From a virus, in the IMG/VR virus record IMGVR_UViG_3300045988_073597, positions 1 through 57,405 of that record: 57,405 nt of DNA; one strand, written 5' to 3'. Both the position numbers and the translations under genes were made by a program. The notes beneath the pieces are model-generated. The model saw nothing but the letters and a program-made list of their open reading frames with translations. It did not search any database and had not been told where the DNA came from. Of the stretch, positions 1-57,405 are shown piece by piece. Positions within the stretch are counted from its first letter, which is position 1. The number at the start of each line of letters is the position of its first letter.

Positions 1-55
1 TGTAGGCTTTTAAACAGAAAGTCGTTTTTGCGTTATTCCATAAGGAAATGATCTG
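1..55. repeat. 55-bp terminal direct repeat identical to 57351-57405 (overlap of a circular or circularly permuted genome assembly)
   Basis: The first 55 nt (tgtaggcttttaaacag...ggaaatgatctg) recur exactly as the last 55 nt of the window. Confidence 0.95.
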
Positions 56-127
56 TGCAATTTCTTCTCTTATGTGCTTTAAACCATTGATTTTACTGGA
101 TTTCGTGCTATTTAGTTATATAGTTTT

Positions 128-147
128 GTACCAATTCCGTACCAATT
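128..147 (+). promoter_or_regulatory. Two GTACCAATT repeats 11 bp apart (candidate integrase arm-type sites, attP left arm)
   Basis: gtaccaatt at 128-136 and 139-147, same motif and orientation as the copies at 57215-57264, immediately 3' of the integrase gene. Confidence 0.4.
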
Positions 148-1273
148 ACACCACTTTTAGGTAATTTTCAAGCTTCAAAATTTCCATTTCGTTTGCTTCT
201 TCTGTTGTATGAACGTATAAGTTCATTGTTATTGTTATGCTAGAATGTCCAAGGATTGTCTGTAATGTTTTTGGTCTTATTCCTGCTTCAATACACCTAG
301 TGGCATAAGTGTGTCTCAGCGAATGCATAGAAAAAACATCCACGTTATATTTTTTACAATAAGCTTTCAATAACGTATTAAGTGAACTTCTAGTATTCAA
401 AACACCATGCGTATTTAAAAAAATATTATTTTTATATTTCAAACTAATTACTTTTAATTTTGCATTTTTTTCTTTTTGTGCAACAAGCAACTTCTTTGCT
501 TCTTCTGTCAGCGGAACAGCCCGTATACTTGTTTTCGATTTTGGTGTTCCGACTTTTATTTTTTTGTCTGTGTCCTGAAATAATGTTTTGTTTACGCATA
601 TTTTATTTTTTTTAAAATCAACATCATCCCACGTCAACGCAAGAATTTCGCTAACCCTCATGCCGGTCTGTAACGCAAATGCAAAAAAATTGTAATTCGC
701 AGTATTTTTTGATCTCTCAAGAAAATCTTTTTGCTCCTGCACCGTCAAAAATCTTATTTTTGGTTCTTCTTCCACTGGTATTTTTACACTTTTTGTTACC
801 GGGTTAAAGGTTATAAAAGAATTTTCAACAGCGGATTCAAAAAAACCATGCATCACTTCACGAACACATTGCATAGTATTCTTTTTCATCCCATTTTCCA
901 ACATAACCTCAAATACTTCGCTGCAATGAATTGGTTTGACATCTTTAATCAACATATCTCCTATTACTGGCTTTATATGTCTTAACCATCTTGTTAAATT
1001 TGCACTCTGCGTGTTTGGCTTCCAGAACGGTTTTTTTAATTTTTCGTACCAGTAATTAAACCACGATTCAACAGTGGGATTATCTCCACGCAGAACATTA
1101 CCATGCTCTTTTTCAAACTGCATGTCTGATACCCACTTTCTACAATCCTGTAGTTTTTTAAAATTTTTAGAAATCCTTTTTCCATTGCGATCAGTTACTC
1201 TACCCATGTAAAATCCATCGGTTCTTTGAGAAATACCTATTCCAAGTTCTTTTCCTTTTAGGCTTTTTCCCAT
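146..1273 (-). CDS. int: Tyrosine recombinase (phage integrase)
   Basis: C-terminal catalytic signature (GMRVSEILALTWDDV ... HSLRHTYATRCIEAG ... LGHSSITITMNLYVH). ATG at 1273 preceded by AAGGGGTG. The ORF track begins at an upstream GTG (1282). Confidence 0.9.
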   Translation of the reverse strand: MGKSLKGKELGIGISQRTDGFYMGRVTDRNGKRISKNFKKLQDCRKWVSDMQFEKEHGNVLRGDNPTVESWFNYWYEKLKKPFWKPNTQSANLTRWLRHIKPVIGDMLIKDVKPIHCSEVFEVMLENGMKKNTMQCVREVMHGFFESAVENSFITFNPVTKSVKIPVEEEPKIRFLTVQEQKDFLERSKNTANYNFFAFALQTGMRVSEILALTWDDVDFKKNKICVNKTLFQDTDKKIKVGTPKSKTSIRAVPLTEEAKKLLVAQKEKNAKLKVISLKYKNNIFLNTHGVLNTRSSLNTLLKAYCKKYNVDVFSMHSLRHTYATRCIEAGIRPKTLQTILGHSSITITMNLYVHTTEEANEMEILKLENYLKVV

Positions 1274-1347
1274 TATTCGCACCCCTTTCTTTAAAAGAAA
1301 AAGCCTTAATACAGTAATTTCATATTACTACATAAGGCTTTAAAAGT

Positions 1348-1563
1348 CTACATTTCCACATTTTCTGAAATGAATTTTTCAAACTCTTTTCTCTTTATCA
1401 ATCTCTTATTTCCGCACCAGATAACGTACTTACATCTGGGATCGTTGGTCATCTCTCTTAACCGGTTGACGCCAACATTGCTATAAGCTGCTGCTTCCTC
1501 AAGAGTTAATGTCACTTTTTCCCATATTGGCACTACCTTTTTGCTGTTTTCCATCTTCTCCAC
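1348..1563 (-). CDS. Excisionase-family helix-turn-helix DNA-binding protein
   Basis: 71 aa; LTLEEAAAYSNVGVNRLREM...KRLIKRKEFEKFI resembles excisionase/MerR-type HTH; sits next to the integrase. Confidence 0.6.
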   Translation of the reverse strand: MEKMENSKKVVPIWEKVTLTLEEAAAYSNVGVNRLREMTNDPRCKYVIWCGNKRLIKRKEFEKFISENVEM

Positions 1564-2164
1564 CTCTCATGTCGAATTTTACTTCTTTCTTCAAAATTGC
1601 AGTCACATCTTCCTGTGTAATATATCCGGTTGCCAGATAATCATTAATCAGTGCAATACATTCATTTACAAAATTCCGAATCTGCTTCTTGCTGAACTTC
1701 TCAATCTCTTGCAATTCTGTACACACCATACAAATTGCAAGTGAACAGGCTAACGTAGCAGCTTGTGTATAGTCCATCATATCTCTTGGATTTTTCGGAT
1801 GTTCAATGCCTGCGATCTGATATCTTGTGTTTCTCGGAATACGCCTACACTCCGCATAGATATCAATGTCCATTTTTTTCTTGCAATACAGAATCATGTG
1901 ATCCACTTTAATCCCGGCTTGGTCGTTTTTTAACACGCAACTTCTAACCTGTTCATTCACACGGTTCAAACGTTTTATCCCAAAACCGAATTTGTCATGT
2001 AACACCCACAAAGAAATTTCTTTGATGTTCGTGTATGCCTGGCCAGACATTTTAGACATCCAGTTAATGCGATTCTGATAAGCACCTATAGCATCAATTT
2101 CTGACTGCATCCAGCCATAATTAGGTTTATTTTTTCTTTTCGCTCTTGTTAATTTACTGCTCAT
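1499..2164 (-). CDS. Hypothetical early protein
   Basis: 221-aa ORF in the leftward early operon; 3' end overlaps the next ORF by 65 nt; no motif recognised. Confidence 0.6.
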   Translation of the reverse strand: MSSKLTRAKRKNKPNYGWMQSEIDAIGAYQNRINWMSKMSGQAYTNIKEISLWVLHDKFGFGIKRLNRVNEQVRSCVLKNDQAGIKVDHMILYCKKKMDIDIYAECRRIPRNTRYQIAGIEHPKNPRDMMDYTQAATLACSLAICMVCTELQEIEKFSKKQIRNFVNECIALINDYLATGYITQEDVTAILKKEVKFDMRGGEDGKQQKGSANMGKSDINS

Positions 2165-2448
2165 ACGTTCACCTTACCGCCATATCTTTTGTTCATTTCA
2201 ACCCACTCTGCATATGCTTCTTTTCCAAATCTCTGAACGAATCTGGTTGCCATGCTCAGTTTTAATGGTTTTTCGACCTTGCCAATCTTTTCCAAACGGA
2301 TTTCAATGTTCTCCGGCCTGTGCTCATTTGCCATATTTTTTGCTTTCAACGGAGAAATTCCAAATGTATCATTAAGCTCCGCAGAAGTTGCAGTTTCTAA
2401 AAATGTTTTCCCGTTCACAAAAACTTTGTATTGATTCATTAATTCCAC
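2161..2448 (-). CDS. Hypothetical early protein
   Basis: 95-aa ORF, 4-nt overlap with the downstream gene. Confidence 0.55.
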   Translation of the reverse strand: MELMNQYKVFVNGKTFLETATSAELNDTFGISPLKAKNMANEHRPENIEIRLEKIGKVEKPLKLSMATRFVQRFGKEAYAEWVEMNKRYGGKVNV

Positions 2449-3095
2449 CCCTTATCTAATCGTGTGCGCCAATCATTCGGCATAGGCACCGTAGTATCGT
2501 TATTTTGACCATATTCCGTTTTTTCATCTTTAAGCAAGGATTTTACCGAATATTCATTTTTATTCGCTATTTGAGCCGAATATGAGTTCTGAGACGTATT
2601 CTCAATCATTGTTTTGATGTCAGATGGCATTTTTGATATTTCTGCCGCCCTCTGTGCTTCTGCCCGGTACGCTCTCAAGAAATTGGATTGTATAACCGTT
2701 TCAACACTCTCAAGGTTCGTCTGTGACCAGTTTCTAAGGTTATCTGGTGTTCCGACAGCTTTTTGTACCAGTGGTGGAAGTTTTGAGAACTCTTCCACCG
2801 CTCCGTAATACCCGTTCCGAATTGCCTTGCTGACTAATCCCCATGCTTCTGATTCATTTAGCTGAGCCGGTTCATTCGCAGTTTTGATTTTATCAACGAT
2901 TTGACCAATGCTTGGTGCAAATCCAGAAGTATCAGACAGTATATATGCCCTTAATCCAGATTCCACTTGATAATATGAGTATTCAGAAAGTAACAAGTTC
3001 CAAGTGTTGATCGCAACAGTTTTATCCGATGGCTTATAATTCGGGTATGCAGCTTGTACCATCATCAGAATTTGTATTGTTTCATCTCTGGTCAT
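2439..3095 (-). CDS. Putative helicase loader (SPP1 G39P-like)
   Basis: N-terminus (IQILMMVQAAYPNYKPSDKTVAINTWNLLLSEYSYYQVESGLRAY...FAPSIGQIVDKI) fits the G39P loader pattern. ATG at 3095 overlaps the upstream stop (TAATG) and follows GGAGGG. Confidence 0.45.
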   Translation of the reverse strand: MTRDETIQILMMVQAAYPNYKPSDKTVAINTWNLLLSEYSYYQVESGLRAYILSDTSGFAPSIGQIVDKIKTANEPAQLNESEAWGLVSKAIRNGYYGAVEEFSKLPPLVQKAVGTPDNLRNWSQTNLESVETVIQSNFLRAYRAEAQRAAEISKMPSDIKTMIENTSQNSYSAQIANKNEYSVKSLLKDEKTEYGQNNDTTVPMPNDWRTRLDKGWN

Positions 3096-3817
3096 TAAGA
3101 TTCCCTCCATTCATCAAAAACTGTTTTGCTTTTTTCAGTTGAATTTTTGTTTCTTGACCGCTCCCATGTTCGAACCGCTGCTTTCCAGTCTTTCATTTTG
3201 TTTTTGCCTATCATCCACCCTTTTGATTCATAGAAATCAATAAAAGATTGTGCATCAATTCCATTTCCACGTTCTGAGCAGTACGATTCAACTTCTTCAA
3301 CATTTGGGGGAATAAAGCGTTTAGCTTTTCCCCCTCTCACACTCTCCCCTATACTATCCTTACCTATACTATCCTTACCTATACTATCCTTACCTATACT
3401 ATCCTTACCTATACTATCCTTACCTACGGATACATCTTGGATACATTTTGTATACATTTTATTTTCATCTAACGTATATGCTTTGTTTCTCTTTACTCCA
3501 AGCATAGATTTTTCGTCTACATAATCGGTTGGTCTATATCGGTCGCTTTGAATGTAATTGTGCATTTTCCAGTGTTTTATTACGATAATCCCACTTTCAA
3601 ACAAAATAACAAATGACTTAGCAACTAACAGCTTAAAATCATCGTCACTAGCACCACACATCCGTTGTATTTTCTTTGGATTATTAACAAATCCATCATC
3701 ATCGGCATTCATCGACAAATGAAAGTAAAGCATCTGTGTACTACTAGGCATATCCAAAAAAGCATCGCTTTCTGTAATTTTTTTTGCAAACATTCTTCTT
3801 TCTGCCAATTTAATCAT
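3095..3817 (-). CDS. Phage replisome organizer (N-terminal domain family) with internal GKDSI x5 repeat
   Basis: FAKKITESDAFLDMPSSTQMLYFHLSMNADDDGFVNNPKKI... is typical of the replisome organizer N-domain; the central repeat is encoded by the iterons. Confidence 0.8.
   Translation of the reverse strand: MIKLAERRMFAKKITESDAFLDMPSSTQMLYFHLSMNADDDGFVNNPKKIQRMCGASDDDFKLLVAKSFVILFESGIIVIKHWKMHNYIQSDRYRPTDYVDEKSMLGVKRNKAYTLDENKMYTKCIQDVSVGKDSIGKDSIGKDSIGKDSIGKDSIGESVRGGKAKRFIPPNVEEVESYCSERGNGIDAQSFIDFYESKGWMIGKNKMKDWKAAVRTWERSRNKNSTEKSKTVFDEWRES
3350..3424. repeat. Five exact tandem 15-bp iterons (tatactatccttacc), candidate origin of replication
   Basis: Units start at 3350, 3365, 3380, 3395 and 3410 with no mismatch. 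They are followed by ggatacat/ggatacat/gtatacat degenerate repeats at 3428-3457. Confidence 0.85.
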
Positions 3818-3845
3818 CCCCTTTATCTATCTTTTGTTTGAACAA

Positions 3846-4025
3846 TCAATTTGTTTCTTCACATTCTGCCTGCAACCAGTCAATAAAACCTTGATGTCCT
3901 TTCTTGCAATACTCAGATGCCATGCATTCTTCACACCGATATTCTGACGTATATGACGATACGGCACACAAAAACTCTGCCAGTTCCGCATCACTCATGG
4001 AACGAATTTTATCTACGTTTTTCAT
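3846..4025 (-). CDS. Small Cys-containing hypothetical protein (59 aa)
   Basis: Hand-translated ORF MKNVDKIRSMSDAELAEFLC...CEECMASEYC...; fills the gap between flanking genes; below the ORF-track size cutoff. Confidence 0.4.
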   Translation of the reverse strand: MKNVDKIRSMSDAELAEFLCAVSSYTSEYRCEECMASEYCKKGHQGFIDWLQAECEETN

Positions 4026-4029
4026 ACTG

Positions 4030-4233
4030 CTACCTCACTAATTTTTCAATCGGCACTGTAAATCCACTGAATCTTTTTTCTTCCAGATAGATACCAGTAT
4101 CAAAAAAGATAAGTTCATTATTTTGCTTATCATACCCAAGGCTGACGCCATTTACGACAAGGCAATCACGCAACAGATCCAGAACGACACCGATTGCTTT
4201 AATTGTTCCTTGCTCCATAACTTTTTCACTCAT
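4030..4233 (-). CDS. Hypothetical protein
   Basis: 67-aa ORF, co-directional and tightly packed. Confidence 0.5.
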   Translation of the reverse strand: MSEKVMEQGTIKAIGVVLDLLRDCLVVNGVSLGYDKQNNELIFFDTGIYLEEKRFSGFTVPIEKLVR

Positions 4234-4242
4234 ATATATCTC

Positions 4243-4491
4243 CTATCTACGAACCATCTCACCGTTTTTAATCATTTTCTCAAGTTCTGCAACCGGATAT
4301 GCTTCAACATAGCTTGTATGTCCTACGAATCCACCAGTAAAATGTAATCTCATCCGTACAAATCTTCCGTGATCTGGTACAGATTCTACTACTGCATTTA
4401 CCCAGTCTTTCTCTCTGATTTCGGTTGCACTGTTTCTATAAATTTTATATTTCTGCCCTACTTCGAACATCACTTTTTCTCCTGTTTCCAA
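4243..4491 (-). CDS. Hypothetical protein
   Basis: 82-aa ORF. Confidence 0.55.
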   Translation of the reverse strand: METGEKVMFEVGQKYKIYRNSATEIREKDWVNAVVESVPDHGRFVRMRLHFTGGFVGHTSYVEAYPVAELEKMIKNGEMVRR

Positions 4492-5162
4492 TATTTTTCG
4501 TCCAAAATGTATTGTCTGATAAATCTATCTGCATATTGAGGATGCATAAGGCTGCGTTCTGTTTTTCGACTTGTTTTGTCTGTTGATTTGACTCTTGCAA
4601 TAGTACGAATTTGTACTTCTTCTAACGGTTCAAAAACCAAATTATTTTTCGGCTTGAAATTTATAAACCAATACTGCGTAGGTTTTTTGTAATAATCACC
4701 GTTCTGCGTTCTGTCTTTATCAATCAACGATGGTTTAATGCACCAGTATGTGGTCAGATAGTGTGGCTGTGTATATGGATTTTCTATGATCATTTTCAAA
4801 CCTTTTCTGTATGCCACAACACATAATTGCGACAATTTTACATAAAATTCATGCAATTCTCTATGCAATCCAATTGAATAATCTAGCTTCTGAATGTTAT
4901 CCCATCCTTTTTGTTGCGTTGCCTGCCCTCTAAACAACAACGGAACGCGTGCTTCAAATCTGGTACATGGGAAAAATGCAAATATCAAATCATCTGGACT
5001 TACCTTATCAAACAAGCTCGGTTCACCGTTGTACCCCCCCCTCAATCTCTTTGAAAAGGTCGGTGATGTAGTCTGTTTCCCCGAACTCATTCTGCACATC
5101 GTAATCATATGCTTCAATTCCGTACTTCTTAAAAGCATTTTTAAATGTTCCAGATTGTTCAA
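4470..5162 (-). CDS. Hypothetical protein (FFPC...IENPY motifs faintly reminiscent of C5-methyltransferase motifs IV/VI, no motif I)
   Basis: 230-aa ORF with TTG start in the track and three in-frame stops immediately upstream. No AdoMet-binding FxGxG seen, so no enzymatic call is made. Confidence 0.55.
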   Translation of the reverse strand: MNNLEHLKMLLRSTELKHMITMCRMSSGKQTTSPTFSKRLRGGYNGEPSLFDKVSPDDLIFAFFPCTRFEARVPLLFRGQATQQKGWDNIQKLDYSIGLHRELHEFYVKLSQLCVVAYRKGLKMIIENPYTQPHYLTTYWCIKPSLIDKDRTQNGDYYKKPTQYWFINFKPKNNLVFEPLEEVQIRTIARVKSTDKTSRKTERSLMHPQYADRFIRQYILDEKYWKQEKK

Positions 5163-5244
5163 ACAAGCAATGTACTATCATCATAAATCTACCAAAAGGA
5201 AACCTCGGTTTTATGTGCGCACAACCTATTCCTTTCTTTGATTT

Positions 5245-5427
5245 TTAGTTTGATTTTAAAACTTCTTTCATAGCGTTAGCCATATCACATATACCCTTGA
5301 TATAGCCAATAGTAATTTCCTTGTAGTTGCTGTCGCGTTCTACAAGATTGTTATCCACAAAATCAGTTACTATGTCGTCAATCAACCTTACCGCATTGTG
5401 ATTTATTCCACTTTCATCGATCTTCAT
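5245..5427 (-). CDS. Hypothetical protein
   Basis: 60-aa ORF. Confidence 0.45.
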   Translation of the reverse strand: MKIDESGINHNAVRLIDDIVTDFVDNNLVERDSNYKEITIGYIKGICDMANAMKEVLKSN

Positions 5428-5433
5428 TCTGAA

Positions 5434-5721
5434 TCACTCGCTTTCTTTTCTCTTAAAATTCTCACAGGGCACATCAAGCAAACAACCGCATTTTTCGATT
5501 TCTTCCACTCCCAAATATGTCTTGTATCTGTAAGAATTTTTGCAGCTAAAGCAGAAATCCTTGCCATTATTCAGCTTGCAACTTGTCTTTTTATCTTCCA
5601 ACTTTTTCCCAATACTCTCGTTTATCCTTTTGAGCCCCTCGGCCTTTTCCTGCAATTCCTCAAAATCTTCAATGAGCTTATTGTATTTCTTTTTACTCAA
5701 AATTTTAAACATAAAAATCAC
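5434..5721 (-). CDS. Hypothetical protein with Cys pairs
   Basis: 95-aa ORF with a coiled N-terminus and CxxC-like pairs (CFSC, CGC). Confidence 0.5.
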   Translation of the reverse strand: MIFMFKILSKKKYNKLIEDFEELQEKAEGLKRINESIGKKLEDKKTSCKLNNGKDFCFSCKNSYRYKTYLGVEEIEKCGCLLDVPCENFKRKESE

Positions 5722-5897
5722 TCCTTTACCTCATAAACAAGAACACCGCTTTTGTCCTTTGTCACTCTGACAAGTTCAGCATCTAAAATGCTCTCTGGCA
5801 GTTCACCCATTGAATTAAAAGTTGCTTCTAAACCGTCAAATGCCACTTTAAATGCCTTTGTTGGTCTTAATGTTTCCATGTGTTTTCCTAATGTCAT
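5718..5897 (-). CDS. Small hypothetical protein (59 aa)
   Basis: Hand-translated MTLGKHMETLRPTKAF...; ATGA start/stop overlap with the upstream gene. Confidence 0.4.
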   Translation of the reverse strand: MTLGKHMETLRPTKAFKVAFDGLEATFNSMGELPESILDAELVRVTKDKSGVLVYEVKE

Positions 5898-6478
5898 TCT
5901 GAACCACCTACTTTCAATAAATCCATAAATTTCTCATACTGTTTCTGCGACACCTTATTATTAGCCTTATCCGCTCTCAATTCGATTTTAAGGTGTTTTT
6001 CAGCGATAGCCGATAATTCCCTTGCCAACACCTTTTTACCTTGCTGTATGCCCTCTGAGTACGTTCTTGGTTGTTTATACTGACCGGTCACCTGTTTACC
6101 CTTGCCTTGGCTGCCTGCCGTTACGTTATACATCTGAAATCCGGCATCCGCCCACTGCCTAATTGTAGAAACTTCCAAATCATCCATCTCCGACTTTGAG
6201 CATGTTTTGTATGTCAACTTCCAACCATAAGGATTTTCTTTACTGAAAAAACCATGTTTTTTAAGGCTCAATGCTATATGATCGTACTCAGCAAGATGTG
6301 AAGCACACCTCTCTAAAAGGTTCACGGCCTGCCCTACATAACTCCTACGGATACCTGCTTCATCTGATCGGTAAAACGCATATATGCCACTTTCGCATGG
6401 TAATGTGGGACAAATAGACTTAATCCTCTTTTCTCTTTCTGCTTTCATAGCAAAAACTTTTTTGTAATTAATGCTCAT
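5894..6478 (-). CDS. GIY-YIG domain nuclease-like protein
   Basis: SGIYAFYRSDEAGIRRSYVGQAVNLLERCASH matches the GIY...YVG core. Confidence 0.65.
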   Translation of the reverse strand: MSINYKKVFAMKAEREKRIKSICPTLPCESGIYAFYRSDEAGIRRSYVGQAVNLLERCASHLAEYDHIALSLKKHGFFSKENPYGWKLTYKTCSKSEMDDLEVSTIRQWADAGFQMYNVTAGSQGKGKQVTGQYKQPRTYSEGIQQGKKVLARELSAIAEKHLKIELRADKANNKVSQKQYEKFMDLLKVGGSE

Positions 6479-6839
6479 TATATTCCTCCGGTGGTTCTGG
6501 TCTTGGCATCCAGAACCTTATGTATTCTCTACGATTACCACCAAAATGTCCTTTATAATCGTTATATTTGCTAGGTGGATACCACCGTGTAACAGTAGCA
6601 CCACCTGTTTTTCCAACAACCAGATAACTTCCCGGTTTATCTGGAAGTCTTTCGTCAACAGAAATCCATTTTTGTTCGTAATTCTTCAAAGGACACATTT
6701 CAAGTTTGTGCCCCGGACATGTAACAGGTCTCCCTGCACCAAGATACGCACACCAGTAAATACCGTGCTTATCCATTGACGAAAGATCACATGTTTCACA
6801 AGATTCTGGCATATCCATAATCAGAATTGCCTTACCCAT
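6468..6839 (-). CDS. Cys-rich/DUF551-like protein
   Basis: WISVDERLPDKPGSYLVVGK... resembles DUF551; N-terminal CxxC cluster. Confidence 0.5.
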   Translation of the reverse strand: MGKAILIMDMPESCETCDLSSMDKHGIYWCAYLGAGRPVTCPGHKLEMCPLKNYEQKWISVDERLPDKPGSYLVVGKTGGATVTRWYPPSKYNDYKGHFGGNRREYIRFWMPRPEPPEEYNEH

Positions 6840-6849
6840 ATCTTCACCT

Positions 6850-7293
6850 CTAATTGAATGGTAACTCTTCCATGTTATCTGGAATCGTCATAAAATCATT
6901 TGCAGAACTTACAGGTGTCGGAGATGGCTGTGGCTGCTGTGCCGGTGCATAACCAGAATTGTTAGCAGATTCTGCTCTGCTTTCGCAAAATTCATGCTGC
7001 TCTACAACTACATCGGTCGTATACACCTTGTTTCCGTCTCTGTTCGTGTAGCTGCCAGTCTGAATATGACCAGTTACCGCAATCTTCATACCTTTTCTCA
7101 GATATTTTTCAGCAAATTCACCCTGTTTTCCAAATGCTTTACAGTTAATAAAATCAGCGGATTGTTCTCCGTCTCTTTTAAACATTCGGTCTACTGCCAG
7201 GCTGTAACTGGCAATAGCCATCGGCTTTTCTCCCTGTGAATATCTCACTTCTGGATCGCGTGTAAGGCGTCCGATCAGGATTACTTTATTCAT
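6850..7293 (-). CDS. ssb: Single-stranded DNA-binding protein
   Basis: MNKVILIGRLTRDPEVRYSQ... OB-fold start; Pro/Gln-rich linker; acidic C-terminal tip ending ...EELPFN. Confidence 0.9.
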   Translation of the reverse strand: MNKVILIGRLTRDPEVRYSQGEKPMAIASYSLAVDRMFKRDGEQSADFINCKAFGKQGEFAEKYLRKGMKIAVTGHIQTGSYTNRDGNKVYTTDVVVEQHEFCESRAESANNSGYAPAQQPQPSPTPVSSANDFMTIPDNMEELPFN

Positions 7294-7526
7294 GTCATAC
7301 CTCTTTTCCTTTTAGTTCTCACACAATAGCCATAATCGGCATGGTGAATATTATTCTTGTCATAAACGGCACGCATAACGCTTTCAAAGGTGAAGCAGCT
7401 ACGCATATAATCTTCATGTCTGCGCCGTTTAGTTTCATCGTTTTTCAGAGTGAACATAAAATACTTAACGCATGTAGCATGGCATTCTGACGTTCTATCT
7501 CTGCAATTTTTGCATTCGTTGTACAT
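7290..7526 (-). CDS. Cys-rich hypothetical protein
   Basis: ATG at 7526 preceded by AAAGGTGA (MYNECKNCRDRTSECHATC...); the longer track ORF overlaps the upstream gene. Confidence 0.5.
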   Translation of the reverse strand: MYNECKNCRDRTSECHATCVKYFMFTLKNDETKRRRHEDYMRSCFTFESVMRAVYDKNNIHHADYGYCVRTKRKRGMT

Positions 7527-7537
7527 ATTAATCACCT

Positions 7538-8284
7538 TTAAAATGGTGCAACACTTGGATTGTGTAGTTCCCATTCTTTGCATGGCTCTGCAACGTCCAC
7601 ATTTGACTGTATAGCAACTTTTTTCATTTGTTCGATAAAGTTATCCTTATCTGCATTTTCTCCTGATAAATGGCACATGATTACGTTCTGAACATCATCT
7701 GGCGAATAATTTGCTTCAACAAATTTACAAGCCGTATCAATGCTCATATGACCTCTGAGAACATGGCTTGCTTTTGCCGGATTGTTCATATCAACCATGT
7801 TTTCGTCGTAGTCAACACCAAGCAAAATGTGGTTTAAATCATCGAATCTCCATTTAACAAATTCAGTGTCAGTCACATACAGAAGCTTTCCCATTTCTGG
7901 ATGCGATATAACATATCCATAGCAAGGGCATTCACTTCCGTCTGCGTTTGTGTGCGTCCATTTTCCATCTTTCGTAGTAAGTTCAAATGCAATCACTCGA
8001 AATCTTGTATGGTCGAAATAGAGCCTGACAAGTGAATATTCGTCATTGGACAAGTATGGTGTTGCTACTTTTATTCCGATTTTTCTTAAATCGTAAACAG
8101 ATTTGCTATGATCTCCATGCCGATGAGTGACTATGCACCCAACCACATTTTTAATATTCCAATCCAACCCTTTTTTGATTTCAGAAATCGGAACACCACA
8201 ATCAAGGATAAGTGCTTCGCCATTGCTTGCTGTGAGTAAATGGCAGTTTCCAGAACTTCCAGTTCCTATCGTTCTCAAAAACAT
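7538..8284 (-). CDS. Metallo-beta-lactamase-fold hydrolase (possible nuclease)
   Basis: THRHGDH motif (HxHxDH) in a 248-aa protein. Confidence 0.75.
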   Translation of the reverse strand: MFLRTIGTGSSGNCHLLTASNGEALILDCGVPISEIKKGLDWNIKNVVGCIVTHRHGDHSKSVYDLRKIGIKVATPYLSNDEYSLVRLYFDHTRFRVIAFELTTKDGKWTHTNADGSECPCYGYVISHPEMGKLLYVTDTEFVKWRFDDLNHILLGVDYDENMVDMNNPAKASHVLRGHMSIDTACKFVEANYSPDDVQNVIMCHLSGENADKDNFIEQMKKVAIQSNVDVAEPCKEWELHNPSVAPF

Positions 8285-8294
8285 CTACACCACC

Positions 8295-8498
8295 TCACTT
8301 TCCTTTGCATAATTCAATAAAATCTGCTTTGCTCTTTTCGTGCAATTTATTCACAACAGATTTCTGAGCCAATTCGTGTGTATAAACAGGTCTGCCAAGA
8401 AGTTTTTGCATGTATTTATATAAAGCATCTCTTTCATCACCACTTGTCATACAGTAGCCTGTGTAAGTCTCAACGATTACACGCTCTTCCAGTGTCAT
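8295..8498 (-). CDS. Hypothetical protein
   Basis: 67-aa ORF. Confidence 0.5.
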   Translation of the reverse strand: MTLEERVIVETYTGYCMTSGDERDALYKYMQKLLGRPVYTHELAQKSVVNKLHEKSKADFIELCKGK

Positions 8499-8857
8499 TC
8501 AACCACCTCGATTTCATCATCCTGTGGAAATCGAAAAACTTCCATATTTATGTATTTTTTAAGAATGTTTTTGAACTCTTCTGGCTCTAACGATTCTTCC
8601 ATATGCTTGCAAGTGCCACTTGCAAGAGCTTTTATAATTTCAATTCTCGCATATTGCTCTCTCAGCATTTCCATAGCCTTAATTGCCTTTGCTTCGGTGG
8701 AATAAGTTGCAATAAGACTGTTCATAAACACTTCTGGTGGTTCTGCAACATTTTTAACTGCAACAATTCCACAATTCCCGCCACCCCTATTTAATATTGA
8801 AAAAACAAAATCTTCATAAGGAATATCTGTTTTTCCAGTCTGTGAAATTACTCTCAT
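8495..8857 (-). CDS. Hypothetical protein
   Basis: 120-aa ORF, 4-nt overlap with the next gene. Confidence 0.55.
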   Translation of the reverse strand: MRVISQTGKTDIPYEDFVFSILNRGGGNCGIVAVKNVAEPPEVFMNSLIATYSTEAKAIKAMEMLREQYARIEIIKALASGTCKHMEESLEPEEFKNILKKYINMEVFRFPQDDEIEVVE

Positions 8858-8859
8858 TT

Positions 8860-9612
8860 TTACTCACCTTTCATAAAATCCGGCATAGAGTTCTCTGGTT
8901 CTGCTGCCACAACTTCTGCATCAGCTTCAACAAATTCAACGCTGTTTGCATTTTTGGAAATGTCGTTCTGCACCTGTGCCTGCAATTCATCCATAGAAGA
9001 ATATTCTTTGAAGTCGTTATCCTGCATTTCCTCTCTTGTATACAATCCCATTGTCAACTCTGGGCAGTTAAGGCTTGAGAAGAATGATGCGGCTCTGTAT
9101 CTAAGCATAAGCTGTGGCATTGTTTTCCACTTGCTACCGTTTTTTCCAAGCCATCCCTCCGCTTTTGCCATATCCATGTCAACGGTCATGCCCTCTACTT
9201 TTCTGCCGTTTTTCGTAGTCCAGGCAAGGCAAGAATACGGTTTGCCGGAGTTATCTTTCTTTTCCTCGAACTGCAATTCCATGTCGAATTTTCCAGAATT
9301 ATTAATTGCTGCAATCAGAAATTTTGAACTCCATGACGGTCTACCCTGAATCACATAAAGATTCTGCATAACCATCAAAGGACTTACTTTAAGTCTCTGT
9401 GCCTGTTCAATGGCGATCAGACAGTTTGCATCATTCTTCTGGAAGGTAGATGGTACGATCGTTGAACTCGAAAGTGCTTTTGCCATCTGCATCGCCATAA
9501 TAAAGTTGTCTGATGTGCCAAAGATGCCAAGACTATAATCGGTTACTTTGTTATTATGTGCTGCCACTTCTTTTTTTTCTTCATTTACTGCCACTGCTGT
9601 GTTTTCTGCCAT
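8860..9612 (-). CDS. recT: RecT-family single-strand annealing recombinase
   Basis: QRLKVSPLMVMQNLYVIQGRPSWSSKFLIAAINNSGKF...MPQLMLRYRAASFF is typical of RecT. Confidence 0.85.
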   Translation of the reverse strand: MAENTAVAVNEEKKEVAAHNNKVTDYSLGIFGTSDNFIMAMQMAKALSSSTIVPSTFQKNDANCLIAIEQAQRLKVSPLMVMQNLYVIQGRPSWSSKFLIAAINNSGKFDMELQFEEKKDNSGKPYSCLAWTTKNGRKVEGMTVDMDMAKAEGWLGKNGSKWKTMPQLMLRYRAASFFSSLNCPELTMGLYTREEMQDNDFKEYSSMDELQAQVQNDISKNANSVEFVEADAEVVAAEPENSMPDFMKGE

Positions 9613-10136
9613 TATTTCATACCTCCGATTGTGATGTTAATTAATAAATGCAATGCTTCATTTTCTGTAAATCCTGCATCAACAAAAGATTTATAAAGTT
9701 TGTATACTTCTTTTGCTGCATCATTAATGCTATTATCTGCTTTTGGCTCTGAACTGGTTAACCGTTCAAATGCCAATCTGGCACCAATGTTGAAATCAAA
9801 TTTATCTTCCGGATTACAACGTGCAATGGCTTTCTTTCCTGTCGATTTATCAAGTGCAATCACCTGTCTATCTTTTTTGTAAATAACGATGGTTTCTGGT
9901 GCTATCTTTTCAATATTAGCTTTGTTCACATATAAGCACTGTTTGCCAGAAAGATGCGTTCCATCAATATCCTTGTCGTACATAGTTCCATTACCGCCAT
10001 CATGGAAGTCATCAAATTTTACTAAACAGTCAGTTTTGTATTCGAATATGACGGTGCCAGGTTTACCCTTAATATCGTATGTTGTTAAAAAATCGTCTTT
10101 AACTTTCACTCTGTCTCCGATTTTAAATTTGCTCAT
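9612..10136 (-). CDS. Hypothetical protein directly downstream of the RT
   Basis: ATG at 10136 (MSKFKIGDRVKVKDD...) preceded by GGAGGTAC; overlaps the RT stop by 14 nt. Confidence 0.6.
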   Translation of the reverse strand: MSKFKIGDRVKVKDDFLTTYDIKGKPGTVIFEYKTDCLVKFDDFHDGGNGTMYDKDIDGTHLSGKQCLYVNKANIEKIAPETIVIYKKDRQVIALDKSTGKKAIARCNPEDKFDFNIGARLAFERLTSSEPKADNSINDAAKEVYKLYKSFVDAGFTENEALHLLINITIGGMK

Positions 10137-11154
10137 GTTTGAGTACCTCCTTAACATATAAATCCATTGAATGACATAATTTAATGCAATTACCATGCAT
10201 TGCATGATTTTTCCAAGCATTATATTTTTCATAAAATTTTTGCTCTGACATTTTGTCAGAATTGACAAGTTTCGCCCAAACTCTAATCTTTTTTCGTATT
10301 CTTCTTTTGTTTACGCCATTCAATTTTCTTATGTATTTTCCGTCTTTTGTTATGTAATGATGAAAACCTGTAAATAACAGTCCGTTTTTAAATGGAATTA
10401 TTTGTGTCTTACCGTTAAGCGATAAACAAAGGCTATTCACGAATTGTTTTATACATTCAAGACACCACTTTAAATATTCCTTATCGTGATGAATTAAATA
10501 GAAATCATCCATGTATCTTCCATATAGTTCTATGCCTAATTCGCCAGTCGTAAAGTGATCTAATCCATTCAGAATAAGCAATGCATATACCTGTGCGGCC
10601 TGATTACCAAGTGGAAGCCCAATACCATCCGTGCTGTCAATTAACAAATGATTTAACCATTGCGTATAATCATCTTGGAAATAATAATCAACAACATCTT
10701 TTAAAATATCGTGATCTATTTGATAGAAAAATTTTGTAATATCACATTTTAAAATCCAGCCATCAATTCCATGTTGATTATAAAAATCCAACATTTGCTC
10801 TTTTAAACAATCCATTCCAAAATGTGTACCTTTTCCTATCTGCCCGGCATAATTAGTTCGAATAAATTCATTTGCTAATTTTAGATGCAACAAATTATCG
10901 CATAAGCAATGCTGTACCACTTTATCTTTAAATGAGCAGGACTTAATCACTCTTTCTTTAGGCTCATATACCTTAAATTCATTGTACGGATTCATCCGGT
11001 AAGTCTGATTTTCAAGCTGCTCTTTCAAAATGTGTAATCCCTCAAGATTCATTGTTTGAAATTTAGCACTGCTGCCATTAAATCCTTTGCCTGCTTTAGC
11101 TTTCTTATAAGCTTTATACAGGTTTCCAAAATCACATATAATATCTTTATCCAT
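10123..11154 (-). CDS. DGR reverse transcriptase
   Basis: YMDD box (YGRYMDDFYLI), LPLGNQAAQ motif, N-terminal NLYKAYKKAKAGKG; adjacent TR and avd. ATG at 11154 is preferred over the GTG at 11199. Confidence 0.9.
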   Translation of the reverse strand: MDKDIICDFGNLYKAYKKAKAGKGFNGSSAKFQTMNLEGLHILKEQLENQTYRMNPYNEFKVYEPKERVIKSCSFKDKVVQHCLCDNLLHLKLANEFIRTNYAGQIGKGTHFGMDCLKEQMLDFYNQHGIDGWILKCDITKFFYQIDHDILKDVVDYYFQDDYTQWLNHLLIDSTDGIGLPLGNQAAQVYALLILNGLDHFTTGELGIELYGRYMDDFYLIHHDKEYLKWCLECIKQFVNSLCLSLNGKTQIIPFKNGLLFTGFHHYITKDGKYIRKLNGVNKRRIRKKIRVWAKLVNSDKMSEQKFYEKYNAWKNHAMHGNCIKLCHSMDLYVKEVLKHEQI

Positions 11155-11262
11155 TGTAAAAAATCCTTTGTATTTATCCTTTTCGGAATGGTCATGCACT
11201 TTTTTGTATCTTTTTCTGATTTCGGCTTATTGCCTACTCTTACTACCTGTATGATACAGAAT

Positions 11263-11326
11263 GGGCGAACACCGTTGTTGTTGTTACAGTTGTTGTTGTT
11301 GATATTGCCGGACGGAGAAACAACGG
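11263..11326 (-). repeat. DGR template repeat (TR)
   Basis: In coding orientation it reads ccgttgtttctccgtccggc-AAT ATC (AAC)4 TGT (AAC)4-ggtgttcgccc. It matches three VRs, differing only at TR adenines, and is non-coding between avd and the RT. Confidence 0.9.
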
Positions 11327-11351
11327 TTTATACAGTACATAACCAGTAAAA

Positions 11352-11723
11352 TTATCTGCTTTTATCTTTCGTTCTCCAAGCAATCGCCATATGCTTGATA
11401 TCCGAAACCATTTTTGACCAATATTCCATACTTCTTGTGTTGATAATATTCAGTTTCATTGATAACTCAATGTAAAACAGAAGTTCATCACAGTGAGTTA
11501 TGGCTTTAGTCTGTAATTCTGACCGCTCTCTCCGGTAATACTTCAAATCGGTTCGATTTGCTTCATACAGATATTCATAGATTTCAAGTGCCTTATTCTG
11601 CATTTTGTCTACCAGTGAAAATCTGTATTTCTTTGGATATCTATTGCAATTTGAAGTTACACGCAATGTATGTTCTGCCAGATCTTTTGCTTTCAAAATT
11701 ACTTTTAAGTCTGATTCGGCCAT
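11352..11723 (-). CDS. avd: DGR accessory variability determinant (Avd, four-helix-bundle family)
   Basis: 123-aa basic helical protein (LAEHTLRVTSNCNRYPKKYRFSLVDKMQNKALEIYEYLYEANR) placed between the target genes and the TR. Confidence 0.75.
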   Translation of the reverse strand: MAESDLKVILKAKDLAEHTLRVTSNCNRYPKKYRFSLVDKMQNKALEIYEYLYEANRTDLKYYRRERSELQTKAITHCDELLFYIELSMKLNIINTRSMEYWSKMVSDIKHMAIAWRTKDKSR

Positions 11724-11727
11724 TTAC

Positions 11728-12324
11728 TTATTCCTCTGATTCAAAGATTGAAGATGAAAAGATACAAACCGGGCGAACACCGCGGTTGCGGTCACAGAAG
11801 TTGAAGCAGATAAGGCCGGACGGAGAAACAACGGCGACTGTCGATTTATAATTATTGCAAGGTGTGCTCCACGGTGTAATGAGCCACCACCATTCATCAG
11901 TATTCGGAATGAATTTTCTGTATTTTCGGTATTCGTCAACCGTCAAAAGAGATACAAAATCATCTGTTTCTCCATACTCCGTCTGTCCATCGAGTGATAA
12001 TAAATTTCTTTTGGAAGAAATTATATTCTCTCTTCCGACTTCTCTGGCGATTTTTTCATAAAACTCATTATTCAGATATTCTCTCAAGCTGCTTTCATTC
12101 CAGTCACTTGAGTTTTCATCAAACTTTTTATCTCCTAATGAGTCACCAATGCACATATATCCAGCATCCGTAATATCAAGGATTTTCCAGTTTATGTCTG
12201 CAAGTTCAAATTCATCTCCGATTTTTAATCCTTTCGGAATATGTATCACACCTATCTTTTTCTCAAGTGCTTTAACTCTGCCGAACAATTCTGAAATATC
12301 ATTTTCTGTAATTTTCTTTCCCAT
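11728..12324 (-). CDS. DGR variable protein 1 (DUF6273/DUF1566-like, C-type-lectin-like C-terminus)
   Basis: WWWLITPWS...VVSPSG[variable]GVRPVCIF; VR1 lies 43 nt from the stop. Confidence 0.85.
   Translation of the reverse strand: MGKKITENDISELFGRVKALEKKIGVIHIPKGLKIGDEFELADINWKILDITDAGYMCIGDSLGDKKFDENSSDWNESSLREYLNNEFYEKIAREVGRENIISSKRNLLSLDGQTEYGETDDFVSLLTVDEYRKYRKFIPNTDEWWWLITPWSTPCNNYKSTVAVVSPSGLICFNFCDRNRGVRPVCIFSSSIFESEE
11771..11834 (-). repeat. DGR variable repeat VR1
   Basis: 64 nt aligned to the TR without gaps; 13 differences, all at TR adenine positions. Confidence 0.9.
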
Positions 12325-12326
12325 GA

Positions 12327-12926
12327 TTACTTATCCCCTTTCGATACAAAGATATTAGATTTTAAGATACAAACCGGGCGAACACCGCTGCTGCCGTTAC
12401 AGTTGAAGCAGATAAGGCCGGACGGAGAAACAACGGCGACTGTCGATTTATAATTATTGCAAGGTGTGCTCCACGGTGTAATGAGCCACCACCATTCATC
12501 AGTATTCGGAATGAATTTTCTGTATTTTCGGTATTCGTCAACCGTCAAAAGAGATACAAAATCATCTGTTTCTCCATACTCCGTCTGTCCATCGAGTGAT
12601 AATAAATTTCTTTTGGAAGAAATTATATTCTCTCTTCCGACTTCTCTGGCGATTTTTTCATAAAACTCATTATTCAGATATTCTCTCAAGCTGCTTTCAT
12701 TCCAGTCACTTGAGTTTTCATCAAACTTTTTATCTCCTAATGAGTCACCAATGCACATATATCCAGCATCCGTAATATCAAGGATTTTCCAGTTTATGTC
12801 TGCAAGTTCAAATTCATCTCCGATTTTTAATCCTTTCGGAATATGTATCACACCTATCTTTTTCTCAAGTGCTTTAACTCTGCCGAACAATTCTGAAATA
12901 TCATTTTCTGTAATTTTCTTTCCCAT
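12327..12926 (-). CDS. DGR variable protein 2 (paralog; first 172 aa identical to protein 1)
   Basis: Same N-terminal 172 aa as 11728-12324; differs in the VR; its tail is identical to that of protein 3. Confidence 0.85.
   Translation of the reverse strand: MGKKITENDISELFGRVKALEKKIGVIHIPKGLKIGDEFELADINWKILDITDAGYMCIGDSLGDKKFDENSSDWNESSLREYLNNEFYEKIAREVGRENIISSKRNLLSLDGQTEYGETDDFVSLLTVDEYRKYRKFIPNTDEWWWLITPWSTPCNNYKSTVAVVSPSGLICFNCNGSSGVRPVCILKSNIFVSKGDK
12376..12436 (-). repeat. DGR variable repeat VR2 (one codon shorter than the TR)
   Basis: 61 nt; 10 substitutions, all at TR adenines, plus a 3-nt gap next to the invariant TGT codon. Confidence 0.85.
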
Positions 12927-12928
12927 GA

Positions 12929-13531
12929 TTACTTATCCCCTTTCGATACAAAGATATTAGATTTTAAGATACAAACCGGGCGAACACCGTTGAAGTTGAA
13001 ACAGCTGAAGCAGTTGACATCGCCGGACGGAGAAACAACGGACATGCTATACTTTAATCCTCTATCAGCAGTAGACCACGGTGTGCATGTCCACCACCAA
13101 TCATCCAGATCTTTGTTTACAATCAAATTGTTGAATCTTATAACCAAGCCAAAATTCGGCGGCATAACTTTGGCTCTACAAGGCTCAAATTCTTTCTGGT
13201 TATCAACAGAAAGAAGACTATTATCGTATTCAACAAGATTTTCAACCCCAACCTCAGATTCAATAACAGGCTGGATGCATTTTTCGATAACCTTTTTCAG
13301 ATTCGATTTATTGTAGTCTCGTGTATCTTCATCAAACACGACATTTTCCGCCATAAATCCTTTTGAGATCACGGTTGTCGTATCAAAATCATGTTTAAGA
13401 ACAATAAAATCATGTTCGCCGATTTTAAATACATCGCCTGGATCAAGTTCTGAAAGTCTGACCTTTTTTGCGTTTTCTGCTTCTTCAAGTCGTTTAACCA
13501 ATTCTCTTGCAAGTTCTAACTCTTTACTCAT
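12929..13531 (-). CDS. DGR variable protein 3 (diverged paralog)
   Basis: DDWWWTCTPWS...VVSPSG[variable]GVRPVCILKSNIFVSKGDK; ATG at 13531 preceded by GAGGG. Confidence 0.85.
   Translation of the reverse strand: MSKELELARELVKRLEEAENAKKVRLSELDPGDVFKIGEHDFIVLKHDFDTTTVISKGFMAENVVFDEDTRDYNKSNLKKVIEKCIQPVIESEVGVENLVEYDNSLLSVDNQKEFEPCRAKVMPPNFGLVIRFNNLIVNKDLDDWWWTCTPWSTADRGLKYSMSVVSPSGDVNCFSCFNFNGVRPVCILKSNIFVSKGDK
12978..13041 (-). repeat. DGR variable repeat VR3
   Basis: 64 nt; 11 differences from the TR, all at TR adenines. Confidence 0.9.
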
Positions 13532-13532
13532 T

Positions 13533-14075
13533 TTATTTTCCCTCACTTTTCTCAAATATTTTTAACTGTTCTGCCAGTTTTTTACATTCATCAGAAACAT
13601 ACTGTTCTGTTCTGACGACCTCGTCATTGGCCGGATATTTTCTTTCAATATCAATCTGTATTAAAAGCGGTATCCTGTATTTATGAAATGTCTTGCAGGC
13701 AAGTTCCAACTCTTTTCCGTCACCATAATGCCCGCAGTCAAAACCGAACCACCACAGATCACTTTTGATTGGATATTCTGAGTTTTCCCCACCATCAGAA
13801 TATGTAATTCCACCATGCACTTGAAAAAATGCTTCAATGCGAACTCTTTCATCTGAATCAAGAAGCATACCTAATAGTGGAAAAATACCGCTTACTTCTC
13901 TATCTTCAATGTCTCTTTTGTTGATTTCGAGATAATCACTGTACTTTTTGCCATATAATGGATGGCTTTTGTGAACTCCTACATATCCGCACCGATAACC
14001 ATATGCACCGAAAATAACAACACATTTATATCCATCATGTTCAAATTCATTTTCTACAATATATCTATCGCCCAT
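13533..14075 (-). CDS. Hypothetical protein
   Basis: 180-aa ORF, translationally coupled to the upstream ATPase gene. Confidence 0.6.
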   Translation of the reverse strand: MGDRYIVENEFEHDGYKCVVIFGAYGYRCGYVGVHKSHPLYGKKYSDYLEINKRDIEDREVSGIFPLLGMLLDSDERVRIEAFFQVHGGITYSDGGENSEYPIKSDLWWFGFDCGHYGDGKELELACKTFHKYRIPLLIQIDIERKYPANDEVVRTEQYVSDECKKLAEQLKIFEKSEGK

Positions 14076-14076
14076 A

Positions 14077-16002
14077 TCATCCCTCCAATACAGACAATTT
14101 GTTGCCGTCTGTTACTTCAAGCATGATTAGCTGGCAACAAACAGATTTTGAAACCCGTTCTTTGTTGCTAACATCCAATGATTCAGAATCATCCAGAAAC
14201 ACAGGCACGGATAAATCATTGATTTTCTGAATCGAATTGCAAATATCAACCTTTCCGATGATCTGATTTCCTTTATTGCTCATTGTTGAAATAATTGATT
14301 TTCCATCAATAGCAGGTATGCATACTGATTTGTAACCACCAGATTTATTCACTTCAAACAGCTGCCACTGAACGGTTTCAAAATGTTTGTTTATTTCGGC
14401 AGATAACTTCTGATTTTTAGCCTTTTCCAGTTCGCCAAGCAAATAAAGAATCTTTTCTGCATCTGATTTTTTTTGCTCCATATCAATTCTACGATCACGG
14501 AGTTCTTCAAGACGCTGCTCGTCTGCGGATGTGTCGGACTTTGAAATCTGGCTTTCACATTCAGACAATTTTCTGCGTATCTCATTTTCTTCCAGCTTCA
14601 ATTGACCACGCATGTCATCAACTTTCATTGATTTCTGCATTTCTGCTTCTTTTTCATCAATCTCAGCAGACAGTTTTTTGTATTCATCTGTATCTGAAAT
14701 ATCAACAAGTTTCGGGATTGCATCTAACTGCTTGTGATATTCGTCCAGTTTTGAAAGCACTGAATTGAGCTTTTTCATATTCTCTTCTGCCACAGATTCA
14801 AGTTCTGCAAGAACTGGTTTTGATTTCTCAATTTCCTCTCTTAACGCAGTTCCTTTTGCTTCGATTTCACAAAGCCGTTTCTTCTTGCTTTCCGCAAACT
14901 CTGAAACAAGGCGTTTAATTTCTTCGTCTGGCAAGTCTCTGTGGCATGTCGGACAAATGGTTGAGTTATAATCGAATTTTTCATTGTTGACAGCTACCCA
15001 CTTCTTTGCCAACAGTTCTCTGGCAGAATCTTTTTCACTGATCTCTGACTTAATCCGGTCAACAGCAACTCCATTTTTTCTGATTTCCTCATGGATAGAA
15101 TCTACAAATGCGTTTGCATCGTTGATTTTGTGCTGCATCTCACGGATTTTATTCAAATTCGCGTCATTAGCTTGTGTCTGTAATCCGCTCAGCTGAAATT
15201 TCAGTTCCAAAATCCCATCTGCTTTTTTCTGGATATCTTTTTCCAGTGCTTCTGCATCTGTCTGCTTCTTGACGTTACAAGCCAACTGCTCAGACAGCGT
15301 ATTTTTCAGAAGTTCCAGTTCTGCCACATCAACGTCTGATTTCAACTGAATGTCACGCTGTTTTTCTTTGATTTGCCCGTCAATGACAGGCAAATCCTTT
15401 TCGATTTTTGATTTTGTTGCCTTATTCATGGCAGTTAATTCATCATCAGAATATTTTTCAAGCAAACCTGTAATCGCAGAAAGTTCAGCATTTTCTTTTG
15501 CCACGTCCAGATCATTGACATTTTCAACCAGTCCAAACAGATAGCTTCTCATATCTGCTGTTTTCTGATTAAGAAATGCTCCCGGACTGCTGCACATTTT
15601 CAACAAATTCATATCGATCTCAAAATACTCATTAAATGCTTTGAGAGTTTTTGGAACTTCGTTGATGAAATATGTGTTGTCATCTGAATATCCGACACCA
15701 TCTTTTTTGTATTTGCGTTTCTGGACCTTTCTGGCAGTCACTTCCTTACCATCAATATCCAATACGGCAGTAACCGAAACGTCCATGTCGTCTACTGACT
15801 TACCACCAACAACTCTTCGTACTGCCGGATTATCCTTTAACTGGTAATCACATCCGAACATCAGCCATGTATAGGCTGTGGCAATAGTTGATTTACCGAT
15901 TCCGTTTCTACCGGCCACTACTGTTCTGTTGAAAAAATCAAACTCGGCATGTGGGTATGCCATGAAGTTATCAACAATGAGTTTTCTCAATACAATTTTC
16001 AT
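14077..16002 (-). CDS. Rad50/SbcC-like AAA ATPase with coiled coil and CxxC zinc hook
   Basis: Walker A GRNGIGKST; long coiled-coil middle with CPTC at its centre; C-terminal VFLDDSESLD Walker B/D-loop. Confidence 0.75.
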   Translation of the reverse strand: MKIVLRKLIVDNFMAYPHAEFDFFNRTVVAGRNGIGKSTIATAYTWLMFGCDYQLKDNPAVRRVVGGKSVDDMDVSVTAVLDIDGKEVTARKVQKRKYKKDGVGYSDDNTYFINEVPKTLKAFNEYFEIDMNLLKMCSSPGAFLNQKTADMRSYLFGLVENVNDLDVAKENAELSAITGLLEKYSDDELTAMNKATKSKIEKDLPVIDGQIKEKQRDIQLKSDVDVAELELLKNTLSEQLACNVKKQTDAEALEKDIQKKADGILELKFQLSGLQTQANDANLNKIREMQHKINDANAFVDSIHEEIRKNGVAVDRIKSEISEKDSARELLAKKWVAVNNEKFDYNSTICPTCHRDLPDEEIKRLVSEFAESKKKRLCEIEAKGTALREEIEKSKPVLAELESVAEENMKKLNSVLSKLDEYHKQLDAIPKLVDISDTDEYKKLSAEIDEKEAEMQKSMKVDDMRGQLKLEENEIRRKLSECESQISKSDTSADEQRLEELRDRRIDMEQKKSDAEKILYLLGELEKAKNQKLSAEINKHFETVQWQLFEVNKSGGYKSVCIPAIDGKSIISTMSNKGNQIIGKVDICNSIQKINDLSVPVFLDDSESLDVSNKERVSKSVCCQLIMLEVTDGNKLSVLEG

Positions 16003-16004
16003 TT

Positions 16005-16250
16005 TTATCCCCTTTCAACTAAAATATCTACACGAAGCATCGTGTCTAACACTTCTAACATGTGTTCTCTTGCTGTTTTTTCAAACAGGTCTAAGAAATC
16101 AACATTATCCATCTCATGCAAGCTAACGGCACTTCTCAATGCTGTCCGTGTTTCTGATGGCAGATCACCACGGCGAACGCTTGCTTCATATGAACCAAAA
16201 ATCTTTGATTTTTTGATTTCATCTCTAAGTTCTGTAAATGCTGTTCCCAT
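16005..16250 (-). CDS. Hypothetical protein
   Basis: 81-aa ORF. Confidence 0.55.
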   Translation of the reverse strand: MGTAFTELRDEIKKSKIFGSYEASVRRGDLPSETRTALRSAVSLHEMDNVDFLDLFEKTAREHMLEVLDTMLRVDILVERG

Positions 16251-16369
16251 TATTCGCCTGCACCTACAATTCCTGTAATTTTTCCATCCTCAATTACGAA
16301 CGTTTTTCCGAATACGTTGAGAAACTGTAACTCAACTAGCATTAACTCATTTGGATTTGTTACTATCAT
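16250..16369 (-). CDS. Small hypothetical protein (39 aa)
   Basis: Hand-translated MIVTNPNELMLVELQFLNVFGK...; GGAGGG RBS; overlapping TAATG and ATGA junctions. Confidence 0.35.
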   Translation of the reverse strand: MIVTNPNELMLVELQFLNVFGKTFVIEDGKITGIVGAGE

Positions 16370-16539
16370 CTGTATTTCCCTCCTGCATATTTATCTATAC
16401 GTCTGGATTTTCCGGTTGATTTATGTACTACGACCAGATAAAATTCTGTTTCTTTCTCAAGCATGTAGTTGTCCGCTACAAGTCCTTGTGCCGAAAGAAT
16501 CACTTTCTGGTCTCTAGTGAGCCTTTTCGGTTGCTTCAT
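16366..16539 (-). CDS. Small hypothetical protein (57 aa)
   Basis: Hand-translated MKQPKRLTRDQKVILSAQGL...; GGAG RBS. Confidence 0.4.
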   Translation of the reverse strand: MKQPKRLTRDQKVILSAQGLVADNYMLEKETEFYLVVVHKSTGKSRRIDKYAGGKYR

Positions 16540-16592
16540 TTTCCTATCACTCCTTTTTATGGTATAATCCTCTAAAAAGCGGAGGATTACTT

Positions 16593-16871
16593 ATGAAAAA
16601 CAAATACTTTTCAATTAATGAACTTGACACACCTATCAGAGAACTTCCAAAAGTCACCCCGGAATATGAACCGGGCGAATCTCCAAGAGAATTATTAGAG
16701 AAGCAAATCGCCACTCTTGAAAAATCTCAGAAAGATATGGAGCAACTTTTGGAGCTTACTAAAAGTGAAGCTAAGTCTGCCAAAAAATCGGAAATAATTT
16801 CAATCGTGTGTGCCATAGCATCTATTGCGTCCACATTGTTTTCTACGCTATTACCCTTGCTATCGAAATAG
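16593..16871 (+). CDS. Counter-oriented tail-anchored membrane protein
   Basis: TGgTATAAT extended -10 at 16560-16568, GGAGGA RBS, C-terminal hydrophobic segment IISIVCAIASIASTLFSTLLPLL. Confidence 0.55.
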   Translation: MKNKYFSINELDTPIRELPKVTPEYEPGESPRELLEKQIATLEKSQKDMEQLLELTKSEAKSAKKSEIISIVCAIASIASTLFSTLLPLLSK

Positions 16872-16973
16872 CCAATCCAATAAGTGAAATACACAGAGCA
16901 GAGATGGACAACACTAATGTGAAATTCGAAAACCATTTCATGTTTTTACCTCTTTCTTCCTTATTAAATGTAC

Positions 16974-17702
16974 CTACACAAGCCTTATCTGAGCATTTGC
17001 ATATCTGATCTGTTCCTCAAGCACTTTCGGAACTTCATAACCACTGATAAGATCGTGAGCATCATCAATCCATTTTCTCTTGATTGATTTGTAAGATGAT
17101 ACGCAACCGTACTCACGTTTCAGCTGTCGGTAAATATCTTTAAACACTGAACTTCTAATACTTCCGTCACGATATGCTTCACTTGTCTTTCCACCAAGCA
17201 CATCTACAACCTTGCGATTAACGTGATTTTTGATATCATCAATCTCGCACCCATACAGTGGCATGTCATTCTCCAAAGAATCAATCTTTTTCTCAACGTC
17301 AGAAACACGCTCGTTCAGTTCCGTATTTCCAAGTGCCAGAAGTTTAATCTGTTCCGCTGTTGACATCGGTTTGCGATAACCACCTGTTTTGCGGATTGTT
17401 GGGAGAACTTCTGATGTTACCCAGTGTTTGAATCTTTTTGCTGATTCAAGTTTGCTGCCGAAAATCAACGCATATAAACCGGATTCATTGATAACTGTCT
17501 GATTTGGGTTTCCTCTTTTTCCGTCGGAAATCACGACGGTATTCTTATCCTCGTCCGCAACGTGTGTTGATAGCGCATCTCTTGTATTGGAATACCCTAA
17601 TGCTTCTGCAACATCTTTTCCGACAAAATATATTTCATTGTCAATAGTTACCGTTCTGATTTCACCGAACTCTTCTGAATTAAAAATCTGTAATTCGTTC
17701 AT
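16974..17702 (-). CDS. Antirepressor (Bro-N domain, ORF6C-type C-terminal domain)
   Basis: FNSEEFGEIRTVTIDNEIYFVGKDVAEALGY...ESGLYALIFGSKLESAKRFKHWVTSEVLPTIRKTG. Confidence 0.8.
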   Translation of the reverse strand: MNELQIFNSEEFGEIRTVTIDNEIYFVGKDVAEALGYSNTRDALSTHVADEDKNTVVISDGKRGNPNQTVINESGLYALIFGSKLESAKRFKHWVTSEVLPTIRKTGGYRKPMSTAEQIKLLALGNTELNERVSDVEKKIDSLENDMPLYGCEIDDIKNHVNRKVVDVLGGKTSEAYRDGSIRSSVFKDIYRQLKREYGCVSSYKSIKRKWIDDAHDLISGYEVPKVLEEQIRYANAQIRLV

Positions 17703-17761
17703 TTGTTCTTCACCTGCTTTCTGTGATATAATTGTTCAAAAAAAATCGGAGGATTCATGCA

Positions 17762-18085
17762 ATGATTTTTAAAAATGATATAAAACTACTAAAAATAATC
17801 AAATCGACAACGCCAACACTTCCAAACGATTTCTACGACTGGAGCGAAATTTTTCAAATTTCAGGTATGTCTAAAACCGAATATCTCGTATCAATCCGAA
17901 ATCTTCATGAAAACGGATTGATTTCATTTGGCGACCATTCACAAACTGCTTTCCGCTTAGAAGCTTCAGGAATCTACTTTAAAGAATTTCAAAGCCAAAA
18001 TCTGAAACGGTATGTCATGGATAAGCTCGTTGATTTTCTCGCCGTAATCGTCGCTGTAATTGCCCTGATAGTTTCCATTGCCTAA
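17762..18085 (+). CDS. Counter-oriented protein with C-terminal membrane anchor
   Basis: TGaTATAAT at 17724-17732, GGAGGA RBS, ATG at 17762, C-terminus LVDFLAVIVAVIALIVSIA. Confidence 0.5.
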   Translation: MIFKNDIKLLKIIKSTTPTLPNDFYDWSEIFQISGMSKTEYLVSIRNLHENGLISFGDHSQTAFRLEASGIYFKEFQSQNLKRYVMDKLVDFLAVIVAVIALIVSIA

Positions 18086-18402
18086 TGCATTGATTCCAGT
18101 AATTTCCACCGTTCTTCAAATTCCGGTTCTGTCATGCACTTCTGGATAACCACATCGAGATATTTTTTGCGCTCTTTCGGTGTGGTCATATCCTCTATTT
18201 TTTTAACGTATGGTTTTAATATTGAGGATTTGGTTTTTTTACCGAAACTTTTTGAACTATCAGGCAGCCAATCAAATCCGATTGGTTTTCGCCCTATTCT
18301 TCTGTCCCATACGTTGTCAATGATGTTCCAGTAAATATCCAGAAGTTCTTCTTTTTCTCTGTGCTCAAGAGTTTCAAACATTTCCACTTTTTTTCTCACC
18401 AC
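18082..18402 (-). CDS. Hypothetical protein
   Basis: 106-aa ORF. Confidence 0.55.
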   Translation of the reverse strand: MVRKKVEMFETLEHREKEELLDIYWNIIDNVWDRRIGRKPIGFDWLPDSSKSFGKKTKSSILKPYVKKIEDMTTPKERKKYLDVVIQKCMTEPEFEERWKLLESMH

Positions 18403-18483
18403 CTTTTCTAAAATTCAATCTAACCTTTTGCTCGTTTTGTTTCCGTGGTATAATTAGTGAAACATAATTTTGGGAGGTTACAC

Positions 18484-18909
18484 ATGTTAAACTCAAATAA
18501 TTTTGATTGGTCTTATGTGATCTCTGGCATAACACTTGTTGTAGCCATTGTTTCACCAGTCCTTGTCACGATACTAAACAACTATCACAACTCAAAAATC
18601 CGAAAACTCGAATTGGATTATCAAAATCAACTTTCCTATTATCAGAAACAAGAATCCGTATTCAATTCCTTTTTGGAGTCAGCTTCTAAACAAATTAATC
18701 ATGATTATCCATCGGAAAGAAACGAATACATGCAATCTTACAATCAGCTTTTCCTCTATTCACCAGAAGAATACTGGGAACAATTCAAAAAACTGAATGA
18801 AGCCGTTGTAAATCGCAACAAAGACGAATCAACAAAATTACTATCGTCTACGGCAGTATCATTGGGAAAAATCCTGCAAGAATCTGCCCTAATGTTCCCA
18901 AAACTATAG
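18484..18909 (+). CDS. Counter-oriented protein with N-terminal membrane anchor
   Basis: TGgTATAAT at 18446-18454, GGGAGG RBS, ATG at 18484, N-terminus WSYVISGITLVVAIVSPVLVTIL. Confidence 0.55.
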   Translation: MLNSNNFDWSYVISGITLVVAIVSPVLVTILNNYHNSKIRKLELDYQNQLSYYQKQESVFNSFLESASKQINHDYPSERNEYMQSYNQLFLYSPEEYWEQFKKLNEAVVNRNKDESTKLLSSTAVSLGKILQESALMFPKL

Positions 18910-19030
18910 TAAAAATAACTCCCGGCATACCAAGACCATGTTCCGATTTTCCGTGCCAATATGACATTAAGCATGTAACCACAACGAATATGGTTATTGG
19001 TATTGCGTCTAGGACGCTATAATGTAGCAT
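18848..19030 (-). CDS. Small two-TM hypothetical protein
   Basis: ATG at 19030 after AAAGGTGGTGAG; hydrophobic 60-aa product; 3' end overlaps the convergent plus-strand gene. Confidence 0.35.
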   Translation of the reverse strand: MLHYSVLDAIPITIFVVVTCLMSYWHGKSEHGLGMPGVIFTIVLGTLGQILAGFFPMILP

Positions 19031-19057
19031 CTTAATTTCTCTCACCACCTTTTCGCA

Positions 19058-19078
19058 AACTATCATACTGTGATAGTT
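19058..19078. promoter_or_regulatory. Operator-like palindrome O1 (AACTATCA-N5-TGATAGTT)
   Basis: Perfect 8-bp inverted repeat with a 5-bp spacer, just downstream of the cro-like gene. Confidence 0.5.
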
Positions 19079-19288
19079 TTATCGTAAAAAAACATCTACT
19101 TTTTCTGAATCTGTCATATTGAGAAAATTTCCAAGATCATTAAGTTCAACAATAGTAAATGGTACTCTTCCATTCATTTTAGAATTAAAAGATGCAACGC
19201 TTTTTCCTATTGCATTAGAACACTGAATATAATTTTTGTCTTTCTCTCTGATGATTCCTTTTAACTTAGACAAATTCATATATCTCAC
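19079..19288 (-). CDS. Cro-like small regulator (DUF739-like)
   Basis: 69 aa; divergent from the CI-like repressor; first gene of the leftward early operon. Confidence 0.6.
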   Translation of the reverse strand: MRYMNLSKLKGIIREKDKNYIQCSNAIGKSVASFNSKMNGRVPFTIVELNDLGNFLNMTDSEKVDVFLR

Positions 19289-19314
19289 TCCCTTTCTTTC
19301 ATCTTATGACAGAA

Positions 19315-19335
19315 TAATATCACACCATGATAGTT
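19315..19335. promoter_or_regulatory. Operator-like palindrome O2 (TAATATCA-N5-TGATAGTT)
   Basis: Same architecture as O1, in the cro/cI intergenic region. Confidence 0.45.
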
Positions 19336-19379
19336 ATGTCAATCGTATTATGAAAGTTTTTTATAAAAATTGTTTACTT

Positions 19380-19400
19380 TTTTATCATATTATGATAGTA
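19380..19400. promoter_or_regulatory. Operator-like palindrome O3 (TTTTATCA-N5-TGATAGTA)
   Basis: Same architecture, 30 bp upstream of the cI-like start. Confidence 0.45.
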
Positions 19401-19431
19401 TTATCATATCATTACAGAAAGGAGAAAAAAC

Positions 19432-19797
19432 ATGAGTAGCGAACAATATTGCATTAAGGTTGGAAACAGAATTAAAGTAGCCAGAAAGGACAAGGGAATA
19501 ACTTTAAAAGAACTTGGAGAAAAAATAGGTCTTACAGAAGCAACTATTCAAAAGTACGAATCTGGTAACATAAAAAATATTGATGTTGAGCTTTTAAAAA
19601 GAATGGCAACAGTATTAGAAGTAGATCCAGCTTTATTAGCCGCATGGGAAGATGATTACAAAATAAGTCCATCAGATAAGGAATCTATGGGAAAACAGTA
19701 CGGTGAAATCATAAAAATATACAGCCAGCTTACACCGGGGCATAAAATGGCTGTACTTAATTTAATGAAAGATTTGTTAGATTGTCAAGAAAAGTAA
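19432..19797 (+). CDS. CI-like XRE-family repressor
   Basis: HTH ITLKELGEKIGLTEATIQKYESGNIKN; GGAGAAAAAAC-ATG RBS; divergent from the cro-like gene. Confidence 0.8.
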   Translation: MSSEQYCIKVGNRIKVARKDKGITLKELGEKIGLTEATIQKYESGNIKNIDVELLKRMATVLEVDPALLAAWEDDYKISPSDKESMGKQYGEIIKIYSQLTPGHKMAVLNLMKDLLDCQEK

Positions 19798-20066
19798 ACG
19801 GTTTCAATATATTCTAACAAATTCTTACATTCTATCATAGGGAGTATATCTAAGAGTTCATCAATTTTCTTGATATACTCTCTTTTCAATTCTAGTGTTT
19901 CTTCCTTGTAATCCACAGCAATTCCCCCTTTGAATTTTACTCTGAAATAATTATAGAACGTATGTTCTTTATTTTCGAGTATTGATTTTTGATATCAGCT
20001 AGTATAATATAGATTATGCGAACAAATGAGGAAATTTTGTCGATAATTTGGCAAAAGAAGAAAAAA

Positions 20067-20095
20067 AGAGCAACCAATAACGGTTGCTCTTTTTC
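20067..20095. terminator. Bidirectional intrinsic terminator
   Basis: agagcaacc-aataac-ggttgctct flanked by an A-run and a T-run, between convergent genes. Confidence 0.7.
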
Positions 20096-20100
20096 CTTTA

Positions 20101-20619
20101 TTATTTTACTTCATAAGAAGCAGATTTGTATGTTATCACATTTCCTGTGGGTTCATCTGTATCATATTGAACAGCTTCTACAGTATGAGTACCCTCTGAA
20201 AGCATATCTCCATTAATAATCAAGCTACCGTCAGTATCGGAAATCTGTTCTTTATCATTTTCCATTCCGTCAATATAGAAAAAAGTTAGATGTGAACCAT
20301 CCATTCCTCTTGCACTATATCCAACTTCTGTCATTAATATACCGGCATCTTTTAAAAATACAGGAATGTTACCATCTTCTGATGTTCCACTAGATGTTGA
20401 AATAAAAAATGTTCCAGAACCCATGTCAGAAAAATCAGAGCCGTCAAAATCTTTGTTTGAATCTTCTTTTGCTTCTTCCTTTGATTCCTCTTTGTTTGCA
20501 GATACTTCTTTTTTAGTATCGTTTGTTTTTGGCTCTGATACTGTTTTGTTACCGCATCCGACAAAACAAGAAGAAATAGCCATTACTGTGCATAATAAAA
20601 ATACAACTTTCTTTTTCAT
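20101..20619 (-). CDS. Lipoprotein (moron between immunity and lysis genes)
   Basis: MKKKVVFLLCTVMAISSCFVGCGN signal peptide with lipobox; acidic/Ser-rich linker. Confidence 0.75.
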   Translation of the reverse strand: MKKKVVFLLCTVMAISSCFVGCGNKTVSEPKTNDTKKEVSANKEESKEEAKEDSNKDFDGSDFSDMGSGTFFISTSSGTSEDGNIPVFLKDAGILMTEVGYSARGMDGSHLTFFYIDGMENDKEQISDTDGSLIINGDMLSEGTHTVEAVQYDTDEPTGNVITYKSASYEVK

Positions 20620-20683
20620 TTTATCCCCTCCGATTAATTGAATAGTTTATAGAAATAATAGCACACACATTGAAAAATGGCAA

Positions 20684-20710
20684 TAAAAAAAGAGGGGCAA
20701 AACGCCCCTC
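20684..20710 (-). terminator. Intrinsic terminator after the endolysin gene
   Basis: gaggggc-loop-gcccctc followed by a T-run on the minus strand. Confidence 0.7.
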
Positions 20711-20715
20711 AATCA

Positions 20716-21696
20716 TTAGTCAATATGAACTTTTCCATTTACAACCTTGCAGGTCGCATCTCCGGTGTAGTTAAAATCAACAGCCCCGTTGAGCACAAGC
20801 CAGATTCCTTGGTCATTCTGAACCAATCCAGTATAGCTAAAATCAACAGCTCCATTCTTCAGATAGAACCATCCATTCTCGTTCTTCGCCAGACCGTTAA
20901 AATCAAAATTTACTTTTCCGTTTTCGATTCTCCACCAGCCGTTTTCATTCTGAGCAATTCCGGTGTAGCTAAAATCAACAGCTCCATTGGTTACCTTCCA
21001 CCAACCATACTCATTCTGGGCTACGGTATTTGCCCCGAAATCAACCGCACCGTTCCGGACATACCACCAGCCATTCACGTTTTGCGCAAGCCCGGTGTAG
21101 TATGCCGCTACCTGGTTGTCTTTGTAATAGTACCAGTTTCCGTCAGCGGCTGGCTGATTGGCAAGACCGTCTGGAATACTTGGTTGCGTCAGTCTACCGT
21201 GAAACTCCTGCTCCCAGAGTGCATCATCCACCCAGTAGGCCGGGCATGGCTTTCCGTTGACGTCATAGTGCCGGATTACACGATCAACCGGGACGTTGTA
21301 TTTGCTCATCAGCTCTTTTACAAGATCAAGAGCGTTGTTGATCGTCGCTTCTGTTGCTTTTACTGTTCCATTTTTTGTCGTGTCGCACAGCTCCACGTTC
21401 AGCGTGTTTGCATTTTTCGCAATACCATACAAACGTCCACCGCCATTGTTGTACTTTCTTCCACCAACAGCCCATGCAACACGATCGTCTGGAACCGAAT
21501 GCACTACAGTCGTATCATCCACGAAATAATGTGCTGATGCCTTCCTGTTTTCACCTTGAAAATATTTACCGTTATTTTCTGCTGTGTCTCCATCATTACT
21601 TGTAAAATGCACTGCGATATATCCGATGCTGTGCAATGCTCTATACGCTCCGTAGTTTGTTTTAGAAGCCCACATTTCCTTTAATACATAAGACAT
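20716..21696 (-). CDS. Endolysin: N-acetylmuramoyl-L-alanine amidase with C-terminal choline-binding-type cell-wall repeats
   Basis: Amidase_2-like N-terminus (AVHFTSNDG...ASAHYFVDD...NVELCD...RHYDVNGKPCPAYW); about seven ~20-aa GW..NG.VDF repeats. Confidence 0.85.
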   Translation of the reverse strand: MSYVLKEMWASKTNYGAYRALHSIGYIAVHFTSNDGDTAENNGKYFQGENRKASAHYFVDDTTVVHSVPDDRVAWAVGGRKYNNGGGRLYGIAKNANTLNVELCDTTKNGTVKATEATINNALDLVKELMSKYNVPVDRVIRHYDVNGKPCPAYWVDDALWEQEFHGRLTQPSIPDGLANQPAADGNWYYYKDNQVAAYYTGLAQNVNGWWYVRNGAVDFGANTVAQNEYGWWKVTNGAVDFSYTGIAQNENGWWRIENGKVNFDFNGLAKNENGWFYLKNGAVDFSYTGLVQNDQGIWLVLNGAVDFNYTGDATCKVVNGKVHID

Positions 21697-21786
21697 AGAA
21701 TCACTCTCCTATATAAATAACGGGCAGTGGTACTGCCGTCCACCTCCTAAGCAAACGGCTCATTCCCACATAGATTTGCCCGTGTA

Positions 21787-24700
21787 TCAACCATTAAAAA
21801 AGTCAATATAACCATATACTCGAAAACCAGTACCAGTACATTCAAACAATTCAGTAACACCAAGAGCCGTTACTGTTCTGAACGAAACCGAACCGTCCAT
21901 TGTTATTTCCATAAAACCAGGCCACCAAGTTCCCTCTGCTGCATTAAGAAGCATTACCCACTGGTATACGGTGTTTCCTTGCGGTGGATATGGACAGCTT
22001 TCAACAGCACCGACAAATTCTCCGTTCAATTTGATAAATGTTCTCTTGCCATACTTATACCATCCATTGCTATTTTCCAAATCAAATTCACCTTTTGGAA
22101 GATTCCGCATATGTACCTCGGCAGTATATGGATCCACAACAAGTGCGGCGGTAAGAGAATTGTTTACCGTATCAACATTTTTCCATTCGTAGTTATCTTT
22201 CTGACGATCATTTGCAATCATTACCTTCGATGAAACAATGCTATCTGCGGTAATTTTTCCACCAATATTAGCATTGCCACCGTTTTGAACCGTCAATTCG
22301 TTACATGAAACTTGTCCAACGTTATCAACGGAAAAGTATGTGTCATAACCAGAGCCAGAAATGAATTCTTTGATTTCTATGAGGTTTAAATTATCATCAC
22401 TTTCTCCAAAATAAAGTTCACCTCTTGTGCCGTTAAGCGTATAAAGTTGATTACCAGAAATATGAAATCCTGCAACTTGGCTTTCTCCGGTAATTGACAT
22501 ATTTGTTGCAGATATTTTATGTGCAAACAACTCTTCTGTATCTATCTCCTGCGATGTTACAGATTTTGCATATATCTTTCCACCATCAATATATGTCAAA
22601 TCATTGTTTTTGCACCATTGCAAGATAGTTTCGTCTGCGGTGGCTCCCATTTTTTGAAATTTACCTCCAAGATTACGGTATATCGGATGTTCCGCTTGCA
22701 GCATAATCGTATCGGAAGCATAAGCAATTCCTACAAGCATGTAGTAATAACCATCCATTGTGGTTGGTACAGTCTGCACAAGCGGTTGCTTTGAAACTGG
22801 TTTGAACCTGCTGCCATCCAGAACACCTTGTAAATATACCGCCATGTATGGCGATAATGTAACTTCCTGTGTGGCGTTTACATTAAAAGCTATCACGGTA
22901 TAGTTATCTGTTCCTGTGGCATATTTTTCTATTGCAGAATTTGCGAACAGAACCGGATAGGATATATCAAAGTCGGTTCCGTCATTTAACGGATGATATC
23001 CGCCTGAATTTCCAACAATCAGAGTTCCTGCTGATATAGCACTGCTTGCCTTTATCTCAGCGGCATACTTGGTTTTGTCGAAAGTATCACCAGTATCGTA
23101 ATTTGCATCGCACCACCAACCGGTGTATTTTCTGCCTGCAATGTCCACTCCATCTCTATATACCATTCTAATGATAGAACCAGCCGGATATTGTGTAGAC
23201 AGCGGTGTTGTGCCGCCATAATATATGCTCACAAGCCCTGTCATTCCACCATTTGCCAAACTAAGGTTAAGAGATGCTTCACCAATTCCGGAAAACGGTA
23301 GCCAGTATGTAATCTTTTGACCATCTTTCAGTGATGAAAATGGTGCATTTCCTCGCCACTGGCTTGTATTATGTGTTTGCGTTCCAGTGATGAACGGGTC
23401 GCTGTTCTCTGCCTTTTCTATTGCGTCTGCCGCATTTTCATTGGCTGTATTGATTCCTTTTGCAAGTGTAGGCTCCGTATCTATGGTAGAATCGTCATCC
23501 AAAACGATGTGCGTTCTAGTCCAAATATACTTACCGGAAACCCAGTCCGGATATATAAAATCCCATTCGCCGCCAGATAAGGAATATGAAGAATCAGACA
23601 GGTAATACTGTTCCGTTACGCTCTTTGTACCTCTTCCGGTGTTACCGTAAATTCCGATAATTCTAGGTGCTGTAATGTTTACAGTGCTGTTTGAGTAAGA
23701 TACAATATCATAATTCCACAGATATCTTTTTTTTGCCGTAGGATACTGGATTTTTAAGAGAAACCCAGATGTATGATTTGTTATTCCAGACGTTTTATCT
23801 GTAACCAGATAATAAGATGTGATTTCGTTAATAGAAACACCTTGATATCCGATAGTTTTCTTTGCCGTGTTTACAATCAATCCATCTGTATATACAGCAT
23901 TCTCATATACCCAAAGATACTTTTTATCTTCTGTTGGAATCGGCTTCGTTGTTGCGAACTCCGAATCTTCCGGTGGAACCGACATGGAATCAGATACAGC
24001 AAAATATTTCGTTATTGTTTTTATTCCATTTTCACTCGAACCGTATATGCAAACAGGATCGCTTTCAGATGTAGTACCGTTCCCGTAAGACAACCTTGTT
24101 TTTTGCCACATATACTTTCCGACTTCCCATGTTGGAGGATTAGTCTGCCAACCATCAGTAGGAGCTACTGTGTTTGAATCAGAAAGCGCATAGAAAATAT
24201 CAGAACCAATCACGCTTGATTCTTTTACATCGACTATAGTATTATTTACTTTCTCAACATTTCCTTCAATATCTTCTATGGCTTTTTCCACAGAATTTCC
24301 TTTTATCTTTACGGCTGCGCCAGAAACCGTGACATCTTTCGTATCAACATCAACAGAAAAAATAATATTTCCGTCATCATCTTTTACCGTGAGACTTCCG
24401 GTATTAATCCACGATGCATTGACACCGATTGCGGTTAAAATTCTGGCAATTACATCTCCGTTTACCATGATTCCGGCAGTCCAAACAAAATTTCCGTTGC
24501 TATCTTTACTCGTAGATACTGCAATCGCTTCTGCGGTCATTTTCCAAGCCATACTTGATTCTTTCAGTGTTGGCTTATCATGGATATAAAAAATCTTTCC
24601 ACCGGCAGAATCAGTTTCTTCGGTAGAATAGAAGCCAACCACATTCTCGACACGCTTGTTTAATGCTTCAATTGCGGATTTACGATCATTTTTTTCTTTT

Positions 24701-25830
24701 TCCACCAAATCTTTTGCTTTTGCATAATTTCTGGTGCCGTTTGAATACTTCTGCGAATTGTTCCTTATCGGTGATTCTGCGCTTGATCGGGTTGTCTGCG
24801 AGCCGTTAAGTGTATATGTTGTACCGGAAACGATCATTTTATACTGCCGGTTTTTTTCATCAGTAAAAACAACAATGTCTCCTGCTTCAATCGTAGGGTC
24901 TCCAATGTGAGTGATTTGACCGCTTCTGAATTTAAGACCAATAAATTCATCAGAAAGTCTTTCCACCACTTCTGCACCTATTCCGCTTACTATCAGATCG
25001 TTTTCCTCAATGGACACAACATAATCATCCGTTCCGGCAAAATATTCTTTCGGATCTGAATTGCTGTCTGAATTTTCTACAACCTTAAACCCGGTAATTT
25101 TAATGTCGTTTGTTGATAAGTCTTTTGAGAATGAGTTGTTGATAGAATGGTATTTTCCTTGATTATCTTCTGGATTATCAAGCGTAGCCCTGTCAAACCA
25201 TTTAATTTCCAGTTCGCCGTAGTTGTTGAATCTTGCAAAGCATCCACATAACTGGCATATCCACATAAGGGCTGTTCTACATGTAAGTCCATCTGACATA
25301 GGTTTTACATTTACCATAACTTCGCTGTGTGGAAAAGTAATTGTAGACAGCTTTACTCCGCAGTAGCTGCAAATTTCCGAAGCAATGCTTTCTAATTTAG
25401 CCGGATATAGCAGCTTTGAATCATATGCAACATCTAAAAGATACATGTTGTCGTAACAGGTCAAAGTGATAAGAGAACCGTTATATTGCGTATCTGCGAC
25501 GGCAAATGTGCCTTTTCGCATTTTTTCTACGGTTCCATCGTCTAACGTAAGACCTACGATAGCATCCAATTTTGCACCGTAAAAATCATAATCTGAATAT
25601 TCTTCATAAATATTATTCAAAATGACGGTACATTGGTTGATGATTGCACCGCCAATTTGAAATACGGAATCTTCCGAAACGGCATCTTCAATCGTGAAGC
25701 CACCAGACCACAAACAAGAGTTTGTAATCGGTATTTCTGTTCCGTCCGTAAGCGTCAGCGTAGAATAAACTCCAAAATTTCTGTTTCCATTTTTTATATT
25801 TTCTTTGTATTTATCAGATACAGTAATCAT
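21787..25830 (-). CDS. Tail-associated lysin/tail tip protein (Tal-like, 1347 aa)
   Basis: N-terminus typical of siphovirus endopeptidase-tail proteins; position after Dit and the tape measure; four internal YY..S...W...YLW modules. Confidence 0.75.
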   Translation of the reverse strand: MITVSDKYKENIKNGNRNFGVYSTLTLTDGTEIPITNSCLWSGGFTIEDAVSEDSVFQIGGAIINQCTVILNNIYEEYSDYDFYGAKLDAIVGLTLDDGTVEKMRKGTFAVADTQYNGSLITLTCYDNMYLLDVAYDSKLLYPAKLESIASEICSYCGVKLSTITFPHSEVMVNVKPMSDGLTCRTALMWICQLCGCFARFNNYGELEIKWFDRATLDNPEDNQGKYHSINNSFSKDLSTNDIKITGFKVVENSDSNSDPKEYFAGTDDYVVSIEENDLIVSGIGAEVVERLSDEFIGLKFRSGQITHIGDPTIEAGDIVVFTDEKNRQYKMIVSGTTYTLNGSQTTRSSAESPIRNNSQKYSNGTRNYAKAKDLVEKEKNDRKSAIEALNKRVENVVGFYSTEETDSAGGKIFYIHDKPTLKESSMAWKMTAEAIAVSTSKDSNGNFVWTAGIMVNGDVIARILTAIGVNASWINTGSLTVKDDDGNIIFSVDVDTKDVTVSGAAVKIKGNSVEKAIEDIEGNVEKVNNTIVDVKESSVIGSDIFYALSDSNTVAPTDGWQTNPPTWEVGKYMWQKTRLSYGNGTTSESDPVCIYGSSENGIKTITKYFAVSDSMSVPPEDSEFATTKPIPTEDKKYLWVYENAVYTDGLIVNTAKKTIGYQGVSINEITSYYLVTDKTSGITNHTSGFLLKIQYPTAKKRYLWNYDIVSYSNSTVNITAPRIIGIYGNTGRGTKSVTEQYYLSDSSYSLSGGEWDFIYPDWVSGKYIWTRTHIVLDDDSTIDTEPTLAKGINTANENAADAIEKAENSDPFITGTQTHNTSQWRGNAPFSSLKDGQKITYWLPFSGIGEASLNLSLANGGMTGLVSIYYGGTTPLSTQYPAGSIIRMVYRDGVDIAGRKYTGWWCDANYDTGDTFDKTKYAAEIKASSAISAGTLIVGNSGGYHPLNDGTDFDISYPVLFANSAIEKYATGTDNYTVIAFNVNATQEVTLSPYMAVYLQGVLDGSRFKPVSKQPLVQTVPTTMDGYYYMLVGIAYASDTIMLQAEHPIYRNLGGKFQKMGATADETILQWCKNNDLTYIDGGKIYAKSVTSQEIDTEELFAHKISATNMSITGESQVAGFHISGNQLYTLNGTRGELYFGESDDNLNLIEIKEFISGSGYDTYFSVDNVGQVSCNELTVQNGGNANIGGKITADSIVSSKVMIANDRQKDNYEWKNVDTVNNSLTAALVVDPYTAEVHMRNLPKGEFDLENSNGWYKYGKRTFIKLNGEFVGAVESCPYPPQGNTVYQWVMLLNAAEGTWWPGFMEITMDGSVSFRTVTALGVTELFECTGTGFRVYGYIDFFNG

Positions 25831-25832
25831 AC

Positions 25833-26636
25833 TTACCTCTCAATTATATCAAAGCTCACCGACTCCATGAGTTTCTTTCCGACCCACCACAATTTAGTAG
25901 GTGTTTTCTTGTCGCCGGTATAATATTCTCGCACTTCATAATCACCAGAAAGCATATCTGGGTAATATACAAAAATGTATTGCGGATTAAACTTCTGCAT
26001 TAAGAACGTTGTGTCTTTCCATCCTCTAGCCGACCATTGCACAGATAATGTACGTTTCTGACCGACACGGTTTTTCTGCATCCTTGTATCTTCTGTACGT
26101 CCGCTTTCAGATGCCGAAACGTCTTGTAATCCATATTCCAAAAATGCGGGGCACGGAATGATAAAATCATCAACCATTAGTATTACTTCATGTCCGCTAA
26201 TTCCATACGTTTCGTATATATGCGGAGAAACAACGTAGTTATCACCGTTTTCTTTTTTGAACACTTGATATCTCCAAAGATATTGCCTATATGCATTTAT
26301 CGTTGGGATTTCTTTAGTCCAACCAGAAGTGTTTGTGGTAATGCCACTGGAATAGCCAGAAGAAAGGTAATACGTCGTTAAATTGCCCAAAACGCCCTTT
26401 TCTTTTACATTCCATATAATTGTCGGTCGTGTCTTTTCTGACGTGCCATCAGCGTATACAATGCGTTTGTAATTCCACAAATAGAAGTTTGTATAACTTG
26501 TAGGTACAAAACTACTCGACCATCCACCTGTATCATAATCAACGATTTCCGAACCGGTTGCCAGATAAAATTCTGTGATAGAAAGTATCGTATCTACTGT
26601 CGGTTTTTGATTAATGCTTGTATAATATCTTGACAT
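25833..26636 (-). CDS. Distal tail protein (Dit-like) with N-terminal insertion modules
   Basis: Position immediately after the tape measure; C-terminal half Dit-like; N-terminal half has two copies of the module also found in Tal. Confidence 0.6.
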   Translation of the reverse strand: MSRYYTSINQKPTVDTILSITEFYLATGSEIVDYDTGGWSSSFVPTSYTNFYLWNYKRIVYADGTSEKTRPTIIWNVKEKGVLGNLTTYYLSSGYSSGITTNTSGWTKEIPTINAYRQYLWRYQVFKKENGDNYVVSPHIYETYGISGHEVILMVDDFIIPCPAFLEYGLQDVSASESGRTEDTRMQKNRVGQKRTLSVQWSARGWKDTTFLMQKFNPQYIFVYYPDMLSGDYEVREYYTGDKKTPTKLWWVGKKLMESVSFDIIER

Positions 26637-26671
26637 TTCAACCTCTAAAAAAGAGAGCGCATTGCGCTCTC

Positions 26672-29600
26672 TTAATATGACGGTACAGGCTTCATCCTGT
26701 ACTCAATTTTCTGTTGTCCTCTTGATACAGCTCTTGCAAGGGCTTCATCTGTCGTTTTGAACTCCGCAACACACTGAACATTAACGTCTTGCCTGTTATT
26801 CATAAGTGCCATAGCAACACCACGCTCAACAGCATCTTGCATTTGCTCTTCGGAAATACCCATTCCGCTAGAGTTCTTCATAATACTGTCGGCAATCATG
26901 CTCATGGTCTTTCTGTTTTCCAACGGCAATACTGCTTCATCTCCTGCTTCACCGACACCAATCATAGACGCTTTAGTGAAATATCCACCAGTTTTATACC
27001 AGTTGATATTGAATTTTGGTATAGAGAATTTTGCATCTCCTATGCCAATATCGGTTTTTGTCCACTCAATGTGCGGTAGCTTGATTTTTACAGATGTCAG
27101 ACCGTTTACAAATCCTCGGATTGCTTCCTTGCCGATTTCGAATAAGTTACCCATTCCAGATCTGATTTTTCCAGGAATACCATTAATCAAATCATAAAAC
27201 GTATGGATACCATTGTTGAATCCATTCTTTAATCCGGAAACGATGTCGGCACCTTTAGGTGATACTACATTTAGGATGTTTCCGATTTTGTCAAAGGTCT
27301 GCTTTCCGATTTTTGAAACCGTGTTCAAGAATCCATTTTCTTTCACAGATTCCCAACCGGCTCTTAATCCGCTGATTGCATCTGAACCTTTTGATTTAAT
27401 CCACTGTGTAGCATTTCCAGCTTTGTCCTTTACATAAGAGCCAATTTTCTGTGCTGCCTGACCTACTTTGCTTTCTTTTACGGAATCCCAACCAGTACGC
27501 AGTCCCTCAAGCGCGTTTTGGCCTTTGTCAGACAGCCACGTTTTGGCATTGCCAAGTTTGTCCTTGATATTCTGCGGAAGATTTGAAAACCAAGAAAGTA
27601 CACTTTGAGCATTTGTGGCTAATCCATTAAGGAAACCACTCATAGTAAATCCACCGATTTCGGCAAAAACCGTAGATGGCGAATGTATTCCAAGAAATGT
27701 TTTTACAGCATCGACAAACTTACTAAAAGGACCTTTTGCTTCGTTTTCTAAATCTTCGTCTTTGCTGTGTATTCCGTTGATATATCCAGCGATAGTATCT
27801 TTTCCGGCATCTCCGGCAACAGCAGCCGTATCTTCACCGATTTTTTGAAAAACATCTTCATAGTTACTTGCAACGTCAGTATAAACCTGAACGCTACCTG
27901 TGGTCGATGCTGTTGAAGTAGTTGTGAACAAAGAATCTATGATATTTTCCGCTGCACTGCTGGCATAGCCCTCTCCATCAATTCCAAGCTGTGTAAAGTT
28001 GTCATTAATGGCTTTGTTTAAAGGGTCTATTGTATTTTTCTTGTAATCCGAAACAACAGTTCTCATATAAGTTCCTTTACTCCACTTATAATGAGCCTTT
28101 TCCATCGGGTCAAGATTTTCCCAGTCATCACCGGCTTTTTTCATAATACTGCCAATGTTGTTGATATAATCAGTTTGAAGTTTATCCGCAACTTCCTTTG
28201 CTTTTGATGTGGTTTGCTCTTTTACATAATCCATCGCACCCGGAAGTCCGTCCATTATGGCTTGATATGTCTGAGTATCACCGGCTTCTTTTGCGGAATT
28301 GGCTAAGTCGATTAACGACTGTTCTGTTTTGTCTTGCGCATCTTGTACGCTTCCGACAAGTGAGCTGAGATCGTCATTAATTGCATCCACGTTCAGACCA
28401 TCTTCATTGATGTATGCTGACCAGTCCAGATTATGCGTATTTACATAACTCTCAAAGTTATCCATTGCCTTTGTTGCATCATCAGAAACGCCCATTAGGT
28501 TAAACAGCTCTGACTGTAACTCTACAATCTGCGGATTCGTCGGGTCTGTACTGGAAAGTTCTTTCAACTTTGTAATCAAATCTTGGATTTTATTTAATGT
28601 TTCAGAAGAATATCCTGTCACATCTTCTTTCAACTTTTTAACATTGGTTCCGGCAGATTCATATGCTTTAGAAGCAACACTGCCATCCGAAAACGTAGCA
28701 TATACAAGTGTTTGATATGCTTCAAAACTTGTTTGAGCTGCTTGATAAAGGCTATCAAACTGCTCACTGAGTTTTTGCACGCCATCTTTTGTTGACAACA
28801 CACCGATATGCATTGCTGACTGGATTTTTTCTATTTCAAGCACAACGCTTTGTACGCTTTTCTTGCTTTCTTCAAAATCTCTTATCTTGTCAGATACGTT
28901 GTCAAAACTGTCTCCGACTGCATTTATCGCATCTTTTGCTGTGCTAAACAGCTTTTCAACCGGAACACCGCCTGGAGTTGAGAAAGATGCGTTTATGTAT
29001 TCTCCAACACGTTTTCCAAGCAGTTCGTCAAATGCTTTATTTACACCAACGATTGCAGATACTAACGCAGTCATTCCAACTATTGCCGCAGTCCACGGAT
29101 TTGACAATCCAATAAGTTTTAATGATGCAACTGCCACAGCTGCGCCACCTGCGATTTTTGCAAGTGCACCAACAACGTTGTCGGCACCTCTTGCAAGATC
29201 GTAAAAACCGCTGGAACTCAGAGCAAACTGAGCAAATACAGAAGTTACACCAATAGCTCCCTTTTGGAGATTTGTCATGTTATTTCTAAGTGTTTTTACT
29301 CCCTCAGAAACTGCATTGAAAAAGTTTCCGTTATCAAGAGTAGCCCTAAAGTTTTTAAAGGACTTTGATACAACATCGACTCCCTTTCCCAGTTTTGGAT
29401 ATGATGCGCTCAACTTTGAAGTATACTTTTCGTTACCGCTAAGCGAACCAATAACCATTGTGGATGTCGTAAAGACTTTTTTGAATGATTTTGACAATTC
29501 AACTATGCCTTTTACGATTTTTGTTGATGCTATTGCTTTCAAAAGTTTTGGCATCAGAATAAAGGAAGCAAGTGTTGTCTCTATCGGCGCCTGGCTAAAA

Positions 29601-31831
29601 GATGCCGCAAACATCTTTACCCCTGCGTTAATTGCTTTCCATAAGGCTTTTCCGACTTTATATCCAATATCAATAAAATCAATATCAGCAAGGAATTTTC
29701 CTATTTTCGTGCCAATCATAGTCCAGTTTGTCCTATCAAGCATGGTTATAACCGTGTTAAGGACACCTTTACACCATACATTTATAGTACGCGCCAAACT
29801 ATTGAAATCAAATGTACTGAAAAATTTATTTACGCTCTCTGCGATGGACGTCCCAAGGTTTTTCCAATCGAAACGTATTCCAAAGGACAGTGCGCCGTAA
29901 ATAACAGTGTTAAGTGCACTTGCAATGGTTGCTCCTACATCTCCGAACAGTCGTGGAGAAATAAGTCCATTAAGGAAATCTGCAAGCCCTCTTCCGAAAT
30001 TCCTCGCTTTCTCATAGATTTTGTTCCAATCTATGTTCTCTAATACATTGGAAAGCGTATCTCCTATGTATTTTCCAAGCCCGTATAACGTGTCTATTCC
30101 GCTTTCAAACATCGTAGAAACACGTTTCCATGTGCCTTGATTTCCACCAGAACCACCAGAACCACTGCCGCCACTTCCAGAACCTTTTCCACCGGAACCG
30201 CCACTGCCGCCACTTCCAGAACCAGAACTATCGCTGTTATCAGACAGCTTATTTAACTGGTCAAATGGCAATGTAGACAATGTCTTTTTCAACTGTTTTG
30301 CCGACTTATTTGCTTTATCTGTATTTTTTGATGCATCTCCTGTGCTATCTGCTAAGTCACCGGCACTGTCAGAAGCATCTCCAAGGTCTACTGCTATTCC
30401 GGCAGAACCAGATTCGTACTTCCAACCAAAAATTTTTCCAAGAGCAGCTGATACTTTCTCTGCAAACTGCGTAACAGCCATAAGTGCCGCATTTAACGCT
30501 TTTACCATTGGTTTTAATGCATTGATAATCGGCTGACCGATAACTGCACCAAGACGTTTGAAATTCTCTCGCAACATTCGCACTTGGTTCGCCCATGTAT
30601 CAGCAGTGCGTGAGAAGTCTCCCTGTGCAGCTGTTGTGTTAGCAAGAACGTACTGGTATCTCAGCATCGTTTTTTCTGCCTGTGACATAGATTCTATGTC
30701 GGCATCCATGCCGTTCTTCATAGCCCACTCTTTAAGTGTTGCTTGTGTTAAATCAAGACCGTACTGTCTAAGTGGTACAACCATTCCAGTAAATATAGAG
30801 CGTAAGTCCTCTGCTACTTCCGCTTGGTCTTTATTGTAGAAAGATGCCATGTCACCGGCTAATTTCGTAAGGTTCAAAGATACATCGGCAAGACTATCAG
30901 ATGCACCAACATAACCGTCTGTTGTTTTCTGCAAAAAGTCATTTGCTTTTGCTATCTGGCTTGTGCCGATACCCATTGCAGAACCCATTGCCTGGAACTG
31001 CGAAGCATAGGTTTTGAATGATAATTCGGACATTCCAAGCGTTTCAATACTTTTCTTTGCGTATTCCTCAACCTTGCCTGTCATTGCACCGAATGTTGTG
31101 TCTACGACGTTCTGTACCTCTGTCAGATCAGATGCAAGGTTTACAGCATCTTTTAACTTCCCGGCAGCACGAATAAGCATCCAATACGAAGCGTATAGCT
31201 TTCCGATAGCCGCAGCTAAACTAAACGTACTCAGCTTGGAACCTTTTGCCGAACCGGAATAGCTGATTAAGCTACTTTTTAAAGAATTAGCTGCTTTTCC
31301 TGCGGATGCACCAGTTCTTGACAACTTTGCAAGTGCGTTAGTCATGTCTATAAGATTCTGACTAACTCTTGGTGCAGTCGAAAGTTCAGACATAAGCTGT
31401 TTCATCGCTGTTGCTAATTTCGGTATGTTTTGAATTGCTTGCGTAGACGACTTATAGCCAAGCTGTGCAATTCCTTTTGCCAAATCTGCCAAATTTCTTG
31501 ACGCTGCGCTCATTCCGGATAATCCGTTTAAAGACTTGCCGATCTGGCCAAGAGAAGATGCGGCACGGTTAAGACTTGCCGTATCAATGGAAGCCATTTT
31601 TTCAATACCTTTAGCCGCTCTTGTAAAATCGGCAGTTCCGACAGATTTCATATTTGTCATAGCCGAAGCCAACCGGTTTACACCGTTAGCCATGCCAGTT
31701 ATTGAGCCAGTATTTACAGCACCAAGTGATGCAGATAACCGTCCTAACTTATTGCACAAATTATCAATGGCATTGCTCGCTGTCTTTGCTTGCGCCCCTA
31801 TTTTAATTTCAAGATTATCAATATTCGCCAA
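26672..31831 (-). CDS. Tape measure protein (1719 aa)
   Basis: Size, Ala/Gly-rich helical composition, internal Gly-Ser tract, position after the G/GT chaperones; TTG start with GGTGA RBS. Confidence 0.9.
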   Translation of the reverse strand: MANIDNLEIKIGAQAKTASNAIDNLCNKLGRLSASLGAVNTGSITGMANGVNRLASAMTNMKSVGTADFTRAAKGIEKMASIDTASLNRAASSLGQIGKSLNGLSGMSAASRNLADLAKGIAQLGYKSSTQAIQNIPKLATAMKQLMSELSTAPRVSQNLIDMTNALAKLSRTGASAGKAANSLKSSLISYSGSAKGSKLSTFSLAAAIGKLYASYWMLIRAAGKLKDAVNLASDLTEVQNVVDTTFGAMTGKVEEYAKKSIETLGMSELSFKTYASQFQAMGSAMGIGTSQIAKANDFLQKTTDGYVGASDSLADVSLNLTKLAGDMASFYNKDQAEVAEDLRSIFTGMVVPLRQYGLDLTQATLKEWAMKNGMDADIESMSQAEKTMLRYQYVLANTTAAQGDFSRTADTWANQVRMLRENFKRLGAVIGQPIINALKPMVKALNAALMAVTQFAEKVSAALGKIFGWKYESGSAGIAVDLGDASDSAGDLADSTGDASKNTDKANKSAKQLKKTLSTLPFDQLNKLSDNSDSSGSGSGGSGGSGGKGSGSGGSGSGGSGGNQGTWKRVSTMFESGIDTLYGLGKYIGDTLSNVLENIDWNKIYEKARNFGRGLADFLNGLISPRLFGDVGATIASALNTVIYGALSFGIRFDWKNLGTSIAESVNKFFSTFDFNSLARTINVWCKGVLNTVITMLDRTNWTMIGTKIGKFLADIDFIDIGYKVGKALWKAINAGVKMFAASFSQAPIETTLASFILMPKLLKAIASTKIVKGIVELSKSFKKVFTTSTMVIGSLSGNEKYTSKLSASYPKLGKGVDVVSKSFKNFRATLDNGNFFNAVSEGVKTLRNNMTNLQKGAIGVTSVFAQFALSSSGFYDLARGADNVVGALAKIAGGAAVAVASLKLIGLSNPWTAAIVGMTALVSAIVGVNKAFDELLGKRVGEYINASFSTPGGVPVEKLFSTAKDAINAVGDSFDNVSDKIRDFEESKKSVQSVVLEIEKIQSAMHIGVLSTKDGVQKLSEQFDSLYQAAQTSFEAYQTLVYATFSDGSVASKAYESAGTNVKKLKEDVTGYSSETLNKIQDLITKLKELSSTDPTNPQIVELQSELFNLMGVSDDATKAMDNFESYVNTHNLDWSAYINEDGLNVDAINDDLSSLVGSVQDAQDKTEQSLIDLANSAKEAGDTQTYQAIMDGLPGAMDYVKEQTTSKAKEVADKLQTDYINNIGSIMKKAGDDWENLDPMEKAHYKWSKGTYMRTVVSDYKKNTIDPLNKAINDNFTQLGIDGEGYASSAAENIIDSLFTTTSTASTTGSVQVYTDVASNYEDVFQKIGEDTAAVAGDAGKDTIAGYINGIHSKDEDLENEAKGPFSKFVDAVKTFLGIHSPSTVFAEIGGFTMSGFLNGLATNAQSVLSWFSNLPQNIKDKLGNAKTWLSDKGQNALEGLRTGWDSVKESKVGQAAQKIGSYVKDKAGNATQWIKSKGSDAISGLRAGWESVKENGFLNTVSKIGKQTFDKIGNILNVVSPKGADIVSGLKNGFNNGIHTFYDLINGIPGKIRSGMGNLFEIGKEAIRGFVNGLTSVKIKLPHIEWTKTDIGIGDAKFSIPKFNINWYKTGGYFTKASMIGVGEAGDEAVLPLENRKTMSMIADSIMKNSSGMGISEEQMQDAVERGVAMALMNNRQDVNVQCVAEFKTTDEALARAVSRGQQKIEYRMKPVPSY

Positions 31832-31883
31832 TCATTTCACCAACTTTCGTATAAAAAAAGACGGCAACCATAATAGTTACCGT

Positions 31884-32357
31884 CTATATATTTTTCCGAT
31901 GTGCTATGTCAAAATTAGCTTTCATTGTCTGCATTTTCAAAACAAATGCTTCTCTTTGCTTTTTAAGTTCCTCTTCTGACATTTCACCATCATCATCTTT
32001 TTTGCTAAGCAAAGGATGTTCCAAGTATTCAGTTTTTGCTTCGCGACCATTAACGCAATGATCTATGGCAAATGAAAAAGCGGATATTCCGTAAGTGCCA
32101 AACCATAACCACATATCGCTATCTTGCCGTTCTCTTTGAAGATTAAAGCCGTCAAAACATCTTTTCAACATGATAGGTGTCATATGTTTAAACTGTTCAA
32201 CACTAATTCCAATCGAAAATGCTCTAGGAAATATGTCATCCCATATTATTTCGTGGAATCCTTTTTCTTGTGGTCCTGCGGAACTTTTTTCGGTTTCTCC
32301 TGTGTCTCCGGATACATCTCCGCAATCATGTCGTTCAGTCCGGACAGGTCGAAAAAA
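31884..32357 (-). CDS. -1 frame extension of the tail assembly chaperone (gpT-like part of the G-T fusion)
   Basis: The -1 frame is open from 32375 and reads ...FFRPVRTERH... directly after the slippery T TTT TTC. Confidence 0.7.
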   Translation of the reverse strand, partial: FFRPVRTERHDCGDVSGDTGETEKSSAGPQEKGFHEIIWDDIFPRAFSIGISVEQFKHMTPIMLKRCFDGFNLQRERQDSDMWLWFGTYGISAFSFAIDHCVNGREAKTEYLEHPLLSKKDDDGEMSEEELKKQREAFVLKMQTMKANFDIAHRKNI

Positions 32358-32710
32358 CCATCTTCTTTCATCCACTCCTGGATGTCTTTAAATAATTTTG
32401 CGTAAGAAATTTTGTTCTCGCGCATATATCCGCGCATGATTTCAACAGTCTCTTTCTCTGTTTTCGGATTATGCTCAAGCAGACCTGCAAAAAATGCAAT
32501 TCTACATGTTTCCGGCATGTCAGCTACCTGTTTCGCAGCACCATCAAGCATATTTTTCACGGTTACTTCTTCATCAAGGTCTTTCATATCTTCTGCAACA
32601 TAAGACATGGTCATAATCTTGAACATTCTGTTCACAAGATTTTTGCACTCTGCTGCCGCAAAAGTAAACTCTAATTTATATTCGTTACCATTAACTGTAA
32701 TTGTTTTCAT
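32246..32710 (-). CDS. Tail assembly chaperone (gpG-like)
   Basis: Located between the major tail and tape measure genes; acidic C-terminus; ATG at 32710 after GGGAAAGGAAAT. Confidence 0.75.
   Translation of the reverse strand: MKTITVNGNEYKLEFTFAAAECKNLVNRMFKIMTMSYVAEDMKDLDEEVTVKNMLDGAAKQVADMPETCRIAFFAGLLEHNPKTEKETVEIMRGYMRENKISYAKLFKDIQEWMKEDGFFDLSGLNDMIAEMYPETQEKPKKVPQDHKKKDSTK
32351..32357 (-). promoter_or_regulatory. Programmed -1 ribosomal frameshift slippery heptamer U UUU UUC
   Basis: In the zero frame GGT TTT TTC. A second A-rich candidate (CCG AAA AAA G) lies about 65 nt downstream. Confidence 0.6.
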
Positions 32711-32852
32711 ATTTATTTCCTTTCCCACCTATTTTTTATAGGGAAAGGGGCAGTCCGAAAACCGCCCCTTAACTTTTATCACATAGTCAAATCGTAATCG
32801 GCTGTAGGTTCGGCATAGCCATTCAAATCAGCCGTTTCCATTGAATGGCTAG

Positions 32853-33329
32853 TTATTCCCCCGGTGTAGGTTCTACAACTGTATCGCTTCCGATCATTTC
32901 CTCAATAATCAGATTTATGGTCATAGTCAGCAAACTGTTCTGTTCTTTCGATGAAATCGGAAGTTTTGACGGCGGCTGTGCTACGACATATTCAGCCTTT
33001 TCGAATCCCGGGGTAATGGTCTCGAACCACATTCTTTTACCACCGGTTAATGCCTGATAGGCAGAGATTACCTTTTCCCATTCTGCAATTGTTTCATTGG
33101 TTTTATTGACTTCTACTGCCATTGTATCGGAAACAGTGTCACGTCCAGCGATGTTTCTGGTCTGTTTGTCCTCTAAGGCAGATGCGTCAATAGATTCCGG
33201 TTCTACCGTAACTTCGCCAATGTTATTAATACGCGTCAATAAAGTAAAAGCAGTCGGTTTAGTTCCGGCTGTTGTTTCAACACCATATGCAAATTTAATG
33301 CCAAGTGAGCTTACTCCTGCTGTTGCCAT
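32853..33329 (-). CDS. Major tail protein
   Basis: 158 aa; position and composition typical (MATAGVSSLGIKFAYGVETTAGTKPT...). Confidence 0.75.
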   Translation of the reverse strand: MATAGVSSLGIKFAYGVETTAGTKPTAFTLLTRINNIGEVTVEPESIDASALEDKQTRNIAGRDTVSDTMAVEVNKTNETIAEWEKVISAYQALTGGKRMWFETITPGFEKAEYVVAQPPSKLPISSKEQNSLLTMTINLIIEEMIGSDTVVEPTPGE

Positions 33330-33375
33330 GTTTGCTTACCTCCTAAAGTGTAAAAAAATAAGAGCCATAGGCTCT

Positions 33376-33792
33376 CTAAATCAATCTGTCATTAGCACCG
33401 ATTATTCTTTGAAATCGTGCTGTTTTTCTGTAGGTTTCCCCGTTATATTCAAAGTCTGGCATTGACTGAACCGTGAAAGCCATCTGCTTAAAGATGCTCG
33501 CCACAGTGTACATTACCCGGTTCACATCGGCTCTGTTTGTGTTTGTGGTGACATCAACCTGTATGGTTTCAAGCACCGCATTAATGCTTTTTCCCTCAAG
33601 GTCTGCGCCACGCTCAGAGCCAGACAATTCTTGAATATATACGGTTGGGAAAGCTGCTTTTCCATTTGTTTTCCCTTTATCCGTAACAAATATGTCCGGA
33701 TATTTACTTTTTAATTCTGCCAATGTTTTTGATTTTACGATAGAAAATATCGTTGTGCCTAAATCAAAAGCCCATTGATTATCTGTAACCAT
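33376..33792 (-). CDS. Tail terminator/tail completion-like protein
   Basis: 138 aa, immediately upstream of the major tail gene. Confidence 0.5.
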   Translation of the reverse strand: MVTDNQWAFDLGTTIFSIVKSKTLAELKSKYPDIFVTDKGKTNGKAAFPTVYIQELSGSERGADLEGKSINAVLETIQVDVTTNTNRADVNRVMYTVASIFKQMAFTVQSMPDFEYNGETYRKTARFQRIIGANDRLI

Positions 33793-34319
33793 TATCCGAA
33801 CACCTCTTTTGCTACTTCAACAACAATTCTTTGTAATTCAAGTGATGTATTGTACATAAAAGGTCTGCTAGGCATACCCTCTGTGAAATACCACTTTCCA
33901 TCATCGCCAGGATAAAACCACCCGTATCGCCCATCTGCAAGCTGTCTGATTGTTTTACCACTTGCATACTGCCAAGATACTCCGTCCGGTAACTTCCCCG
34001 GATATGGAGATTCGGAACCAATAATTCCAGTTCCAAACTCAACAAATAATGCATGGTCAGTACCTGCAACAACCGCCCAGACAGAACCACCATCAATCTG
34101 TCCTCTGTATTCCGAATGAACACTATTGAACAATTCTGTTGTGAACACTGCGTCAAGGTCATACACCTGTGCTCTTGCAATTTCTACGCCACGCTCAGCC
34201 AGTTTCTGCGCCAGTAGGTTACATTTATACTCTAAGCTGTTTTGATAGTCTCTAAGCTGTTTTATTGCGTTCTGTATGGATTTTTCTGATAATGTCATTG
34301 AAATCACTTTTTTTGCCAT
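33792..34319 (-). CDS. HK97 gp10-like neck/tail component
   Basis: ...VVAGTDHALFVEFGTGIIG... resembles the HK97 gp10 family. Confidence 0.6.
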   Translation of the reverse strand: MAKKVISMTLSEKSIQNAIKQLRDYQNSLEYKCNLLAQKLAERGVEIARAQVYDLDAVFTTELFNSVHSEYRGQIDGGSVWAVVAGTDHALFVEFGTGIIGSESPYPGKLPDGVSWQYASGKTIRQLADGRYGWFYPGDDGKWYFTEGMPSRPFMYNTSLELQRIVVEVAKEVFG

Positions 34320-34326
34320 AAGAAAC

Positions 34327-34788
34327 CTACTTTACATTTTTTTGTAAAAGGAACAGATCTACGGTCAATCCCTCGTCTGCAACTCCTTTTACAATGTAGT
34401 CTGCCGTATTTACATCCACCAATCCATCAGCATCTCTGCCGACATTTGATTTTTTCCAGATGTAGTCCCCGGACTTAATTGGCAAATATCCTTTGTTTGT
34501 AACAATCTGGCAGTATGATGAACTATCATCAATACCGAACTCTTTCACAAGCACTTCGCTCAGCTTGTTACTGATATTTGCAGAAAAAGTAACTGGCTCA
34601 GAAAAGCCAGTTTTTTCTTCGATGTTCTGAGGAATCTTATTTCCATCATCGTCAAGATAATAGATTTTGTTTCCGTCAGAATCCGTATAGGATGTGTAGA
34701 TGATGTTTCCGTCATCGTCACGGTCATATACAGTGAAACGCTGTCCTTGCAACGAATACTGCATACGCTGTTTATTAATATCAAGCAT
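34327..34788 (-). CDS. Head closure/connector-like protein
   Basis: 153 aa; call based on position only. Confidence 0.4.
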   Translation of the reverse strand: MLDINKQRMQYSLQGQRFTVYDRDDDGNIIYTSYTDSDGNKIYYLDDDGNKIPQNIEEKTGFSEPVTFSANISNKLSEVLVKEFGIDDSSSYCQIVTNKGYLPIKSGDYIWKKSNVGRDADGLVDVNTADYIVKGVADEGLTVDLFLLQKNVK

Positions 34789-35062
34789 TTGTATCAGAAC
34801 CCTTTTTAGCCTGTTTGTAAATCTGATTTACTCCTGTGCTTGCCAGACCGGACATAATACCTACTGCGATCGCATTAAGTACGTCATGTGCCGGATAATC
34901 TGGAATGATATACATGCCAACTACACCCAGAATGCCGCCAGCAACACCGACGATAACCGGAATGTAATTATCCTTTACTTTTGGAAACAGCTTTGCTCCA
35001 ACACCAATTAAATAAGTAATAACAACAATCGCAACGACTGTTGAAACCTGTGAAATATCCAT
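34781..35062 (-). CDS. Holin (Hol44/phi-LC3-like pattern)
   Basis: 93 aa, 3 predicted TM segments, VKDNYIPVIVGVAGGILG...SGLASTGVNQIYKQAKK and a charged C-terminus. Confidence 0.65.
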   Translation of the reverse strand: MDISQVSTVVAIVVITYLIGVGAKLFPKVKDNYIPVIVGVAGGILGVVGMYIIPDYPAHDVLNAIAVGIMSGLASTGVNQIYKQAKKGSDTNA

Positions 35063-35063
35063 T

Positions 35064-35378
35064 TTATTTCCCTGCTTTCTTCAAATGCAGCTCGTCAATT
35101 TCCTGTTTCATTTTAGTAGCCATGCCATTTCCACCTAATTTGTGATATGCGTCGTACATTTCATTAAAATTGTTATAGACATAAGACGGGATTTCCCCAA
35201 GTGCCATGTATTTATCGTGGTATTCAATCAGCTGAACACGCAGAAGCAACATGGTTCCTTTGCTGTTTGCGTCTCTGTCTCTTTTCTGCTTTTTAAGCAG
35301 CCAGACAATGTACCCCATAAATGCTGTTAAAATGACAGGAAGAGCTATCATATATGTCTGATATAAAAACTCGTTCAT
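35064..35378 (-). CDS. N-terminally membrane-anchored protein (possible holin partner)
   Basis: TM segment YMIALPVILTAFMGYIVWLL followed by KKQKRDRD and a helical domain. Confidence 0.45.
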   Translation of the reverse strand: MNEFLYQTYMIALPVILTAFMGYIVWLLKKQKRDRDANSKGTMLLLRVQLIEYHDKYMALGEIPSYVYNNFNEMYDAYHKLGGNGMATKMKQEIDELHLKKAGK

Positions 35379-35457
35379 TTTGTCTCCTGTAAAACTGCAT
35401 ACCGCCCACCGCCACTAATGCTGTATGCCCCTGCTACCATTGGTAACGCTCAATCTT

Positions 35458-35847
35458 CTATATTGCTTTTACATACGGGAAAATTCCCGCAAATAAATCG
35501 TCGCGACTTATCCAGTTTCTGCTTACTCCGTTCTCTGTATATGACTGCATATAAGCTTCTCCCGCCTGTGAACAATCGTAAACAACAATGTTGATAATGT
35601 TGTTTTCGTATTTCTTCAAATCTGCATATATCTGTTCTTCCGTGTAGCTTGCCGGATAATTACGGCGTTGTGTAATCTCTGTATTTACCTGCTCAATAAG
35701 CTGCTCAATCAGAGGATTTTTTTCCGGCTGGTCAAACTCAACCTCGCCAGATTCATTCATATGGTATTGACCAGATCGGAAGAGCACAGCCGTATTTTGA
35801 TTTTCTGCAAAGTTGAATATGCCATGCTGCAACCTCCTACAGACCAA
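35458..35847 (-). CDS. Head-tail connector-like protein (start uncertain)
   Basis: ORF frame lacks a good SD/ATG. The first in-frame ATG is at 35760, and a strong AGGAGG+ATG at 35825 is in another frame. Confidence 0.45.
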   Translation of the reverse strand: MVCRRLQHGIFNFAENQNTAVLFRSGQYHMNESGEVEFDQPEKNPLIEQLIEQVNTEITQRRNYPASYTEEQIYADLKKYENNIINIVVYDCSQAGEAYMQSYTENGVSRNWISRDDLFAGIFPYVKAI

Positions 35848-36088
35848 ACAGATTAATCAGATACTCTTTCATTTCTGCCCCGGTCATAATGTCCGCATTT
35901 TCAACGCCAGTACACATAACAATCTGACGCAGATCAGAAACGCTCATTCGGTTGATGTCTGTCTTTGTATATCTGGAATCAGAAGATGCCGGAGTATTAA
36001 TCTCCGGCACTTCGTCACCTGCTTTATACCATTTCCCATTACGCTTCATTGTGTATTCTGCAATCATCAGCACACACCTCCTACGCAA
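35837..36088 (-). CDS. Small head-associated protein with Rho-N/SAP-like C-terminal motif
   Basis: 83 aa directly after the capsid gene; ...SVSDLRQIVMCTGVENADIMTGAEMKEYLINLFGL. Confidence 0.45.
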   Translation of the reverse strand: MRRRCVLMIAEYTMKRNGKWYKAGDEVPEINTPASSDSRYTKTDINRMSVSDLRQIVMCTGVENADIMTGAEMKEYLINLFGL

Positions 36089-37178
36089 CTTTCATAACAA
36101 CAACGCTGTCCATTCCCTCAAATGTAGGCAGACCAATCATGGATACAACACAATGTGTATTGATTGGATGGTTTGTAGCATATGTGTATACAGAAATACC
36201 AGTTTCAACAATAGACAGGTTTCCGTCTGTAAGGCTTCCACTTCTCTCTTCCGGTGTTTTTCCGAACACATAATCTCCAAGATAGATACCGCCAGACTGG
36301 CAAGATACAATACCTGTAGGAACAAAGTATTTTGTCTTATTGTCTGTCGGGTCGATATACAGTTTGTCGTATACCTCAATCTCGATGCCATATCCACGCA
36401 GATACTCAGTTACCTGTGACTGCTGCAAGCGAATACCGCCATTGTAAGCAGTGATTCCGAGAACCTGTTTCTTTGTGTCCTCTGCTTTCAGAACATATTC
36501 CCATGTTTCTGTATTCATGGTGAATCTGGTCAGTGAATAACCTGTTTTCTTTGCGAAATCGCGTCTTGTCTGAATCAAATCATCTAACGGTGTTGCTGTC
36601 GCTGATGCGGACCATTTGTCGGTTTCGCCTGCGGAAATATCAACAAAGTGGTCTTTCTTATGTGATACACCATCATCATCGGTGTAATCAATGTAATAAC
36701 TCTTACCGCCGATTGTTACCGGTACTTTCGGAATACCGTCTGCCGGGGCAAGCAGATTCCAAATCTGTCTCTCTGGTACTGCTAATGCACCCTCAATCAG
36801 AATCATAGGTTTTTTACTGATTTCTCTCAGAACATCGTTCGCAAGACTGGTGTTCTCGGAACTTCTGTAATTGTCATACATCTGTTCCTCTTCCTCAGTA
36901 ACCATGTAAGATTCACGATAGAATGGCATGTTGTTCTGAATATCGGAGAAACCTCCAACATCTCTTAACTCTGCCTGTGCGTCAAAGTTAGATGCTTTTA
37001 AGGAAACTGGAAGTCCAGATTTTCCTTTAATGAATCTCAGATTTAATCCGTCCTGTTTTCTTGTTCCAAACTTCTGTCTACCAAGATATGGTGCAGAACC
37101 TAATGTTTTCTCATAGTTATCCCACATTACTCCCAGACTTCTGGCAGTAAACGCTTCGCTCAATGGTAATGCTGGCAT
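36081..37178 (-). CDS. Major capsid protein (capsid protein E-like)
   Basis: 365 aa; position after the scaffold and decoration genes; N-terminus ...MWDNYEKTLGSAPYLGRQKFGTRKQDGLNLRFIKG. Confidence 0.8.
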   Translation of the reverse strand: MPALPLSEAFTARSLGVMWDNYEKTLGSAPYLGRQKFGTRKQDGLNLRFIKGKSGLPVSLKASNFDAQAELRDVGGFSDIQNNMPFYRESYMVTEEEEQMYDNYRSSENTSLANDVLREISKKPMILIEGALAVPERQIWNLLAPADGIPKVPVTIGGKSYYIDYTDDDGVSHKKDHFVDISAGETDKWSASATATPLDDLIQTRRDFAKKTGYSLTRFTMNTETWEYVLKAEDTKKQVLGITAYNGGIRLQQSQVTEYLRGYGIEIEVYDKLYIDPTDNKTKYFVPTGIVSCQSGGIYLGDYVFGKTPEERSGSLTDGNLSIVETGISVYTYATNHPINTHCVVSMIGLPTFEGMDSVVVMKVA

Positions 37179-37197
37179 TGTTTATACCTCTCTTTCA

Positions 37198-37527
37198 TTA
37201 ATCAAAAAAAGTAACTCGTGGCGTTGCAGCTTTCGCTTCATCCGTTACGGTTACTCCATTTGCTGTCACTTTTGTTTTGTCAATAGAACCCTGATATACA
37301 TAGGTTCCGGGTGCATCTCCCATAGTTACGTCTACATCTTCCAGAATGTAACCAAGGCACTTTGCATCGTTGCTCGGATATGGTGTTCCTGCTTTTACAA
37401 TTTTCTGACCGTTACCGTCAGCCGCAGATGCCATAGACTGAGGAACTACGCAAGCAGCTCCCTCATAAGGAAAGTATTTTAAAATACCTTTACTTTGTGA
37501 AAAATCTCTTACAATAGGTTTTCCCAT
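37198..37527 (-). CDS. Head decoration protein-like
   Basis: 109 aa between the scaffold and capsid genes. Confidence 0.55.
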   Translation of the reverse strand: MGKPIVRDFSQSKGILKYFPYEGAACVVPQSMASAADGNGQKIVKAGTPYPSNDAKCLGYILEDVDVTMGDAPGTYVYQGSIDKTKVTANGVTVTDEAKAATPRVTFFD

Positions 37528-37537
37528 GATGTACCTC

Positions 37538-38101
37538 CTAAATCACATAATGATTTTTAGTTTCGGCAGATGCTGTTGCATTTCCAAATGAAATACTTTC
37601 TGCATTTAACACATCTGCTGTTTTTTCTTCGCCACTTCCACTTCCGCTGCCAGAACCGCCGCCTGGATTTGTGCCACCGTCAGCAATTTCTTTTTCTTTT
37701 GCCTGTGCGGAAGCTGTTTCTTTATCAGTGATAATTTTTCCAAGAGCTTCGTAATCCAGAGTTCCATCGTCTTTGACAACTGTTTTTGCCTGTTCTGCAT
37801 CAATCTTGAAATTGGACATAGCCTGTTCACGCTGATTTCGGATTGCATTTTTTTTCTGCATGTCAGCAATGGTTTTGTTTGCTTCCTCTAAAGCTTTGTT
37901 AGCCTTTTCGATCTCGGTGAGATTGCCTGTTTCCAGTTCATCAATTTTGGCCTGCAACTCTTTTGCTTTGTCAGCATCGGCTTTATATGCCTTTGCTTTA
38001 GTCTTTTCCTTTTCCAGTTCTGCATTGCTCTGGTTCAGAAGATTTGTAATCTGTTCCTCTGTAGCTTCTGGAAAAAGTTTCAAAACCTGTTCTCTTGTCA
38101 T
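37538..38101 (-). CDS. Scaffolding protein
   Basis: Highly charged coiled-coil 187-aa protein with a GGGSGSGSGSG tract, upstream of the capsid gene. Confidence 0.7.
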   Translation of the reverse strand: MTREQVLKLFPEATEEQITNLLNQSNAELEKEKTKAKAYKADADKAKELQAKIDELETGNLTEIEKANKALEEANKTIADMQKKNAIRNQREQAMSNFKIDAEQAKTVVKDDGTLDYEALGKIITDKETASAQAKEKEIADGGTNPGGGSGSGSGSGEEKTADVLNAESISFGNATASAETKNHYVI

Positions 38102-38200
38102 AATTACCTCCGTTACTCACGCTTTTGTTATCGCAGGTCGCTCCTGCTGAGTTCTCCCATTTATCGCATGGGTGCATTTTTTGTATCAAAAAAGCAACCA

Positions 38201-40444
38201 CTATGAAGTAGTTGCTTCCTTAATTAATGTATTGATTTTATTTGTCACCCACGTTTTTGTGTCACACGCATACTCAACTTCCATCTGAGCACCTGCATCG
38301 TTTGAAATGATGCTTGTCGGCTTAAAAGTAGTGAGTGATTTATACGCCTGTATTTGTGCTTCTGATAAGTCGGTTTCTATTGGTGTATTGAGATATGTCA
38401 TTACTTTGATTGGATTTGATGCAATTAATGCTTTAAAAGCATCCATCCCGATAGTTCCGTTATCATAATTAAAATACAAATGCAGTTGACCATTATCCAG
38501 TAAAGAGTCAAATTGACCTATACCATTTCCATAAATATATTGATTGCACAAGATTTTTCTAGGTAAAACTAAATCACTCCATTTTATTCTTGTTGTATAT
38601 GTTCCTTCTATCCAATGTTCACTCCATTCTTCATCGCTACTTCCATCAAATACACCTTTCCACACCCTTTGCACATATTTCCCTCTCGCAAAGTCAATCT
38701 CGTCCGCAATCCATGCCTGTCCGCCTGCATCAGTGTAGGTGATTCCAGATGTGCCGGAGGGAACTGGGATTGCAGAAAGTCCTGTTGGAGTTGTGATTGG
38801 GAGGGATTGTGGTTGTTTGTATGGTTCATATGATGTGGCTGTGTTGCCCTCTTCTAACTGAATATGGTACACGCCATTCAGAACATCATTAAAAATAGCA
38901 GGTGCGTTATCTTGTTTTAATGTTCTAATTTGGACTGTAATGTTTCCGCTACTGTCTGTTGCAAATGTTTTTGGTCTATCTTTCCATACCCCATTGATAT
39001 TACTACTCGGACCGCTAAAATAAATGCTTGCTACATTTGCGGTTGCCGGAAAATCTGTTGATAGAGTATACTTTGTACTAGGTTTCAAGGTAAAAGTAAA
39101 TGTATTTACAACGGGAGTACTGGTGTACTCTTTACTCAAATCAAACAAATTCTTTCCAGTAATCTCAACCCCAATACTTCCATCTCCACCTACGTTTTCA
39201 ATCTCCTGTGGATATTCTGGACTTGGTGAGGGTTTACCACCAGTGTAGGGTTCAAATGGTAATGCAACGGTAGATTTTGCAAAGATTACATTCCTTGCAA
39301 AATTTGGGTTATTATTATTATAATCTACTGTAAATCGAATATATGCGGCATTTTCTGGCGTTTCAAAAACAGTGTTGTATTTATCTGTTGCTATTCCAAG
39401 GATAAAGGTTTTACTTGAATCGTAAAATGCACCCCATCTACCCGCATCCTGATCCGAATGTAAATAATATTTTGTCTTAGCACTCACGGCAATGAAATTA
39501 CTGCAATACGAATCTGTTTCTACCATATTGTTTCCAGTATCATCACTAATAAACCCTTGGCTCACATCATTTGCATCAAACAAATTCGCCCCTGTTGTCG
39601 TCTCCTGCCAACTCTTTCCATACAGCCTCAATCCTTGCAACGGCATTTCTGCACTGTCAGATACTGATACAGGCTTTCCAGACTGTGAAGTAATATTTTC
39701 AACTATTACCGGTGCTTTTCCTCTTATTTTCTCATTTAATTGCTTTACAGATGCATCTAATTCAGTATAGGTATCTGGGATAGATGCTAATACTTCTGTA
39801 CCTTTGTTTTGTACGTTGTTTACCTGTGTTGTTCCTGCACTGTTTACATTTGAAACTTGATTGTTTCCAACCGTCTGAATCTGATTTGTAACTTCTGACA
39901 GCTTTGCAGATGCAGTGCTGTTCAATTCAGAAATCAACTGTGTATACAGGTCAGATGCACTCTGTTCTTCTGATGCAGACATATCTGAAGATAATCCAAT
40001 CAGACATTTTCCGATCGCAATCGTTGTATTCCATACATTCTGCTTCACACCGCTAGAATCGGTTTTGATTGCACACACGACAAACTGAACGTCACCCTTA
40101 TATGAAGTAACTTTTGCAGATAATTCCCATGAAAAAGTTATATATCCGTCAGATGTGGTTTTAACATCCGTGACATGATATCGGTCTTTTCCCTCTTCCT
40201 TATTGCTTGCATTTTGGAATACCACATACAACTCAAGTGCAGATAAATCAATATTGTTTCCGACAATCTTAGGGCAGTGGAAATATTTTCGTTCTGCCTT
40301 TTGGTCAGTCTCAACACCTAAAATGATCTCAGAATCCGGGATACTGATTTCTCGTGTTTCTGGGTCTATTTCCAGTACGTCATTTACTGGTTGTGCCGCC
40401 ATATGTAATTCTGCTTCGTTTAGTAATTCTTCTATACTTGGCAT
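38201..40444 (-). CDS. Large Ig/BppU-N-like fibre or adhesin-like structural protein (747 aa)
   Basis: N-terminal ~150 aa resemble BppU-type Ig domains; central coiled region; beta-rich C-terminal half; located between the portal and scaffold genes. Confidence 0.5.
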   Translation of the reverse strand: MPSIEELLNEAELHMAAQPVNDVLEIDPETREISIPDSEIILGVETDQKAERKYFHCPKIVGNNIDLSALELYVVFQNASNKEEGKDRYHVTDVKTTSDGYITFSWELSAKVTSYKGDVQFVVCAIKTDSSGVKQNVWNTTIAIGKCLIGLSSDMSASEEQSASDLYTQLISELNSTASAKLSEVTNQIQTVGNNQVSNVNSAGTTQVNNVQNKGTEVLASIPDTYTELDASVKQLNEKIRGKAPVIVENITSQSGKPVSVSDSAEMPLQGLRLYGKSWQETTTGANLFDANDVSQGFISDDTGNNMVETDSYCSNFIAVSAKTKYYLHSDQDAGRWGAFYDSSKTFILGIATDKYNTVFETPENAAYIRFTVDYNNNNPNFARNVIFAKSTVALPFEPYTGGKPSPSPEYPQEIENVGGDGSIGVEITGKNLFDLSKEYTSTPVVNTFTFTLKPSTKYTLSTDFPATANVASIYFSGPSSNINGVWKDRPKTFATDSSGNITVQIRTLKQDNAPAIFNDVLNGVYHIQLEEGNTATSYEPYKQPQSLPITTPTGLSAIPVPSGTSGITYTDAGGQAWIADEIDFARGKYVQRVWKGVFDGSSDEEWSEHWIEGTYTTRIKWSDLVLPRKILCNQYIYGNGIGQFDSLLDNGQLHLYFNYDNGTIGMDAFKALIASNPIKVMTYLNTPIETDLSEAQIQAYKSLTTFKPTSIISNDAGAQMEVEYACDTKTWVTNKINTLIKEATTS

Positions 40445-40455
40445 GTGTATTTACC

Positions 40456-40764
40456 TCATGTCTGGTCAACGAATAACTTATTTGTCGATACAAGCTGTCC
40501 GTTTCTCTTTCCATAAATCTGGATGCTAAAGAATTTTCCGTCAGTCACAGAACTTGGAACCGCAACCTTGCCATTCACAACTCTGTTCGTTTCAACTCCG
40601 TTTGAATCTCTCATGCACACGACTTTTGCCATGCCCGCCCAACTCGCATCAAACGAAAAAACAAGATTCAGCCAGTTATCCGTTCCGCTTGCAATTCCTG
40701 TGAAATCACATCCATTTTCCTTTTCTATCGTCTGCCAGAAAACCTTAAATCTCAAATCTCTCAT
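40456..40764 (-). CDS. Small Ig-like structural protein
   Basis: 102 aa, beta-rich; same pattern as the N-domain of the downstream 747-aa protein. Confidence 0.45.
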   Translation of the reverse strand: MRDLRFKVFWQTIEKENGCDFTGIASGTDNWLNLVFSFDASWAGMAKVVCMRDSNGVETNRVVNGKVAVPSSVTDGKFFSIQIYGKRNGQLVSTNKLFVDQT

Positions 40765-40790
40765 TTATAGCCACCTAAAAATAGCCACCA

Positions 40791-42221
40791 CTATTCTGCG
40801 ATGGCGTTTTTATTATTCATCTGTTGCATCAACTCTTGTGCTTTCTTTTCTTGTGCAGCAACATCATCAATCGTCTGCCACAGGTTATCCAGATACGGTT
40901 TTGAAAGCAAGAATGTTTTTTCCGCATCGCCCCAGAGACCTACTGTCTTGATTGCCACGAGCGGATGCACGCCACACTGTAACAGTTGTAAAAGTGTCTG
41001 AGACTTCGTGTACATGTTATCCTGTGGACTATGGTTAATCTGTACCGTAAAATCTCTAAGAGACAGGTTTAAGTCCTTTTCATATATGCGAATCACATTC
41101 AGAACCACTTTTGCCAGTCGTTTTTCTGCCGTAACAATCAGTGGGTCTTTCAGTTTTGCTCTGGTCTTGGAGAAATCCCATCCGTTTCGCAACTCTACAG
41201 CACCTTGCGTATCACCGCCAGTATTTCCCTGTTTTGACGGAATAGCCAGAATTGATAACGCATTGTCCCACAAATCGTCCTTTGCTATCTGAGACTGTGA
41301 CTGATCTAACTCTTGCGTAATAACATCAACATCAGCTTTGTTATCTTTATTGATGGATTTTACAACTAAAGCACAATTCATTTTCATTTTTTCAAATTGT
41401 TCTTCGTCAACTTCGCAATTAATAAATTTGTACCATGCTTGGATCAGCTGTTCCACTCCATCCATTCGATTAGATTGCATATTATTTATCGCATCTAAAA
41501 GATCAACCACAAGTTCAATATCTGAAATTCGTTCGTGATTATTCGGATATTCAACAATCGGAATACCACCAAATCCATGTAATTTCCAATCAGATACGGC
41601 TCCGTTTATTATTTTGCACTCATGTGTACTGGAATAGCACAACTTGTAGTATCTCCCGTCAGCATCTTTCAACTCCTGTACTGCCAGTAACGGCTCTTCC
41701 GTACTTCTGTTGTAGATGACAAACGTATTCATCGGTGACGGTGCAACAATTCTAAATGGTACTTCTTCGCCCGGTGTTTTCTGCACCGCCTTAAAAGATG
41801 TACCTGTTGCTGACTGCCATTCACCGGATTTTATGTCTTTTTCCTGTTTGTTTGCATCTTCCATATAGTCATTTAATGTGTCTACAGCCTTATTTACGGC
41901 TTCTTCATCTTTACGGCTAATGTACTGCACAGGTTCGCCATAGGATTGTCCTGTTTTAAACTGGACAATCTCATACGCATGGTTTTCAACGATTTTATTT
42001 GTAATGTCGTCACGAACTTTTTTCACACGGTATCGTATCGGCTGATCTCCTTTGTAGTAATCCCATAGATATTTAATAATATGCTTATTCCAGTTAAAAG
42101 TTCCGATGCAATTACCAACAACCTTTACGACATTGTCCTGTGCAATGGTTTCAACATCCGTATATGCAATTTTTCGTCCGTATTTTCCTTTTACAATGTC
42201 TTGAAGATGCAGTGTGTTCAT
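40791..42221 (-). CDS. Portal protein (SPP1 gp6-like)
   Basis: 476 aa; position after TerL; typical portal composition. Confidence 0.85.
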   Translation of the reverse strand: MNTLHLQDIVKGKYGRKIAYTDVETIAQDNVVKVVGNCIGTFNWNKHIIKYLWDYYKGDQPIRYRVKKVRDDITNKIVENHAYEIVQFKTGQSYGEPVQYISRKDEEAVNKAVDTLNDYMEDANKQEKDIKSGEWQSATGTSFKAVQKTPGEEVPFRIVAPSPMNTFVIYNRSTEEPLLAVQELKDADGRYYKLCYSSTHECKIINGAVSDWKLHGFGGIPIVEYPNNHERISDIELVVDLLDAINNMQSNRMDGVEQLIQAWYKFINCEVDEEQFEKMKMNCALVVKSINKDNKADVDVITQELDQSQSQIAKDDLWDNALSILAIPSKQGNTGGDTQGAVELRNGWDFSKTRAKLKDPLIVTAEKRLAKVVLNVIRIYEKDLNLSLRDFTVQINHSPQDNMYTKSQTLLQLLQCGVHPLVAIKTVGLWGDAEKTFLLSKPYLDNLWQTIDDVAAQEKKAQELMQQMNNKNAIAE

Positions 42222-42231
42222 GCGTTACCTC

Positions 42232-42423
42232 TTAATATCTCATACCGCTGCTACATGTTCTGCCGGGCAACGGTTTTATCTCTGATTGCCATGTGACCGG
42301 ATCGTAAATAATCTGTTTTCTACAGTTACCACATCTGGAAATCACTTTCTGTTTGGGTTTTCCATAATATTTGCCAACAACCGAATCACATTTAGGGCAT
42401 TTAATTATTCTTGGTTCTCTCAT
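42232..42423 (-). CDS. Com-like zinc-ribbon protein
   Basis: IIKCPKCDSVVGKYYGKPKQKVISRCGNCRKQIIY (two CxxC pairs); ATG at 42423. Confidence 0.5.
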   Translation of the reverse strand: MREPRIIKCPKCDSVVGKYYGKPKQKVISRCGNCRKQIIYDPVTWQSEIKPLPGRTCSSGMRY

Positions 42424-42439
42424 AATGTTTCTTTCTAAC

Positions 42440-42468
42440 AAAAAAGCACCACCGGTTAAGGTGATGCT
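42440..42468 (-). terminator. Intrinsic terminator between the sigma-like gene and the zinc-ribbon/portal genes
   Basis: agcatcacc-ttaacc-ggtggtgct followed by TTTTTT on the minus strand (one mismatch in the stem). Confidence 0.55.
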
Positions 42469-42551
42469 TCTTCGTATGGGGGGATTTTGTGAAAAAGAAC
42501 TCATTGTCAATTTCTTCGATTGTAATTATATCAAATTATATATGTGACATT

Positions 42552-42989
42552 CTATGACATCTTTACATTCAAATACAAATGTCCGTATTTTTTTTCAAAC
42601 GCTTGCAATGCTTTCCCATGCAAACGTAACGTCTGACGGAAAGAATACTCCATATCAGATGCAATCTTCTCAAAAGTCTTTTTCTCGATATATCTGGAAA
42701 ACAAAATGTCATAAAGAACTTCGTCCTCTATGCTGTCAATCTGTTTGATGATAATTTCTTTCTTATCAACAAATTCATCTATCATTTCATCTATTTTCTT
42801 TTCCATCTCTTCGATTTTTGCAAATTTTGTGCTGTTTTTATCTGGATCTGGTGATGTTTGCACTCTTTCTGAATTTTTTACAGCAGATATGCTACATGCC
42901 ATGATTTTATATTGGTGTAATTCAACCAATTTATTGTCGATCATCCGATTCCATCTGCTTATCTGCCCTAAATATTCCTTTGTCGTCAT
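42552..42989 (-). CDS. DUF1492/RinA-ArpU-like sigma-related transcriptional regulator
   Basis: C-terminal region-4-like HTH (FSRYIEKKTFEKIASDMEYSFRQTLRLHGKALQAF). Confidence 0.6.
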   Translation of the reverse strand: MTTKEYLGQISRWNRMIDNKLVELHQYKIMACSISAVKNSERVQTSPDPDKNSTKFAKIEEMEKKIDEMIDEFVDKKEIIIKQIDSIEDEVLYDILFSRYIEKKTFEKIASDMEYSFRQTLRLHGKALQAFEKKYGHLYLNVKMS

Positions 42990-42991
42990 TT

Positions 42992-44773
42992 TTAATACCC
43001 CCTACGCATAAATGGATTTATTGCCGCTTCGGCTTTTGCTACTGTTCCGCTTCTCATTTCATTTTCAAATAATGCAATGCCATCTGGTGCATCATCGTGC
43101 TTTACTTTTCCACTTCGTGTCATGGTTGTAAGTTCTTTCATAAATTTGTAATATTGGCTTTGCCTATCCATTTTTCTGAAATCTCTAAAATAGTAATCAC
43201 GAATAATGTTATCTCTGGCATTTTCCATTCTGGTTATTTTGTTTGAGCAGTTAAATTTGAACCTTGCGCTACATCTACCACCTTGGTTTTTCACAAGTTC
43301 CATTACATCACGTCCAAAATATTCTCCGGCGCTATTGCTTTCAAACGTAACCGTTTTTACATTATGCTTGACAAGCATATTTGCACATTCTGGTTTCGTA
43401 AATTGCGTACCGGCATTATCAAACACCACATCCACAATATACACTTCATTTCCATATACATACCCAACCGGCATACAGCAACTATCTTCACCTTTATCAG
43501 CACTATCGCAAGCTGCCATTATTGCATCTGGCTCACGATCAACAGGAAGTTCTTCAAAATAATTCAATTCTTTTTCGGCAAACATTCTTCCTTTTGCTTC
43601 AAAAGGTTCTTGCTGGAACTCTGCCGCCCATGTTTCTTCCGTAACAAGTTTTCGTTCTTTTTGATAATATTCTGTGGTGAAAATCTTACGGATTCCTTTT
43701 TTATCCTTACGGAAGATTTCCCAGTTGCTCTTATCAGTTATTGGATCAAGTGCAGGAACCGCAACCTCTCTCCATCTCCAACCAAGCTCATCTGCTTTTA
43801 CCTGTAATGCTGTAATCGGGTCGTACAAGCTATATTTCGTTCCCTGTATAATGATTGGTGTGCCCTCTAGTCTACGTCCAAGAACATCATCTGTAACTTT
43901 TTCGCACAAGAACTCTAATCTATCCCTGTTTCTTGCTTCCTCGTGGTTTTTAACACAGTCATCAATGTATACAAGCACATTCGCTTCTGTACATCCGACA
44001 ATAGCACCATCAATAGGCCGGCACGTAAATGTAGGAAATATGTTTTTGCTTTTTAAATCAATAGATAGATTTTCTGCACTTTTGTAGTCCTTTTCGCCTA
44101 TTTTTTTTGCTTCTGGAAATACACTGAGGAAACGTTGATATGTGCGATCTGTTTCAAAATCTTGTAAAAGACCACCGTAAAAACGCTTTACAAGTCCCTC
44201 GCCTTTACCGACACCGAAAATACTTCCGTCCGGGTCTCTACCGCCCATCATTTGTGCTAATTTCAGACCAGATGTTGTTTTTCCGGTTCTTTTTGGCTGT
44301 GATACAGACAGAAAATCCAATTTTCCATCGTAAACGTCTTGATATGCGGTAATTACCGGGTTCAGAACTTTTCTACGTGGAAAATAAAACCTTTTATATG
44401 GGTCTCTCTCGTCAATTTCCATGTAGTAGAAAAAGCTATCTACCAGATACGGTGCTTCCAACCTTAACACATCATAAAATTTGTTTAAAATCTTATATTC
44501 TGCATTACTTTCTGATCTGTACACTTCCAAATCCTGTATAGTACCGCCTTGGCTTTGAATTAAAACAGCATCATTTATTATGTTTTTTGTTTTTTTTGAA
44601 ATTTCAAGTGCGTACTTTGAATCGTTATCCCTAAACATGCCGCACTTAATAGAATTTATATAGGCATCTATGACATTATACAATTCTCCGTCAGAAACAA
44701 TCTTATTTATTCCTTTCTTTGAAATGTATTCATCATTTTTTTTGATTTGATTAACTAGTTCAATACTAGCCAA
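42992..44773 (-). CDS. terL: Terminase large subunit
   Basis: Walker A SQPKRTGKTT; nuclease-domain acidic residues; 593 aa; TTG start 7 nt after GGAGGTG. Confidence 0.9.
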   Translation of the reverse strand: MASIELVNQIKKNDEYISKKGINKIVSDGELYNVIDAYINSIKCGMFRDNDSKYALEISKKTKNIINDAVLIQSQGGTIQDLEVYRSESNAEYKILNKFYDVLRLEAPYLVDSFFYYMEIDERDPYKRFYFPRRKVLNPVITAYQDVYDGKLDFLSVSQPKRTGKTTSGLKLAQMMGGRDPDGSIFGVGKGEGLVKRFYGGLLQDFETDRTYQRFLSVFPEAKKIGEKDYKSAENLSIDLKSKNIFPTFTCRPIDGAIVGCTEANVLVYIDDCVKNHEEARNRDRLEFLCEKVTDDVLGRRLEGTPIIIQGTKYSLYDPITALQVKADELGWRWREVAVPALDPITDKSNWEIFRKDKKGIRKIFTTEYYQKERKLVTEETWAAEFQQEPFEAKGRMFAEKELNYFEELPVDREPDAIMAACDSADKGEDSCCMPVGYVYGNEVYIVDVVFDNAGTQFTKPECANMLVKHNVKTVTFESNSAGEYFGRDVMELVKNQGGRCSARFKFNCSNKITRMENARDNIIRDYYFRDFRKMDRQSQYYKFMKELTTMTRSGKVKHDDAPDGIALFENEMRSGTVAKAEAAINPFMRRGY

Positions 44774-44791
44774 TAGAATACACCTCCACTT

Positions 44792-44821
44792 AAAAAGCAG
44801 AAGTGTATAAATGACTTCTGC
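44792..44821 (-). terminator. Intrinsic terminator just upstream of terL
   Basis: gcagaagt-9 nt loop-acttctgc followed by TTTTT on the minus strand. Confidence 0.6.
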
Positions 44822-44874
44822 CTATAACTTTTCTAGGTTAGCGACTAACTCTATTTGTTAGCCGGTAATATCAC

Positions 44875-45156
44875 TTAATCAATATCTGCAATGCTTTCTA
44901 CGAAGCAGTTATAATAGATATATCTCTTACCATTGAAGTCAAACTTGACATATCCACCATCATTTGTTTCAATATCAATCTTGCCTTCATATGTTGCAAG
45001 CTCTTTACCATCTGCCGTGTATACAGTAATTGTTCTTTGCATACCGCCATTTACATCACTTTTCATATCTGTTACCATTCTGTCCCATGATGCACATCCT
45101 GTCATTCCTAAACACAATGTCAATCATAATACAACTGCTAAAATTTTCTTTTTCAT
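44875..45156 (-). pseudogene. Small lipoprotein whose signal peptide is interrupted by an in-frame TGA (45124-45126)
   Basis: ATG AAA AAG AAA ATT TTA GCA GTT GTA TTA TGA TTG ACA TTG TGT TTA GGA ATG ACA GGA TGT reads MKKKILAVVL*LTLCLGMTGC. The track ORF starts at the TTG right after the stop. Confidence 0.55.
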
Positions 45157-45187
45157 AATATATTCCTTTCTGCTGATAATCAGCCGT

Positions 45188-45442
45188 TTAATTCCACTGC
45201 CATTCCATTTCCTCTTCGCTAAGATATTTATGTCTCACTCTATACCTGTCAATATCTTCTTCCGCAAATGTAATTATATTGTTTGCAAGTCTTACATAAA
45301 CTTCGTATTCGTATTTTCCGTCTGATTTTTCCCACGTCTTGCAGATAACTCCTATGTCCGACTTGTTTACAACAACAATATCTCCAAAAAGAAATCTAGG
45401 TTTATTATCTTTTCCATTCTCAACAACTCCATCAATTATCAT
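45188..45442 (-). CDS. Hypothetical protein
   Basis: 84-aa ORF. Confidence 0.55.
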   Translation of the reverse strand: MIIDGVVENGKDNKPRFLFGDIVVVNKSDIGVICKTWEKSDGKYEYEVYVRLANNIITFAEEDIDRYRVRHKYLSEEEMEWQWN

Positions 45443-45810
45443 TCTAATTCATCAATCCTATTTTCAAGTATCACCACGCACTCTCTCATTTTCTTTCCGT
45501 CCTTTTCTGAAAGATAATCAACACCAGTAGTTCCTATTTTCCACGATATTTCTTTCAAGCGTTTGATCGCATTTTCAATTTTGTTATCGTCACGATTAAG
45601 CTCTTCACATAAGCACTTGGCAATATCTTTAAATGGCTGTGGGTGTTCCACTCTCTCTAACGCTTCTTCAAAGGTGTAATTCCCCTTGTAATCCATAATA
45701 ATGCCGACAGCTTCATGCTTTCCAATATTAACTCCTAAAAATCTGTCTGATACTGTGTTCCATATAGCATACAGATTGTCTACATCATCTTGCAATGCAA
45801 CTATTAGCAT
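45439..45810 (-). CDS. Hypothetical protein
   Basis: ATG at 45810 after AAGGAGTGAG. Confidence 0.55.
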   Translation of the reverse strand: MLIVALQDDVDNLYAIWNTVSDRFLGVNIGKHEAVGIIMDYKGNYTFEEALERVEHPQPFKDIAKCLCEELNRDDNKIENAIKRLKEISWKIGTTGVDYLSEKDGKKMRECVVILENRIDELE

Positions 45811-45830
45811 AATCTCACTCCTTGTTCTCA

Positions 45831-45995
45831 CTATTTGCTAGCTCTTTCGATTCTTCCGCAAAGATATTTTGAATGCGGTTCTTCTCCTAGAGTCGCACAG
45901 TCAATCATTTCCGGCTGGCTTTCCGATACGCTCCGGCTCTCCAAATCTCGCCACATATCTTTCTCTATGCTCTCAATTACTTCTGCCATGCTCAT
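45831..45995 (-). CDS. Small hypothetical protein (54 aa)
   Basis: Hand-translated MSMAEVIESIEKDMWRDLES... Confidence 0.3.
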   Translation of the reverse strand: MSMAEVIESIEKDMWRDLESRSVSESQPEMIDCATLGEEPHSKYLCGRIERASK

Positions 45996-46206
45996 TATAA
46001 TAAACCTTAAATCCTTTCATCGCATAACCAAAAACAGCCTTTTTCAATTCCTCATGGGTGGAATAGGCCTCTTTCAAAAGAATAGCCACGTCTTTTTTTC
46101 TGATCGCATAAATTCCAAACGGAATTTCTTTGCTCGCAATCTTCAAAACTCCCTTAAACTGCTCGTCGCCCATTTCATACAAGCTGTCTCCAACATTGAC
46201 TTTCAT
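45973..46206 (-). CDS. Hypothetical protein
   Basis: ATG at 46206 (MKVNVGDSLYEMGD...) overlapping the upstream stop (TAATG), with GGTGGA RBS. Confidence 0.5.
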   Translation of the reverse strand: MKVNVGDSLYEMGDEQFKGVLKIASKEIPFGIYAIRKKDVAILLKEAYSTHEELKKAVFGYAMKGFKVYYNEHGRSN

Positions 46207-46394
46207 TATTCCACCAACTTTCTGCCGCAGATAGGGCAATAATTGATTTTTATTGTGCCTGGGCAAAAACTATCTCCGGTGTCAATATACAACCAATGTC
46301 CCTCATCATCTTCAAAAATGAAGTCGTTTCCAGTTATTAATGCATTGAGATATTCTGATTTAGCATCAATTATTTTCTTGCAAAAATCACACAT
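46206..46394 (-). CDS. Zinc-ribbon-like small protein
   Basis: CDFC ... CPICGRKL Cys pairs. Confidence 0.5.
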   Translation of the reverse strand: MCDFCKKIIDAKSEYLNALITGNDFIFEDDEGHWLYIDTGDSFCPGTIKINYCPICGRKLVE

Positions 46395-46396
46395 TG

Positions 46397-46582
46397 CTAC
46401 TCCTTGAACAGCCCATCCGGCAGTTCTTCGCCTTTTACAACCATGTTGAAATACTTATTGGCTGTCGGTAAGCTGATCCCAATTTCTTTAGCTGCTTTAG
46501 ACATGCTCTTTGTACCTGTCAGAACTTCATCCAATCCTTTGTAGAATTTTTCCTTATCAATTCTCTTTACTCCCTGTGCCAT
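46397..46582 (-). CDS. Small HTH DNA-binding protein
   Basis: SMSKAAKEIGISLPTANKYF helix-turn-helix. Confidence 0.5.
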   Translation of the reverse strand: MAQGVKRIDKEKFYKGLDEVLTGTKSMSKAAKEIGISLPTANKYFNMVVKGEELPDGLFKE

Positions 46583-46758
46583 ATTTTGTTTCTCCTCTTC
46601 TGGTCAATAATCATTTGCATACACGCAACCAATATTCCGGCAACAAACGCAACAGCAGAAATATATATGCTCAATTCTCCTGTCTTGCATGCACAAAATG
46701 CTGTATTAACAGTCCATACTGCTATTAAAAGATACTTCGCAATTATAAATTTCTTCAT
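46567..46758 (-). CDS. Small two-TM membrane protein
   Basis: 63 aa, hydrophobic. Confidence 0.45.
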   Translation of the reverse strand: MKKFIIAKYLLIAVWTVNTAFCACKTGELSIYISAVAFVAGILVACMQMIIDQKRRNKIWHRE

Positions 46759-46981
46759 AATATCCTCATTTCTGGATATGATTCACACACTCAAAGGCTT
46801 ATTCAGCCAAACGCATTACAGCTTTTTGTGTGTCATTTCCTAGCTGATTGCCGTGCGCATAGCCAACCAACCTTGTTTTTGTGCGTTTCTTTTAGGTGAT
46901 TCATACACCCTTGCTGACTCTTTTATGCCAACGTCAAACATACACGAAGCACTGAGACCTCCTTACCGATCTTTGGTAAAA

Positions 46982-47071
46982 TGGAAAAGGTTGGAATTGA
47001 ACCAACAACGTTTACCACATGGGAACGGTTTTACAGACCGCTGTAGCACAACCAATAGCTACCTCTTTTCC
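46982..47071 (-). tRNA. tRNA-Tyr (anticodon GTA) with long variable arm
   Basis: Hand-folded. Acceptor ggaaaag/cttttcc, D stem gtag/ctac, anticodon stem gcggt/accgt, loop ctGTAaa, T arm gttgg-ttcaatt-ccaac. Confidence 0.75.
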
Positions 47072-47162
47072 GTGTGCATTTCTGCAAAAGCAGCATTTTT
47101 TTAATTCAAGTGGATTTCTGCCACCAACACTCTATCCGGTCGCTATCCGGAATATTTGAATG

Positions 47163-47345
47163 TAAGGACTTGCACCTTATTAGAGCCCATCTTCCAAGAA
47201 TCGAACTTGTCTTGCTTGTATATCGCAAGGTCACCAGACATCCGGAATCGAACCGGACTAAGCACTTTGCCATTCAACACCTACGGTTGCCACCAACGTC
47301 TGACATTCATCTACCAGCATTACCACTTGCAAGGCTTTGAACATT
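47163..47345 (-). other. Cluster of degenerate tRNA-like fragments (at least three T-arm-like hairpins without complete cloverleaves)
   Basis: T-arm-like elements: taagg-tgcaagt-cctta (47163-47180), caag-ttcgatt-cttg (47197-47214) and tccgg-ttcgatt-ccgga (47241-47257). I could not fold canonical anticodon or D arms around them. Confidence 0.4.
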
Positions 47346-47351
47346 GGTCAA

Positions 47352-47425
47352 TCGGAATGGTAGGATTCGAACCCACGACCAACTGTGTATAAGACAGGTG
47401 CGCTAACCAACTGCGCTACATTCCG
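47352..47425 (-). tRNA. tRNA-Ile (anticodon TAT)
   Basis: Hand-folded 74 nt. Acceptor cggaatg/cattccg, D stem gcgc/gcgc, anticodon loop ctTATac (27:43 C-U mismatch), T arm gtggg-ttcgaat-cctac. Confidence 0.7.
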
Positions 47426-47498
47426 ATACCGGGCAAATTTATTTTCGCCCGGTACAACACATATCAACAGAAAGGATTGAACTCTATGAAAAGTCCAA

Positions 47499-47569
47499 TG
47501 GCTGCAACAGGACTTGAACCTGTTCCTCCAAATGTGCGCGCTGTGTGCTTTCCGTTACACCATGCAGCC
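47499..47569 (-). pseudogene. tRNA-like element with intact acceptor, D and T arms but no foldable anticodon arm
   Basis: Acceptor ggctgca/tgcagcc, D stem gtgt/gcac and T arm acagg-ttcaagt-cctgt are intact. The region where the anticodon arm should be (cagcgcgcacatttgga) does not pair. Confidence 0.5.
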
Positions 47570-47622
47570 TTGTTTGCATACATTTCAGTGCGGTATGCAA
47601 GCGCACAACAAGAGGTGTAAAA

Positions 47623-47690
47623 ATAGGGATGCCACTCATGCCATCTGTCCGATGGCTAATCCCTACACAACATTTGACCGCTATGTAGGG
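47623..47690 (-). promoter_or_regulatory. Attenuator-like element: mutually exclusive hairpins, the 3' one followed by a U-run
   Basis: On the minus-strand RNA, ccctaca (47690-47684) can pair with tgtaggg (47667-47661). The overlapping tagggat (47665-47659) can instead pair with atcccta (47630-47624), which is followed by TTTTT. Confidence 0.4.
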
Positions 47691-47748
47691 CATATCTTTT
47701 ATAACAAGGAGAAATAAATATATGGGATTTTCGGATATACATCCCAAA

Positions 47749-47819
47749 CTAGGGTAATCGGAATCGAACCGATGACCACGGAGTCAAAATCCGTTGCGCT
47801 ACCACTGCGCCATACCCCA
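47749..47819 (-). tRNA. tRNA-Gln (anticodon TTG)
   Basis: Hand-folded. Acceptor tggggta/tacccta, D stem gcgc/gcgc, anticodon stem acgga/tccgt, loop ttTTGac, T arm atcgg-ttcgatt-ccgat. Confidence 0.75.
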
Positions 47820-47984
47820 CTAGCAAAACAATATATATGCTGCATTAAATGCAGAAATCACTGTCAAAGTTACCAACAAGAAAAATCCATTGTTTTTTTC
47901 GTTAGAATCACTTGCTGCTCCGGCGCCAATTAGCATCAGCAGACAAATTACTATGTTTGCGATAATCAAAAAGCATCTAATCAT
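47820..47984 (-). CDS. Small membrane protein (54 aa)
   Basis: Hand-translated MIRCFLIIANIVICLLMLIGAGAAS...; the stop abuts the tRNA-Gln 5' end. Confidence 0.35.
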   Translation of the reverse strand: MIRCFLIIANIVICLLMLIGAGAASDSNEKNNGFFLLVTLTVISAFNAAYILFC

Positions 47985-48132
47985 AATCTATGCCCTCCCA
48001 GTCTGGACATTCATGGAGATAATCTATAAAGTCAGCGCAGTAATCACTATTATCGTTTACACAAATCCAATCATCCTCTTGATCGGTTCTTGCAAACCTA
48101 CAATTACCACAATATTTTTCACCATCTGCCAT
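47977..48132 (-). CDS. Small Cys-rich protein (51 aa)
   Basis: Hand-translated MADGEKYCGNCRFARTDQEDDWICVNDNSDYC...; GGAGG RBS. Confidence 0.4.
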   Translation of the reverse strand: MADGEKYCGNCRFARTDQEDDWICVNDNSDYCADFIDYLHECPDWEGIDYD

Positions 48133-48457
48133 TTTTAAAGTCCTCCATCTCTTTTACGCTCATGCCTACAATCCCAGCCGAACCGTCAGAATCTGTATGT
48201 TTGAAAAACTCACCGTTCTGCGGCCACATGTAGCGGAACATCGCATAATTTGCCAAATCCAGAAGATACTCTGTGTTCTTTGTCTCTTTGAACTTCTCAA
48301 GACATTTTTCAATGCATCCCAGAGCGTCTACGTTTCCGGTAGAGAAGTTTTTGCTCGCCTTACCGTATTTGTAATATGACTGGCAAACAAGTGCTTTTCT
48401 TTTGTCATCAAACGTTTTTGAATAATCCGTCTTTAATATTTCATTAGTCACCGACAT
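48119..48457 (-). CDS. Hypothetical protein
   Basis: 112-aa ORF. Confidence 0.55.
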   Translation of the reverse strand: MSVTNEILKTDYSKTFDDKRKALVCQSYYKYGKASKNFSTGNVDALGCIEKCLEKFKETKNTEYLLDLANYAMFRYMWPQNGEFFKHTDSDGSAGIVGMSVKEMEDFKNGRW

Positions 48458-48617
48458 TTTCTCTATCCTCCCGGTGTTTTATCTGGCACGATACCATTTC
48501 ACGGATATTTGACCGTTCTACGTTGATTCCATGCCCTTGTCTGCATAATTCACATGTGAGAATCAATCCACACTGCGAACATTCATCAGTTATTCTTCTT
48601 CCGGCTAAGGTTACCAT
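48444..48617 (-). CDS. Small zinc-ribbon-like protein (57 aa)
   Basis: Hand-translated MVTLAGRRITDECSQCGLILTCELCRQGH...; ATGA overlap with the MazG-like gene. Confidence 0.4.
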   Translation of the reverse strand: MVTLAGRRITDECSQCGLILTCELCRQGHGINVERSNIREMVSCQIKHREDRENVGD

Positions 48618-48958
48618 CAGATATCTCCCTTTTTGCGATGCTGTGATTTCTCTGAATCAAATCCATCCGGGTAACGCTCCCACAGCTTTTTATTGTTCGT
48701 AATTGCAATTTCCTCAAGTGTGGTTCCTAAAGATTCAGCTATCAGTGCCAGATAGTACAGAACATCGCCACACTCTTTGATGTGATGCTCACGGTCAAAT
48801 GGATGCCCCTGGAACAATTCTTTTTTTATCAGATCTACCATTTCGCCAGATTCACCTGCTGCACCTAGTATGCCGTTCAGTAACATGTTTTCGTTATTCG
48901 CCTTGCAAATGTCACTAGCTGTTCTCATTACTCCTGTCTGAAATTCGTCAAATGTCAT
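48617..48958 (-). CDS. MazG-like nucleotide pyrophosphohydrolase
   Basis: GILGAAGESGEMVDLIKKELFQGHPFD...ECGDVLYYLALIAESLG is a typical MazG EEXX(E/D) helix pair. Confidence 0.75.
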   Translation of the reverse strand: MTFDEFQTGVMRTASDICKANNENMLLNGILGAAGESGEMVDLIKKELFQGHPFDREHHIKECGDVLYYLALIAESLGTTLEEIAITNNKKLWERYPDGFDSEKSQHRKKGDI

Positions 48959-48968
48959 TTTTTACACC

Positions 48969-49088
48969 TCATTTCCTTATGCATATACCCACGGTTCTTG
49001 CAATCGCATCAATAATGACTATTACCAGAAACCATGTCGGTAAATTTAATGTCGCAAATAAGTAAATCATCAAAATGTCTAATAACAT
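48969..49088 (-). CDS. Small membrane protein (39 aa)
   Basis: Hand-translated MLLDILMIYLFATLNLPTWFLVIVIIDAIAR...; GGAGGA RBS. Confidence 0.35.
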   Translation of the reverse strand: MLLDILMIYLFATLNLPTWFLVIVIIDAIARTVGICIRK

Positions 49089-49384
49089 GATATATCCTCC
49101 TAGTTGAAAAGGTCTTTTTGTTTTTGTCGAAATTTACGGGACTTAGTAGGGCGGTTTTTCTCAGCTTCTCCAACCCCCTCCCCGGTCCTTTGCTCTTAAT
49201 CTTGGCAACCGGACTATAATTGTTTGATATTCAAAAACAATTCATACAATTATTTTTTATTCCGTTCAACTATTCGCAAAAGCTCAGTTATACGAAGAGT
49301 TGAAAACGCTTGATAGCTTGAAACCCCTTGTATTTACTGGGTTTCTAAATTGTGTATGGTTTCACACAATTCAAAATGCTGTCG

Positions 49385-49990
49385 TTATTGGTTATCCTCT
49401 TCTAATTGTGTCTGATTATCACACAATTCAACGGGCTTTGTCTGTCCAAGGATTGGTAACTCTTCGACTTCTTGTGCCATTGGCTGCGTGTCTGCCTGTA
49501 CTGGGGCGGTCTCTGCCATGCCGTCAACAGCTTTACAAAGAAATATATAGCCTACGTTCCCAGCCGCCGCGCCTTTATAGCGTCCTAGCTTGCATTCTTC
49601 TTGCCACTTTTTGACCGTGTCCGAGCGAAATAGGCTTAATTTCTCGCAGTAATCATCTTTCCTGTGTTCTCCTCTCATCCATGTATACAGTGTATCTCTT
49701 GATATGCCAATTAATAAAGCATACTCTTCTATCGTTGGCTTTTGATTATACTTATATACAAGATCTGTATATATTTCCCATATGTCATTTAATAAATCTA
49801 TATCGCCATACATAGACTTATTTTTATAAAATCCCATATTGCGGTTTATATATTTTATCATCCCGGTAAATTGGCTAGAATTCTGTTTGTACAATTCTTC
49901 TGTATCTTTTAAACTGCTTTCGTATTCATCAGCATATACGTATATATTGCTTGTATATACTTCTGCGTTTCCTGCCTGTACTGTGTTCAT
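49385..49990 (-). CDS. Putative terminase small subunit/DNA-binding protein
   Basis: ATG at 49990 after AAAGGCGGTGAG; HTH-like TIEEYALLIGISRDTLYTWMRG; first gene after the candidate late promoter. The track ORF's N-terminal extension covers the leader. Confidence 0.45.
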   Translation of the reverse strand: MNTVQAGNAEVYTSNIYVYADEYESSLKDTEELYKQNSSQFTGMIKYINRNMGFYKNKSMYGDIDLLNDIWEIYTDLVYKYNQKPTIEEYALLIGISRDTLYTWMRGEHRKDDYCEKLSLFRSDTVKKWQEECKLGRYKGAAAGNVGYIFLCKAVDGMAETAPVQADTQPMAQEVEELPILGQTKPVELCDNQTQLEEDNQ

Positions 49991-50007
49991 GATCTCACCG
50001 CCTTTCC

Positions 50008-50045
50008 CTGGATAAATAAAAAAACGCCCGCAGATCTGTAAAAGA
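50008..50045 (-). terminator. Intrinsic terminator-like hairpin in the leader upstream of the terS-like gene
   Basis: Minus strand: cgctcacag-13 nt loop-ctgcgggcg (8 of 9 pairs) followed by TTTTTTT, ending about 18 nt before the ATG. Confidence 0.5.
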
Positions 50046-50163
50046 CCTGTGAGCGAATAGTTACTTTTTGCCGTCCCTGCTCTTTTCGTTTCCCCGCCAA
50101 TGCTTTCTCCATAATCGGCAGCTTGGAGCACTAAAACGGGGGCCACTTGAATTTCCTGAAATC

Positions 50164-50192
50164 AAGATAGCATTTATTTTTTAAACTGTCAA
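50164..50192 (-). promoter_or_regulatory. Sigma-70-type promoter candidate for the late operon
   Basis: Minus strand: TTGACA-17 nt-TATCTT. Confidence 0.45.
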
Positions 50193-50298
50193 TAACTTTT
50201 TACTATCACTACTCAGAGTTATTATTGTATACAATATACGCATATATTATTAAAATATAAATAAAAACAGACCGAAAAAACAGCCTGTTTTTAAAATT

Positions 50299-50487
50299 TT
50301 AAAATATTACATTTTTCAAAAAAAGTTCGATCTTTAAAATACTTCCGACCCTTTTTCCTGTTCTTTCGACGTTTACACGCATTTTTCGCGCGGCATTGTC
50401 TGGACTATGCGTAAAAATGAATTTTTCGCAGATACCGCCGTTTTCGGTCTTTACTGTGACCTTGTATACATTTTTCATTCGTTCCAT
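50299..50487 (-). CDS. Hypothetical protein
   Basis: 62-aa ORF. Confidence 0.45.
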   Translation of the reverse strand: MERMKNVYKVTVKTENGGICEKFIFTHSPDNAARKMRVNVERTGKRVGSILKIELFLKNVIF

Positions 50488-50515
50488 GCGCTTTACTCCT
50501 CTTCGTGATCCTGTT

Positions 50516-50767
50516 TTATTTCTTTGCTTTGTACAGATAATCGTAATCGCCTAAAGTATATGCTTTAAAATCTGCGACATACTTTTGTTCTTTGTCGCCT
50601 CTCTGGATCTCATCGGCAAATACTTTCGCTGCTTCCAGGTCCGAGAAAAGGCCAAAAGTCAAATCGTAATTTTTCCATTCTTCATATTCTTCGAATACTA
50701 TGAAGCCGCCGGCTTCCTCGGCTTGTTCCAAATCTATTTTGTATTTTTTAACGTCTTTCCATTTCAT
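50516..50767 (-). CDS. Hypothetical acidic protein
   Basis: 83-aa ORF. Confidence 0.5.
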   Translation of the reverse strand: MKWKDVKKYKIDLEQAEEAGGFIVFEEYEEWKNYDLTFGLFSDLEAAKVFADEIQRGDKEQKYVADFKAYTLGDYDYLYKAKK

Positions 50768-50853
50768 GCTTTTTTCTCCTTTTCTAATGCTTTCGTATAT
50801 TGTCTTTTGATAGTTTTATTGTATTCTATTATTAGAATATTGTCAAGACTTTT

Positions 50854-51081
50854 TTAATAATATTTTATTTTTTCTTCGTCTGTCGGTATCACTTCGACTA
50901 TATCTCCCGGCTGACATTTGCACATAATGCAAATTTTGTTTAAAGTTTCAAGAGTTATGCTTTTGCCAGCTTTTATATTTTGCGCTGTCTGCGCTGGCAG
51001 AAGTCTTTCTTTCTGTATCCTTGTTTGATTGTAGCCGCGTTTTTTAAGTTCTGCGAATACATCAATTTTATATTTTATCAT
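50854..51081 (-). CDS. XRE-family HTH regulator
   Basis: 75 aa; GYNQTRIQKERLLPAQTAQNIKAGKSITLETLNKIC; divergent from the plus-strand operon. Confidence 0.7.
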   Translation of the reverse strand: MIKYKIDVFAELKKRGYNQTRIQKERLLPAQTAQNIKAGKSITLETLNKICIMCKCQPGDIVEVIPTDEEKIKYY

Positions 51082-51153
51082 TTTCGCAATTCCTCCTTGT
51101 TTTTTTATAAAGTAACAATACCATCATGTGTGCGATTTGTCAATTTGAAAAAT

Positions 51154-51207
51154 ATTCTAATTTTTGAGTATTTTTGTATTGACATTATTCTAATTTTAGA
51201 GTATTAT
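51154..51207 (+). promoter_or_regulatory. Two 19-bp direct repeats (ATTCTAATTTT[T/A]GAGTATT) overlapping a TTGACA-17-TATTAT promoter
   Basis: Repeats at 51154-51172 and 51187-51205 (18/19 identical, 33 bp apart). -35 at 51179-51184 and -10 at 51202-51207. A related palindrome ATTCTA-TTAT-TAGAAT lies at 50823-50838. Confidence 0.55.
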
Positions 51208-51251
51208 ATAACCAAGTTAAGAAACACGAAAACAGATCAGGAGGAAATAAC

Positions 51252-51641
51252 ATGGAAACTTTAAAAATCGAAAACGGAAAAATTTATCGCACAAGTATAC
51301 TTTCAGAAAAAACAGATGTTTTTGAAATCTCTGATAAAATTCCTAAAAATTATTTTGTGTGGAATATCGGTAAAAATATGGGAACTGATAAATACATTCC
51401 AATATGTGAAGACTTACACCCGGAAGATAAAGACGACTACAGTATTAATCCGGCAACGCTTAAAGCTGTAAAGGTTACCCCGGAAGAATGTGAAAAATTA
51501 AGGAATTCCGCAAGCTGGGGAATAGGAAATCTTATACAAGCGCAAAAAGCCTTAAAAAGCAAACGACGCGGATATAACGCAGATCAGAAAAGAAAACATG
51601 CAGAAATTACAATAGATATTTTCAAAAGGCTTTGTGAATAG
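51252..51641 (+). CDS. Hypothetical protein (first gene of the plus-strand operon)
   Basis: 129-aa ORF with AGGAGGAAATAAC-ATG RBS. Confidence 0.65.
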   Translation: METLKIENGKIYRTSILSEKTDVFEISDKIPKNYFVWNIGKNMGTDKYIPICEDLHPEDKDDYSINPATLKAVKVTPEECEKLRNSASWGIGNLIQAQKALKSKRRGYNADQKRKHAEITIDIFKRLCE

Positions 51642-51725
51642 TCGAAACCGCCGCCCGGCGGTCTGTAGGAACTGCCCACCTGCACCGATGAGACAGGGCA
51701 CACAATGAAAGGATGGAAAAATATT

Positions 51726-51983
51726 ATGAGAAACGAAACAGCAGCAGAGAAAGAAAAAAGAGTGTTTGAATTTTATAAAAAGGATCTTGAAAGGATGGGG
51801 GAGGAAATGGGACATGTCAGAATGATCGTAATTGAATACGTTTGTAGCTTTCCCAAAATTAATCCGTACAAAATGGCAGCATCAATTGTTTTAAACGGGT
51901 TTAAAGTGGTTTTTGATGATTCCAGCATAAGCCAGAAAGAAAACGAAAAAAAGCGGAAAGCAGTTGAAAAGCTGGCAGCATAG
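51726..51983 (+). CDS. Hypothetical protein
   Basis: ATG at 51726 after AAAGGATGG (the track ORF starts at 51705). Confidence 0.5.
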   Translation: MRNETAAEKEKRVFEFYKKDLERMGEEMGHVRMIVIEYVCSFPKINPYKMAASIVLNGFKVVFDDSSISQKENEKKRKAVEKLAA

Positions 51984-52060
51984 CCGAAACGCTCCAGATC
52001 GGAGCGTCAGCCGTGGGACAGCCTCCCGGCTCTGATGATGGTAGGCTAGAAAGGGGAAAA

Positions 52061-52198
52061 ATGGATAGAGAAGAACGTCACAGCTTGGAAAGCATTGTAT
52101 TTGCTTATCTTGTCGGGGAAATGGGAATGGAGCCGATAAGAGCAAGAAAAACAGTTGAAAATATGACAGATGCAGAAATCGAAATTTTTTTTGAATAA
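52061..52198 (+). CDS. Small hypothetical protein
   Basis: ATG at 52061 after AAAGGGGAAAA (the track ORF starts at a GTG at 52013). Confidence 0.4.
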   Translation: MDREERHSLESIVFAYLVGEMGMEPIRARKTVENMTDAEIEIFFE

Positions 52199-52422
52199 TG
52201 GAGGATATGAAAATGAGAAAAATAAATATTGACATGTGGTATAATGACAAGCCGGAACAGGTGACAGGATTAGACATATATTTTAATGATTTAGTCGTCT
52301 TTTATTCCGGAAATCTTCGCATTTTTGGAAAAATTGTTGGTGATTATTACGCCGACAGCGTGCAAGACATAGAAAAAGCATTTCCACACCTTGCGAAATA
52401 TATTGAAAACTGTTTGAATTAG
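52198..52422 (+). CDS. Hypothetical protein
   Basis: 74-aa ORF with several candidate ATGs (52198, 52207, 52213) after GGAGGA. Confidence 0.5.
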   Translation: MEDMKMRKINIDMWYNDKPEQVTGLDIYFNDLVVFYSGNLRIFGKIVGDYYADSVQDIEKAFPHLAKYIENCLN

Positions 52423-52444
52423 CCGGATTTGTTCCGGCTTTTTG
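52421..52444 (+). terminator. Intrinsic terminator of the plus-strand operon
   Basis: agccgga-tttgt-tccggct followed by TTTT. Confidence 0.75.
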
Positions 52445-52467
52445 TCGTGCCGTCAATGGTTATTTTG

Positions 52468-52497
52468 CCCGGTTCGATTCCGGCGGGCGGTCTTTTT
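52468..52497 (+). other. Isolated tRNA T-arm-like fragment followed by a GC stretch and a T-run
   Basis: cccggTTCGATTccggcgggcggtcttttt. The 15-mer ccggttcgattccgg is identical to the T-arm-like element at 47242-47256 on the opposite strand. There is no upstream cloverleaf. Confidence 0.35.
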
Positions 52498-53282
52498 GGC
52501 ATCCCGTGGCTATATGCTGCACGGTGAATTTTTTGCGCGTTTATGCGTTCCGCAGCTGTCAGCGGTAAAAAATGGCGGTTCGTGTGCGTTTCTGCATCCG
52601 GCACACGGCTAGAAAAAAAGATCAGATGCAGCGCAGCGGCGACCGCGTTAGAATCTCCAACGGCTCAAGACAAGCAATGCCGGTTATAATTGTGCTTGCG
52701 TTTTGGTGCTGGTGTGCCACCAAACAAAAACAGATCACGCCCGGAACGCTGACCGCATCCAGCAAAAAAATAAGAAAAATAACCGTTACATTTTACAAAT
52801 AAAAAAACAACGGTTTATTTGTGGAACCTTGAAAAATAAATAAAAGGGGTTTTATTAAGTGCACCCGGAAGCATAGCAAAACGATGCACACGAAAAAATA
52901 TATGTATACAATATACATTTTTGTATTTTATTGACTGCGCCCGCTTTATTAGTGTATGCTATGGGCGACTAGATATATATTACAACGGCGGCAGCGCGTG
53001 ACATGCGCGCCAGGTCGCTGAATTGTCAGAATTATTTCAAGTTGTCAGAAAATAAAGAATCTGTTTTAAAATCCAGTCAAAATCGTGCCGAAATTTCAAG
53101 ATTTGCCGATCTGGTTTTTCAGTCTGAAAATCGGTACCCCGGGGGGTATCAAAATCAACCAGGACATTTCGCGGCACTTGTGATTTTTGAAAAAATTTCT
53201 GTGAAAATATCGCAAAAATCCAACCGAAAAATTGAAATTTGCAATTTTGAAATTCTTGCTCAAATTTCAGACCCAGGGGGGC

Positions 53283-53438
53283 TTAAAATTTTTCTTGACA
53301 ATTTTCAACAGATTCCATCGTAAACAAAATTGCTTTGCTTGTGTATGTGCTTGCGCTCAGTTCTTCCAGTATTCGCTCCCTTGTCATTCCCGGATTTGTC
53401 TTTTGTATATATTCCAGTAGTTCATCAATTTTATTCAT
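53283..53438 (-). CDS. Small hypothetical protein (51 aa)
   Basis: Hand-translated MNKIDELLEYIQKTNPGMTRERILEELS...; TAATG overlap with the upstream metallopeptidase gene. Confidence 0.35.
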   Translation of the reverse strand: MNKIDELLEYIQKTNPGMTRERILEELSASTYTSKAILFTMESVENCQEKF

Positions 53439-53758
53439 TATGCAACTCCTATCTGCATATTTGCCATTAATTCATCAAGAAGATATATCAAGTCCGTACC
53501 GTACAGACTTATCCAGTCCGCAAGGTACTCTTCCTGTTCAATAGGCATGGATATGTTATGTGAAAAGCAGAAACAATGGCATAGTTCGTGAGCCAATATT
53601 TTACGCAAATAGCCATTTTTAGGAATATCTGATAAATATACCGTCTTGTCGTTCCAATCGCTCACAGCAAGGCTATGAGAGCCGTCAGAGCGCATTAAAT
53701 GTTCACTATTCCCATTCACAAATAATATTCTCCAAAGTATACCGTTTATTTCAAACAT
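53438..53758 (-). CDS. ImmA/IrrE- or SprT-like zinc metallopeptidase
   Basis: HExxH motif (ILAHELCHCF); ATG at 53758 after GGAGGT. Confidence 0.55.
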   Translation of the reverse strand: MFEINGILWRILFVNGNSEHLMRSDGSHSLAVSDWNDKTVYLSDIPKNGYLRKILAHELCHCFCFSHNISMPIEQEEYLADWISLYGTDLIYLLDELMANMQIGVA

Positions 53759-53806
53759 AATTACCTCCAAAAATAGCCGGAGAGCTGAATCCCCGGCTAT
53801 CGCATT

Positions 53807-54460
53807 TTACATCTTAGACACCAGTGTAGACATCTTTGCTTTAATCATAGACCTTTCTTCCGGTGTCATATCGCCAAGCATGTCTGTTACGTCCTCGCTC
53901 AAGTCTTTCATGTATTTTTCCAGATCACGCATCTTTGCTTCTTTGTCATGTTGTGTATTTGCCCGATGAAGTTCTTTGCTCTCCATGTATGTCTTACGGC
54001 TCATGCCACTTCTACCCTCTCTGGAATCACGCATAGCACTGTCAGAAATGCGTGATGGTTCAGAATAGTACATTCGACCTATTCTGTCTCTATCCATATC
54101 ACGTCCGTCAGTCCAATCATGGTACATTTCCGGAGTCATGTGCCAGTATGGCATTTCCTCATATCCTCTGCGTGTTCCTCTTCCTTTAGGTGCGAAACGT
54201 CCGTTTGCATATCGGTAATTGTCGTAAAATCTTCTACCACCATCGCCGTATCTATCGAACATTTCCATGATCTCATCTGTTTCGGATTCATCCATTGCTT
54301 TGGTTAGTGTTCTGTAATACATAGCTTCCGCAAGGTCTTTGAGCATATCTGTTACCTGCCCCATCTCTACCGGGTCAACATTCTCTATCCCTTTGTTGAA
54401 CTCGCTTTCAGCGCATTCTGCAATTTTCTCAATCATGCAATGCATTCTTTTAATATCCAT
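53807..54460 (-). CDS. Hypothetical charged protein (Met/Arg/Asp/Tyr-rich)
   Basis: 217-aa ORF with unusual composition and no recognised motif. Confidence 0.6.
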   Translation of the reverse strand: MDIKRMHCMIEKIAECAESEFNKGIENVDPVEMGQVTDMLKDLAEAMYYRTLTKAMDESETDEIMEMFDRYGDGGRRFYDNYRYANGRFAPKGRGTRRGYEEMPYWHMTPEMYHDWTDGRDMDRDRIGRMYYSEPSRISDSAMRDSREGRSGMSRKTYMESKELHRANTQHDKEAKMRDLEKYMKDLSEDVTDMLGDMTPEERSMIKAKMSTLVSKM

Positions 54461-54464
54461 AACT

Positions 54465-54887
54465 CTACGCCTCCCTTGTTACAACTAAGTTAGCGTTAGC
54501 TACGTCAATAGCAACACCACTGGTGTTCTCAACGGCGATGTTTACGCAACAGCCTTTCGGAACATCTACATAGATTCCAGTCGAAACATTATTGAACTGC
54601 GCCACTGCTGCCGGTGTAGAAATCATCTGTGAAGAAAGAACCGGTTCACCACTGATTGCGATTGCCAGAGAAATTTCTCCGGCCGTACCGCCAGTAGGAA
54701 CGGCAATATTTGCAGAAAAATCTACAAAATATCTCGCCCGGCACTGATTTGTAAGTCCTCTAAGGGTAACGATTCCAGAACCCTCTCTGTGCTGGATACA
54801 GTTAGACCCTCTAACTGCTGTGTTTGTAAAAACAACATTTCCGTTAGCAGCCACTTCCTGTGACGCAACAGCTGTATATTCTGCCAT
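54465..54887 (-). CDS. Beta-rich hypothetical protein (pattern reminiscent of the C1q/TNF-like BclA C-terminal domain)
   Basis: 140 aa with alternating hydrophobic beta pattern (IVTLRG...ARYFVDFSANIAV...GEISLAIAISGEPV...IYVDVPKGCCVNIAVEN...). The resemblance is judged by eye only. Confidence 0.55.
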   Translation of the reverse strand: MAEYTAVASQEVAANGNVVFTNTAVRGSNCIQHREGSGIVTLRGLTNQCRARYFVDFSANIAVPTGGTAGEISLAIAISGEPVLSSQMISTPAAVAQFNNVSTGIYVDVPKGCCVNIAVENTSGVAIDVANANLVVTREA

Positions 54888-55011
54888 TTAATTTACCTCC
54901 TAAATCAAAGTTAGGGGCAAACAACAGTCTGCCCCTTATTACTGTAAAACTGCTAAAGCAGACATAACCTTGGATAAATCTTGGTTAAGTTACTCTTATT
55001 CTGTTGTGCTT

Positions 55012-55797
55012 TTAGCATCCGCAACCAGTATTGCATCCGCAAGCATATCCATACGGAGATGGAACGGTGTATGCCGGAATCGGAGCCGGGTTCACAGCGT
55101 TGATAATCTGTTGTGTCTGAGCTGCCATCTGAGTTGTAAGAAGTGCGCTCTGGCGATCCTGTGAAGCTGCTCTGCGAAGATCATTATTTTCTGCCTGTAA
55201 GGAAGAAATTTTTTCGTTGCAGAGATAATCGAGGATTGCTCTTGTGCCTGCATTCTGACTCTCGATAATATCTCTTGTATTTGTGTTCATGGTGTTCTGC
55301 AACGCGCATGTGTTTGTTGCCATGTTGTAATTTACACCTTGAATAGCTTCTCTCGTCTCACAGCAGCAATTAGCTAACTGTGACTGCAACGCATTTGTGT
55401 TCTGCATATTAGCAACAGTATCAGCATTAATAGCCTGCTGAATGCCATAGCCAGTCTGCATGATATTTGTGTTAATACCATTAAAGCCGGTAAGCATACT
55501 GTTGTTCATAGCGTAGAAGCCATCACAAAGTCCGTTAGAAATGCCATCTAACTTGCTGATAACTGCGGAATTATCAAATCCTCTCTGTATATCAGCCTGT
55601 GTAGCTGCTGTAGCAACATAACCACCGCCATTATTACAGCCAAATCCACCTAATCCGTTGTTTCCCCATCCAAAAAGCAACGCGAACACGACTATAATCC
55701 ATAACCATCCCCCGTCGCCCCATGCGCCACCGTCAGAATAACCGCCGGTAGCCGGCATAACAGGCATGGTAAAAGGCGTATTGTTTGAGTTAAACAT
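55012..55797 (-). CDS. Membrane-anchored Gly/Asn/Gln-rich protein with Cys-rich C-terminus
   Basis: ATG at 55797 after GGAGGTAAAACT; TM segment WLWIIVVFALLFGW; three ~40-aa Cys-containing repeats; ends ...YACGCNTGCGC. Confidence 0.6.
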   Translation of the reverse strand: MFNSNNTPFTMPVMPATGGYSDGGAWGDGGWLWIIVVFALLFGWGNNGLGGFGCNNGGGYVATAATQADIQRGFDNSAVISKLDGISNGLCDGFYAMNNSMLTGFNGINTNIMQTGYGIQQAINADTVANMQNTNALQSQLANCCCETREAIQGVNYNMATNTCALQNTMNTNTRDIIESQNAGTRAILDYLCNEKISSLQAENNDLRRAASQDRQSALLTTQMAAQTQQIINAVNPAPIPAYTVPSPYGYACGCNTGCGC

Positions 55798-55867
55798 AGT
55801 TTTACCTCCGAAAATTTTATTCATAAAGATGTCACCCAGGAATTGTATACAAACATCTATTATGCCA

Positions 55868-56101
55868 TTAATTATTAAACTTGCTTTTGATCTGATTTAT
55901 TACATCGTCTGCATTCAGACCTTTTTCCTTACACAAATTTCGTGCCATTTGCTCAATTCCTTGCATATCGCCTTTTTGAGCCATTTCTATTGTATTCTTC
56001 ATTAAGGGATTTCTCATAACCTGATTATTTCCCATCATCTGTTGTAAAAATTGCTGTGGGTTCCCGTTTTTCATCATCTGGAAAATATTTAATGGATTCA
56101 T
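55868..56101 (-). CDS. Small Met/Gln/Asn-rich protein
   Basis: ATG at 56101 after AAAGGATGGTG. Confidence 0.5.
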   Translation of the reverse strand: MNPLNIFQMMKNGNPQQFLQQMMGNNQVMRNPLMKNTIEMAQKGDMQGIEQMARNLCKEKGLNADDVINQIKSKFNN

Positions 56102-56155
56102 TCTGCACCATCCTTTTGAATTAACATACCAACTACATATCAACTAATGCACAAA

Positions 56156-56665
56156 CTAAGTTGTGCTATTCTTTGATTTAGTTGTTCTATTAGTTGGTGT
56201 ATCGCAAATTTTTTGCTCCAACTTGCAAATTTCACTTACAAGTTCGTTTATCTTTTCATCAAATCCGCTTCTGACATCTTCTAGTGCTTCTAAAACCGTT
56301 TTTTCTTTATCGTTTGATAAGTTGTTAGCCTGTTCGTTTAAAGCTGGCTTAAACACAACGGTACAAATTGTACCGTCAGCATTCCACTGTTTAGCATAAA
56401 TTTCCGACATGTCCTGTTTTGGAAATATTGCAACACTTCCGTCCATTGGAACATCGTTTGCATTAATTACATCAACCGATGGAACAATTTTTCCATTTAT
56501 GAAAGTCGATTGTGACTGCTGGACCGGTTGCATTTGCTGTTGAAACTGCTGCTGTGGTTCGAATCTCTGCTGTTGGTATTGGTTTCCACTATAATTCCCA
56601 TATTGGAAATATGGCTGTATCTGCGGATTGTATATGCTATTCGGATACTGGTTGTTCATCTGCAT
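56156..56665 (-). CDS. Protein with Gln/Tyr/Pro-rich N-terminal third and a globular C-terminal domain
   Basis: MQMNNQYPNSIYNPQIQPYFQYGNYSGNQYQQQRFEPQQQFQQQMQPVQQSQ... Confidence 0.6.
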   Translation of the reverse strand: MQMNNQYPNSIYNPQIQPYFQYGNYSGNQYQQQRFEPQQQFQQQMQPVQQSQSTFINGKIVPSVDVINANDVPMDGSVAIFPKQDMSEIYAKQWNADGTICTVVFKPALNEQANNLSNDKEKTVLEALEDVRSGFDEKINELVSEICKLEQKICDTPTNRTTKSKNSTT

Positions 56666-56819
56666 TCTGCTTTTCCCCCTCTAAAACTTCCTCGATCGCA
56701 TGTATCACAGAGGATTGTGTCTGCAAATCAAGCCTTTGCATCTCTTTTCTGTTAAAAATTTTCTCTAAAATTTCATCTGAAAACACATTGTCACCCTCTT
56801 TCTGATTAAATTTTTGCAT
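56637..56819 (-). CDS. Small hypothetical protein (doubtful start)
   Basis: The ORF begins inside the T-run of the upstream terminator and has no RBS. Confidence 0.3.
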   Translation of the reverse strand: MQKFNQKEGDNVFSDEILEKIFNRKEMQRLDLQTQSSVIHAIEEVLEGEKQNADEQPVSE

Positions 56820-56827
56820 AAAAAACA

Positions 56828-56852
56828 AGCCGATACCATATCAGTATCGGCT
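56828..56852. terminator. Intrinsic terminator-like hairpin
   Basis: agccgatac-catatca-gtatcggct flanked by an A-run and a T-run. Confidence 0.6.
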
Positions 56853-56862
56853 CAAAAAAGTA

Positions 56863-57066
56863 TCACATCACTTTTCTTATTTTCTCATTCATAGTTTTTG
56901 CTATACGTTTCACTGTAGCAATACTCACGTTCATTTCCTCAGCGCAAATCTCATAGCTACACTCTTTGTTTCGAAGCATAAACAATGTGTGCTGCTGATC
57001 TGTGAAGTTAGCTTTATCTAAAATGTAATCAATTTCATCTTTGGTAAAATCCGGCACTTTTATCAT
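56863..57066 (-). CDS. Small sigma-70 region-4/LuxR-like HTH regulator
   Basis: 67 aa; FMLRNKECSYEICAEEMNVSIATVKRIAKTM. Confidence 0.55.
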   Translation of the reverse strand: MIKVPDFTKDEIDYILDKANFTDQQHTLFMLRNKECSYEICAEEMNVSIATVKRIAKTMNEKIRKVM

Positions 57067-57204
57067 GGCAATACCTCCAGAAAATTTTTTGAGAAATTGA
57101 CAAAAAGCACCCCTTATATTATATGCTCAGACATAAAAAAAGATGCCTAACGGCACCAACTTTTTTTCAACTGTATTAAGGCTATTTTCTTATGCTATTT
57201 TTTA

Positions 57205-57264
57205 CACCAATTTTGTACCAATTTTTGTACCAATTTTTAAAAACGTACCAATTTTGTACCAATT
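57205..57264 (+). promoter_or_regulatory. Four exact GTACCAATT repeats plus one variant (candidate integrase arm-type sites, attP right arm)
   Basis: gtaccaatt at 57215, 57227, 57245 and 57256; caccaatt at 57205; spacing of 11-12 bp. Confidence 0.45.
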
Positions 57265-57350
57265 AAAAGTTGAATTTAAACATTTTTGTAGATTTTTGTG
57301 AAGCTGTTAAATTTGCTTTATTTCCAGTATTTATGCTGTTTGTAGACTTA

Positions 57351-57405
57351 TGTAGGCTTTTAAACAGAAAGTCGTTTTTGCGTTATTCCATAAGGAAATG
57401 ATCTG
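57351..57405. repeat. Second copy of the 55-bp terminal direct repeat
   Basis: Exact match to 1-55. Confidence 0.95.

Follow-up and report, generated by a model that had tools for sequence, protein, structure and literature searches.

Gene content of the cassette

The window, as the whole stretch of 57,405 nucleotides analysed here is called, carries a diversity-generating retroelement (DGR) on its minus strand, in the order target3, target2, target1, avd, template repeat (TR), reverse transcriptase (RT). This order, proposed in a first-pass annotation, is borne out by the minus-strand coordinates of the open reading frames, which run from 13555 down to 10123. The carrier is a temperate siphovirus-like phage of Lachnospiraceae, a gut phage, and this type of DGR is already known from gut phages. 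The genes are as follows:

12929..13531, minus strand (open frame to 13555): target gene 3, a diverged paralogue, 200 aa when read from ATG 13531 (Pfam, PHROG)
12327..12926, minus strand: target gene 2, 199 aa, target1 body with target3 C-terminal tail
11728..12324, minus strand: target gene 1, 198 aa, DUF6273 / C-type-lectin fold (Pfam, PHROG 9958, AF2, Foldseek)
11352..11723, minus strand: avd accessory gene, 123 aa (PHROG 3206, AF2 fold)
10123..11154, minus strand (open frame up to GTG 11199): DGR reverse transcriptase gene (RVT_1, PHROG 1423, 8ub7_A)

The RT translation contains both motifs ascribed to it earlier, YMDD and LPLGNQAAQ. It matches Pfam RVT_1 (E 3e-12) and PHROG 1423 (E 1.7e-91), and among solved structures it is closest to the DGR RT of the Bordetella phage (8ub7_A, E 1e-32). 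On alignment with bRT, YMDD and LGNQAAQ correspond to YMDD and IGSLTSQ; bRT residues F66, R74, I76, G182, Q187 and YMDD are matched by the same residues, and Leu stands opposite I181. The gene stands as annotated except for its start, which is most likely ATG 11154 (343 aa, as called in 10 of 11 other assemblies) rather than GTG 11199.

Were the RT of another class (retron, group II intron or defence-associated), the repeats described below would be paralogous segments altered by point mutation or gene conversion. Weaker matches to group II intron RT (1.5e-8) and retron-type RT (9e-8) do exist, yet those that speak for another class are all sub-threshold (group II intron RT, which reaches 86 bits where the cut-off is 300, Drt3a and retron St85). 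In profile searches the group II intron, retron and Drt models stayed far below their cut-offs, and the bRT match is better by 24 orders of magnitude. Neither intron RNA domains nor retron msr/msd were found, nor any Rfam match in the region. A retron or group II intron identity is excluded by score.

Avd had been described as a basic four-helix protein of 123 aa, and this is what was found: its pI is 9.4 and its AF2 model is a four-helix bundle (pLDDT 89). Foldseek aligns the model with Avd from Bordetella (4dwl) and with the Avd chains in 8ub7, at TM 0.66-0.85 across chains, the best being 4dwl_D (TM 0.75/0.85, rmsd about 2 A). Profile searches by sequence gave a mixed result: PHROG 3206, 'Avd protein of DGR', was matched with E 7e-23, but the protein falls under the curated cut-offs of both Pfam bAvd and NCBIfam DivGenRetAVD (E 1e-12 for the latter), and no solved Avd was matched.

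Target1 matches Pfam DUF6273 (E 3e-11) and PHROG 9958, and its AF2 model (pLDDT 93) finds the 9qa6 DUF6273 domain, the Lcl C-terminal domain and C-type lectins in Foldseek. Target2, which lies within the perfect 589-bp repeat described below, has 187 of 198 residues in common with target1, and exactly this protein is also encoded by an ENA scaffold (L161). Target3 shares only 73 of 198 residues with target1; it matches PHROG 9958 with E 8e-25 and DUF6273 with E 1e-4, slightly under the cut-off, and its orthologue is the upstream target in most relatives. The first-pass annotation had extended this gene to 13555; the gene itself is upheld, with ATG 13531 the most likely start. No virion-attachment domain was recognised in the target proteins, and their genes belong to the recombination module, which reaches from an SbcC-like ATPase to RecT, and lie outside the tail module. 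They most likely act as ligand- or receptor-binding phage proteins. DUF6273 DGR targets with a similar fold and placement of the variable repeat (VR) have already been published (PMC10743442, PMC11792537).

Template repeat, variable repeats and surrounding RNA

The repeats and the TR flank are:

12978..13041, minus strand: VR3, variable block 12989-13021, 11 of 11 substitutions on TR adenines
12376..12436, minus strand: VR2, 61 nt, variable block 12387-12416, 10 of 10 substitutions on TR adenines plus a 3-nt gap
11771..11834, minus strand: VR1, variable block 11782-11814, 13 of 13 substitutions on TR adenines
11263..11326, minus strand: TR, 64 nt (sequence comparison, masked-pattern search)
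11274-11306, minus strand: adenine-rich block of the TR, 33 nt (AAT ATC AAC x4 TGT AAC x4)
11253..11262, minus strand: TR-specific 3' flank ATTCTGTATC, IMH*-like, differing at 3 positions from the VR flank GGTTTGTATC

A 20-nt core, CCGTTGTTTCTCCGTCCGGC, occurs in exactly four copies, all on the minus strand, at 13041, 12436, 11834 and 11326. The TR comprises 19 A, 21 C, 14 T and 10 G. Computed alignment reproduced the counts first made by eye, with 34 of 34 substitutions on TR adenines and not one C, G or T position substituted when they are tabulated by TR base. The spectrum is A>T 17, A>G 13 and A>C 4, and each of the 19 TR adenines is altered in at least one VR. VR2 is one AAC codon shorter than the TR, and the 3-nt gap that it needs lies inside the AAC run; there are zero non-A mismatches in the best eight placements listed. 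An adenine-masked TR pattern matches only the TR, VR1 and VR3 in the window, and nothing in 100 shuffles. If hits were uniform, the probability of all substitutions falling on adenines would be 2e-9 for VR1, 1e-7 for VR3 and 6e-7 for VR2, and ordinary divergence of paralogues could not produce such adenine-only change relative to a non-coding copy. Together with the RT scores, the adenine-only substitutions in practice refute a retron, group II or defence RT accompanied by ordinary paralogues, a reading whose probability we regard as very small.

The 3' flanks also behave as the annotation had supposed for IMH and IMH*: the VRs continue cgccc-GGTTTGTATC and the TR cgccc-ATTCTGTATC, then ctgtatcatacag, and this difference is maintained across the family.

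All three VRs sit at the 3' ends of C-type-lectin-fold genes, in the C-terminal hairpin of the DUF6273 / C-lectin fold, and VR1 encodes residues 171-181 of target1. Among 120 homologues, entropy peaks exactly on the VR1 codons (2.76 bits at VR codons versus 0.37 elsewhere), and Cys177, encoded by a TGT codon with no A, is invariant. Ten codons (AAT, ATC and eight AAC) are open to rewriting, a potential diversity of ~1.5e11 peptide variants per target.

Around the TR, the following RNA elements were found:

11334..11345, minus strand: 5' strand of a long-range helix, between avd and TR, just before the TR; pairs with 11189-11200
11155..11262, minus strand: spacer (Sp) between TR and RT, non-coding, highly conserved, structured RNA (alignment of 56 relatives)
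11247..11259, minus strand: small hairpin CTGTATCATACAG, directly 3' of the TR (sequence and DNA fold)
11223..11234, minus strand: GGCAAUAAGCCG, either folding locally as a 3-bp hairpin or pairing with the TR 3' end (11274-11263) as the Sp strand of a template:primer duplex
11189..11200, minus strand: 3' strand of the long-range helix, on the Sp side (RNAalifold, covariation)
11172..11187, minus strand: short stem-loop UCC-GAAAA-GGA, then near-invariant UAAA(U/C), directly after the long-range helix

The invariant blocks of the spacer in the 56 relatives include AGAGTAGGC..GCCGAAAT and GATAAA; no Rfam family matched the spacer or the DGR region. Across the whole structure tested, 97.6% of cells are paired, versus 30-42% when partner columns are slid by 1-3. 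The 12-pair long-range helix has 96% of cells paired and compensatory changes in 10 of 12 pairs. It matches the avd:Sp duplex of the 'cPRT Stop' element, known from the Bordetella phage DGR and reported for 207 of 278 Avd-type DGRs (bioRxiv 10.1101/2023.10.23.563531). The stem that follows has 100% of cells paired and compensatory changes in 2 of 3 pairs; its last base and UAAA(U/C) give AUAAA, an arrangement like the stem-loop and unpaired adenosines of the cPRT Stop element. RNAalifold pairs GGCAAUAAGCCG with the TR CGGU..GCC over 7 pairs with zero double changes, and the local-hairpin alternative has one compensatory change, in a single relative (L145). Likeness to the TR:Sp duplex of Handa et al. 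suggests that GGCAAUAAGCCG may serve as the template:primer strand. Similarly, hairpin CTGTATCATACAG is placed like the Avd-binding stem-loop of other DGRs but is much shorter, and may have a comparable function.

Activity of the element and origin of the third target

All parts of a DGR are thus present: a DGR-clade RT, Avd, a TR, three adenine-specific VRs, the TR/VR 3' difference and a conserved RNA structure. Each component was tested for and found, in support of the earlier reading of the locus as a complete DGR. A transcript of the avd end, TR and spacer would fold so that the 12-bp helix, shown by the covariation, joins TR-upstream sequence to the spacer, with the small stem-loop and A-rich tail coming after it, and the RT-Avd complex would presumably bind this RNA. 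By analogy with the Bordetella phage DGR, cDNA would be primed at the G+C-rich TR 3' end, the TR would be copied with misincorporation opposite the 19 adenines only, and synthesis would stop at the long-range helix. In each of the three targets, the cDNA would then take the place of the homologous 64-nt variable region at the gene's 3' end, and the flank, GGTT in the VRs versus ATTC in the TR, may mark recipients and donor. The site diversified would be a beta-hairpin of the C-type-lectin-fold domain.

Relatives show the direction of transfer: in two loci (L005 and L010) non-A changes of the TR are repeated in both VRs, so the TR is the donor and the VRs the recipients. The 11 other contigs with identical Avd all hold exactly the TR of the window, together with 20 different VRs, with variation at adenine sites only. 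From such comparisons the DGR has probably been active recently. A decayed or frozen element, in which VR differences are historical and information is no longer mobilised, might be suspected because the Bordetella-type hairpin is absent downstream of the VRs (DNA fold found no stable cruciform-type hairpin after VR2 or VR3), and inactivation does happen in the lineage, since the RT gene is split in a close relative (L167). Here, however, RT, Avd and TR are intact with catalytic and template-contact residues conserved, near-identical phages each carry different VRs, and decay would have introduced some non-adenine mismatches in 3 x 64 nt, where there are none. We consider a frozen element quite improbable.

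Self-comparison revealed a perfect direct repeat:

12401..12989, minus strand: upstream 589-bp copy (period 602), spanning the final VR3-block base through the first 16 nt of the VR2 block
11799..12387, minus strand: downstream 589-bp copy, spanning the final VR2-block base through the first 16 nt of the VR1 block

The two gene copies are identical over these 589 bp and differ inside the VR only, already at ~8 adenine sites and one codon, which again argues against a frozen element. By this comparison the third target is evidently a very recent tandem duplicate of target1 and not an independent gene. The family ancestor would have had two paralogous targets, and unequal recombination between both VRs would have produced the 602-bp tandem duplication, making target2 the target1 body with the target3 tail. 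Later partial homing, with slippage in the AAC run, may then have rewritten the 3' portion of the variable block in one of the copies. The missing AAC codon is in VR2, and 12388-12400 is found in VR2 only; because VR1 and VR2 have the first 16 nt of the block in common, comparison does not tell which copy was rewritten.

The family (574 viral and 393 genome matches, Lachnospiraceae) normally has two targets; of 81 loci compared, the window and 80 from IMG/VR, only 2 have three VRs. One TR serving three VRs is indeed uncommon, as first noted, and Wu et al. 2018 (PMC5758913) give about 2% as the share of DGRs with more than two targets. Since DGRs with three targets have been documented before, the layout is not new. 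Such rarity, with three targets in none of the 10 other identical-Avd contigs, is also what an assembly artefact within a real DGR would give: a population polymorphic at the avd-proximal VR could be threaded twice through a repeat-induced graph cycle, leaving a false tandem copy. Identity over 589 bp is beyond what typical short-read inserts resolve, hypervariable VRs within identical flanks are known to tangle assemblies, and Wu et al. suspected assembly error for an eight-target cassette (PMC5758913). Against this, a second scaffold of different size (40.7 kb, ENA ERZ28630137) carries these three genes with identical VRs and differs from the window by one SNP over 8.6 kb. The junction from VR2 to the target3-type tail (13 unique nt, 21 shared nt, then tail-specific bases) is novel sequence that has to be present in reads, and the chimeric body and tail are exactly as an unequal crossover between VRs predicts. 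A further family locus (L065) also has three VRs, though its third lies ~1.8 kb upstream of the usual pair and not in tandem. An artefact of this kind is unlikely, if a more serious contender than a frozen element. Taken as a whole, a complete and probably recently active DGR, working by the mechanism proposed and with a third target that arose by duplication, is very probably the best explanation.

Comparison with known systems

The prototype, the DGR of Bordetella phage BPP-1 (mtd-avd-TR-brt), has the same target-avd-TR-RT order, a homologous RT (E 1e-32) with conserved template-contact residues, a four-helix-bundle Avd and a VR at the 3' end of a C-type-lectin-fold gene. Also shared are adenine-only mutagenesis, unlike 3' flanks of TR and VR, and the long-range upstream:spacer duplex followed by a short stem-loop and adenosines. 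The targets differ: here there are three of about 200 aa, lacking the Mtd beta-prism/beta-sandwich, and BPP-1 has a single tail-fibre tip protein of 381 aa. Both TR and spacer are shorter than in BPP-1, at 64 nt against 134 nt and about 108 nt against 140 nt, and the putative primer strand lies about 23 nt from the duplex strand instead of 2. Unlike BPP-1, the locus shows no evident long stem-loop for RT binding ahead of the RT start and no cruciform-type hairpin after the VRs, and the cassette lies in the recombination module.

Further close counterparts are the DUF6273 protein 'target2', from gut phages nd4 and nd12, and the small DGR targets found in the Faecalibacterium phages Lelie and CP11 (PMC10743442, PMC11792537). 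These too are small proteins with a single DUF6273 / C-lectin domain, short helices flanking the globular domain and a C-terminal VR, encoded with more than one target per cassette in phages of gut Clostridia. The RT of nd12 is the closest annotated phage RT (49% identity); no INPHARED phage matched at nucleotide level. The partner target in nd4, nd12, Lelie and CP11 is either a tentaclin or a large protein, whereas all targets here are small DUF6273 paralogues, none of them a tentaclin (no N-terminal C-lec and Ig chain), and they number three, one a fresh duplicate.

Multi-target cassettes, DUF6273 targets and AAC-codon indels have all been published previously. Wu et al. 2018 (PMC5758913) described in-frame indels opposite AAC repeats, attributed to template slippage, and a variable 5' boundary of homing, as seen here. 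Relative to that catalogue, the origin of the extra target is directly readable at this locus, as a 602-bp tandem duplication with junctions inside VRs, and partial homing after the duplication also appears to have left its trace.

The cassette and its adenine-directed repeats

The first-pass annotation had interpreted 10123-13555 as a diversity-generating retroelement (DGR), and this interpretation is supported: the locus combines a DGR-clade reverse transcriptase (RT), the accessory protein Avd, a template repeat (TR) with three adenine-specific variable repeats (VR1–VR3, in target1–target3), and targets with a C-lectin fold. It is very probably a DGR that is functional or was so until recently. 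The six features follow one another on the minus strand in the order originally proposed:

12929-13555, minus strand, small ORF, target3
12327-12926, minus strand, small ORF, target2
11728-12324, minus strand, small ORF, target1
11352-11723, minus strand, avd ORF, 123 aa
11326-11263, minus strand, TR, the non-coding copy (computational alignment to the coding copies)
10123-11199, minus strand, RT ORF, 358-aa open frame

The window contains exactly four copies of a 20-nt core, CCGTTGTTTCTCCGTCCGGC, all of them on the minus strand; each small ORF has one close to its 3' end, and the fourth is in a non-coding stretch. Computational alignment to the TR reproduced the substitution counts first obtained by eye (13 in VR1, 11 in VR3 and 10 in VR2), as well as their restriction to adenines. 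VRs which differ from the TR almost only at TR adenines are characteristic of DGRs; here TR adenines account for all 34 substitutions in the three VRs, and the 45 other TR positions for none. VR2 is without one codon within the AAC run, and all of the best eight gap placements listed have zero non-adenine mismatches. Were substitutions to fall uniformly, the chance of an adenine-only pattern would be 2e-9 for VR1, 1e-7 for VR3 and 6e-7 for VR2. When its adenines are masked, the TR pattern matches only the TR, VR1 and VR3 in the 57 kb, and 100 shuffles yield none at all. As had been described, the VRs and the TR have different 3' flanks, GGTTTGTATC and ATTCTGTATC respectively; this sequence pattern, a candidate directionality element of the IMH versus IMH* type, is kept in the family as GGTT or ATTT after VRs and ATTC after TRs. 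The adenine-only substitutions, the masked-pattern search and the flanks together confirm the initial observation.

The variable blocks lie at 11782-11814 (VR1), 12387-12416 (VR2) and 12989-13021 (VR3). The variable block of the TR reads AAT ATC (AAC)4 TGT (AAC)4, and its codons AAT, ATC and eight AAC place adenines at codon positions 1 and 2, as is typical of DGRs. It allows 4^19 DNA variants, or ~1.5e11 peptide variants per target, around a fixed cysteine in mid-block; stop codons cannot arise from NNC or NNT codons. In one close relative (L003:186-392, IMG/VR 3300029480_000186), the TR itself carries A-to-N-like changes (CAATGTCAGCATCAACAACTGTTACTACGACATC) and keeps the TR-type flank ATTC; either mutagenised cDNA has perhaps overwritten this TR, or the assembly is possibly a chimera.

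Relatives of the RT number 574 in IMG/VR and 393 in a species-representative genome collection, the closest genomes being Agathobacter and other Lachnospiraceae, and an assembly collection lists Avd in exactly this form in 393 blocks. Eleven contigs whose Avd is identical also have an identical TR, but no two of their 20 VRs are alike, and the differences are confined to adenine-templated positions. In two relatives whose TR has non-adenine changes (L005 and L010), the same changes are found in both VRs. Among 120 target1 homologues with identities of at least 74%, column entropy averages 2.76 bits over the ten adenine-templated codons against 0.37 elsewhere, and the mid-block TGT cysteine is invariant. 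The window's own fresh duplicates, target1 and target2, match perfectly along 589 bp and yet differ inside the VR. This comparative evidence points to the recent transfer of information from TR to VR that is expected of a DGR, and from the sequences the cassette would seem to be active in this very population.

About 1/8 of the VRs in the family depart in length from the TR of their locus by -1 to +3 whole codons in the AAC run (L002, L015, L020, L023, L024, L030, L033, L039, L043, L048, L053, L054, L057, L060, L061, L072, L080, L163 and L169), in agreement with the slippage noted by Wu et al. 2018 (PMC5758913).

Protein and RNA components

The assignment of the RT to DGRs was borne out by profile searches. 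Its best PDB relative is the DGR RT of Bordetella phage BPP-1 (bRT; 8ub7_A, E 1e-32), an entry identified from its fold-search label as the DGR ribonucleoprotein of a Bordetella phage; it also matches RVT_1 and PHROG 1423 (E 1.7e-91). Residues F66, R74, I76, I181, G182 and Q187 of bRT are reported to contact the template and the incoming nucleotide (Handa et al., bioRxiv 10.1101/2023.10.23.563531); all are identical in the window RT save I181, which aligns with Leu. The YMDD box is likewise present and identical, and the DGR motif IGSLTSQ aligns with LGNQAAQ, in which Ala replaces Ser. The enzyme is hence a DGR-clade RT with an intact active site. An RT of a retron, a group II intron or a defence system is ruled out by the scores: the PDB matches to group II intron RT (1.5e-8) and retron-type RT (9e-8) are far weaker than that to bRT, the NCBIfam group II, retron and Drt models all fall far under their cut-offs (TIGR04416, 86 bits vs 300; retron St85, 32 bits vs 235), and Rfam found no group II or retron RNA in the window. 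Translation probably starts at ATG 11154, preceded by AAAGGA, which corrects the earlier annotation; the RT is called as 343 aa in 10 of 11 other assemblies read. In one contig with identical Avd and TR (L167:4070-5100), the RT is split into ORFs of 227 aa and 116 aa by a frameshift or stop, and both VRs are fully diversified.

The neighbouring 123-aa protein (pI 9.4) was correctly named Avd, so that the place next to TR and RT which DGRs give to an accessory protein, Avd or HRDC, is filled. It matches PHROG 3206, ‘Avd protein of DGR’ (E 7e-23); Pfam bAvd and NCBIfam DivGenRetAVD also match, but below curated cut-offs, and its homologues bear the source names ‘Avd-like protein’ or ‘four helix bundle protein’. 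Searching the PDB by sequence with the Avd profile returned no solved Avd, only spurious matches to SRP68 and SLD3 at E above 0.004, and a fold comparison was therefore needed. The AlphaFold model (pLDDT 89), for which homologues were taken from databases, is a four-helix bundle. Its best-chain superposition on Bordetella Avd (4dwl) gives TM 0.75/0.85 and an rmsd of ~2 Å, with TM values of 0.66-0.85 across the chains of 4dwl and the Avd chains of 8ub7.

All three targets match PHROG 9958, and target1 and target2 are over the cut-off for DUF6273 (Pfam); target3, which probably starts at ATG 13531, is just under it. In the AF2 model of target1 (pLDDT 93), a single globular domain follows an N-terminal helix (residues 7-24), and the model's Foldseek neighbours include the DUF6273 domain of a gut IgA peptidase, the C-terminal domain of Legionella Lcl, C-type lectins, and numerous DUF6273 or ‘receptor binding’ proteins of phages. 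In the 198-200-aa DUF6273 proteins of the window, the VR codes for a beta-hairpin near the C-terminus (residues 171-181), and so occupies the 3' end of a C-type-lectin-fold domain in a coding gene, as in other DGRs. The targets are acidic, with a short N-terminal helix, and contain no recognisable signal peptide and no virion-attachment domain. Ligand or receptor binding is their most likely role, by analogy with Mtd of BPP-1 and with published DUF6273 targets; the DUF6273 DGR targets of gut phages show the same picture (PMC10743442, PMC11792537). Two related loci with another cassette order (L151:8987-10834 and L152:8987-10834) encode a 616-aa DUF6273-containing protein downstream of the RT, and the two proteins differ essentially only at VR-like residues near ...GVRPLCNLKS.

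RNA structure was assessed in an alignment of avd, TR and the spacer between TR and RT from 56 non-redundant relatives (RT identity ~50-96%). RNAalifold pairs the 12 nt just upstream of the TR (11345-11334) with spacer positions 11200-11189 in a long-range helix with 96% of cells paired and compensatory changes in 10 of the 12 pairs. Over the whole tested structure, 97.6% of cells pair, compared with 30-42% when the partner is slid by 1-3 columns. The helix is also found in a single-sequence fold of this region, with a z-score of only -1.25; it is the family alignment that makes it convincing. Directly after it comes a 3-bp stem-loop (11187-11177), with compensatory changes in two of three pairs and a GNRA-type tetraloop in many relatives, followed by a near-invariant UAAA(U/C) (AUAAA with the last stem base). 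Covariation thus supports the upstream:spacer duplex and stem-loop as a structured RNA of the kind DGRs possess. The same arrangement makes up the cPRT Stop of the Bordetella phage DGR (Handa et al.), an upstream:spacer duplex with a short stem-loop and A-minor adenosines which is predicted in 207 of 278 Avd-type DGRs (bioRxiv 10.1101/2023.10.23.563531).

A template:primer pairing, resembling the duplex of Handa et al., is plausibly predicted between the TR 3' end, CGGU...GCC (11274-11264), and spacer GGC...GCCG (11234-11223), with seven canonical pairs and an internal loop; it shows no compensatory changes, and one sequence favours a local hairpin. On this model, cDNA synthesis would be primed at the adenosines directly following GCCG at 11220-11223, with TR position 11275 as the first template base, and would stop just 3' of the helix strand 11334-11345. 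An Avd-binding hairpin, without decisive covariation, is plausible too. A second long-range pairing, of TGTATC (11253-11258) with GATACA (11205-11210), is not claimed: the segments are complementary in the window and look replaceable by GUGG/CCAC in distant relatives, where the alignment is out of register. At gathering thresholds no Rfam family lies over the DGR region, the only matches in the window being tRNAs and a hammerhead elsewhere. Nor do DNA folds support a stable Bordetella-type hairpin or cruciform a few bases downstream of the IMH; those for VR2 and VR3 do not surpass shuffled sequence (z +1.0), and the DNA downstream of VR1 forms a weak hairpin only (z -1.6). Not all DGRs have such an element (Wu et al., PMC5758913).

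Origin of the third target

That one TR serves three VRs had been called uncommon, and among 81 loci (80 from IMG/VR and the window) three VRs occur only in the window and in one other locus (L065), with two VRs in 69. The window contains a perfect 589-bp direct repeat of period 602. One copy begins at the final base of the VR3 block and ends 16 nt inside the VR2 block, and the other begins at the final base of the VR2 block and ends 16 nt inside the VR1 block; target2 therefore consists of the target1 body with the C-terminal tail of target3 (CILKSNIFVSKGDK). Such a chimera is the product expected from unequal crossover between two ancestral VRs. The first 16 bases of the VR2 variable block are common to VR1, the remaining 13 nt are unique and one AAC codon is missing, which fits a later homing event with a 5' crossover inside the VR and slippage in the AAC run; both have been documented for DGRs (Wu et al. 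2018, PMC5758913; PLoS Genet 2026).

The alternative, that the third target was created in assembly, is unlikely. The three target genes recur, together with their VRs, on an ENA scaffold of another length (L161, 40.7 kb, from ERZ28630137, SAMN18206697), which departs from the window by only one SNP in 8.6 kb, and this reproduction of the layout counts against an artefact. The third target is thus likely to be real. The one difference lies at 11831, in the 5' constant part of VR1, where the window has T (GTT, Val) and the scaffold A (GAT, Asp); a further related contig (L166) also has GAT. As the position corresponds to a non-adenine in the TR, this is an ordinary SNP and not DGR-templated.

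DGR target arrays can grow in the way seen here: the VRs themselves supply the homology for unequal crossover and the copies subsequently diversify separately, the third target here showing the footprint of partial homing and an AAC-codon slip.

Phage setting and relation to known systems

The phage is temperate, and the features outside the cassette are as follows:

146-1282, minus strand, tyrosine integrase
16974-17702, minus strand, anti-repressor
19432-19797, plus strand (opposite strand), HTH repressor
20716-21696, minus strand, amidase endolysin with four choline-binding repeats
21787-44773, siphovirus-like structural module

Four genes downstream of the DGR lies a 248-aa metallo-beta-lactamase-fold protein (7538-8284, minus strand); orthologues at this position have weak or faint Pfam matches to Anti-Pycsar Apyc1 (PF23023), and it may therefore be an anti-defence gene. 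ARAGORN finds a tRNA cluster at 46982-47819 (minus strand) with Tyr(gta), Ile(tat) and Gln(ttg); in Rfam the Tyr gene is absent and there is an extra tRNA-like match at 47499-47569 (42.7 bits), absent from ARAGORN. The Rfam hammerhead is a Hammerhead_II ribozyme match at 51982-52050 (plus strand; 50.5 bits vs a gathering score of 37, E 1.8e-7), on the strand opposite almost all phage genes and antisense to an ORF at 51891-52277.

In the family, the cassette is embedded in the order SbcC-like ATPase, (PHROG 2164 gene), target A, target B, avd, TR, RT, (174-aa ORF), and RecT or another protein; in the window, the SbcC-like gene is at 14077-16002 and RecT at 8860-9612. Among the more remote loci of the RT clade (L081-L151), DNA-metabolism genes, not tail genes, occupy the three ORFs downstream of the RT: REP_ORF2-G2P (10), SSB (5), Rad52 (4), N6/N4 methylase (4), C5 methylase (3), DUF1064 (3), ParB_N (3), Sak SSAP (2), and ERCC4. 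This general DNA-metabolism context does hold in the wider clade; a tight link between DGR and SSAP genes as a rule does not, since only ~6 of 146 downstream ORFs are Rad52 or Sak. Synteny suggests, as a very improbable reading, that phage recombination proteins might anneal mutagenised single-stranded cDNA into the VR in the retrohoming step. If true, such recombination-protein-aided homing would be a natural counterpart of retron-plus-RecT recombineering. In a related reading, the small lectin-fold targets would be early, non-virion proteins.

Megablast of 10000-13700 against INPHARED phages found nothing, so that no close relative is annotated; among annotated phages the nearest RT is that of nd12, at 49% identity. 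All salient features of the cassette are nevertheless already in the literature. Multi-target cassettes, three-target examples included, make up ~15% of DGRs, and in-frame indels opposite AAC repeats and variable 5' homing boundaries have been published (Wu et al. 2018, PMC5758913), as have DUF6273 or C-lectin targets in gut Clostridia phages (PMC10743442, PMC11792537) and conserved DGR RNA elements (bioRxiv 10.1101/2023.10.23.563531). The conserved embedding in a recombination module could be the one aspect that goes beyond the ordinary. The cassette does not change the general understanding of DGRs. It is a clean, fully resolved example from a very abundant Lachnospiraceae phage lineage, and its targets, TR, VRs, spacer RNA elements and corrected gene starts are transferable to hundreds of related contigs.

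Among known target families, tentaclins have a VR-bearing N-terminal C-lec domain, then at least one Ig-like domain, and a C-terminal anchor motif (PMC10743442), whereas the window targets, neither tentaclins nor Mtd homologues, combine in ~200 aa an N-terminal helix and a single lectin domain with a C-terminal VR, without Ig domains. Pfam, PHROG, and PDB sequence and fold searches gave no match to Mtd; BPP-1 Mtd has beta-prism and beta-sandwich attachment domains and has only the general C-lectin fold in common with these targets. In the RNA, the covarying upstream:spacer helix provides an independent confirmation, from natural variation, of the cPRT Stop that was defined structurally in one proteobacterial phage.

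Follow-up and report, generated by a model that had tools for sequence, protein, structure and literature searches.

A recent tandem duplication of a DGR target gene was confirmed in the 57,405-nt viral record analysed here, the whole of which is referred to as the window. The DGR is a reverse-transcriptase system with which this gut phage hypermutates small binding proteins. The middle one of its three target genes (T2) is a chimera, in which the body of target 1 (T1) is joined, inside the VR/IMH element, to the 3′ tail of target 3 (T3) and to the ribosome site following that tail. Comparison with related phages indicates, with fairly high confidence, that this array was generated by repeated unequal recombination between the VR/IMH elements of adjacent targets, after which the DGR would have re-written the variable sequence from the IMH end.

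Organisation of the DGR locus

The locus represents a complete minus-strand DGR, its parts being arranged as T3, T2, T1, Avd, TR and RT. The following genes and elements were identified:

8860-9612 (−), phage RecT-like single-strand annealing protein (Pfam RecT, 32.6 bits against a cutoff of 24; phrog_561 'RecT-like ssDNA annealing protein', E=1.5e-76)
10123-11199 (−), DGR reverse transcriptase (RT; Pfam RVT_1, 46.9 bits against a cutoff of 29.6; YMDD motif in the translation)
11263-11326 (−), template repeat (TR): a 20-nt constant block, 33 nt reading AAT ATC (AAC)4 TGT (AAC)4, then GGTGTTCGCCC
11352-11723 (−), Avd-like accessory protein of 123 aa (NCBIfam DivGenRetAVD, E=1.1e-12, 48 bits; as this is below the equivalog cutoff of 80, it denotes Avd homology rather than equivalog-level identity)
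11728-12324 (−), T1, 198 aa, DUF6273 (Pfam, 44 bits against a cutoff of 23.5), tail CIFSSSIFESEE
12327-12926 (−), T2, 199 aa, T1 body with T3 tail CILKSNIFVSKGDK (Pfam DUF6273, 45.9 bits)
12929-13531 (−), T3, 200 aa from an ATG start (MSKELEL...; Pfam DUF6273, 22.3 bits, just below the cutoff)

The RT ORF comprises 358 aa from a GTG start, with a 343-aa form being called in relatives, and adjoins the TR. Its best annotated relatives are RT regions in DGR-carrying phage records, and it was found to be 41-49% identical to those of gut-phage records (nd12, nd4 and Faecalibacterium phages). The Avd-like gene is situated between target and TR, which is its expected position in a DGR; its product also showed weak Pfam matches to bAvd and 23S_rRNA_IVP, and an identical protein sequence is present in 393 index blocks of the public collection. 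T1 and T3 are orthologues of, respectively, the 198-aa gene that precedes avd and the 200-aa gene in relatives, and T3 is, at ~32% amino acid identity, an old paralogue of T1. Exactly the same T2 protein is encoded on an independent scaffold (L020). The DGR looks active.

The locus lies within a recombination module, between an SbcC/Rad50-like ATPase and RecT, with the RecT-like gene located two genes downstream of the RT. The phage is common in the human gut and abundant in public human-gut metagenomes, and its host is probably Eubacterium ramulus or a related member of the Lachnospiraceae. DUF6273 has been reported to be CLec-like (PMC10743442). An AlphaFold2 model of T2, based on an 81-sequence alignment, was poor (pLDDT of 55.6, with residues 147-198 below 50), and a profile search of PDB sequences with the target returned only spurious S100 matches. 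A search for BPP-1-like hairpins or cruciforms after the VRs revealed no significant candidate (z = 0.09 after the T3 tail and z = -1.97 after the T1 tail), while a promoter and terminator scan was uninformative.

A perfect tandem repeat with a chimeric target

Self-comparison of the window at an offset of 602 nt showed positions 11799-12387 and 12401-12989 to be identical throughout their 589 bp (0 mismatches). The near-perfect 602-bp tandem duplication described in a sequence-only reading of this DNA was thereby upheld, the identity blocks being free of scattered differences and ending, on both sides, inside the variable segments of the VRs. In minus-strand order, the two copies comprise:

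11799-12387 (no strand), copy A of the perfect repeat: IMH and tail of T2, ribosome site, start and body of T1, first 16 nt of the VR1 variable segment
12401-12989 (no strand), copy B of the perfect repeat: IMH and tail of T3, ribosome site, start and body of T2, first 16 nt of the VR2 variable segment

The proteins encoded by T1 and T2 share an identical N-terminal stretch, as had been stated, although its length is 175 aa rather than 172 aa. Shadow ORFs on the opposite strand likewise recur at the 602-bp offset, and the shared junction sequence is present twice as a 51-mer, at positions 12325 and 12927, one base away from those originally assigned to it. Past the VR, T2 follows T3 and not T1: the tail CILKSNIFVSKGDK is common to T2 and T3, whereas T1 ends in CIFSSSIFESEE. 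The switch from T1 body to T3 tail is located between codon 5 of the VR and the end of the IMH, in agreement with the earlier proposal that T2 is a recombinant with its crossover in the VR/IMH.

Variable repeats and their probable re-diversification

Each target ends in a VR/IMH element of 76 nt, made up of a 20-nt constant block, 33 variable nt and a 23-nt IMH:

11759-11834 (−), VR1: IMH 11759-11781, variable 33 nt 11782-11814, 5′ constant 20 nt 11815-11834; 13 mismatches to TR
12364-12436 (−), VR2: IMH 12364-12386, variable 30 nt 12387-12416, 5′ constant 20 nt 12417-12436; 10 mismatches to TR
12966-13041 (−), VR3: IMH 12966-12988, variable 33 nt 12989-13021, 5′ constant 20 nt 13022-13041; 11 mismatches to TR

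The 5′ constant block occurs four times (in the TR and the three VRs) and the IMH three times, with ~0 occurrences of either expected by chance. The IMH was predicted from the ends of the VRs, which read GGTGTTCGCCCGGTTTGTATCTT in all three copies, as opposed to the TR, which continues with GGTGTTCGCCCATTCTGTATCA. Mutagenesis is confined to adenines, as TR adenines account for all mismatches between the TR and the three VRs (34/34). Diversification is ongoing between genomes, near-identical genomes being found to differ in their VR alleles, with the variation at TR-adenine positions.

VR2 is a unique allele, equal to neither VR1 nor VR3, and contains 10 variable codons as compared with 11 in the TR, VR1 and VR3. 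As noted in the sequence-only reading, its gene-proximal codons (CTT ATC TGC TTC AAC) are common to VR1, while the IMH-proximal half differs and one codon is missing. This 3′ half (TGT AAC GGC AGC AGC) represents new A-site-mutated sequence beside the T3 tail, and since it is unlike VR3, a simple crossover between VR1 and VR3 is insufficient and at least one further homing event has to be assumed. The loss of a codon fits known slippage in AAC runs, where whole-codon indels have already been explained by slippage in steps that are multiples of 3 nt (PMC12875486); VR lengths among relatives range from 30 to 42 nt, compared with 33 nt in the TR. An out-of-register crossover between VR1 and VR3 at the shared CTGCTTCA, one codon off, was also considered as an explanation for the 10 codons of VR2. 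Such a crossover is possible; given the dissimilarity of the VR2 3′ half to VR3, it is no simpler than slippage in later homing.

The suggestion that re-diversification proceeds from the IMH end is supported by closely related T3 alleles, in which 5′ VR codons are shared more often than 3′ codons. VR position 1 was the same in 0.34 of close T3 pairs, the background being 0.11, while positions 9-10 (0.13 and 0.11) were at background and positions 8 and 11 (0.17) slightly above it, the compared pairs being non-independent and the gradient weak for T1-type alleles.

Target number among related phages

Related phages were found to carry one, two or three targets, which provides the copy-number variants that had been suggested as a check. 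In an untargeted sample of 10 loci encoding an identical Avd, eight carry T3 and T1, one a truncated T3 and one a single target, with three targets in none. Two targets each are also present in the diverged relatives L026 and L027, and the distribution supports T3 followed by T1 as the common and probably ancestral arrangement. In two-target relatives, the spacing from VR3/IMH to VR1/IMH is 605 nt, and the direct repeats that bound the duplicated unit are present already in the unduplicated form.

Full three-target loci were identified in L017, L018, L019 and L020, the last of which is another assembly record of the window's strain with the same three VR alleles. The junction between T1 body and T3 tail was additionally observed in the k141 contigs L021 and L022 and, in a diverged lineage, in the JGI contig L024. 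On the single contig L022, the order is VR, T3 tail, T1 body, VR, T3 tail and T1 start. The chimera recurs in at least four or five diverged lineages, and the T3 tail is found on ~6 of ~103 classified T1-type protein clusters. In all four complete three-target genomes, T2 differs from its own T1 at 0/510 nt, as compared with 41-96 nt between lineages. Two-target siblings were found at a distance of 0-1 nt from three-target genomes (L009 from the window, L003 from L019).

Alleles were also seen to move between slots. One 33-nt VR allele occupies the T1 slot in L017 and the T2 slot in L019; the T1 allele of L019 is that of the two-target L003 and of L011, and the switch in L019 lies inside the 23-nt IMH. 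The reciprocal arrangement was observed in L025, which has one target consisting of a T3 body and a T1 tail. L025 has the same 33-nt VR3 allele as the two-target L026, with 99.2% identity between the two in the flanking T3 sequence, and the switch is inside the IMH. L025 is the reciprocal product, a contraction.

Two further loci were considered and set aside. The single-target L010 was rejected as a recent reciprocal product because its genome is only ~89% identical to those of two-target relatives, so that it could be old or ancestral, and the L025/L026 pair is the cleaner case. L008 lacks the T3 body, but its breakpoint falls within the T3 body and ~85 nt upstream of VR3, and it was not retained as a VR-mediated deletion.

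L021 is a closed loop with a 141-nt terminal overlap; this isolated loop of one 605-nt unit is the only hint of arrays with more than three copies. In the current small sample, three-target genomes appear scattered among two-target ones. The chimera was absent from all six relatives in IMG/VR, and a chimera-specific pattern matched a single 1-kb contig in JGI metagenomes. No match to the 4.1-kb locus was obtained among GenBank phages by megablast. In GTDB genomes, a protein-seeded scan gave no match and a DNA pattern matched nothing but a single decayed prophage, carried by a Roseburia sp. MAG.

Origin of the duplicated target

Under the favoured reading, the array would have started as a DGR serving two adjacent paralogous targets, T3 and T1, each ending in a VR/IMH. 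A non-allelic exchange between the T1 VR/IMH on one phage DNA copy and the T3 VR/IMH on another, be it a sister genome, a concatemer or a co-infecting genome, would then have duplicated a 602-nt module (IMH, T3 tail, ribosome site, T1 body and 5′ VR end) and so created T2. Afterwards, the DGR would have re-written only the IMH-proximal half in one of the two sister VRs, with a cDNA in which, or on whose integration, slippage in the AAC run removed one codon, leaving five 5′ codons common to VR1 and VR2. Throughout the species, gain and loss of the repeat-bounded module recur, resulting in one, two or three targets.

The exchange would have been driven by homology or annealing, with the phage RecT-like protein as a candidate catalyst of short-homology exchange. 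It counts against this reading that the blocks of perfect match measure only 20 and 23 nt, a borderline length for recombination of the RecA type. T2 itself is presumably expressed and diversifiable. The earlier suggestion that DGR repeats drive expansion of the target family is shown solely in the sense of the repeats acting as a recombination substrate.

An alternative would place the DGR itself at the origin of the duplication. In a single DGR event, a mutagenised cDNA or else an IMH-directed homing intermediate would engage the T3 IMH with one end and resolve with the other in the T1 VR on sister DNA, such that DGR activity generates expansion and contraction of the array. One step would then explain why VR2 combines a new A-site-mutated 3′ half with the 5′ half of VR1, with a one-codon slip, typical of DGRs, at the join (PMC12875486). 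For the reconstituted BPP-1 system, cDNA integration has been proposed to be akin to ssDNA annealing on an exposed lagging-strand template (PMC12875486), and annealing of this type could bridge non-allelic repeats. However, recombination followed by ordinary partial homing fits equally. Moreover, T2 of L019 has the complete VR allele known as the T1 allele of L017, and a complete VR3 allele is common to L025 and L026; in these events the switch fell within the IMH and mutagenesis added nothing new, which is what plain recombination predicts. L025 has also lost its RT, either before or after the contraction. Duplication coupled to retrohoming is considered unlikely. Similarly doubtful is the broader notion that homing intermediates, for instance a cDNA that bridges two VR/IMH elements by annealing or a lesion directed by the IMH, catalyse the non-allelic joining of adjacent VRs, whereby the retroelement would expand and contract its own array as an 'accordion' and the L021 loop would represent amplified arrays or excised one-unit circles.

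It is highly improbable that the duplication is an assembly artefact, in which an assembler's false cycle through the VR of a two-target phage with mixed VR alleles printed the T1 module twice. Outside the VR, the copies in the window, L017, L018 and L019 are indeed the same at all positions, and a doubly traversed graph edge would look alike. All complete three-target loci are also in '...METAG-scaffold' records, probably from one pipeline, and contigs of relatives (L011, L013 and L014) break at the locus. Such a cycle can arise only from k-mers in which a T1-linked VR allele continues into the T3 tail, and since the shared IMH measures 23 nt, a k above ~30 requires real molecules. The junction is contiguous in k141_ (MEGAHIT style) contigs and in a JGI contig, besides four scaffold-type assemblies. 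Furthermore, L020 reproduces the window's three VR alleles together with a copy-specific SNP inside the repeat, which tells T1 from T2, and the short VR2 allele differs from both VR1 and VR3.

A single old duplication, followed by continual gene conversion that prevented T1 and T2 from diverging, with two-target genomes as secondary losses, is scarcely credible: T1 and T2 do co-vary perfectly per genome, down to one SNP between L017 and L019, and hybrid tails (such as ILKSNIF|ESED in L018) show conversion-like exchange in the region, but two-target genomes are in the majority and extend over a far deeper divergence, with the distant L027 and L024 among them, their siblings lie 0-1 nt from three-target genomes, and the hypervariable VR 5′ half that T1 and T2 of the window still share points to a very recent common origin of both copies.

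Comparison with known systems

The DGR of Bordetella phage BPP-1 (mtd-avd-TR-brt) resembles the present element in the order of target/VR, avd, TR and RT, in its adenine-only substitutions and AAC-rich template, and in a VR 3′ IMH distinct from what follows the TR; the tblastn matches of the RT include Bordetella phage records. It differs in having one tail-fibre gene as its target, as opposed to three tandem ~200-aa targets consisting of DUF6273 only. The location in a recombination module, between the SbcC/Rad50-like ATPase and RecT, and the VRs without a convincing hairpin after them further distinguish the present locus from BPP-1.

In multi-target DGRs, such as those of Treponema denticola and Stenotrophomonas, duplication is the accepted origin of the targets (PMC3521204, the DiGReF survey; PMC10743442; PMC10907252). 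There, as here, one TR/RT serves several paralogous targets. However, duplication in those systems was inferred from diverged paralogues or is transposon-linked, whereas the duplicate described here is at zero divergence and polymorphic between strains, has its breakpoints in the VR/IMH and is accompanied by a reciprocal deletion.

The DGRs of gut Firmicutes phages (nd4 and nd12; Faecalibacterium phages Lelie, FP_Brigit and FP_Toutatis) share, besides the RT identity of 41-49%, a small single-domain DUF6273 target which is 28-36% identical to T1. DUF6273 has been described in the literature as C-type-lectin-like, with the VR positioned at the C-terminal end of the domain in Faecalibacterium phage targets. 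These phages differ in host and module context, GenBank phages being without a nucleotide-level relative of the locus, and no report of a tandem target triplet in any of the five was found in the literature searched.

Outside DGRs, unequal homologous recombination is described for a tandem paralogue cluster of S. aureus (PMC2568036) and for the esaG immunity genes (PMC9484751). The unit gained or lost in them consists, as here, of an ORF 3′ end, an intergenic ribosome site and the next ORF, with a strain-variable copy number and junctions in shared sequence. In contrast to those clusters, the homology used here is not the usual resemblance of paralogues, the T3 and T1 bodies being only ~32% identical, but the recognition repeat of the retroelement, which is kept homogenised by the DGR. 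Poxvirus 'gene accordions' represent a further case of unequal recombination in tandem paralogues.

Implications for target arrays

Multi-target DGRs are common, and their origin is usually called 'duplication' without a mechanism. In the phages compared here, the one-, two- and three-target stages are found side by side, with breakpoints always in the VR/IMH of the element, and sister VRs have been caught part-way through re-diversification. The turnover of a target array thereby becomes measurable, and the population-level view of changing target copy number is instructive. A practical warning also follows: three-target genomes hold a perfect repeat of 570-590 bp, which probably breaks de Bruijn graph assemblies without repeat resolution, so that surveys probably under-count targets.

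DGR locus and other features of the window

A complete diversity-generating retroelement (DGR) is present on the minus strand of the window, with three tandem targets (T3, T2 and T1), an Avd-like gene, a template repeat (TR) and a reverse transcriptase (RT) gene in this order of transcription:

13531-12929, minus: T3, DGR target, Pfam DUF6273 score slightly under the cutoff
12926-12327, minus: T2, DGR target, Pfam DUF6273 above the cutoff
12324-11728, minus: T1, DGR target, Pfam DUF6273 above the cutoff
11723-11352, minus: Avd-like gene
11326-11263, minus: TR
11199-10123, minus: reverse transcriptase gene

A 20-nt block, CCGTTGTTTCTCCGTCCGGC, was found in four copies in the window, representing the TR and the variable repeats (VRs) of the three targets, while the 23-nt IMH at the VR 3' end, GGTGTTCGCCCGGTTTGTATCTT, was found in three copies, in the VRs only; no copies of either are expected by chance. 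The variable part of the TR reads AAT ATC (AAC)4 TGT (AAC)4, and the three VRs together have 34 mismatches to the TR, all of them (34/34) at TR adenines. At the sequence level, the locus corresponds to the definition of a DGR. The dinucleotide following GGTGTTCGCCC is AT in the TR and GG, AG or AT depending on the VR, resulting in GVRP-V/F-C (window 11770-11771, 12375-12376 and 12977-12978; equivalent sites in the relatives' loci L001-L026), so the point at which TR-to-VR information transfer stops on the 3' side seems variable within the nominal IMH.

Directly 3' of the TR, a small hairpin (CTGTA TCA TACAG; 11240-11262, minus strand) was observed, which may belong to the RNA structure that serves in DGR priming (z-score of -2.96 for the 66-nt stretch containing it). 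Elsewhere in the window, a perfect tandem repeat of a 15-nt unit, CCTATACTATCCTTA (5.3 copies; 3348-3426), is followed closely by an 11-nt repeat (3428-3460), and these may represent replication-origin iterons or a regulatory array. At 46982-47819 on the minus strand, the phage encodes a cluster of three tRNAs (Tyr-GTA, Ile-TAT and Gln-TTG).

A 602-bp tandem duplication and a chimeric target

The sequence-only reading had proposed a 602-bp tandem duplication in which T2 is a chimera of its neighbours. This interpretation is supported and the finding is real: at a 602-nt offset, 11799-12387 matches 12401-12989 at 589/589 bases, with both ends of the block falling inside VR variable segments, and the tail of T2 is that of T3, while the T1 tail differs. 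The N-terminal part common to T1 and T2 is indeed identical, though protein comparison extends it from 172 to 175 residues; the junction 51-mer does occur twice, but its positions are 12325 and 12927, shifted by one base relative to those initially assigned. Identity between the bodies of T3 and T1 is only about 32%, so the VR/IMH element represents the sole substantial homology of neighbouring targets.

Recurrence of the chimera among relatives

A protein identical to the window Avd was present in 393 index blocks of a public assembly collection. In an untargeted sample of ten loci with this identical Avd, eight encode two targets (a 200-aa T3 type, then a 198/199-aa T1 type); of the other two, one carries a T3 that is truncated and one only a single target, and the three-target arrangement is absent from all ten. 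More distant relatives are likewise two-target; what is usual among relatives is therefore the state that an unequal-crossover model predicts as ancestral.

A protein search with T2 as query identified T1-type bodies with a T3 tail in independent samples, this tail being present in about 6 of the ~103 classified T1-type protein clusters. The full order T3, T2, T1, Avd, TR, RT was observed on three larger contigs (L017, L018 and L019). A separate assembly record of the window's strain (L020; ERZ28630137) differs from the window at one position over 8,600 nt, an SNP in T1 that is absent from T2. In every complete three-target genome, the T2 body differs from the T1 of the same genome at 0/510 nt, compared with 41-46 nt between lineages (75-96 nt for the L022 lineage), and two-target genomes were found 0-1 nt from three-target ones (L009 versus the window; L003 versus L019). 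This combination is indicative of recurrent and young duplications (or losses), not of a single old event.

The phage's host is probably Eubacterium ramulus or a relative within the Lachnospiraceae. Two-target prophages with decayed DGRs were found in E. ramulus (L023; GCA_977050415.1) and in a Roseburia sp. MAG (L027). In L023, L025 and L027, Avd is truncated and TR/RT are absent or shortened; the target genes are still intact, with frozen VRs.

Evidence of exchange within the VR/IMH

In L017, the 33-nt VR allele TATATCCGCATCAACCGCTGTGACTTCAACTGC is found in the T1 slot (before the T1 tail), and in L019 it is found in the T2 slot (before the T3 tail); the T1 VR allele of L019 is also the T1 allele of L011 and of the two-target L003. 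L019 would represent the product of one unequal exchange inside the IMH, between two genomes differing only in their T1 VR allele. Contraction is represented by the one-target L025 (T3 body, VR, T1 tail and avd remnant), whose 33-nt VR3 allele is identical to that of the two-target L026; the adjacent T3 sequence is 99.2% identical and divergence begins inside the IMH. These configurations provide evidence that exchange within the VR/IMH can occur in both directions, gain and contraction.

Hybrid C-terminal tails, ILKSNIF/ESED (T1 of L018, 5107-5205, and three protein clusters) and ILKSNIFVS/EE (one protein cluster), show additional T3-tail/T1-tail exchanges at still shorter matches of about 7 nt (ATCTTTG). 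The tail of P0063 contains an internal SSSIF duplication. In L008, at about 5199-5263, a ~3.7 kb deletion has fused the final ~85 nt of the T3 body to a Bro-N gene, leaving an orphan VR3 with T3 tail upstream of T1; this loss of most of the T3 body was rejected as a VR-mediated event, as the breakpoint is away from the VR.

Probable re-diversification of the VRs after duplication

In agreement with the sequence-only reading, VR1 and VR2 have their first five variable codons in common (15 nt), differ in the remainder, and VR2 is one codon short. Because five consecutive codons would be identical by chance at only about 1e-4 (the author's estimate, from per-position sharing among unrelated alleles), VR1 and VR2 are sisters differing only in their IMH-proximal half. 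Among closely related T3 alleles, sharing was 0.34 at VR position 1 (background 0.11), 0.20-0.23 at positions 3-5 (background 0.11-0.13) and 0.11-0.17 at positions 8-11 (background 0.10-0.13), with positions 9 and 10 at background and 8 and 11 slightly above; T1 alleles show a weak trend, and the allele pairs compared are non-independent. The 5'-biased sharing and the VR1/VR2 pattern fit IMH-anchored conversion tracts, which are a property of the BPP-1 DGR.

VR variable lengths among relatives vary by whole codons (30, 33, 36, 39 and 42 nt, versus the 33-nt TR), length variants being found in L002, L008, L012, L018, L026 and window VR2 (12387-12416). The L018 TR contains an additional AAC (36 nt), and two of the three L018 VRs are of equal length. 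A 2026 study of a reconstituted BPP-1 DGR mentions that slippage by multiples of three bases has been given as the origin of AAC-repeat indels (PMC12875486). Given this slippage and the whole-codon variation, the missing codon of VR2 is most simply read as the mark of a DGR homing event. Alternatively, a VR1 x VR3 crossover at their common CTGCTTCA, one codon out of register, would likewise yield ten codons; however, the 3' half of VR2 is unlike VR3, so such a crossover still needs a further event.

Mechanism and assembly

In the best-supported explanation, VR/IMH repeats carried by replicating or co-infecting phage genomes would have recombined unequally, and mutagenic homing of the ordinary kind would have come afterwards. 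With perfectly matched blocks this short (20 and 23 nt), exchange by annealing or template switching is more plausible than a classical RecA process. A RecT annealase gene (8860-9612) is located two genes away from the RT, with an SbcC/Rad50-like ATPase gene (14077-16002) on the opposite side of the targets, and their products might take part in the exchange. It is rather unlikely that a cDNA or homing intermediate bridging two VRs generated T2: this would account for the window in one step, but in the L019 and L025/L026 events VR alleles were transferred intact and free of new mutagenesis, which is the prediction of plain recombination.

That the three-target array is an assembly artefact is very improbable, as a false cycle through the VR requires k-mers linking a T1-attached VR allele to the T3 tail, with only the 23-nt IMH in common, whereas this link is present in two k141_ contigs with MEGAHIT-style names (L021 and L022), a 1,044-nt JGI contig of a diverged lineage has the same T1-body/T3-tail arrangement, and the SNP in L020 is copy-specific. 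L022 reads VR, T3 tail, T1-type body, VR, T3 tail, T1 start. The termini of L021 (ERZ27954564 k141_219592; 746 nt) overlap by exactly 141 nt, making it an isolated closed loop that contains a single 605-nt unit (T1 body, VR, T3 tail). This implies either that the unit was much deeper than its entry/exit paths (arrays or circles) or that mixing of VR1 and VR3 in the sample was so strong as to make the assembler prune them. Three phage contigs of ~58-60 kb from one metagenome (L011, L013 and L014; IMG/VR 3300045988) terminate at or a few bases from the T1 gene, which suggests that the assembly graph branches at this locus there, through a mixture of VR alleles or of copy numbers in the sample.

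Relation to known systems

The closest annotated relatives are the gut-phage DGRs of nd4, nd12 and Faecalibacterium phages, with small DUF6273 targets and 41-49% RT identity. The DGR and its targets are located in a recombination/replication module, between the SbcC/Rad50-like ATPase and the RecT annealase; phage DGR targets usually adjoin tail genes. Hoc-like head decoration proteins provide the sole functionally named PHROG match of the 200-aa targets, and this match is weak.

The locus is a phage DGR with tandem paralogous targets, a kind already known. It is established that DGRs may have multiple targets and that these arise by duplication (PMC3521204, PMC10907252, PMC10743442). More generally, it is a case of non-allelic recombination within a cluster of tandem paralogues, of the sort described for an S. 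aureus cluster (PMC2568036) and the esaG immunity genes (PMC9484751). A literature search of a limited paper collection returned no description of a VR/IMH-bounded polymorphic tandem duplication with reciprocal products. The added value lies in a clear natural record of DGR target arrays growing and shrinking, and its significance would be greater if DGR activity itself catalyses the exchange.

Follow-up and report, generated by a model that had tools for sequence, protein, structure and literature searches.

A DGR within an early recombination operon

The window, which is the whole stretch of 57,405 nucleotides that was analysed, belongs to a temperate siphophage of Lachnospiraceae, and its DGR lies within a leftward early recombination/replication operon. 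Judged by its sequence, the region at 10123-13531 (minus strand) appears to be a complete active DGR. It holds a reverse transcriptase (RT), a 64-nt core of the template repeat (TR), an Avd accessory protein, and three targets of about 200 aa, and this anatomy is nearly certain. The cassette runs in the order Avd, 64-nt TR core, and RT. The putative RT gene (10123..11199, minus strand, with a likely ATG start at 11154) matches RVT_1 (E 3e-12; 3.4e-12) and phrog_1423 (E 1.7e-91). Its translation contains YMDD and LGNQAAQ, the latter a variant of the (I/L)GxxxSQ motif, and these matches and motifs point to an RT of the DGR type adjoining the TR. Avd (11352..11723, minus strand) is assigned through phrog_3206, "Avd protein of DGR" (E 7e-23). 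Its Pfam matches to bAvd (22.9 bits, under the cut-off of 40) and 23S_rRNA_IVP are weak. The TR core (11263..11326, minus strand) has 64 nt with 19 adenines and nine AAY codons. Homology reaches to about 11253, and the 3' flank of the TR is of the IMH* type (GGTGTTCGCCCATTCTGTATC), unlike the flank of the VRs (GGTGTTCGCCCGGTTTGTATC). The VRs end 30-45 nt ahead of the stop codons of the targets. The TR/VR ends occur four times in the whole window, against about 0.02 occurrences expected by chance. An accessory ORF between RT and RecT (9612..10133, minus strand) is found in only some relatives and had no family match among Pfam and PHROG profiles.

The three target genes, all on the minus strand, are separated by gaps of 2-4 nt. 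T1 (11728..12324) encodes 198 aa, T2 (12327..12926) 199 aa, and T3 (12929..13531) 200 aa from its ATG. VR1 (11771..11834, minus strand) and VR3 (12978..13041, minus strand) have 64-nt cores with 13 and 11 differences from the TR. VR2 (12376..12436, minus strand) has 61 nt, with one AAC codon absent, and 10 differences when the 3-nt gap is allowed. In each VR every difference falls at a TR adenine, which gives 34 of 34 substitutions when the three are pooled. By their sequences, the three targets are two conserved paralogue types and a very recent duplicate copy. T1 and T3 stand for the "T1-type" and the "T3-type" paralogue, and T2 appears to be a recent mosaic with the body of T1 and the post-VR tail of T3. 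T3 and T2 share 37% identity. A 602-nt tandem duplication (11799..12989, minus strand) accounts for the arrangement. Positions 11799-12387 are identical to 12401-12989 and the junctions lie within the VRs, so the third target found here goes back to an unequal crossover between VRs that doubled one copy. Across 589 nt T1 and T2 do not differ at all; their differences lie only in the 3' half of the VR, and the DGR therefore appears to have worked after this very recent duplication.

The first-pass annotation had placed the targets between a Rad50/SbcC-like ATPase and RecT, and profile matches bear this out. The ATPase (14077..16002, minus strand) matches phrog_77 (E 4.8e-52) and, weakly, the Pfam families AAA_23 and Rad50 zinc-hook. 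Downstream, the RecT single-strand annealing protein (8860..9612, minus strand) matches PF03837 (E 7.6e-8) and phrog_561 (E 1.5e-76). A gene for a 180-aa protein of phrog_2164 (13533..14075, minus strand), which only some relatives have, lies between the ATPase and T3 and its stop adjoins the T3 start. It was also correct that the targets lie more than 8 kb from the tail genes: the nearest tail gene starts at 21787, a distance of 8.3 kb. Between it and the targets are an endolysin gene, two strong terminator-like hairpins, a gene for a CI-like repressor (19432-19797, plus strand), and a strong leftward promoter-like site. This site, the strongest sigma-70-like one (TTGACA-17-TATTAT with TG; 19314..19342, minus strand), is a consensus match only. 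It diverges from the repressor gene and faces the early operon, and no strong terminator-like hairpin was found between it and the targets. The late operon ends in terminator-like hairpins at 20.06-20.7 kb, and a bidirectional one at 20061..20096 (no strand assigned) closes this operon of tail and lysis genes. The targets thus sit in the early recombination operon and have no recognizable virion-anchoring domain, in keeping with the earlier view that they are not proteins of the tail module. A megablast search of 9000-17000 against GenBank phages gave no match, and the phage lineage is known only from metagenomes and MAGs. An annotated T3 with 92% identity is present in Eubacterium ramulus.

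Family, fold, and variation of the targets

The targets are small, acidic, single-domain proteins. T1 and T2 match Pfam DUF6273 (PF19789) with 44 and 45.9 bits, above the cut-off of 23.5, and T3 scores slightly under it with 22.3-22.4 bits. All three match phrog_9958 at E 1e-45 to 8e-25 (T1 2e-45, T3 8e-25). The fold signature had been read as DUF6273/DUF1566-type. The DUF6273 part is upheld by these scores, and the DUF1566 part is unsupported, since the targets gave no DUF1566 match at E <= 10. Membership in DUF1566 or the FGE-sulfatase family was rejected as well for seven family members, with no match even at E <= 10. Weak matches to S100 (EF-hand) across residues 57-127, approximately, with E 0.004-0.013 were judged spurious; the canonical Ca-loop pattern is absent. 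The short N-terminal helix that had been proposed is also predicted by AlphaFold2 (AF2), at residues 7-24. Each target, T3 included, would thus carry an amphipathic helix of about 20 residues ahead of its DUF6273 domain. The AF2 model from a shallow alignment (A3) was unusable (pLDDT 55.9), and the one from a more diverse alignment (A5; pLDDT 69.4) was too weak in the VR half to confirm the fold. A Foldseek search with the latter model against the PDB returned only noise. In BFVD, its best structural neighbors (E 2e-3 to 2e-2, TM about 0.5) included a DUF6273 protein and MAG proteins that carry the name "Receptor Binding Protein". A C-type-lectin-like fold has been described in published models of homologues (PMC10743442).

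The targets have no signal peptide or transmembrane segment, as had been noted. Their maximum Kyte-Doolittle mean over 19 residues is about 1.0, and their N-termini are charged. Among the best 150 representative clusters of homologues, none has a signal-peptide-like N-terminus, and the median length is 207.5 aa. This stands as an observation and fails as an argument for a cytoplasmic role: Mtd of Bordetella phage BPP-1 has no signal peptide either, and assembly of virion proteins also takes place in the cytoplasm. No recognizable virion-docking or anchoring domain was found in the targets, and no beta-prism, beta-sandwich, or Ig domain. There is a weak match to phrog_10993, "Hoc-like head decoration", across the VR-bearing C-terminus. 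A secreted IgA protease with a sortase anchor has DUF6273 as its N-terminal domain (PMC12402451). The DUF6273 domain also occurs in virion-type proteins, namely the Ig-like stalk fusions called tentaclins and a fusion to the tail-fibre N-domain in Pioen (PMC10743442, PMC11792537). These occurrences suggest that the family is typically extracellular.

Variation among 120 natural homologues is centered on VR codons 171-180. Only eight VR codons, those for residues 171, 173-175, and 177-180, have a Shannon entropy above 3 bits, and a group of phages of about 80 kb has the same pattern. The sequences therefore point to ongoing mutagenic retrohoming, with population variation confined to the VR. 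The class is large. At E <= 1e-3, 1,896 representative clusters match it, and some of the 90%-identity clusters contain tens of thousands of variant sequences.

Gene context and related systems

A survey of other phages and prophages, which had been suggested for DUF6273-type targets, found early-operon placement to be general. In every lineage annotated, the small DUF6273 proteins are encoded among early DNA-metabolism or lysogeny-switch genes. A T3-type and T1-type pair lies inside SbcC/RecT/MBL/SSB modules in 74 of 80 IMG/VR loci, with the T3-type orthologue upstream of the T1-type gene (74/80). SbcC identity in these loci goes down to 25-53%, so distant relatives are included. The slot varies, and the pair or module can be found between SbcC and RecT, between RecT and the MBL hydrolase, after SSB, or after Int/HTH; the order in the group of about 80 kb is RecT, target pair, MBL hydrolase. 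Weak precomputed hits had raised the possibility that the MBL hydrolase is the anti-Pycsar nuclease Apyc1, which was rejected (18.5 bits, cut-off 50). Prophage loci in GTDB genomes (25-59% identity; Lachnospiraceae, Oscillospiraceae, Christensenellales) had recognizable neighbors in 33 of 36 cases. These were almost all early genes, with no tail or capsid gene among them; the exceptions are three loci that have, about 7 kb downstream, a gene for a head protease or a small terminase. Over about 150 contexts, a small target gene was adjacent to a recognized tail or capsid gene in none, which is weak evidence because the set of structural-gene markers was small.

The small targets, Avd, TR, and RT move as a single module in the majority of the lineages surveyed. 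This module is present in 51 of the 73 loci with enough downstream sequence and is missing or decayed in 21. The Eubacterium ramulus prophage has kept the targets but lost RT and TR, and of the 123 aa of Avd it retains 48. The truncated Avd marks a decayed cassette, and this prophage was rejected as an ancestral DGR-free state. In the group of about 80 kb, locus L154 has no cassette within 6.8 kb and had suggested a remote cassette. That idea was rejected after a TR-specific scan, which found a match about 500-600 nt downstream of the T1-type VR in four other loci (L096, L106, L116, and L205), and the full VR-VR-TR spacing is present in L197 and L216. L154 is probably a DGR-less variant, and with a TR so near the T1-type VR the group gives no argument that targets are independent of the cassette. 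Two jumbo-phage contigs carry a singleton that is 72-81% identical, between NAMPT/NAD synthase (NAD-salvage) genes and a Tad2-like gene, with tRNA and RNA-repair genes close by. From their sequences, these copies look horizontally transferred. The association with Tad2-like and NAD-salvage genes is guilt by association in one lineage.

Small DUF6273 targets are a class that has already been published, and it includes nd4_tgt2 and nd12_tgt2 (PMC10743442), gp24 of Faecalibacterium phage FP_Toutatis (bioRxiv 10.1101/2024.10.15.618418), and the small targets of Lelie and CP11 (PMC11792537). The first two, from gut myophage DGRs (Baykov et al. 2023, PMC10743442), are homologous, with 33-35% identity to T2 (tblastn). 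Their AF2 models have one globular C-lec-like domain flanked by short helices (PMC10743442). Like the window's targets, they consist of DUF6273 only, have a C-terminal VR, and are encoded in an early operon of recombination genes (RNase_T, Gam, ERF, SSB). In nd4 the cassette is located by the tail genes at 19-21 kb and the first target is a tentaclin. Unlike the targets here, nd4_tgt2 is the second target of its DGR and lies far off, at 31 kb, some 10 kb away from Avd/RT, in an operon of LPD15, RNase_T, Gam, ERF, and SSB, and it is a single copy instead of a paralogue pair. The terminal helix is N-terminal in the window's targets, whereas it is C-terminal in Brigit, Toutatis, and nd4. The Toutatis, Lelie, and CP11 targets are likewise small, DUF6273-only proteins of the early region and share about 33-36% identity across two thirds of the protein. 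With a presence in 98.8% of its genus, gp24 of Toutatis counts as a core gene (bioRxiv 10.1101/2024.10.15.618418). Targets of its type persist in genomes without a DGR, as the targets of the Eubacterium ramulus prophage do. Toutatis gp24 differs in its distance from the TR (17.5 kb), its cassette occupies a tail-to-integrase hotspot, and no SbcC/RecT module adjoins it. Small targets can thus be found 10-17 kb from the cassette or TR and still in the early region (nd4, Toutatis). Brigit gp06 follows HTH regulators and precedes exonuclease and RecT genes.

Comparison with the larger virion-type targets is also informative. The DGR of BPP-1 has in common with the present one Avd, TR, and RT, adenine mutagenesis, a C-terminal VR, and an IMH-type flank, and Mtd is likewise a ligand-binding variable protein without a signal peptide. 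The BPP-1 TR has 134 nt, against about 64-76 nt of homology here. Mtd, a protein of 381 aa encoded after the tail genes, binds to the tail fibres through its N-terminal domains. The window's targets differ, having only the helix of about 20 residues before the domain and lying in the early operon, with two terminators as well as distance separating them from tail genes. Homology to Mtd was rejected, with an hhalign probability of 0.2% and no detectable sequence or profile similarity. Tentaclins bear their VR in the same domain family (an N-terminal DUF6273/C-lec domain with an Ig-like stalk). They have 313-650 aa, 1-4 Ig domains, a C-terminal anchor motif, and a VR near the N-terminus, and their genes lie beside late genes; a tentaclin-type protein of 608 aa in a Moorella phage adjoins tail genes. 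The targets here, with 198-200 aa, a C-terminal VR, and no Ig domain, are not of this kind, and a search for TR/VR ends found no tentaclin in the window. Phages with both types have their tentaclin in the late part of the genome and their small target in the early part.

Possible roles of the small targets

Phage DGRs are generally taken as host-range devices, and to our knowledge every experimentally characterized phage DGR target is a virion receptor-binding protein. Published authors also read the small targets as receptor-binding proteins (PMC10743442, bioRxiv 10.1101/2024.10.15.618418, PMC11792537). The small targets may have another role than this commonly assumed receptor binding, since their genes lie among early recombination genes and not tail genes. 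Three features suggest early production of the targets, as soluble binders within the infected cell, namely the tight packing with SbcC-like, RecT, MBL-hydrolase, and SSB genes, the absence of a strong terminator-like hairpin after the predicted early promoter, and the early neighborhoods across many Clostridia phages that are unrelated. In lambdoid phages, early operons have the host-takeover and anti-defence genes gam, ral, and abc beside exonuclease and annealing-protein genes. We favor the reading that the targets are early soluble intracellular binders, most likely a counter-defence or host-takeover factor, with a rough probability of 0.4. Its cytoplasmic counter-defence part is plausible, and gene position is the one line of evidence for it. 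The TR RNA would be copied by the error-prone RT with Avd, and the adenine-mutagenized cDNA would replace the 64-nt VR just before the stop of each target. Within a stretch of ten residues, about nine codons templated by AAY would be randomized in this way. The targets could then bind a strain-variable component of the host or of a rival phage and so serve as an evolvable factor, and the N-terminal helices may join the two paralogues as a pair. It is somewhat unlikely, though worth considering, that gut Clostridia phages hypermutate small cytoplasmic lectin-fold binders, produced along with the early recombination genes, against strain-variable immunity proteins of the host or rival-phage factors, with the T3-type and T1-type pair possibly a helix-joined heterodimer. 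Cellular C-lec sensors diversified by DGRs (STAND-type putative antigen sensors, PMC10907252; cyanobacterial regulators, PMC7517822) are a precedent for cytoplasmic proteins of this fold in conflict systems. These are large, multidomain proteins on the side of defence, whereas the window's targets are single-domain phage proteins with no effector domain. No proposal of a DGR-diversified counter-defence was found in the literature.

The targets could instead be accessory adhesins or receptor-binding proteins of the virion. Produced in the infected cell, they would use the short helices at their ends to dock non-covalently on the tail tip or the capsid, VR variation would broaden adsorption to host or mucosal ligands, and the early position would be incidental. 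This is a doubtful but serious possibility. Mtd is a precedent, and DUF6273 bears the VR in tentaclins and in the tail-fibre-like target of Pioen (PMC10743442, PMC11792537). The weak Hoc-like match at the VR-bearing C-terminus and the "Receptor Binding Protein" names of the BFVD neighbors agree with such a role, and the terminal helices could be docking elements. A common ecological role is hinted at in nd4 and Toutatis, where a virion-type tentaclin and the small protein draw on one TR. No beta-prism, beta-sandwich, or Ig anchoring domain was found in the targets, however, and the roughly 150 contexts gave no adjacent recognized tail or capsid gene. Where both types occur they are divided between late and early regions, and the 1347-aa tail protein of this phage is encoded by a separate gene and has no VR. 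Structural genes in the early operon of a temperate siphophage would be very unusual, and this also counts against the adhesin. In the literature, no virion proteomics covering small DUF6273 targets and no expression data were found. The lack of an export signal in a domain family that is otherwise extracellular could also be explained by release at lysis, an alternative proposed in the first-pass annotation. The small, single-domain, acidic targets are as expected of a soluble lectin. Such a lectin would build up in the cytoplasm until the burst and might bind host envelope debris, neighbor cells, or mucus, possibly masking receptors so that progeny are spared dead-end adsorption, or blocking competitor phages. 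Selection on such a public good is hard to couple to the VR genotype that encodes it, which would undermine the benefit of a DGR, and expression early instead of late is left unexplained. We know of no precedent for a lysis-released DGR lectin, and this role is very unlikely.

Another explanation is that the position of the targets is uninformative. The DUF6273 pair, Avd, TR, and RT would form a semi-autonomous accessory cassette that persists at insertion-tolerant sites, early hotspots for example. Expression during DNA replication would benefit RT and Avd, with the targets simply retained in cis. The targets do move with Avd, TR, and RT, so their position could reflect where such a cassette is tolerated. 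The variable slots, the presence of the module in some loci and its loss in others, and the jumbo-phage copies that look transferred all fit with this, as does the Eubacterium ramulus prophage. In nd4, Toutatis, and Brigit-like phages, however, the small gene is early while the cassette is elsewhere, and gp24 is nearly universal in its genus. The retention of targets after loss of the DGR in 21 loci suggests that they have a function of their own in that place. An accessory cassette that explains the position by itself is unlikely.

A whole abundant class of DGR targets is encoded in early recombination modules and not in tail modules, and Firmicutes phages with a DGR rank with the most prevalent viruses of the human gut. 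Should the targets work within the cell, targeted hypermutation would serve as a further weapon in the arms race that phage and host wage there, and the targets would be natural, compact, evolvable binder scaffolds. If they serve counter-defence, this would be the first DGR known to do so rather than to serve adsorption, and each phage lineage would have an evolvable, antibody-like repertoire. If they are virion components instead, short helices encoded outside the structural module would be a new attachment mode for receptor-binding modules. Inducible prophages with such targets are available in culture for Faecalibacterium (Lelie and Toutatis) and, for the present lineage, in Eubacterium ramulus.

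The DGR and its operon

The three small DGR targets (T1, T2 and T3) are present in the window as the first-pass annotation had described them, and the other parts of the element, the accessory protein (Avd), the template repeat (TR) and the reverse transcriptase (RT), were each located. All are on the minus strand. In order of transcription there are an SbcC-like ATPase (14077-16002; phrog_77, E 4.8e-52), a phrog_2164 protein (13533-14075), T3 (12929-13531 from its ATG, 200 aa), T2 (12327-12926, 199 aa), T1 (11728-12324, 198 aa), Avd (11352-11723; phrog_3206, E 7e-23), the 64-nt TR core (11263-11326) between Avd and RT, RT (10123-11199; RVT_1; phrog_1423, E 1.7e-91), a 173-aa ORF (9612-10133) between RT and RecT, and RecT (8860-9612; PF03837; phrog_561, E 1.5e-76). 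Neighbouring genes in the stretch from the phrog_2164 ORF to Avd are separated by 1-4 nt. The 173-aa ORF matched nothing in Pfam or PHROG. Some relatives carry it at 91-98% conservation and others lack it, and this patchy presence indicates an accessory gene riding beside the DGR cassette.

In the whole-window map, the minus strand carries the integrase (146-1282), helicase loaders, SSB and an MBL-fold hydrolase (7538-8284), and then the RecT-to-SbcC block. An antirepressor (16974-17702) is found farther upstream of the SbcC-like block. The best promoter-like site (19342-19314, minus) is faced by a CI-like repressor (19432-19797, plus), and there are two strong terminator-like hairpins (20061-20096 and 20692-20710). 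Beyond the hairpins are the endolysin, a 1347-aa tail protein, a Dit-like protein, the tape measure, capsid, portal and large terminase. The nearest tail gene is 8.3 kb from the targets, with lysis genes, terminators and the lysogeny switch in between. On this map the three targets are therefore part of a leftward early operon, in agreement with their earlier placement between the SbcC-like ATPase and RecT, more than 8 kb from the tail genes.

The genome order is unusual in that the integrase is not next to the CI-like repressor but at the distal end of the early operon. The late operon reads toward this repressor. Three ORFs in the switch region (17732-18085, plus; 18082-18402, minus; 18457-18909, plus) are without functional annotation, the middle one matching only a function-less PHROG. 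A 747-aa ORF (38201-40444), flanked by the portal and capsid genes, matched no PHROG at E <= 1e-5. Precomputed annotations hinted that the MBL-fold hydrolase, which is kept within the recombination module, might be the anti-Pycsar nuclease Apyc1. This was rejected because the score, 18.5 bits, is far under the cut-off of 50; the gene encodes a generic MBL-fold protein.

The TR core contains 19 adenines and nine AAY codons. The variable repeats of T1, T2 and T3 (VR1, VR2 and VR3) have 13, 10 and 11 mismatches to it, and all 34 fall at TR adenines. Four copies of the conserved TR/VR ends are present in the window, and no remote target or tentaclin was found when the whole window was scanned for them. 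The 3' flank is …CGCCCGGTTTG… in the VRs and …CGCCCATTCTG… in the TR, a difference in line with IMH versus IMH*. In 120 natural T2 homologues (72-91% identity), the only positions with a Shannon entropy above 3 bits are residues 171, 173-175 and 177-180, which are the AAY-templated codons. Judged by its sequence, the DGR is real and active. It diversifies its targets by ordinary DGR mutagenic retrohoming. VR2 (12376-12436) has one AAC codon fewer than the TR, and close homologues span 196-202 aa, which points to slippage in the number of AAC codons during retrohoming, or to recombination. The TR/VR homology (11253-11326) is short, with a 64-nt core and about 76 nt including the flank. One published DGR pipeline has an alignment cut-off of at least 90 nt (methods of PMC11792537), and DGRs of this type may therefore be under-counted.

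The count of three targets holds for the ORFs, but these represent two paralogues and one recent copy. A stretch of 589 nt (11799-12387 and 12401-12989) is the same in T1 and T2, and the post-VR tail of T2 is that of T3. The result is a 602-nt tandem duplication (11799-12989) with its junctions within the VRs, T2 having the body of T1 and the tail of T3. An unequal crossover between VR1 and VR3 would be expected to yield T2, and the location of the junctions implies that VR homology serves as a substrate for it. In VR1 and VR2 the 5' half is common to both, and the differences, at adenine sites and of one codon, are confined to the 3' half; thus the DGR acted after the duplication. The usual state in relatives is one T3-type gene followed by one T1-type gene. 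This conserved paralogue pair is new here, and the diagnostic C-terminal tails of the two types, CILKSNIFVSK and CIFSSSIFESE, are found across three phage groups. A third copy was gained independently in two further loci (L024 and L052). Fused tandem proteins with two DUF6273 domains (P0361, P0376, P0381, P0382 and P0390; 355-411 aa) are also present among the homologues, and P0361 (395 aa) has a helix ahead of the second domain. These fusions, which are predicted gene calls, hint in 'Rosetta-stone' fashion that tandem copies could act together.

Protein family and fold

T1 and T2 are above the Pfam threshold for DUF6273 and T3 is slightly below it; all three match phrog_9958. The element is a DGR with small DUF6273 targets, a class already in the literature. 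The DUF1566-type signature claimed earlier was not recovered, as a profile search gave no match even at E <= 10. The targets have charged N-termini and, as had been noted, no hydrophobic stretch. The N-terminal helix was likewise predicted, at residues 7-24, in the better AlphaFold2 model (pLDDT 69.4, pTM 0.67), together with a mixed alpha/beta domain; confidence is low from the WWW motif through the VR. Foldseek with this model (pLDDT 69.4) found nothing in the PDB and only weak neighbours in BFVD, among them a DUF6273 protein and MAG proteins that carry the automatic name 'Receptor Binding Protein'. A sequence-profile search identified a single relative of known structure, the N-terminal DUF6273 domain of ThomasA (E 2.5e-8), a secreted IgA protease (PMC12402451). 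Profile comparison with Mtd gave no similarity. The putative C-type-lectin fold of the targets rests on published homologue models (PMC10743442; bioRxiv 10.1101/2024.10.15.618418). Recurrent weak S100 EF-hand profile matches at T2 residues ~57-127 (E 0.004-0.013) are probably due to chance. This stretch includes a conserved D-G-Q-x-E-Y-G loop.

An exhaustive HMMER search identified 1,896 representative clusters at E <= 1e-3, 752 of them at E <= 1e-10. The best 150 of the 1,896 have a median length of 207.5 aa (144 of 150 are <= 320 aa), and a crude test detected no signal-peptide-like N-terminus in any of these 150. In some 90%-identity clusters the distinct sequences number in the thousands or tens of thousands, as expected under hypermutation.

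Early-gene context in other phages

Relatives in GenBank phages were found by tblastn in nd4, nd12, FP_Brigit, FP_Toutatis and Lelie. According to Baykov et al. (PMC10743442), nd4_tgt2 and nd12_tgt2 are DUF6273-only proteins with a single globular C-lec domain and short flanking helices, and an Mtd-like receptor-binding role is proposed for them. The small target of Toutatis, according to Egorov and Atkinson (bioRxiv 10.1101/2024.10.15.618418), is separated from the TR by 17,480 nt, belongs to the core genes (98.8% of genomes) and is kept where the DGR is absent. 'Small DGR targets' are also described in Lelie and CP11 in a Faecalibacterium prophage study (PMC11792537). The available portions of these papers do not discuss early-operon position as such for the nd4/nd12, Toutatis and Lelie/CP11 targets.

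The early-operon placement of small DUF6273 targets generalises, and this generality of the recombination-module context is new here. The pair was present in 74 of 80 IMG/VR loci found with the family alignment, and the T3 side was not covered in four more. SbcC-like identity to the window falls to 25-53%, which indicates a broad phage group. The pair lies after SbcC, in the RecT/MBL interval or after SSB. Where downstream sequence is sufficient (73 loci), Avd and RT are both present in 51, both absent in 21, and Avd is alone in one. An exact-motif scan matched almost exclusively ~200-aa proteins, and 66 of its 103 clustered full-length proteins (>=190 aa) form a group mostly on ~70-85-kb contigs. 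A representative locus of this group has SSB-like, SbcC, RecT, the pair and the MBL hydrolase. The VR is hypervariable there also, and several loci have a TR-specific pattern ~500-600 nt downstream of the T1-type VR, as in the window. In one ~80-kb phage (L154), an inserted transposase (3364-4917; phrog_506) separates the SbcC-like gene from RecT.

Prophages, for which the first-pass annotation had suggested a survey, gave a similar picture. Loci in species-representative genomes (36 loci, 25-59% identity) have hosts that include Lachnospira, Agathobacter, Roseburia, Dorea, Mediterraneibacter, Oscillospiraceae and Christensenella. Recognisable neighbours, present in 33 of the 36, are SSB, SbcC, MBL, RecT, exonucleases, replication initiators, DnaC, RusA, methyltransferases, an HD-domain protein, RecU, HTH/CI regulators, integrases and antirepressors. 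Structural matches were limited to a head protease or small terminase, ~7 kb downstream, in three loci. The structural-gene markers for the context surveys came from two phages only. The positive early-gene matches are strong evidence; the result of no tail match is weaker. In distant prophage loci the recurring module is two small DUF6273 genes, then Avd and RT. In nd4-type phages, Avd and RT are at 19.2-21.0 kb, past the tail genes, and tgt2 is at 31 kb, where it overlaps its neighbours in an operon with LPD15, RNase_T, Gam, ERF, SSB, DnaC and RecU. Brigit gp06 follows HTH regulators, ahead of two exonucleases and RecT, and Brigit-like prophages have the small-target gene after RusA. Toutatis gp24 is among early genes, ~3 kb upstream of the replication initiator.

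A decayed cassette was observed in Eubacterium ramulus (GCA_977050415.1, 10001-12600). Only 48 of the 123 aa of Avd are left and RT and TR are missing, but both targets are intact. An unrelated 354-aa ORF appears to be in RecT's place.

Possible roles of the targets

The targets may be early intracellular binders that act in counter-defence or host takeover, to which we assign a probability of roughly 0.4. The proposal of such a role in the first-pass annotation is partly supported, by the early context, but the family is virion-type or secreted elsewhere. The position is consistently non-structural, and in nd4, Toutatis and Brigit-like phages it does not depend on where the cassette lies. The targets are tightly packed with recombination genes (1-4 nt spacers or overlaps) and lack any anchoring domain, and the window phage has a separate, non-variable large tail protein. 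Temperate phages commonly place host-takeover genes beside recombination genes, which also argues for an early intracellular role, as does an island in jumbo phages. However, all characterised phage DGR targets are virion proteins, a TR also serves tentaclins in some phages, and the module as a whole may just occupy a place that tolerates accessory DNA. These points favour a virion or extracellular role, and we consider a virion adhesin only slightly less probable than the early intracellular binder. A lysis-released lectin, or a position that is uninformative, takes the remaining weight and is unlikely. No virion proteomics on the nd4, nd12, Brigit, Toutatis and Lelie phages, and no proposal of DGR-diversified counter-defence, were found in the literature.

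The occurrence of a target in an anti-defence island is new here. Its link to counter-defence is guilt by association in one lineage and is not proof. Phage counter-defence functions include NAD+ reconstitution and Tad2. Two jumbo-phage contigs have a singleton T1-type gene, L224 (204 kb; 9001-9591) and L013 (155 kb; 7998-8591). These genes are 72-81% identical, with an intact VR and an IMH-type flank, and no TR was found within 8-9 kb. Upstream are a phosphoribosyltransferase, NAMPT and NAD synthase, with an isochorismatase-type gene only in the 204-kb contig. Downstream are a Tad2-like gene (28.7 bits against a cut-off of 25) and an RlaP-family gene, and in the 204-kb contig also PTH2 and a CCA-adding-type nucleotidyltransferase. 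The island of this contig also includes TerD and PspA.
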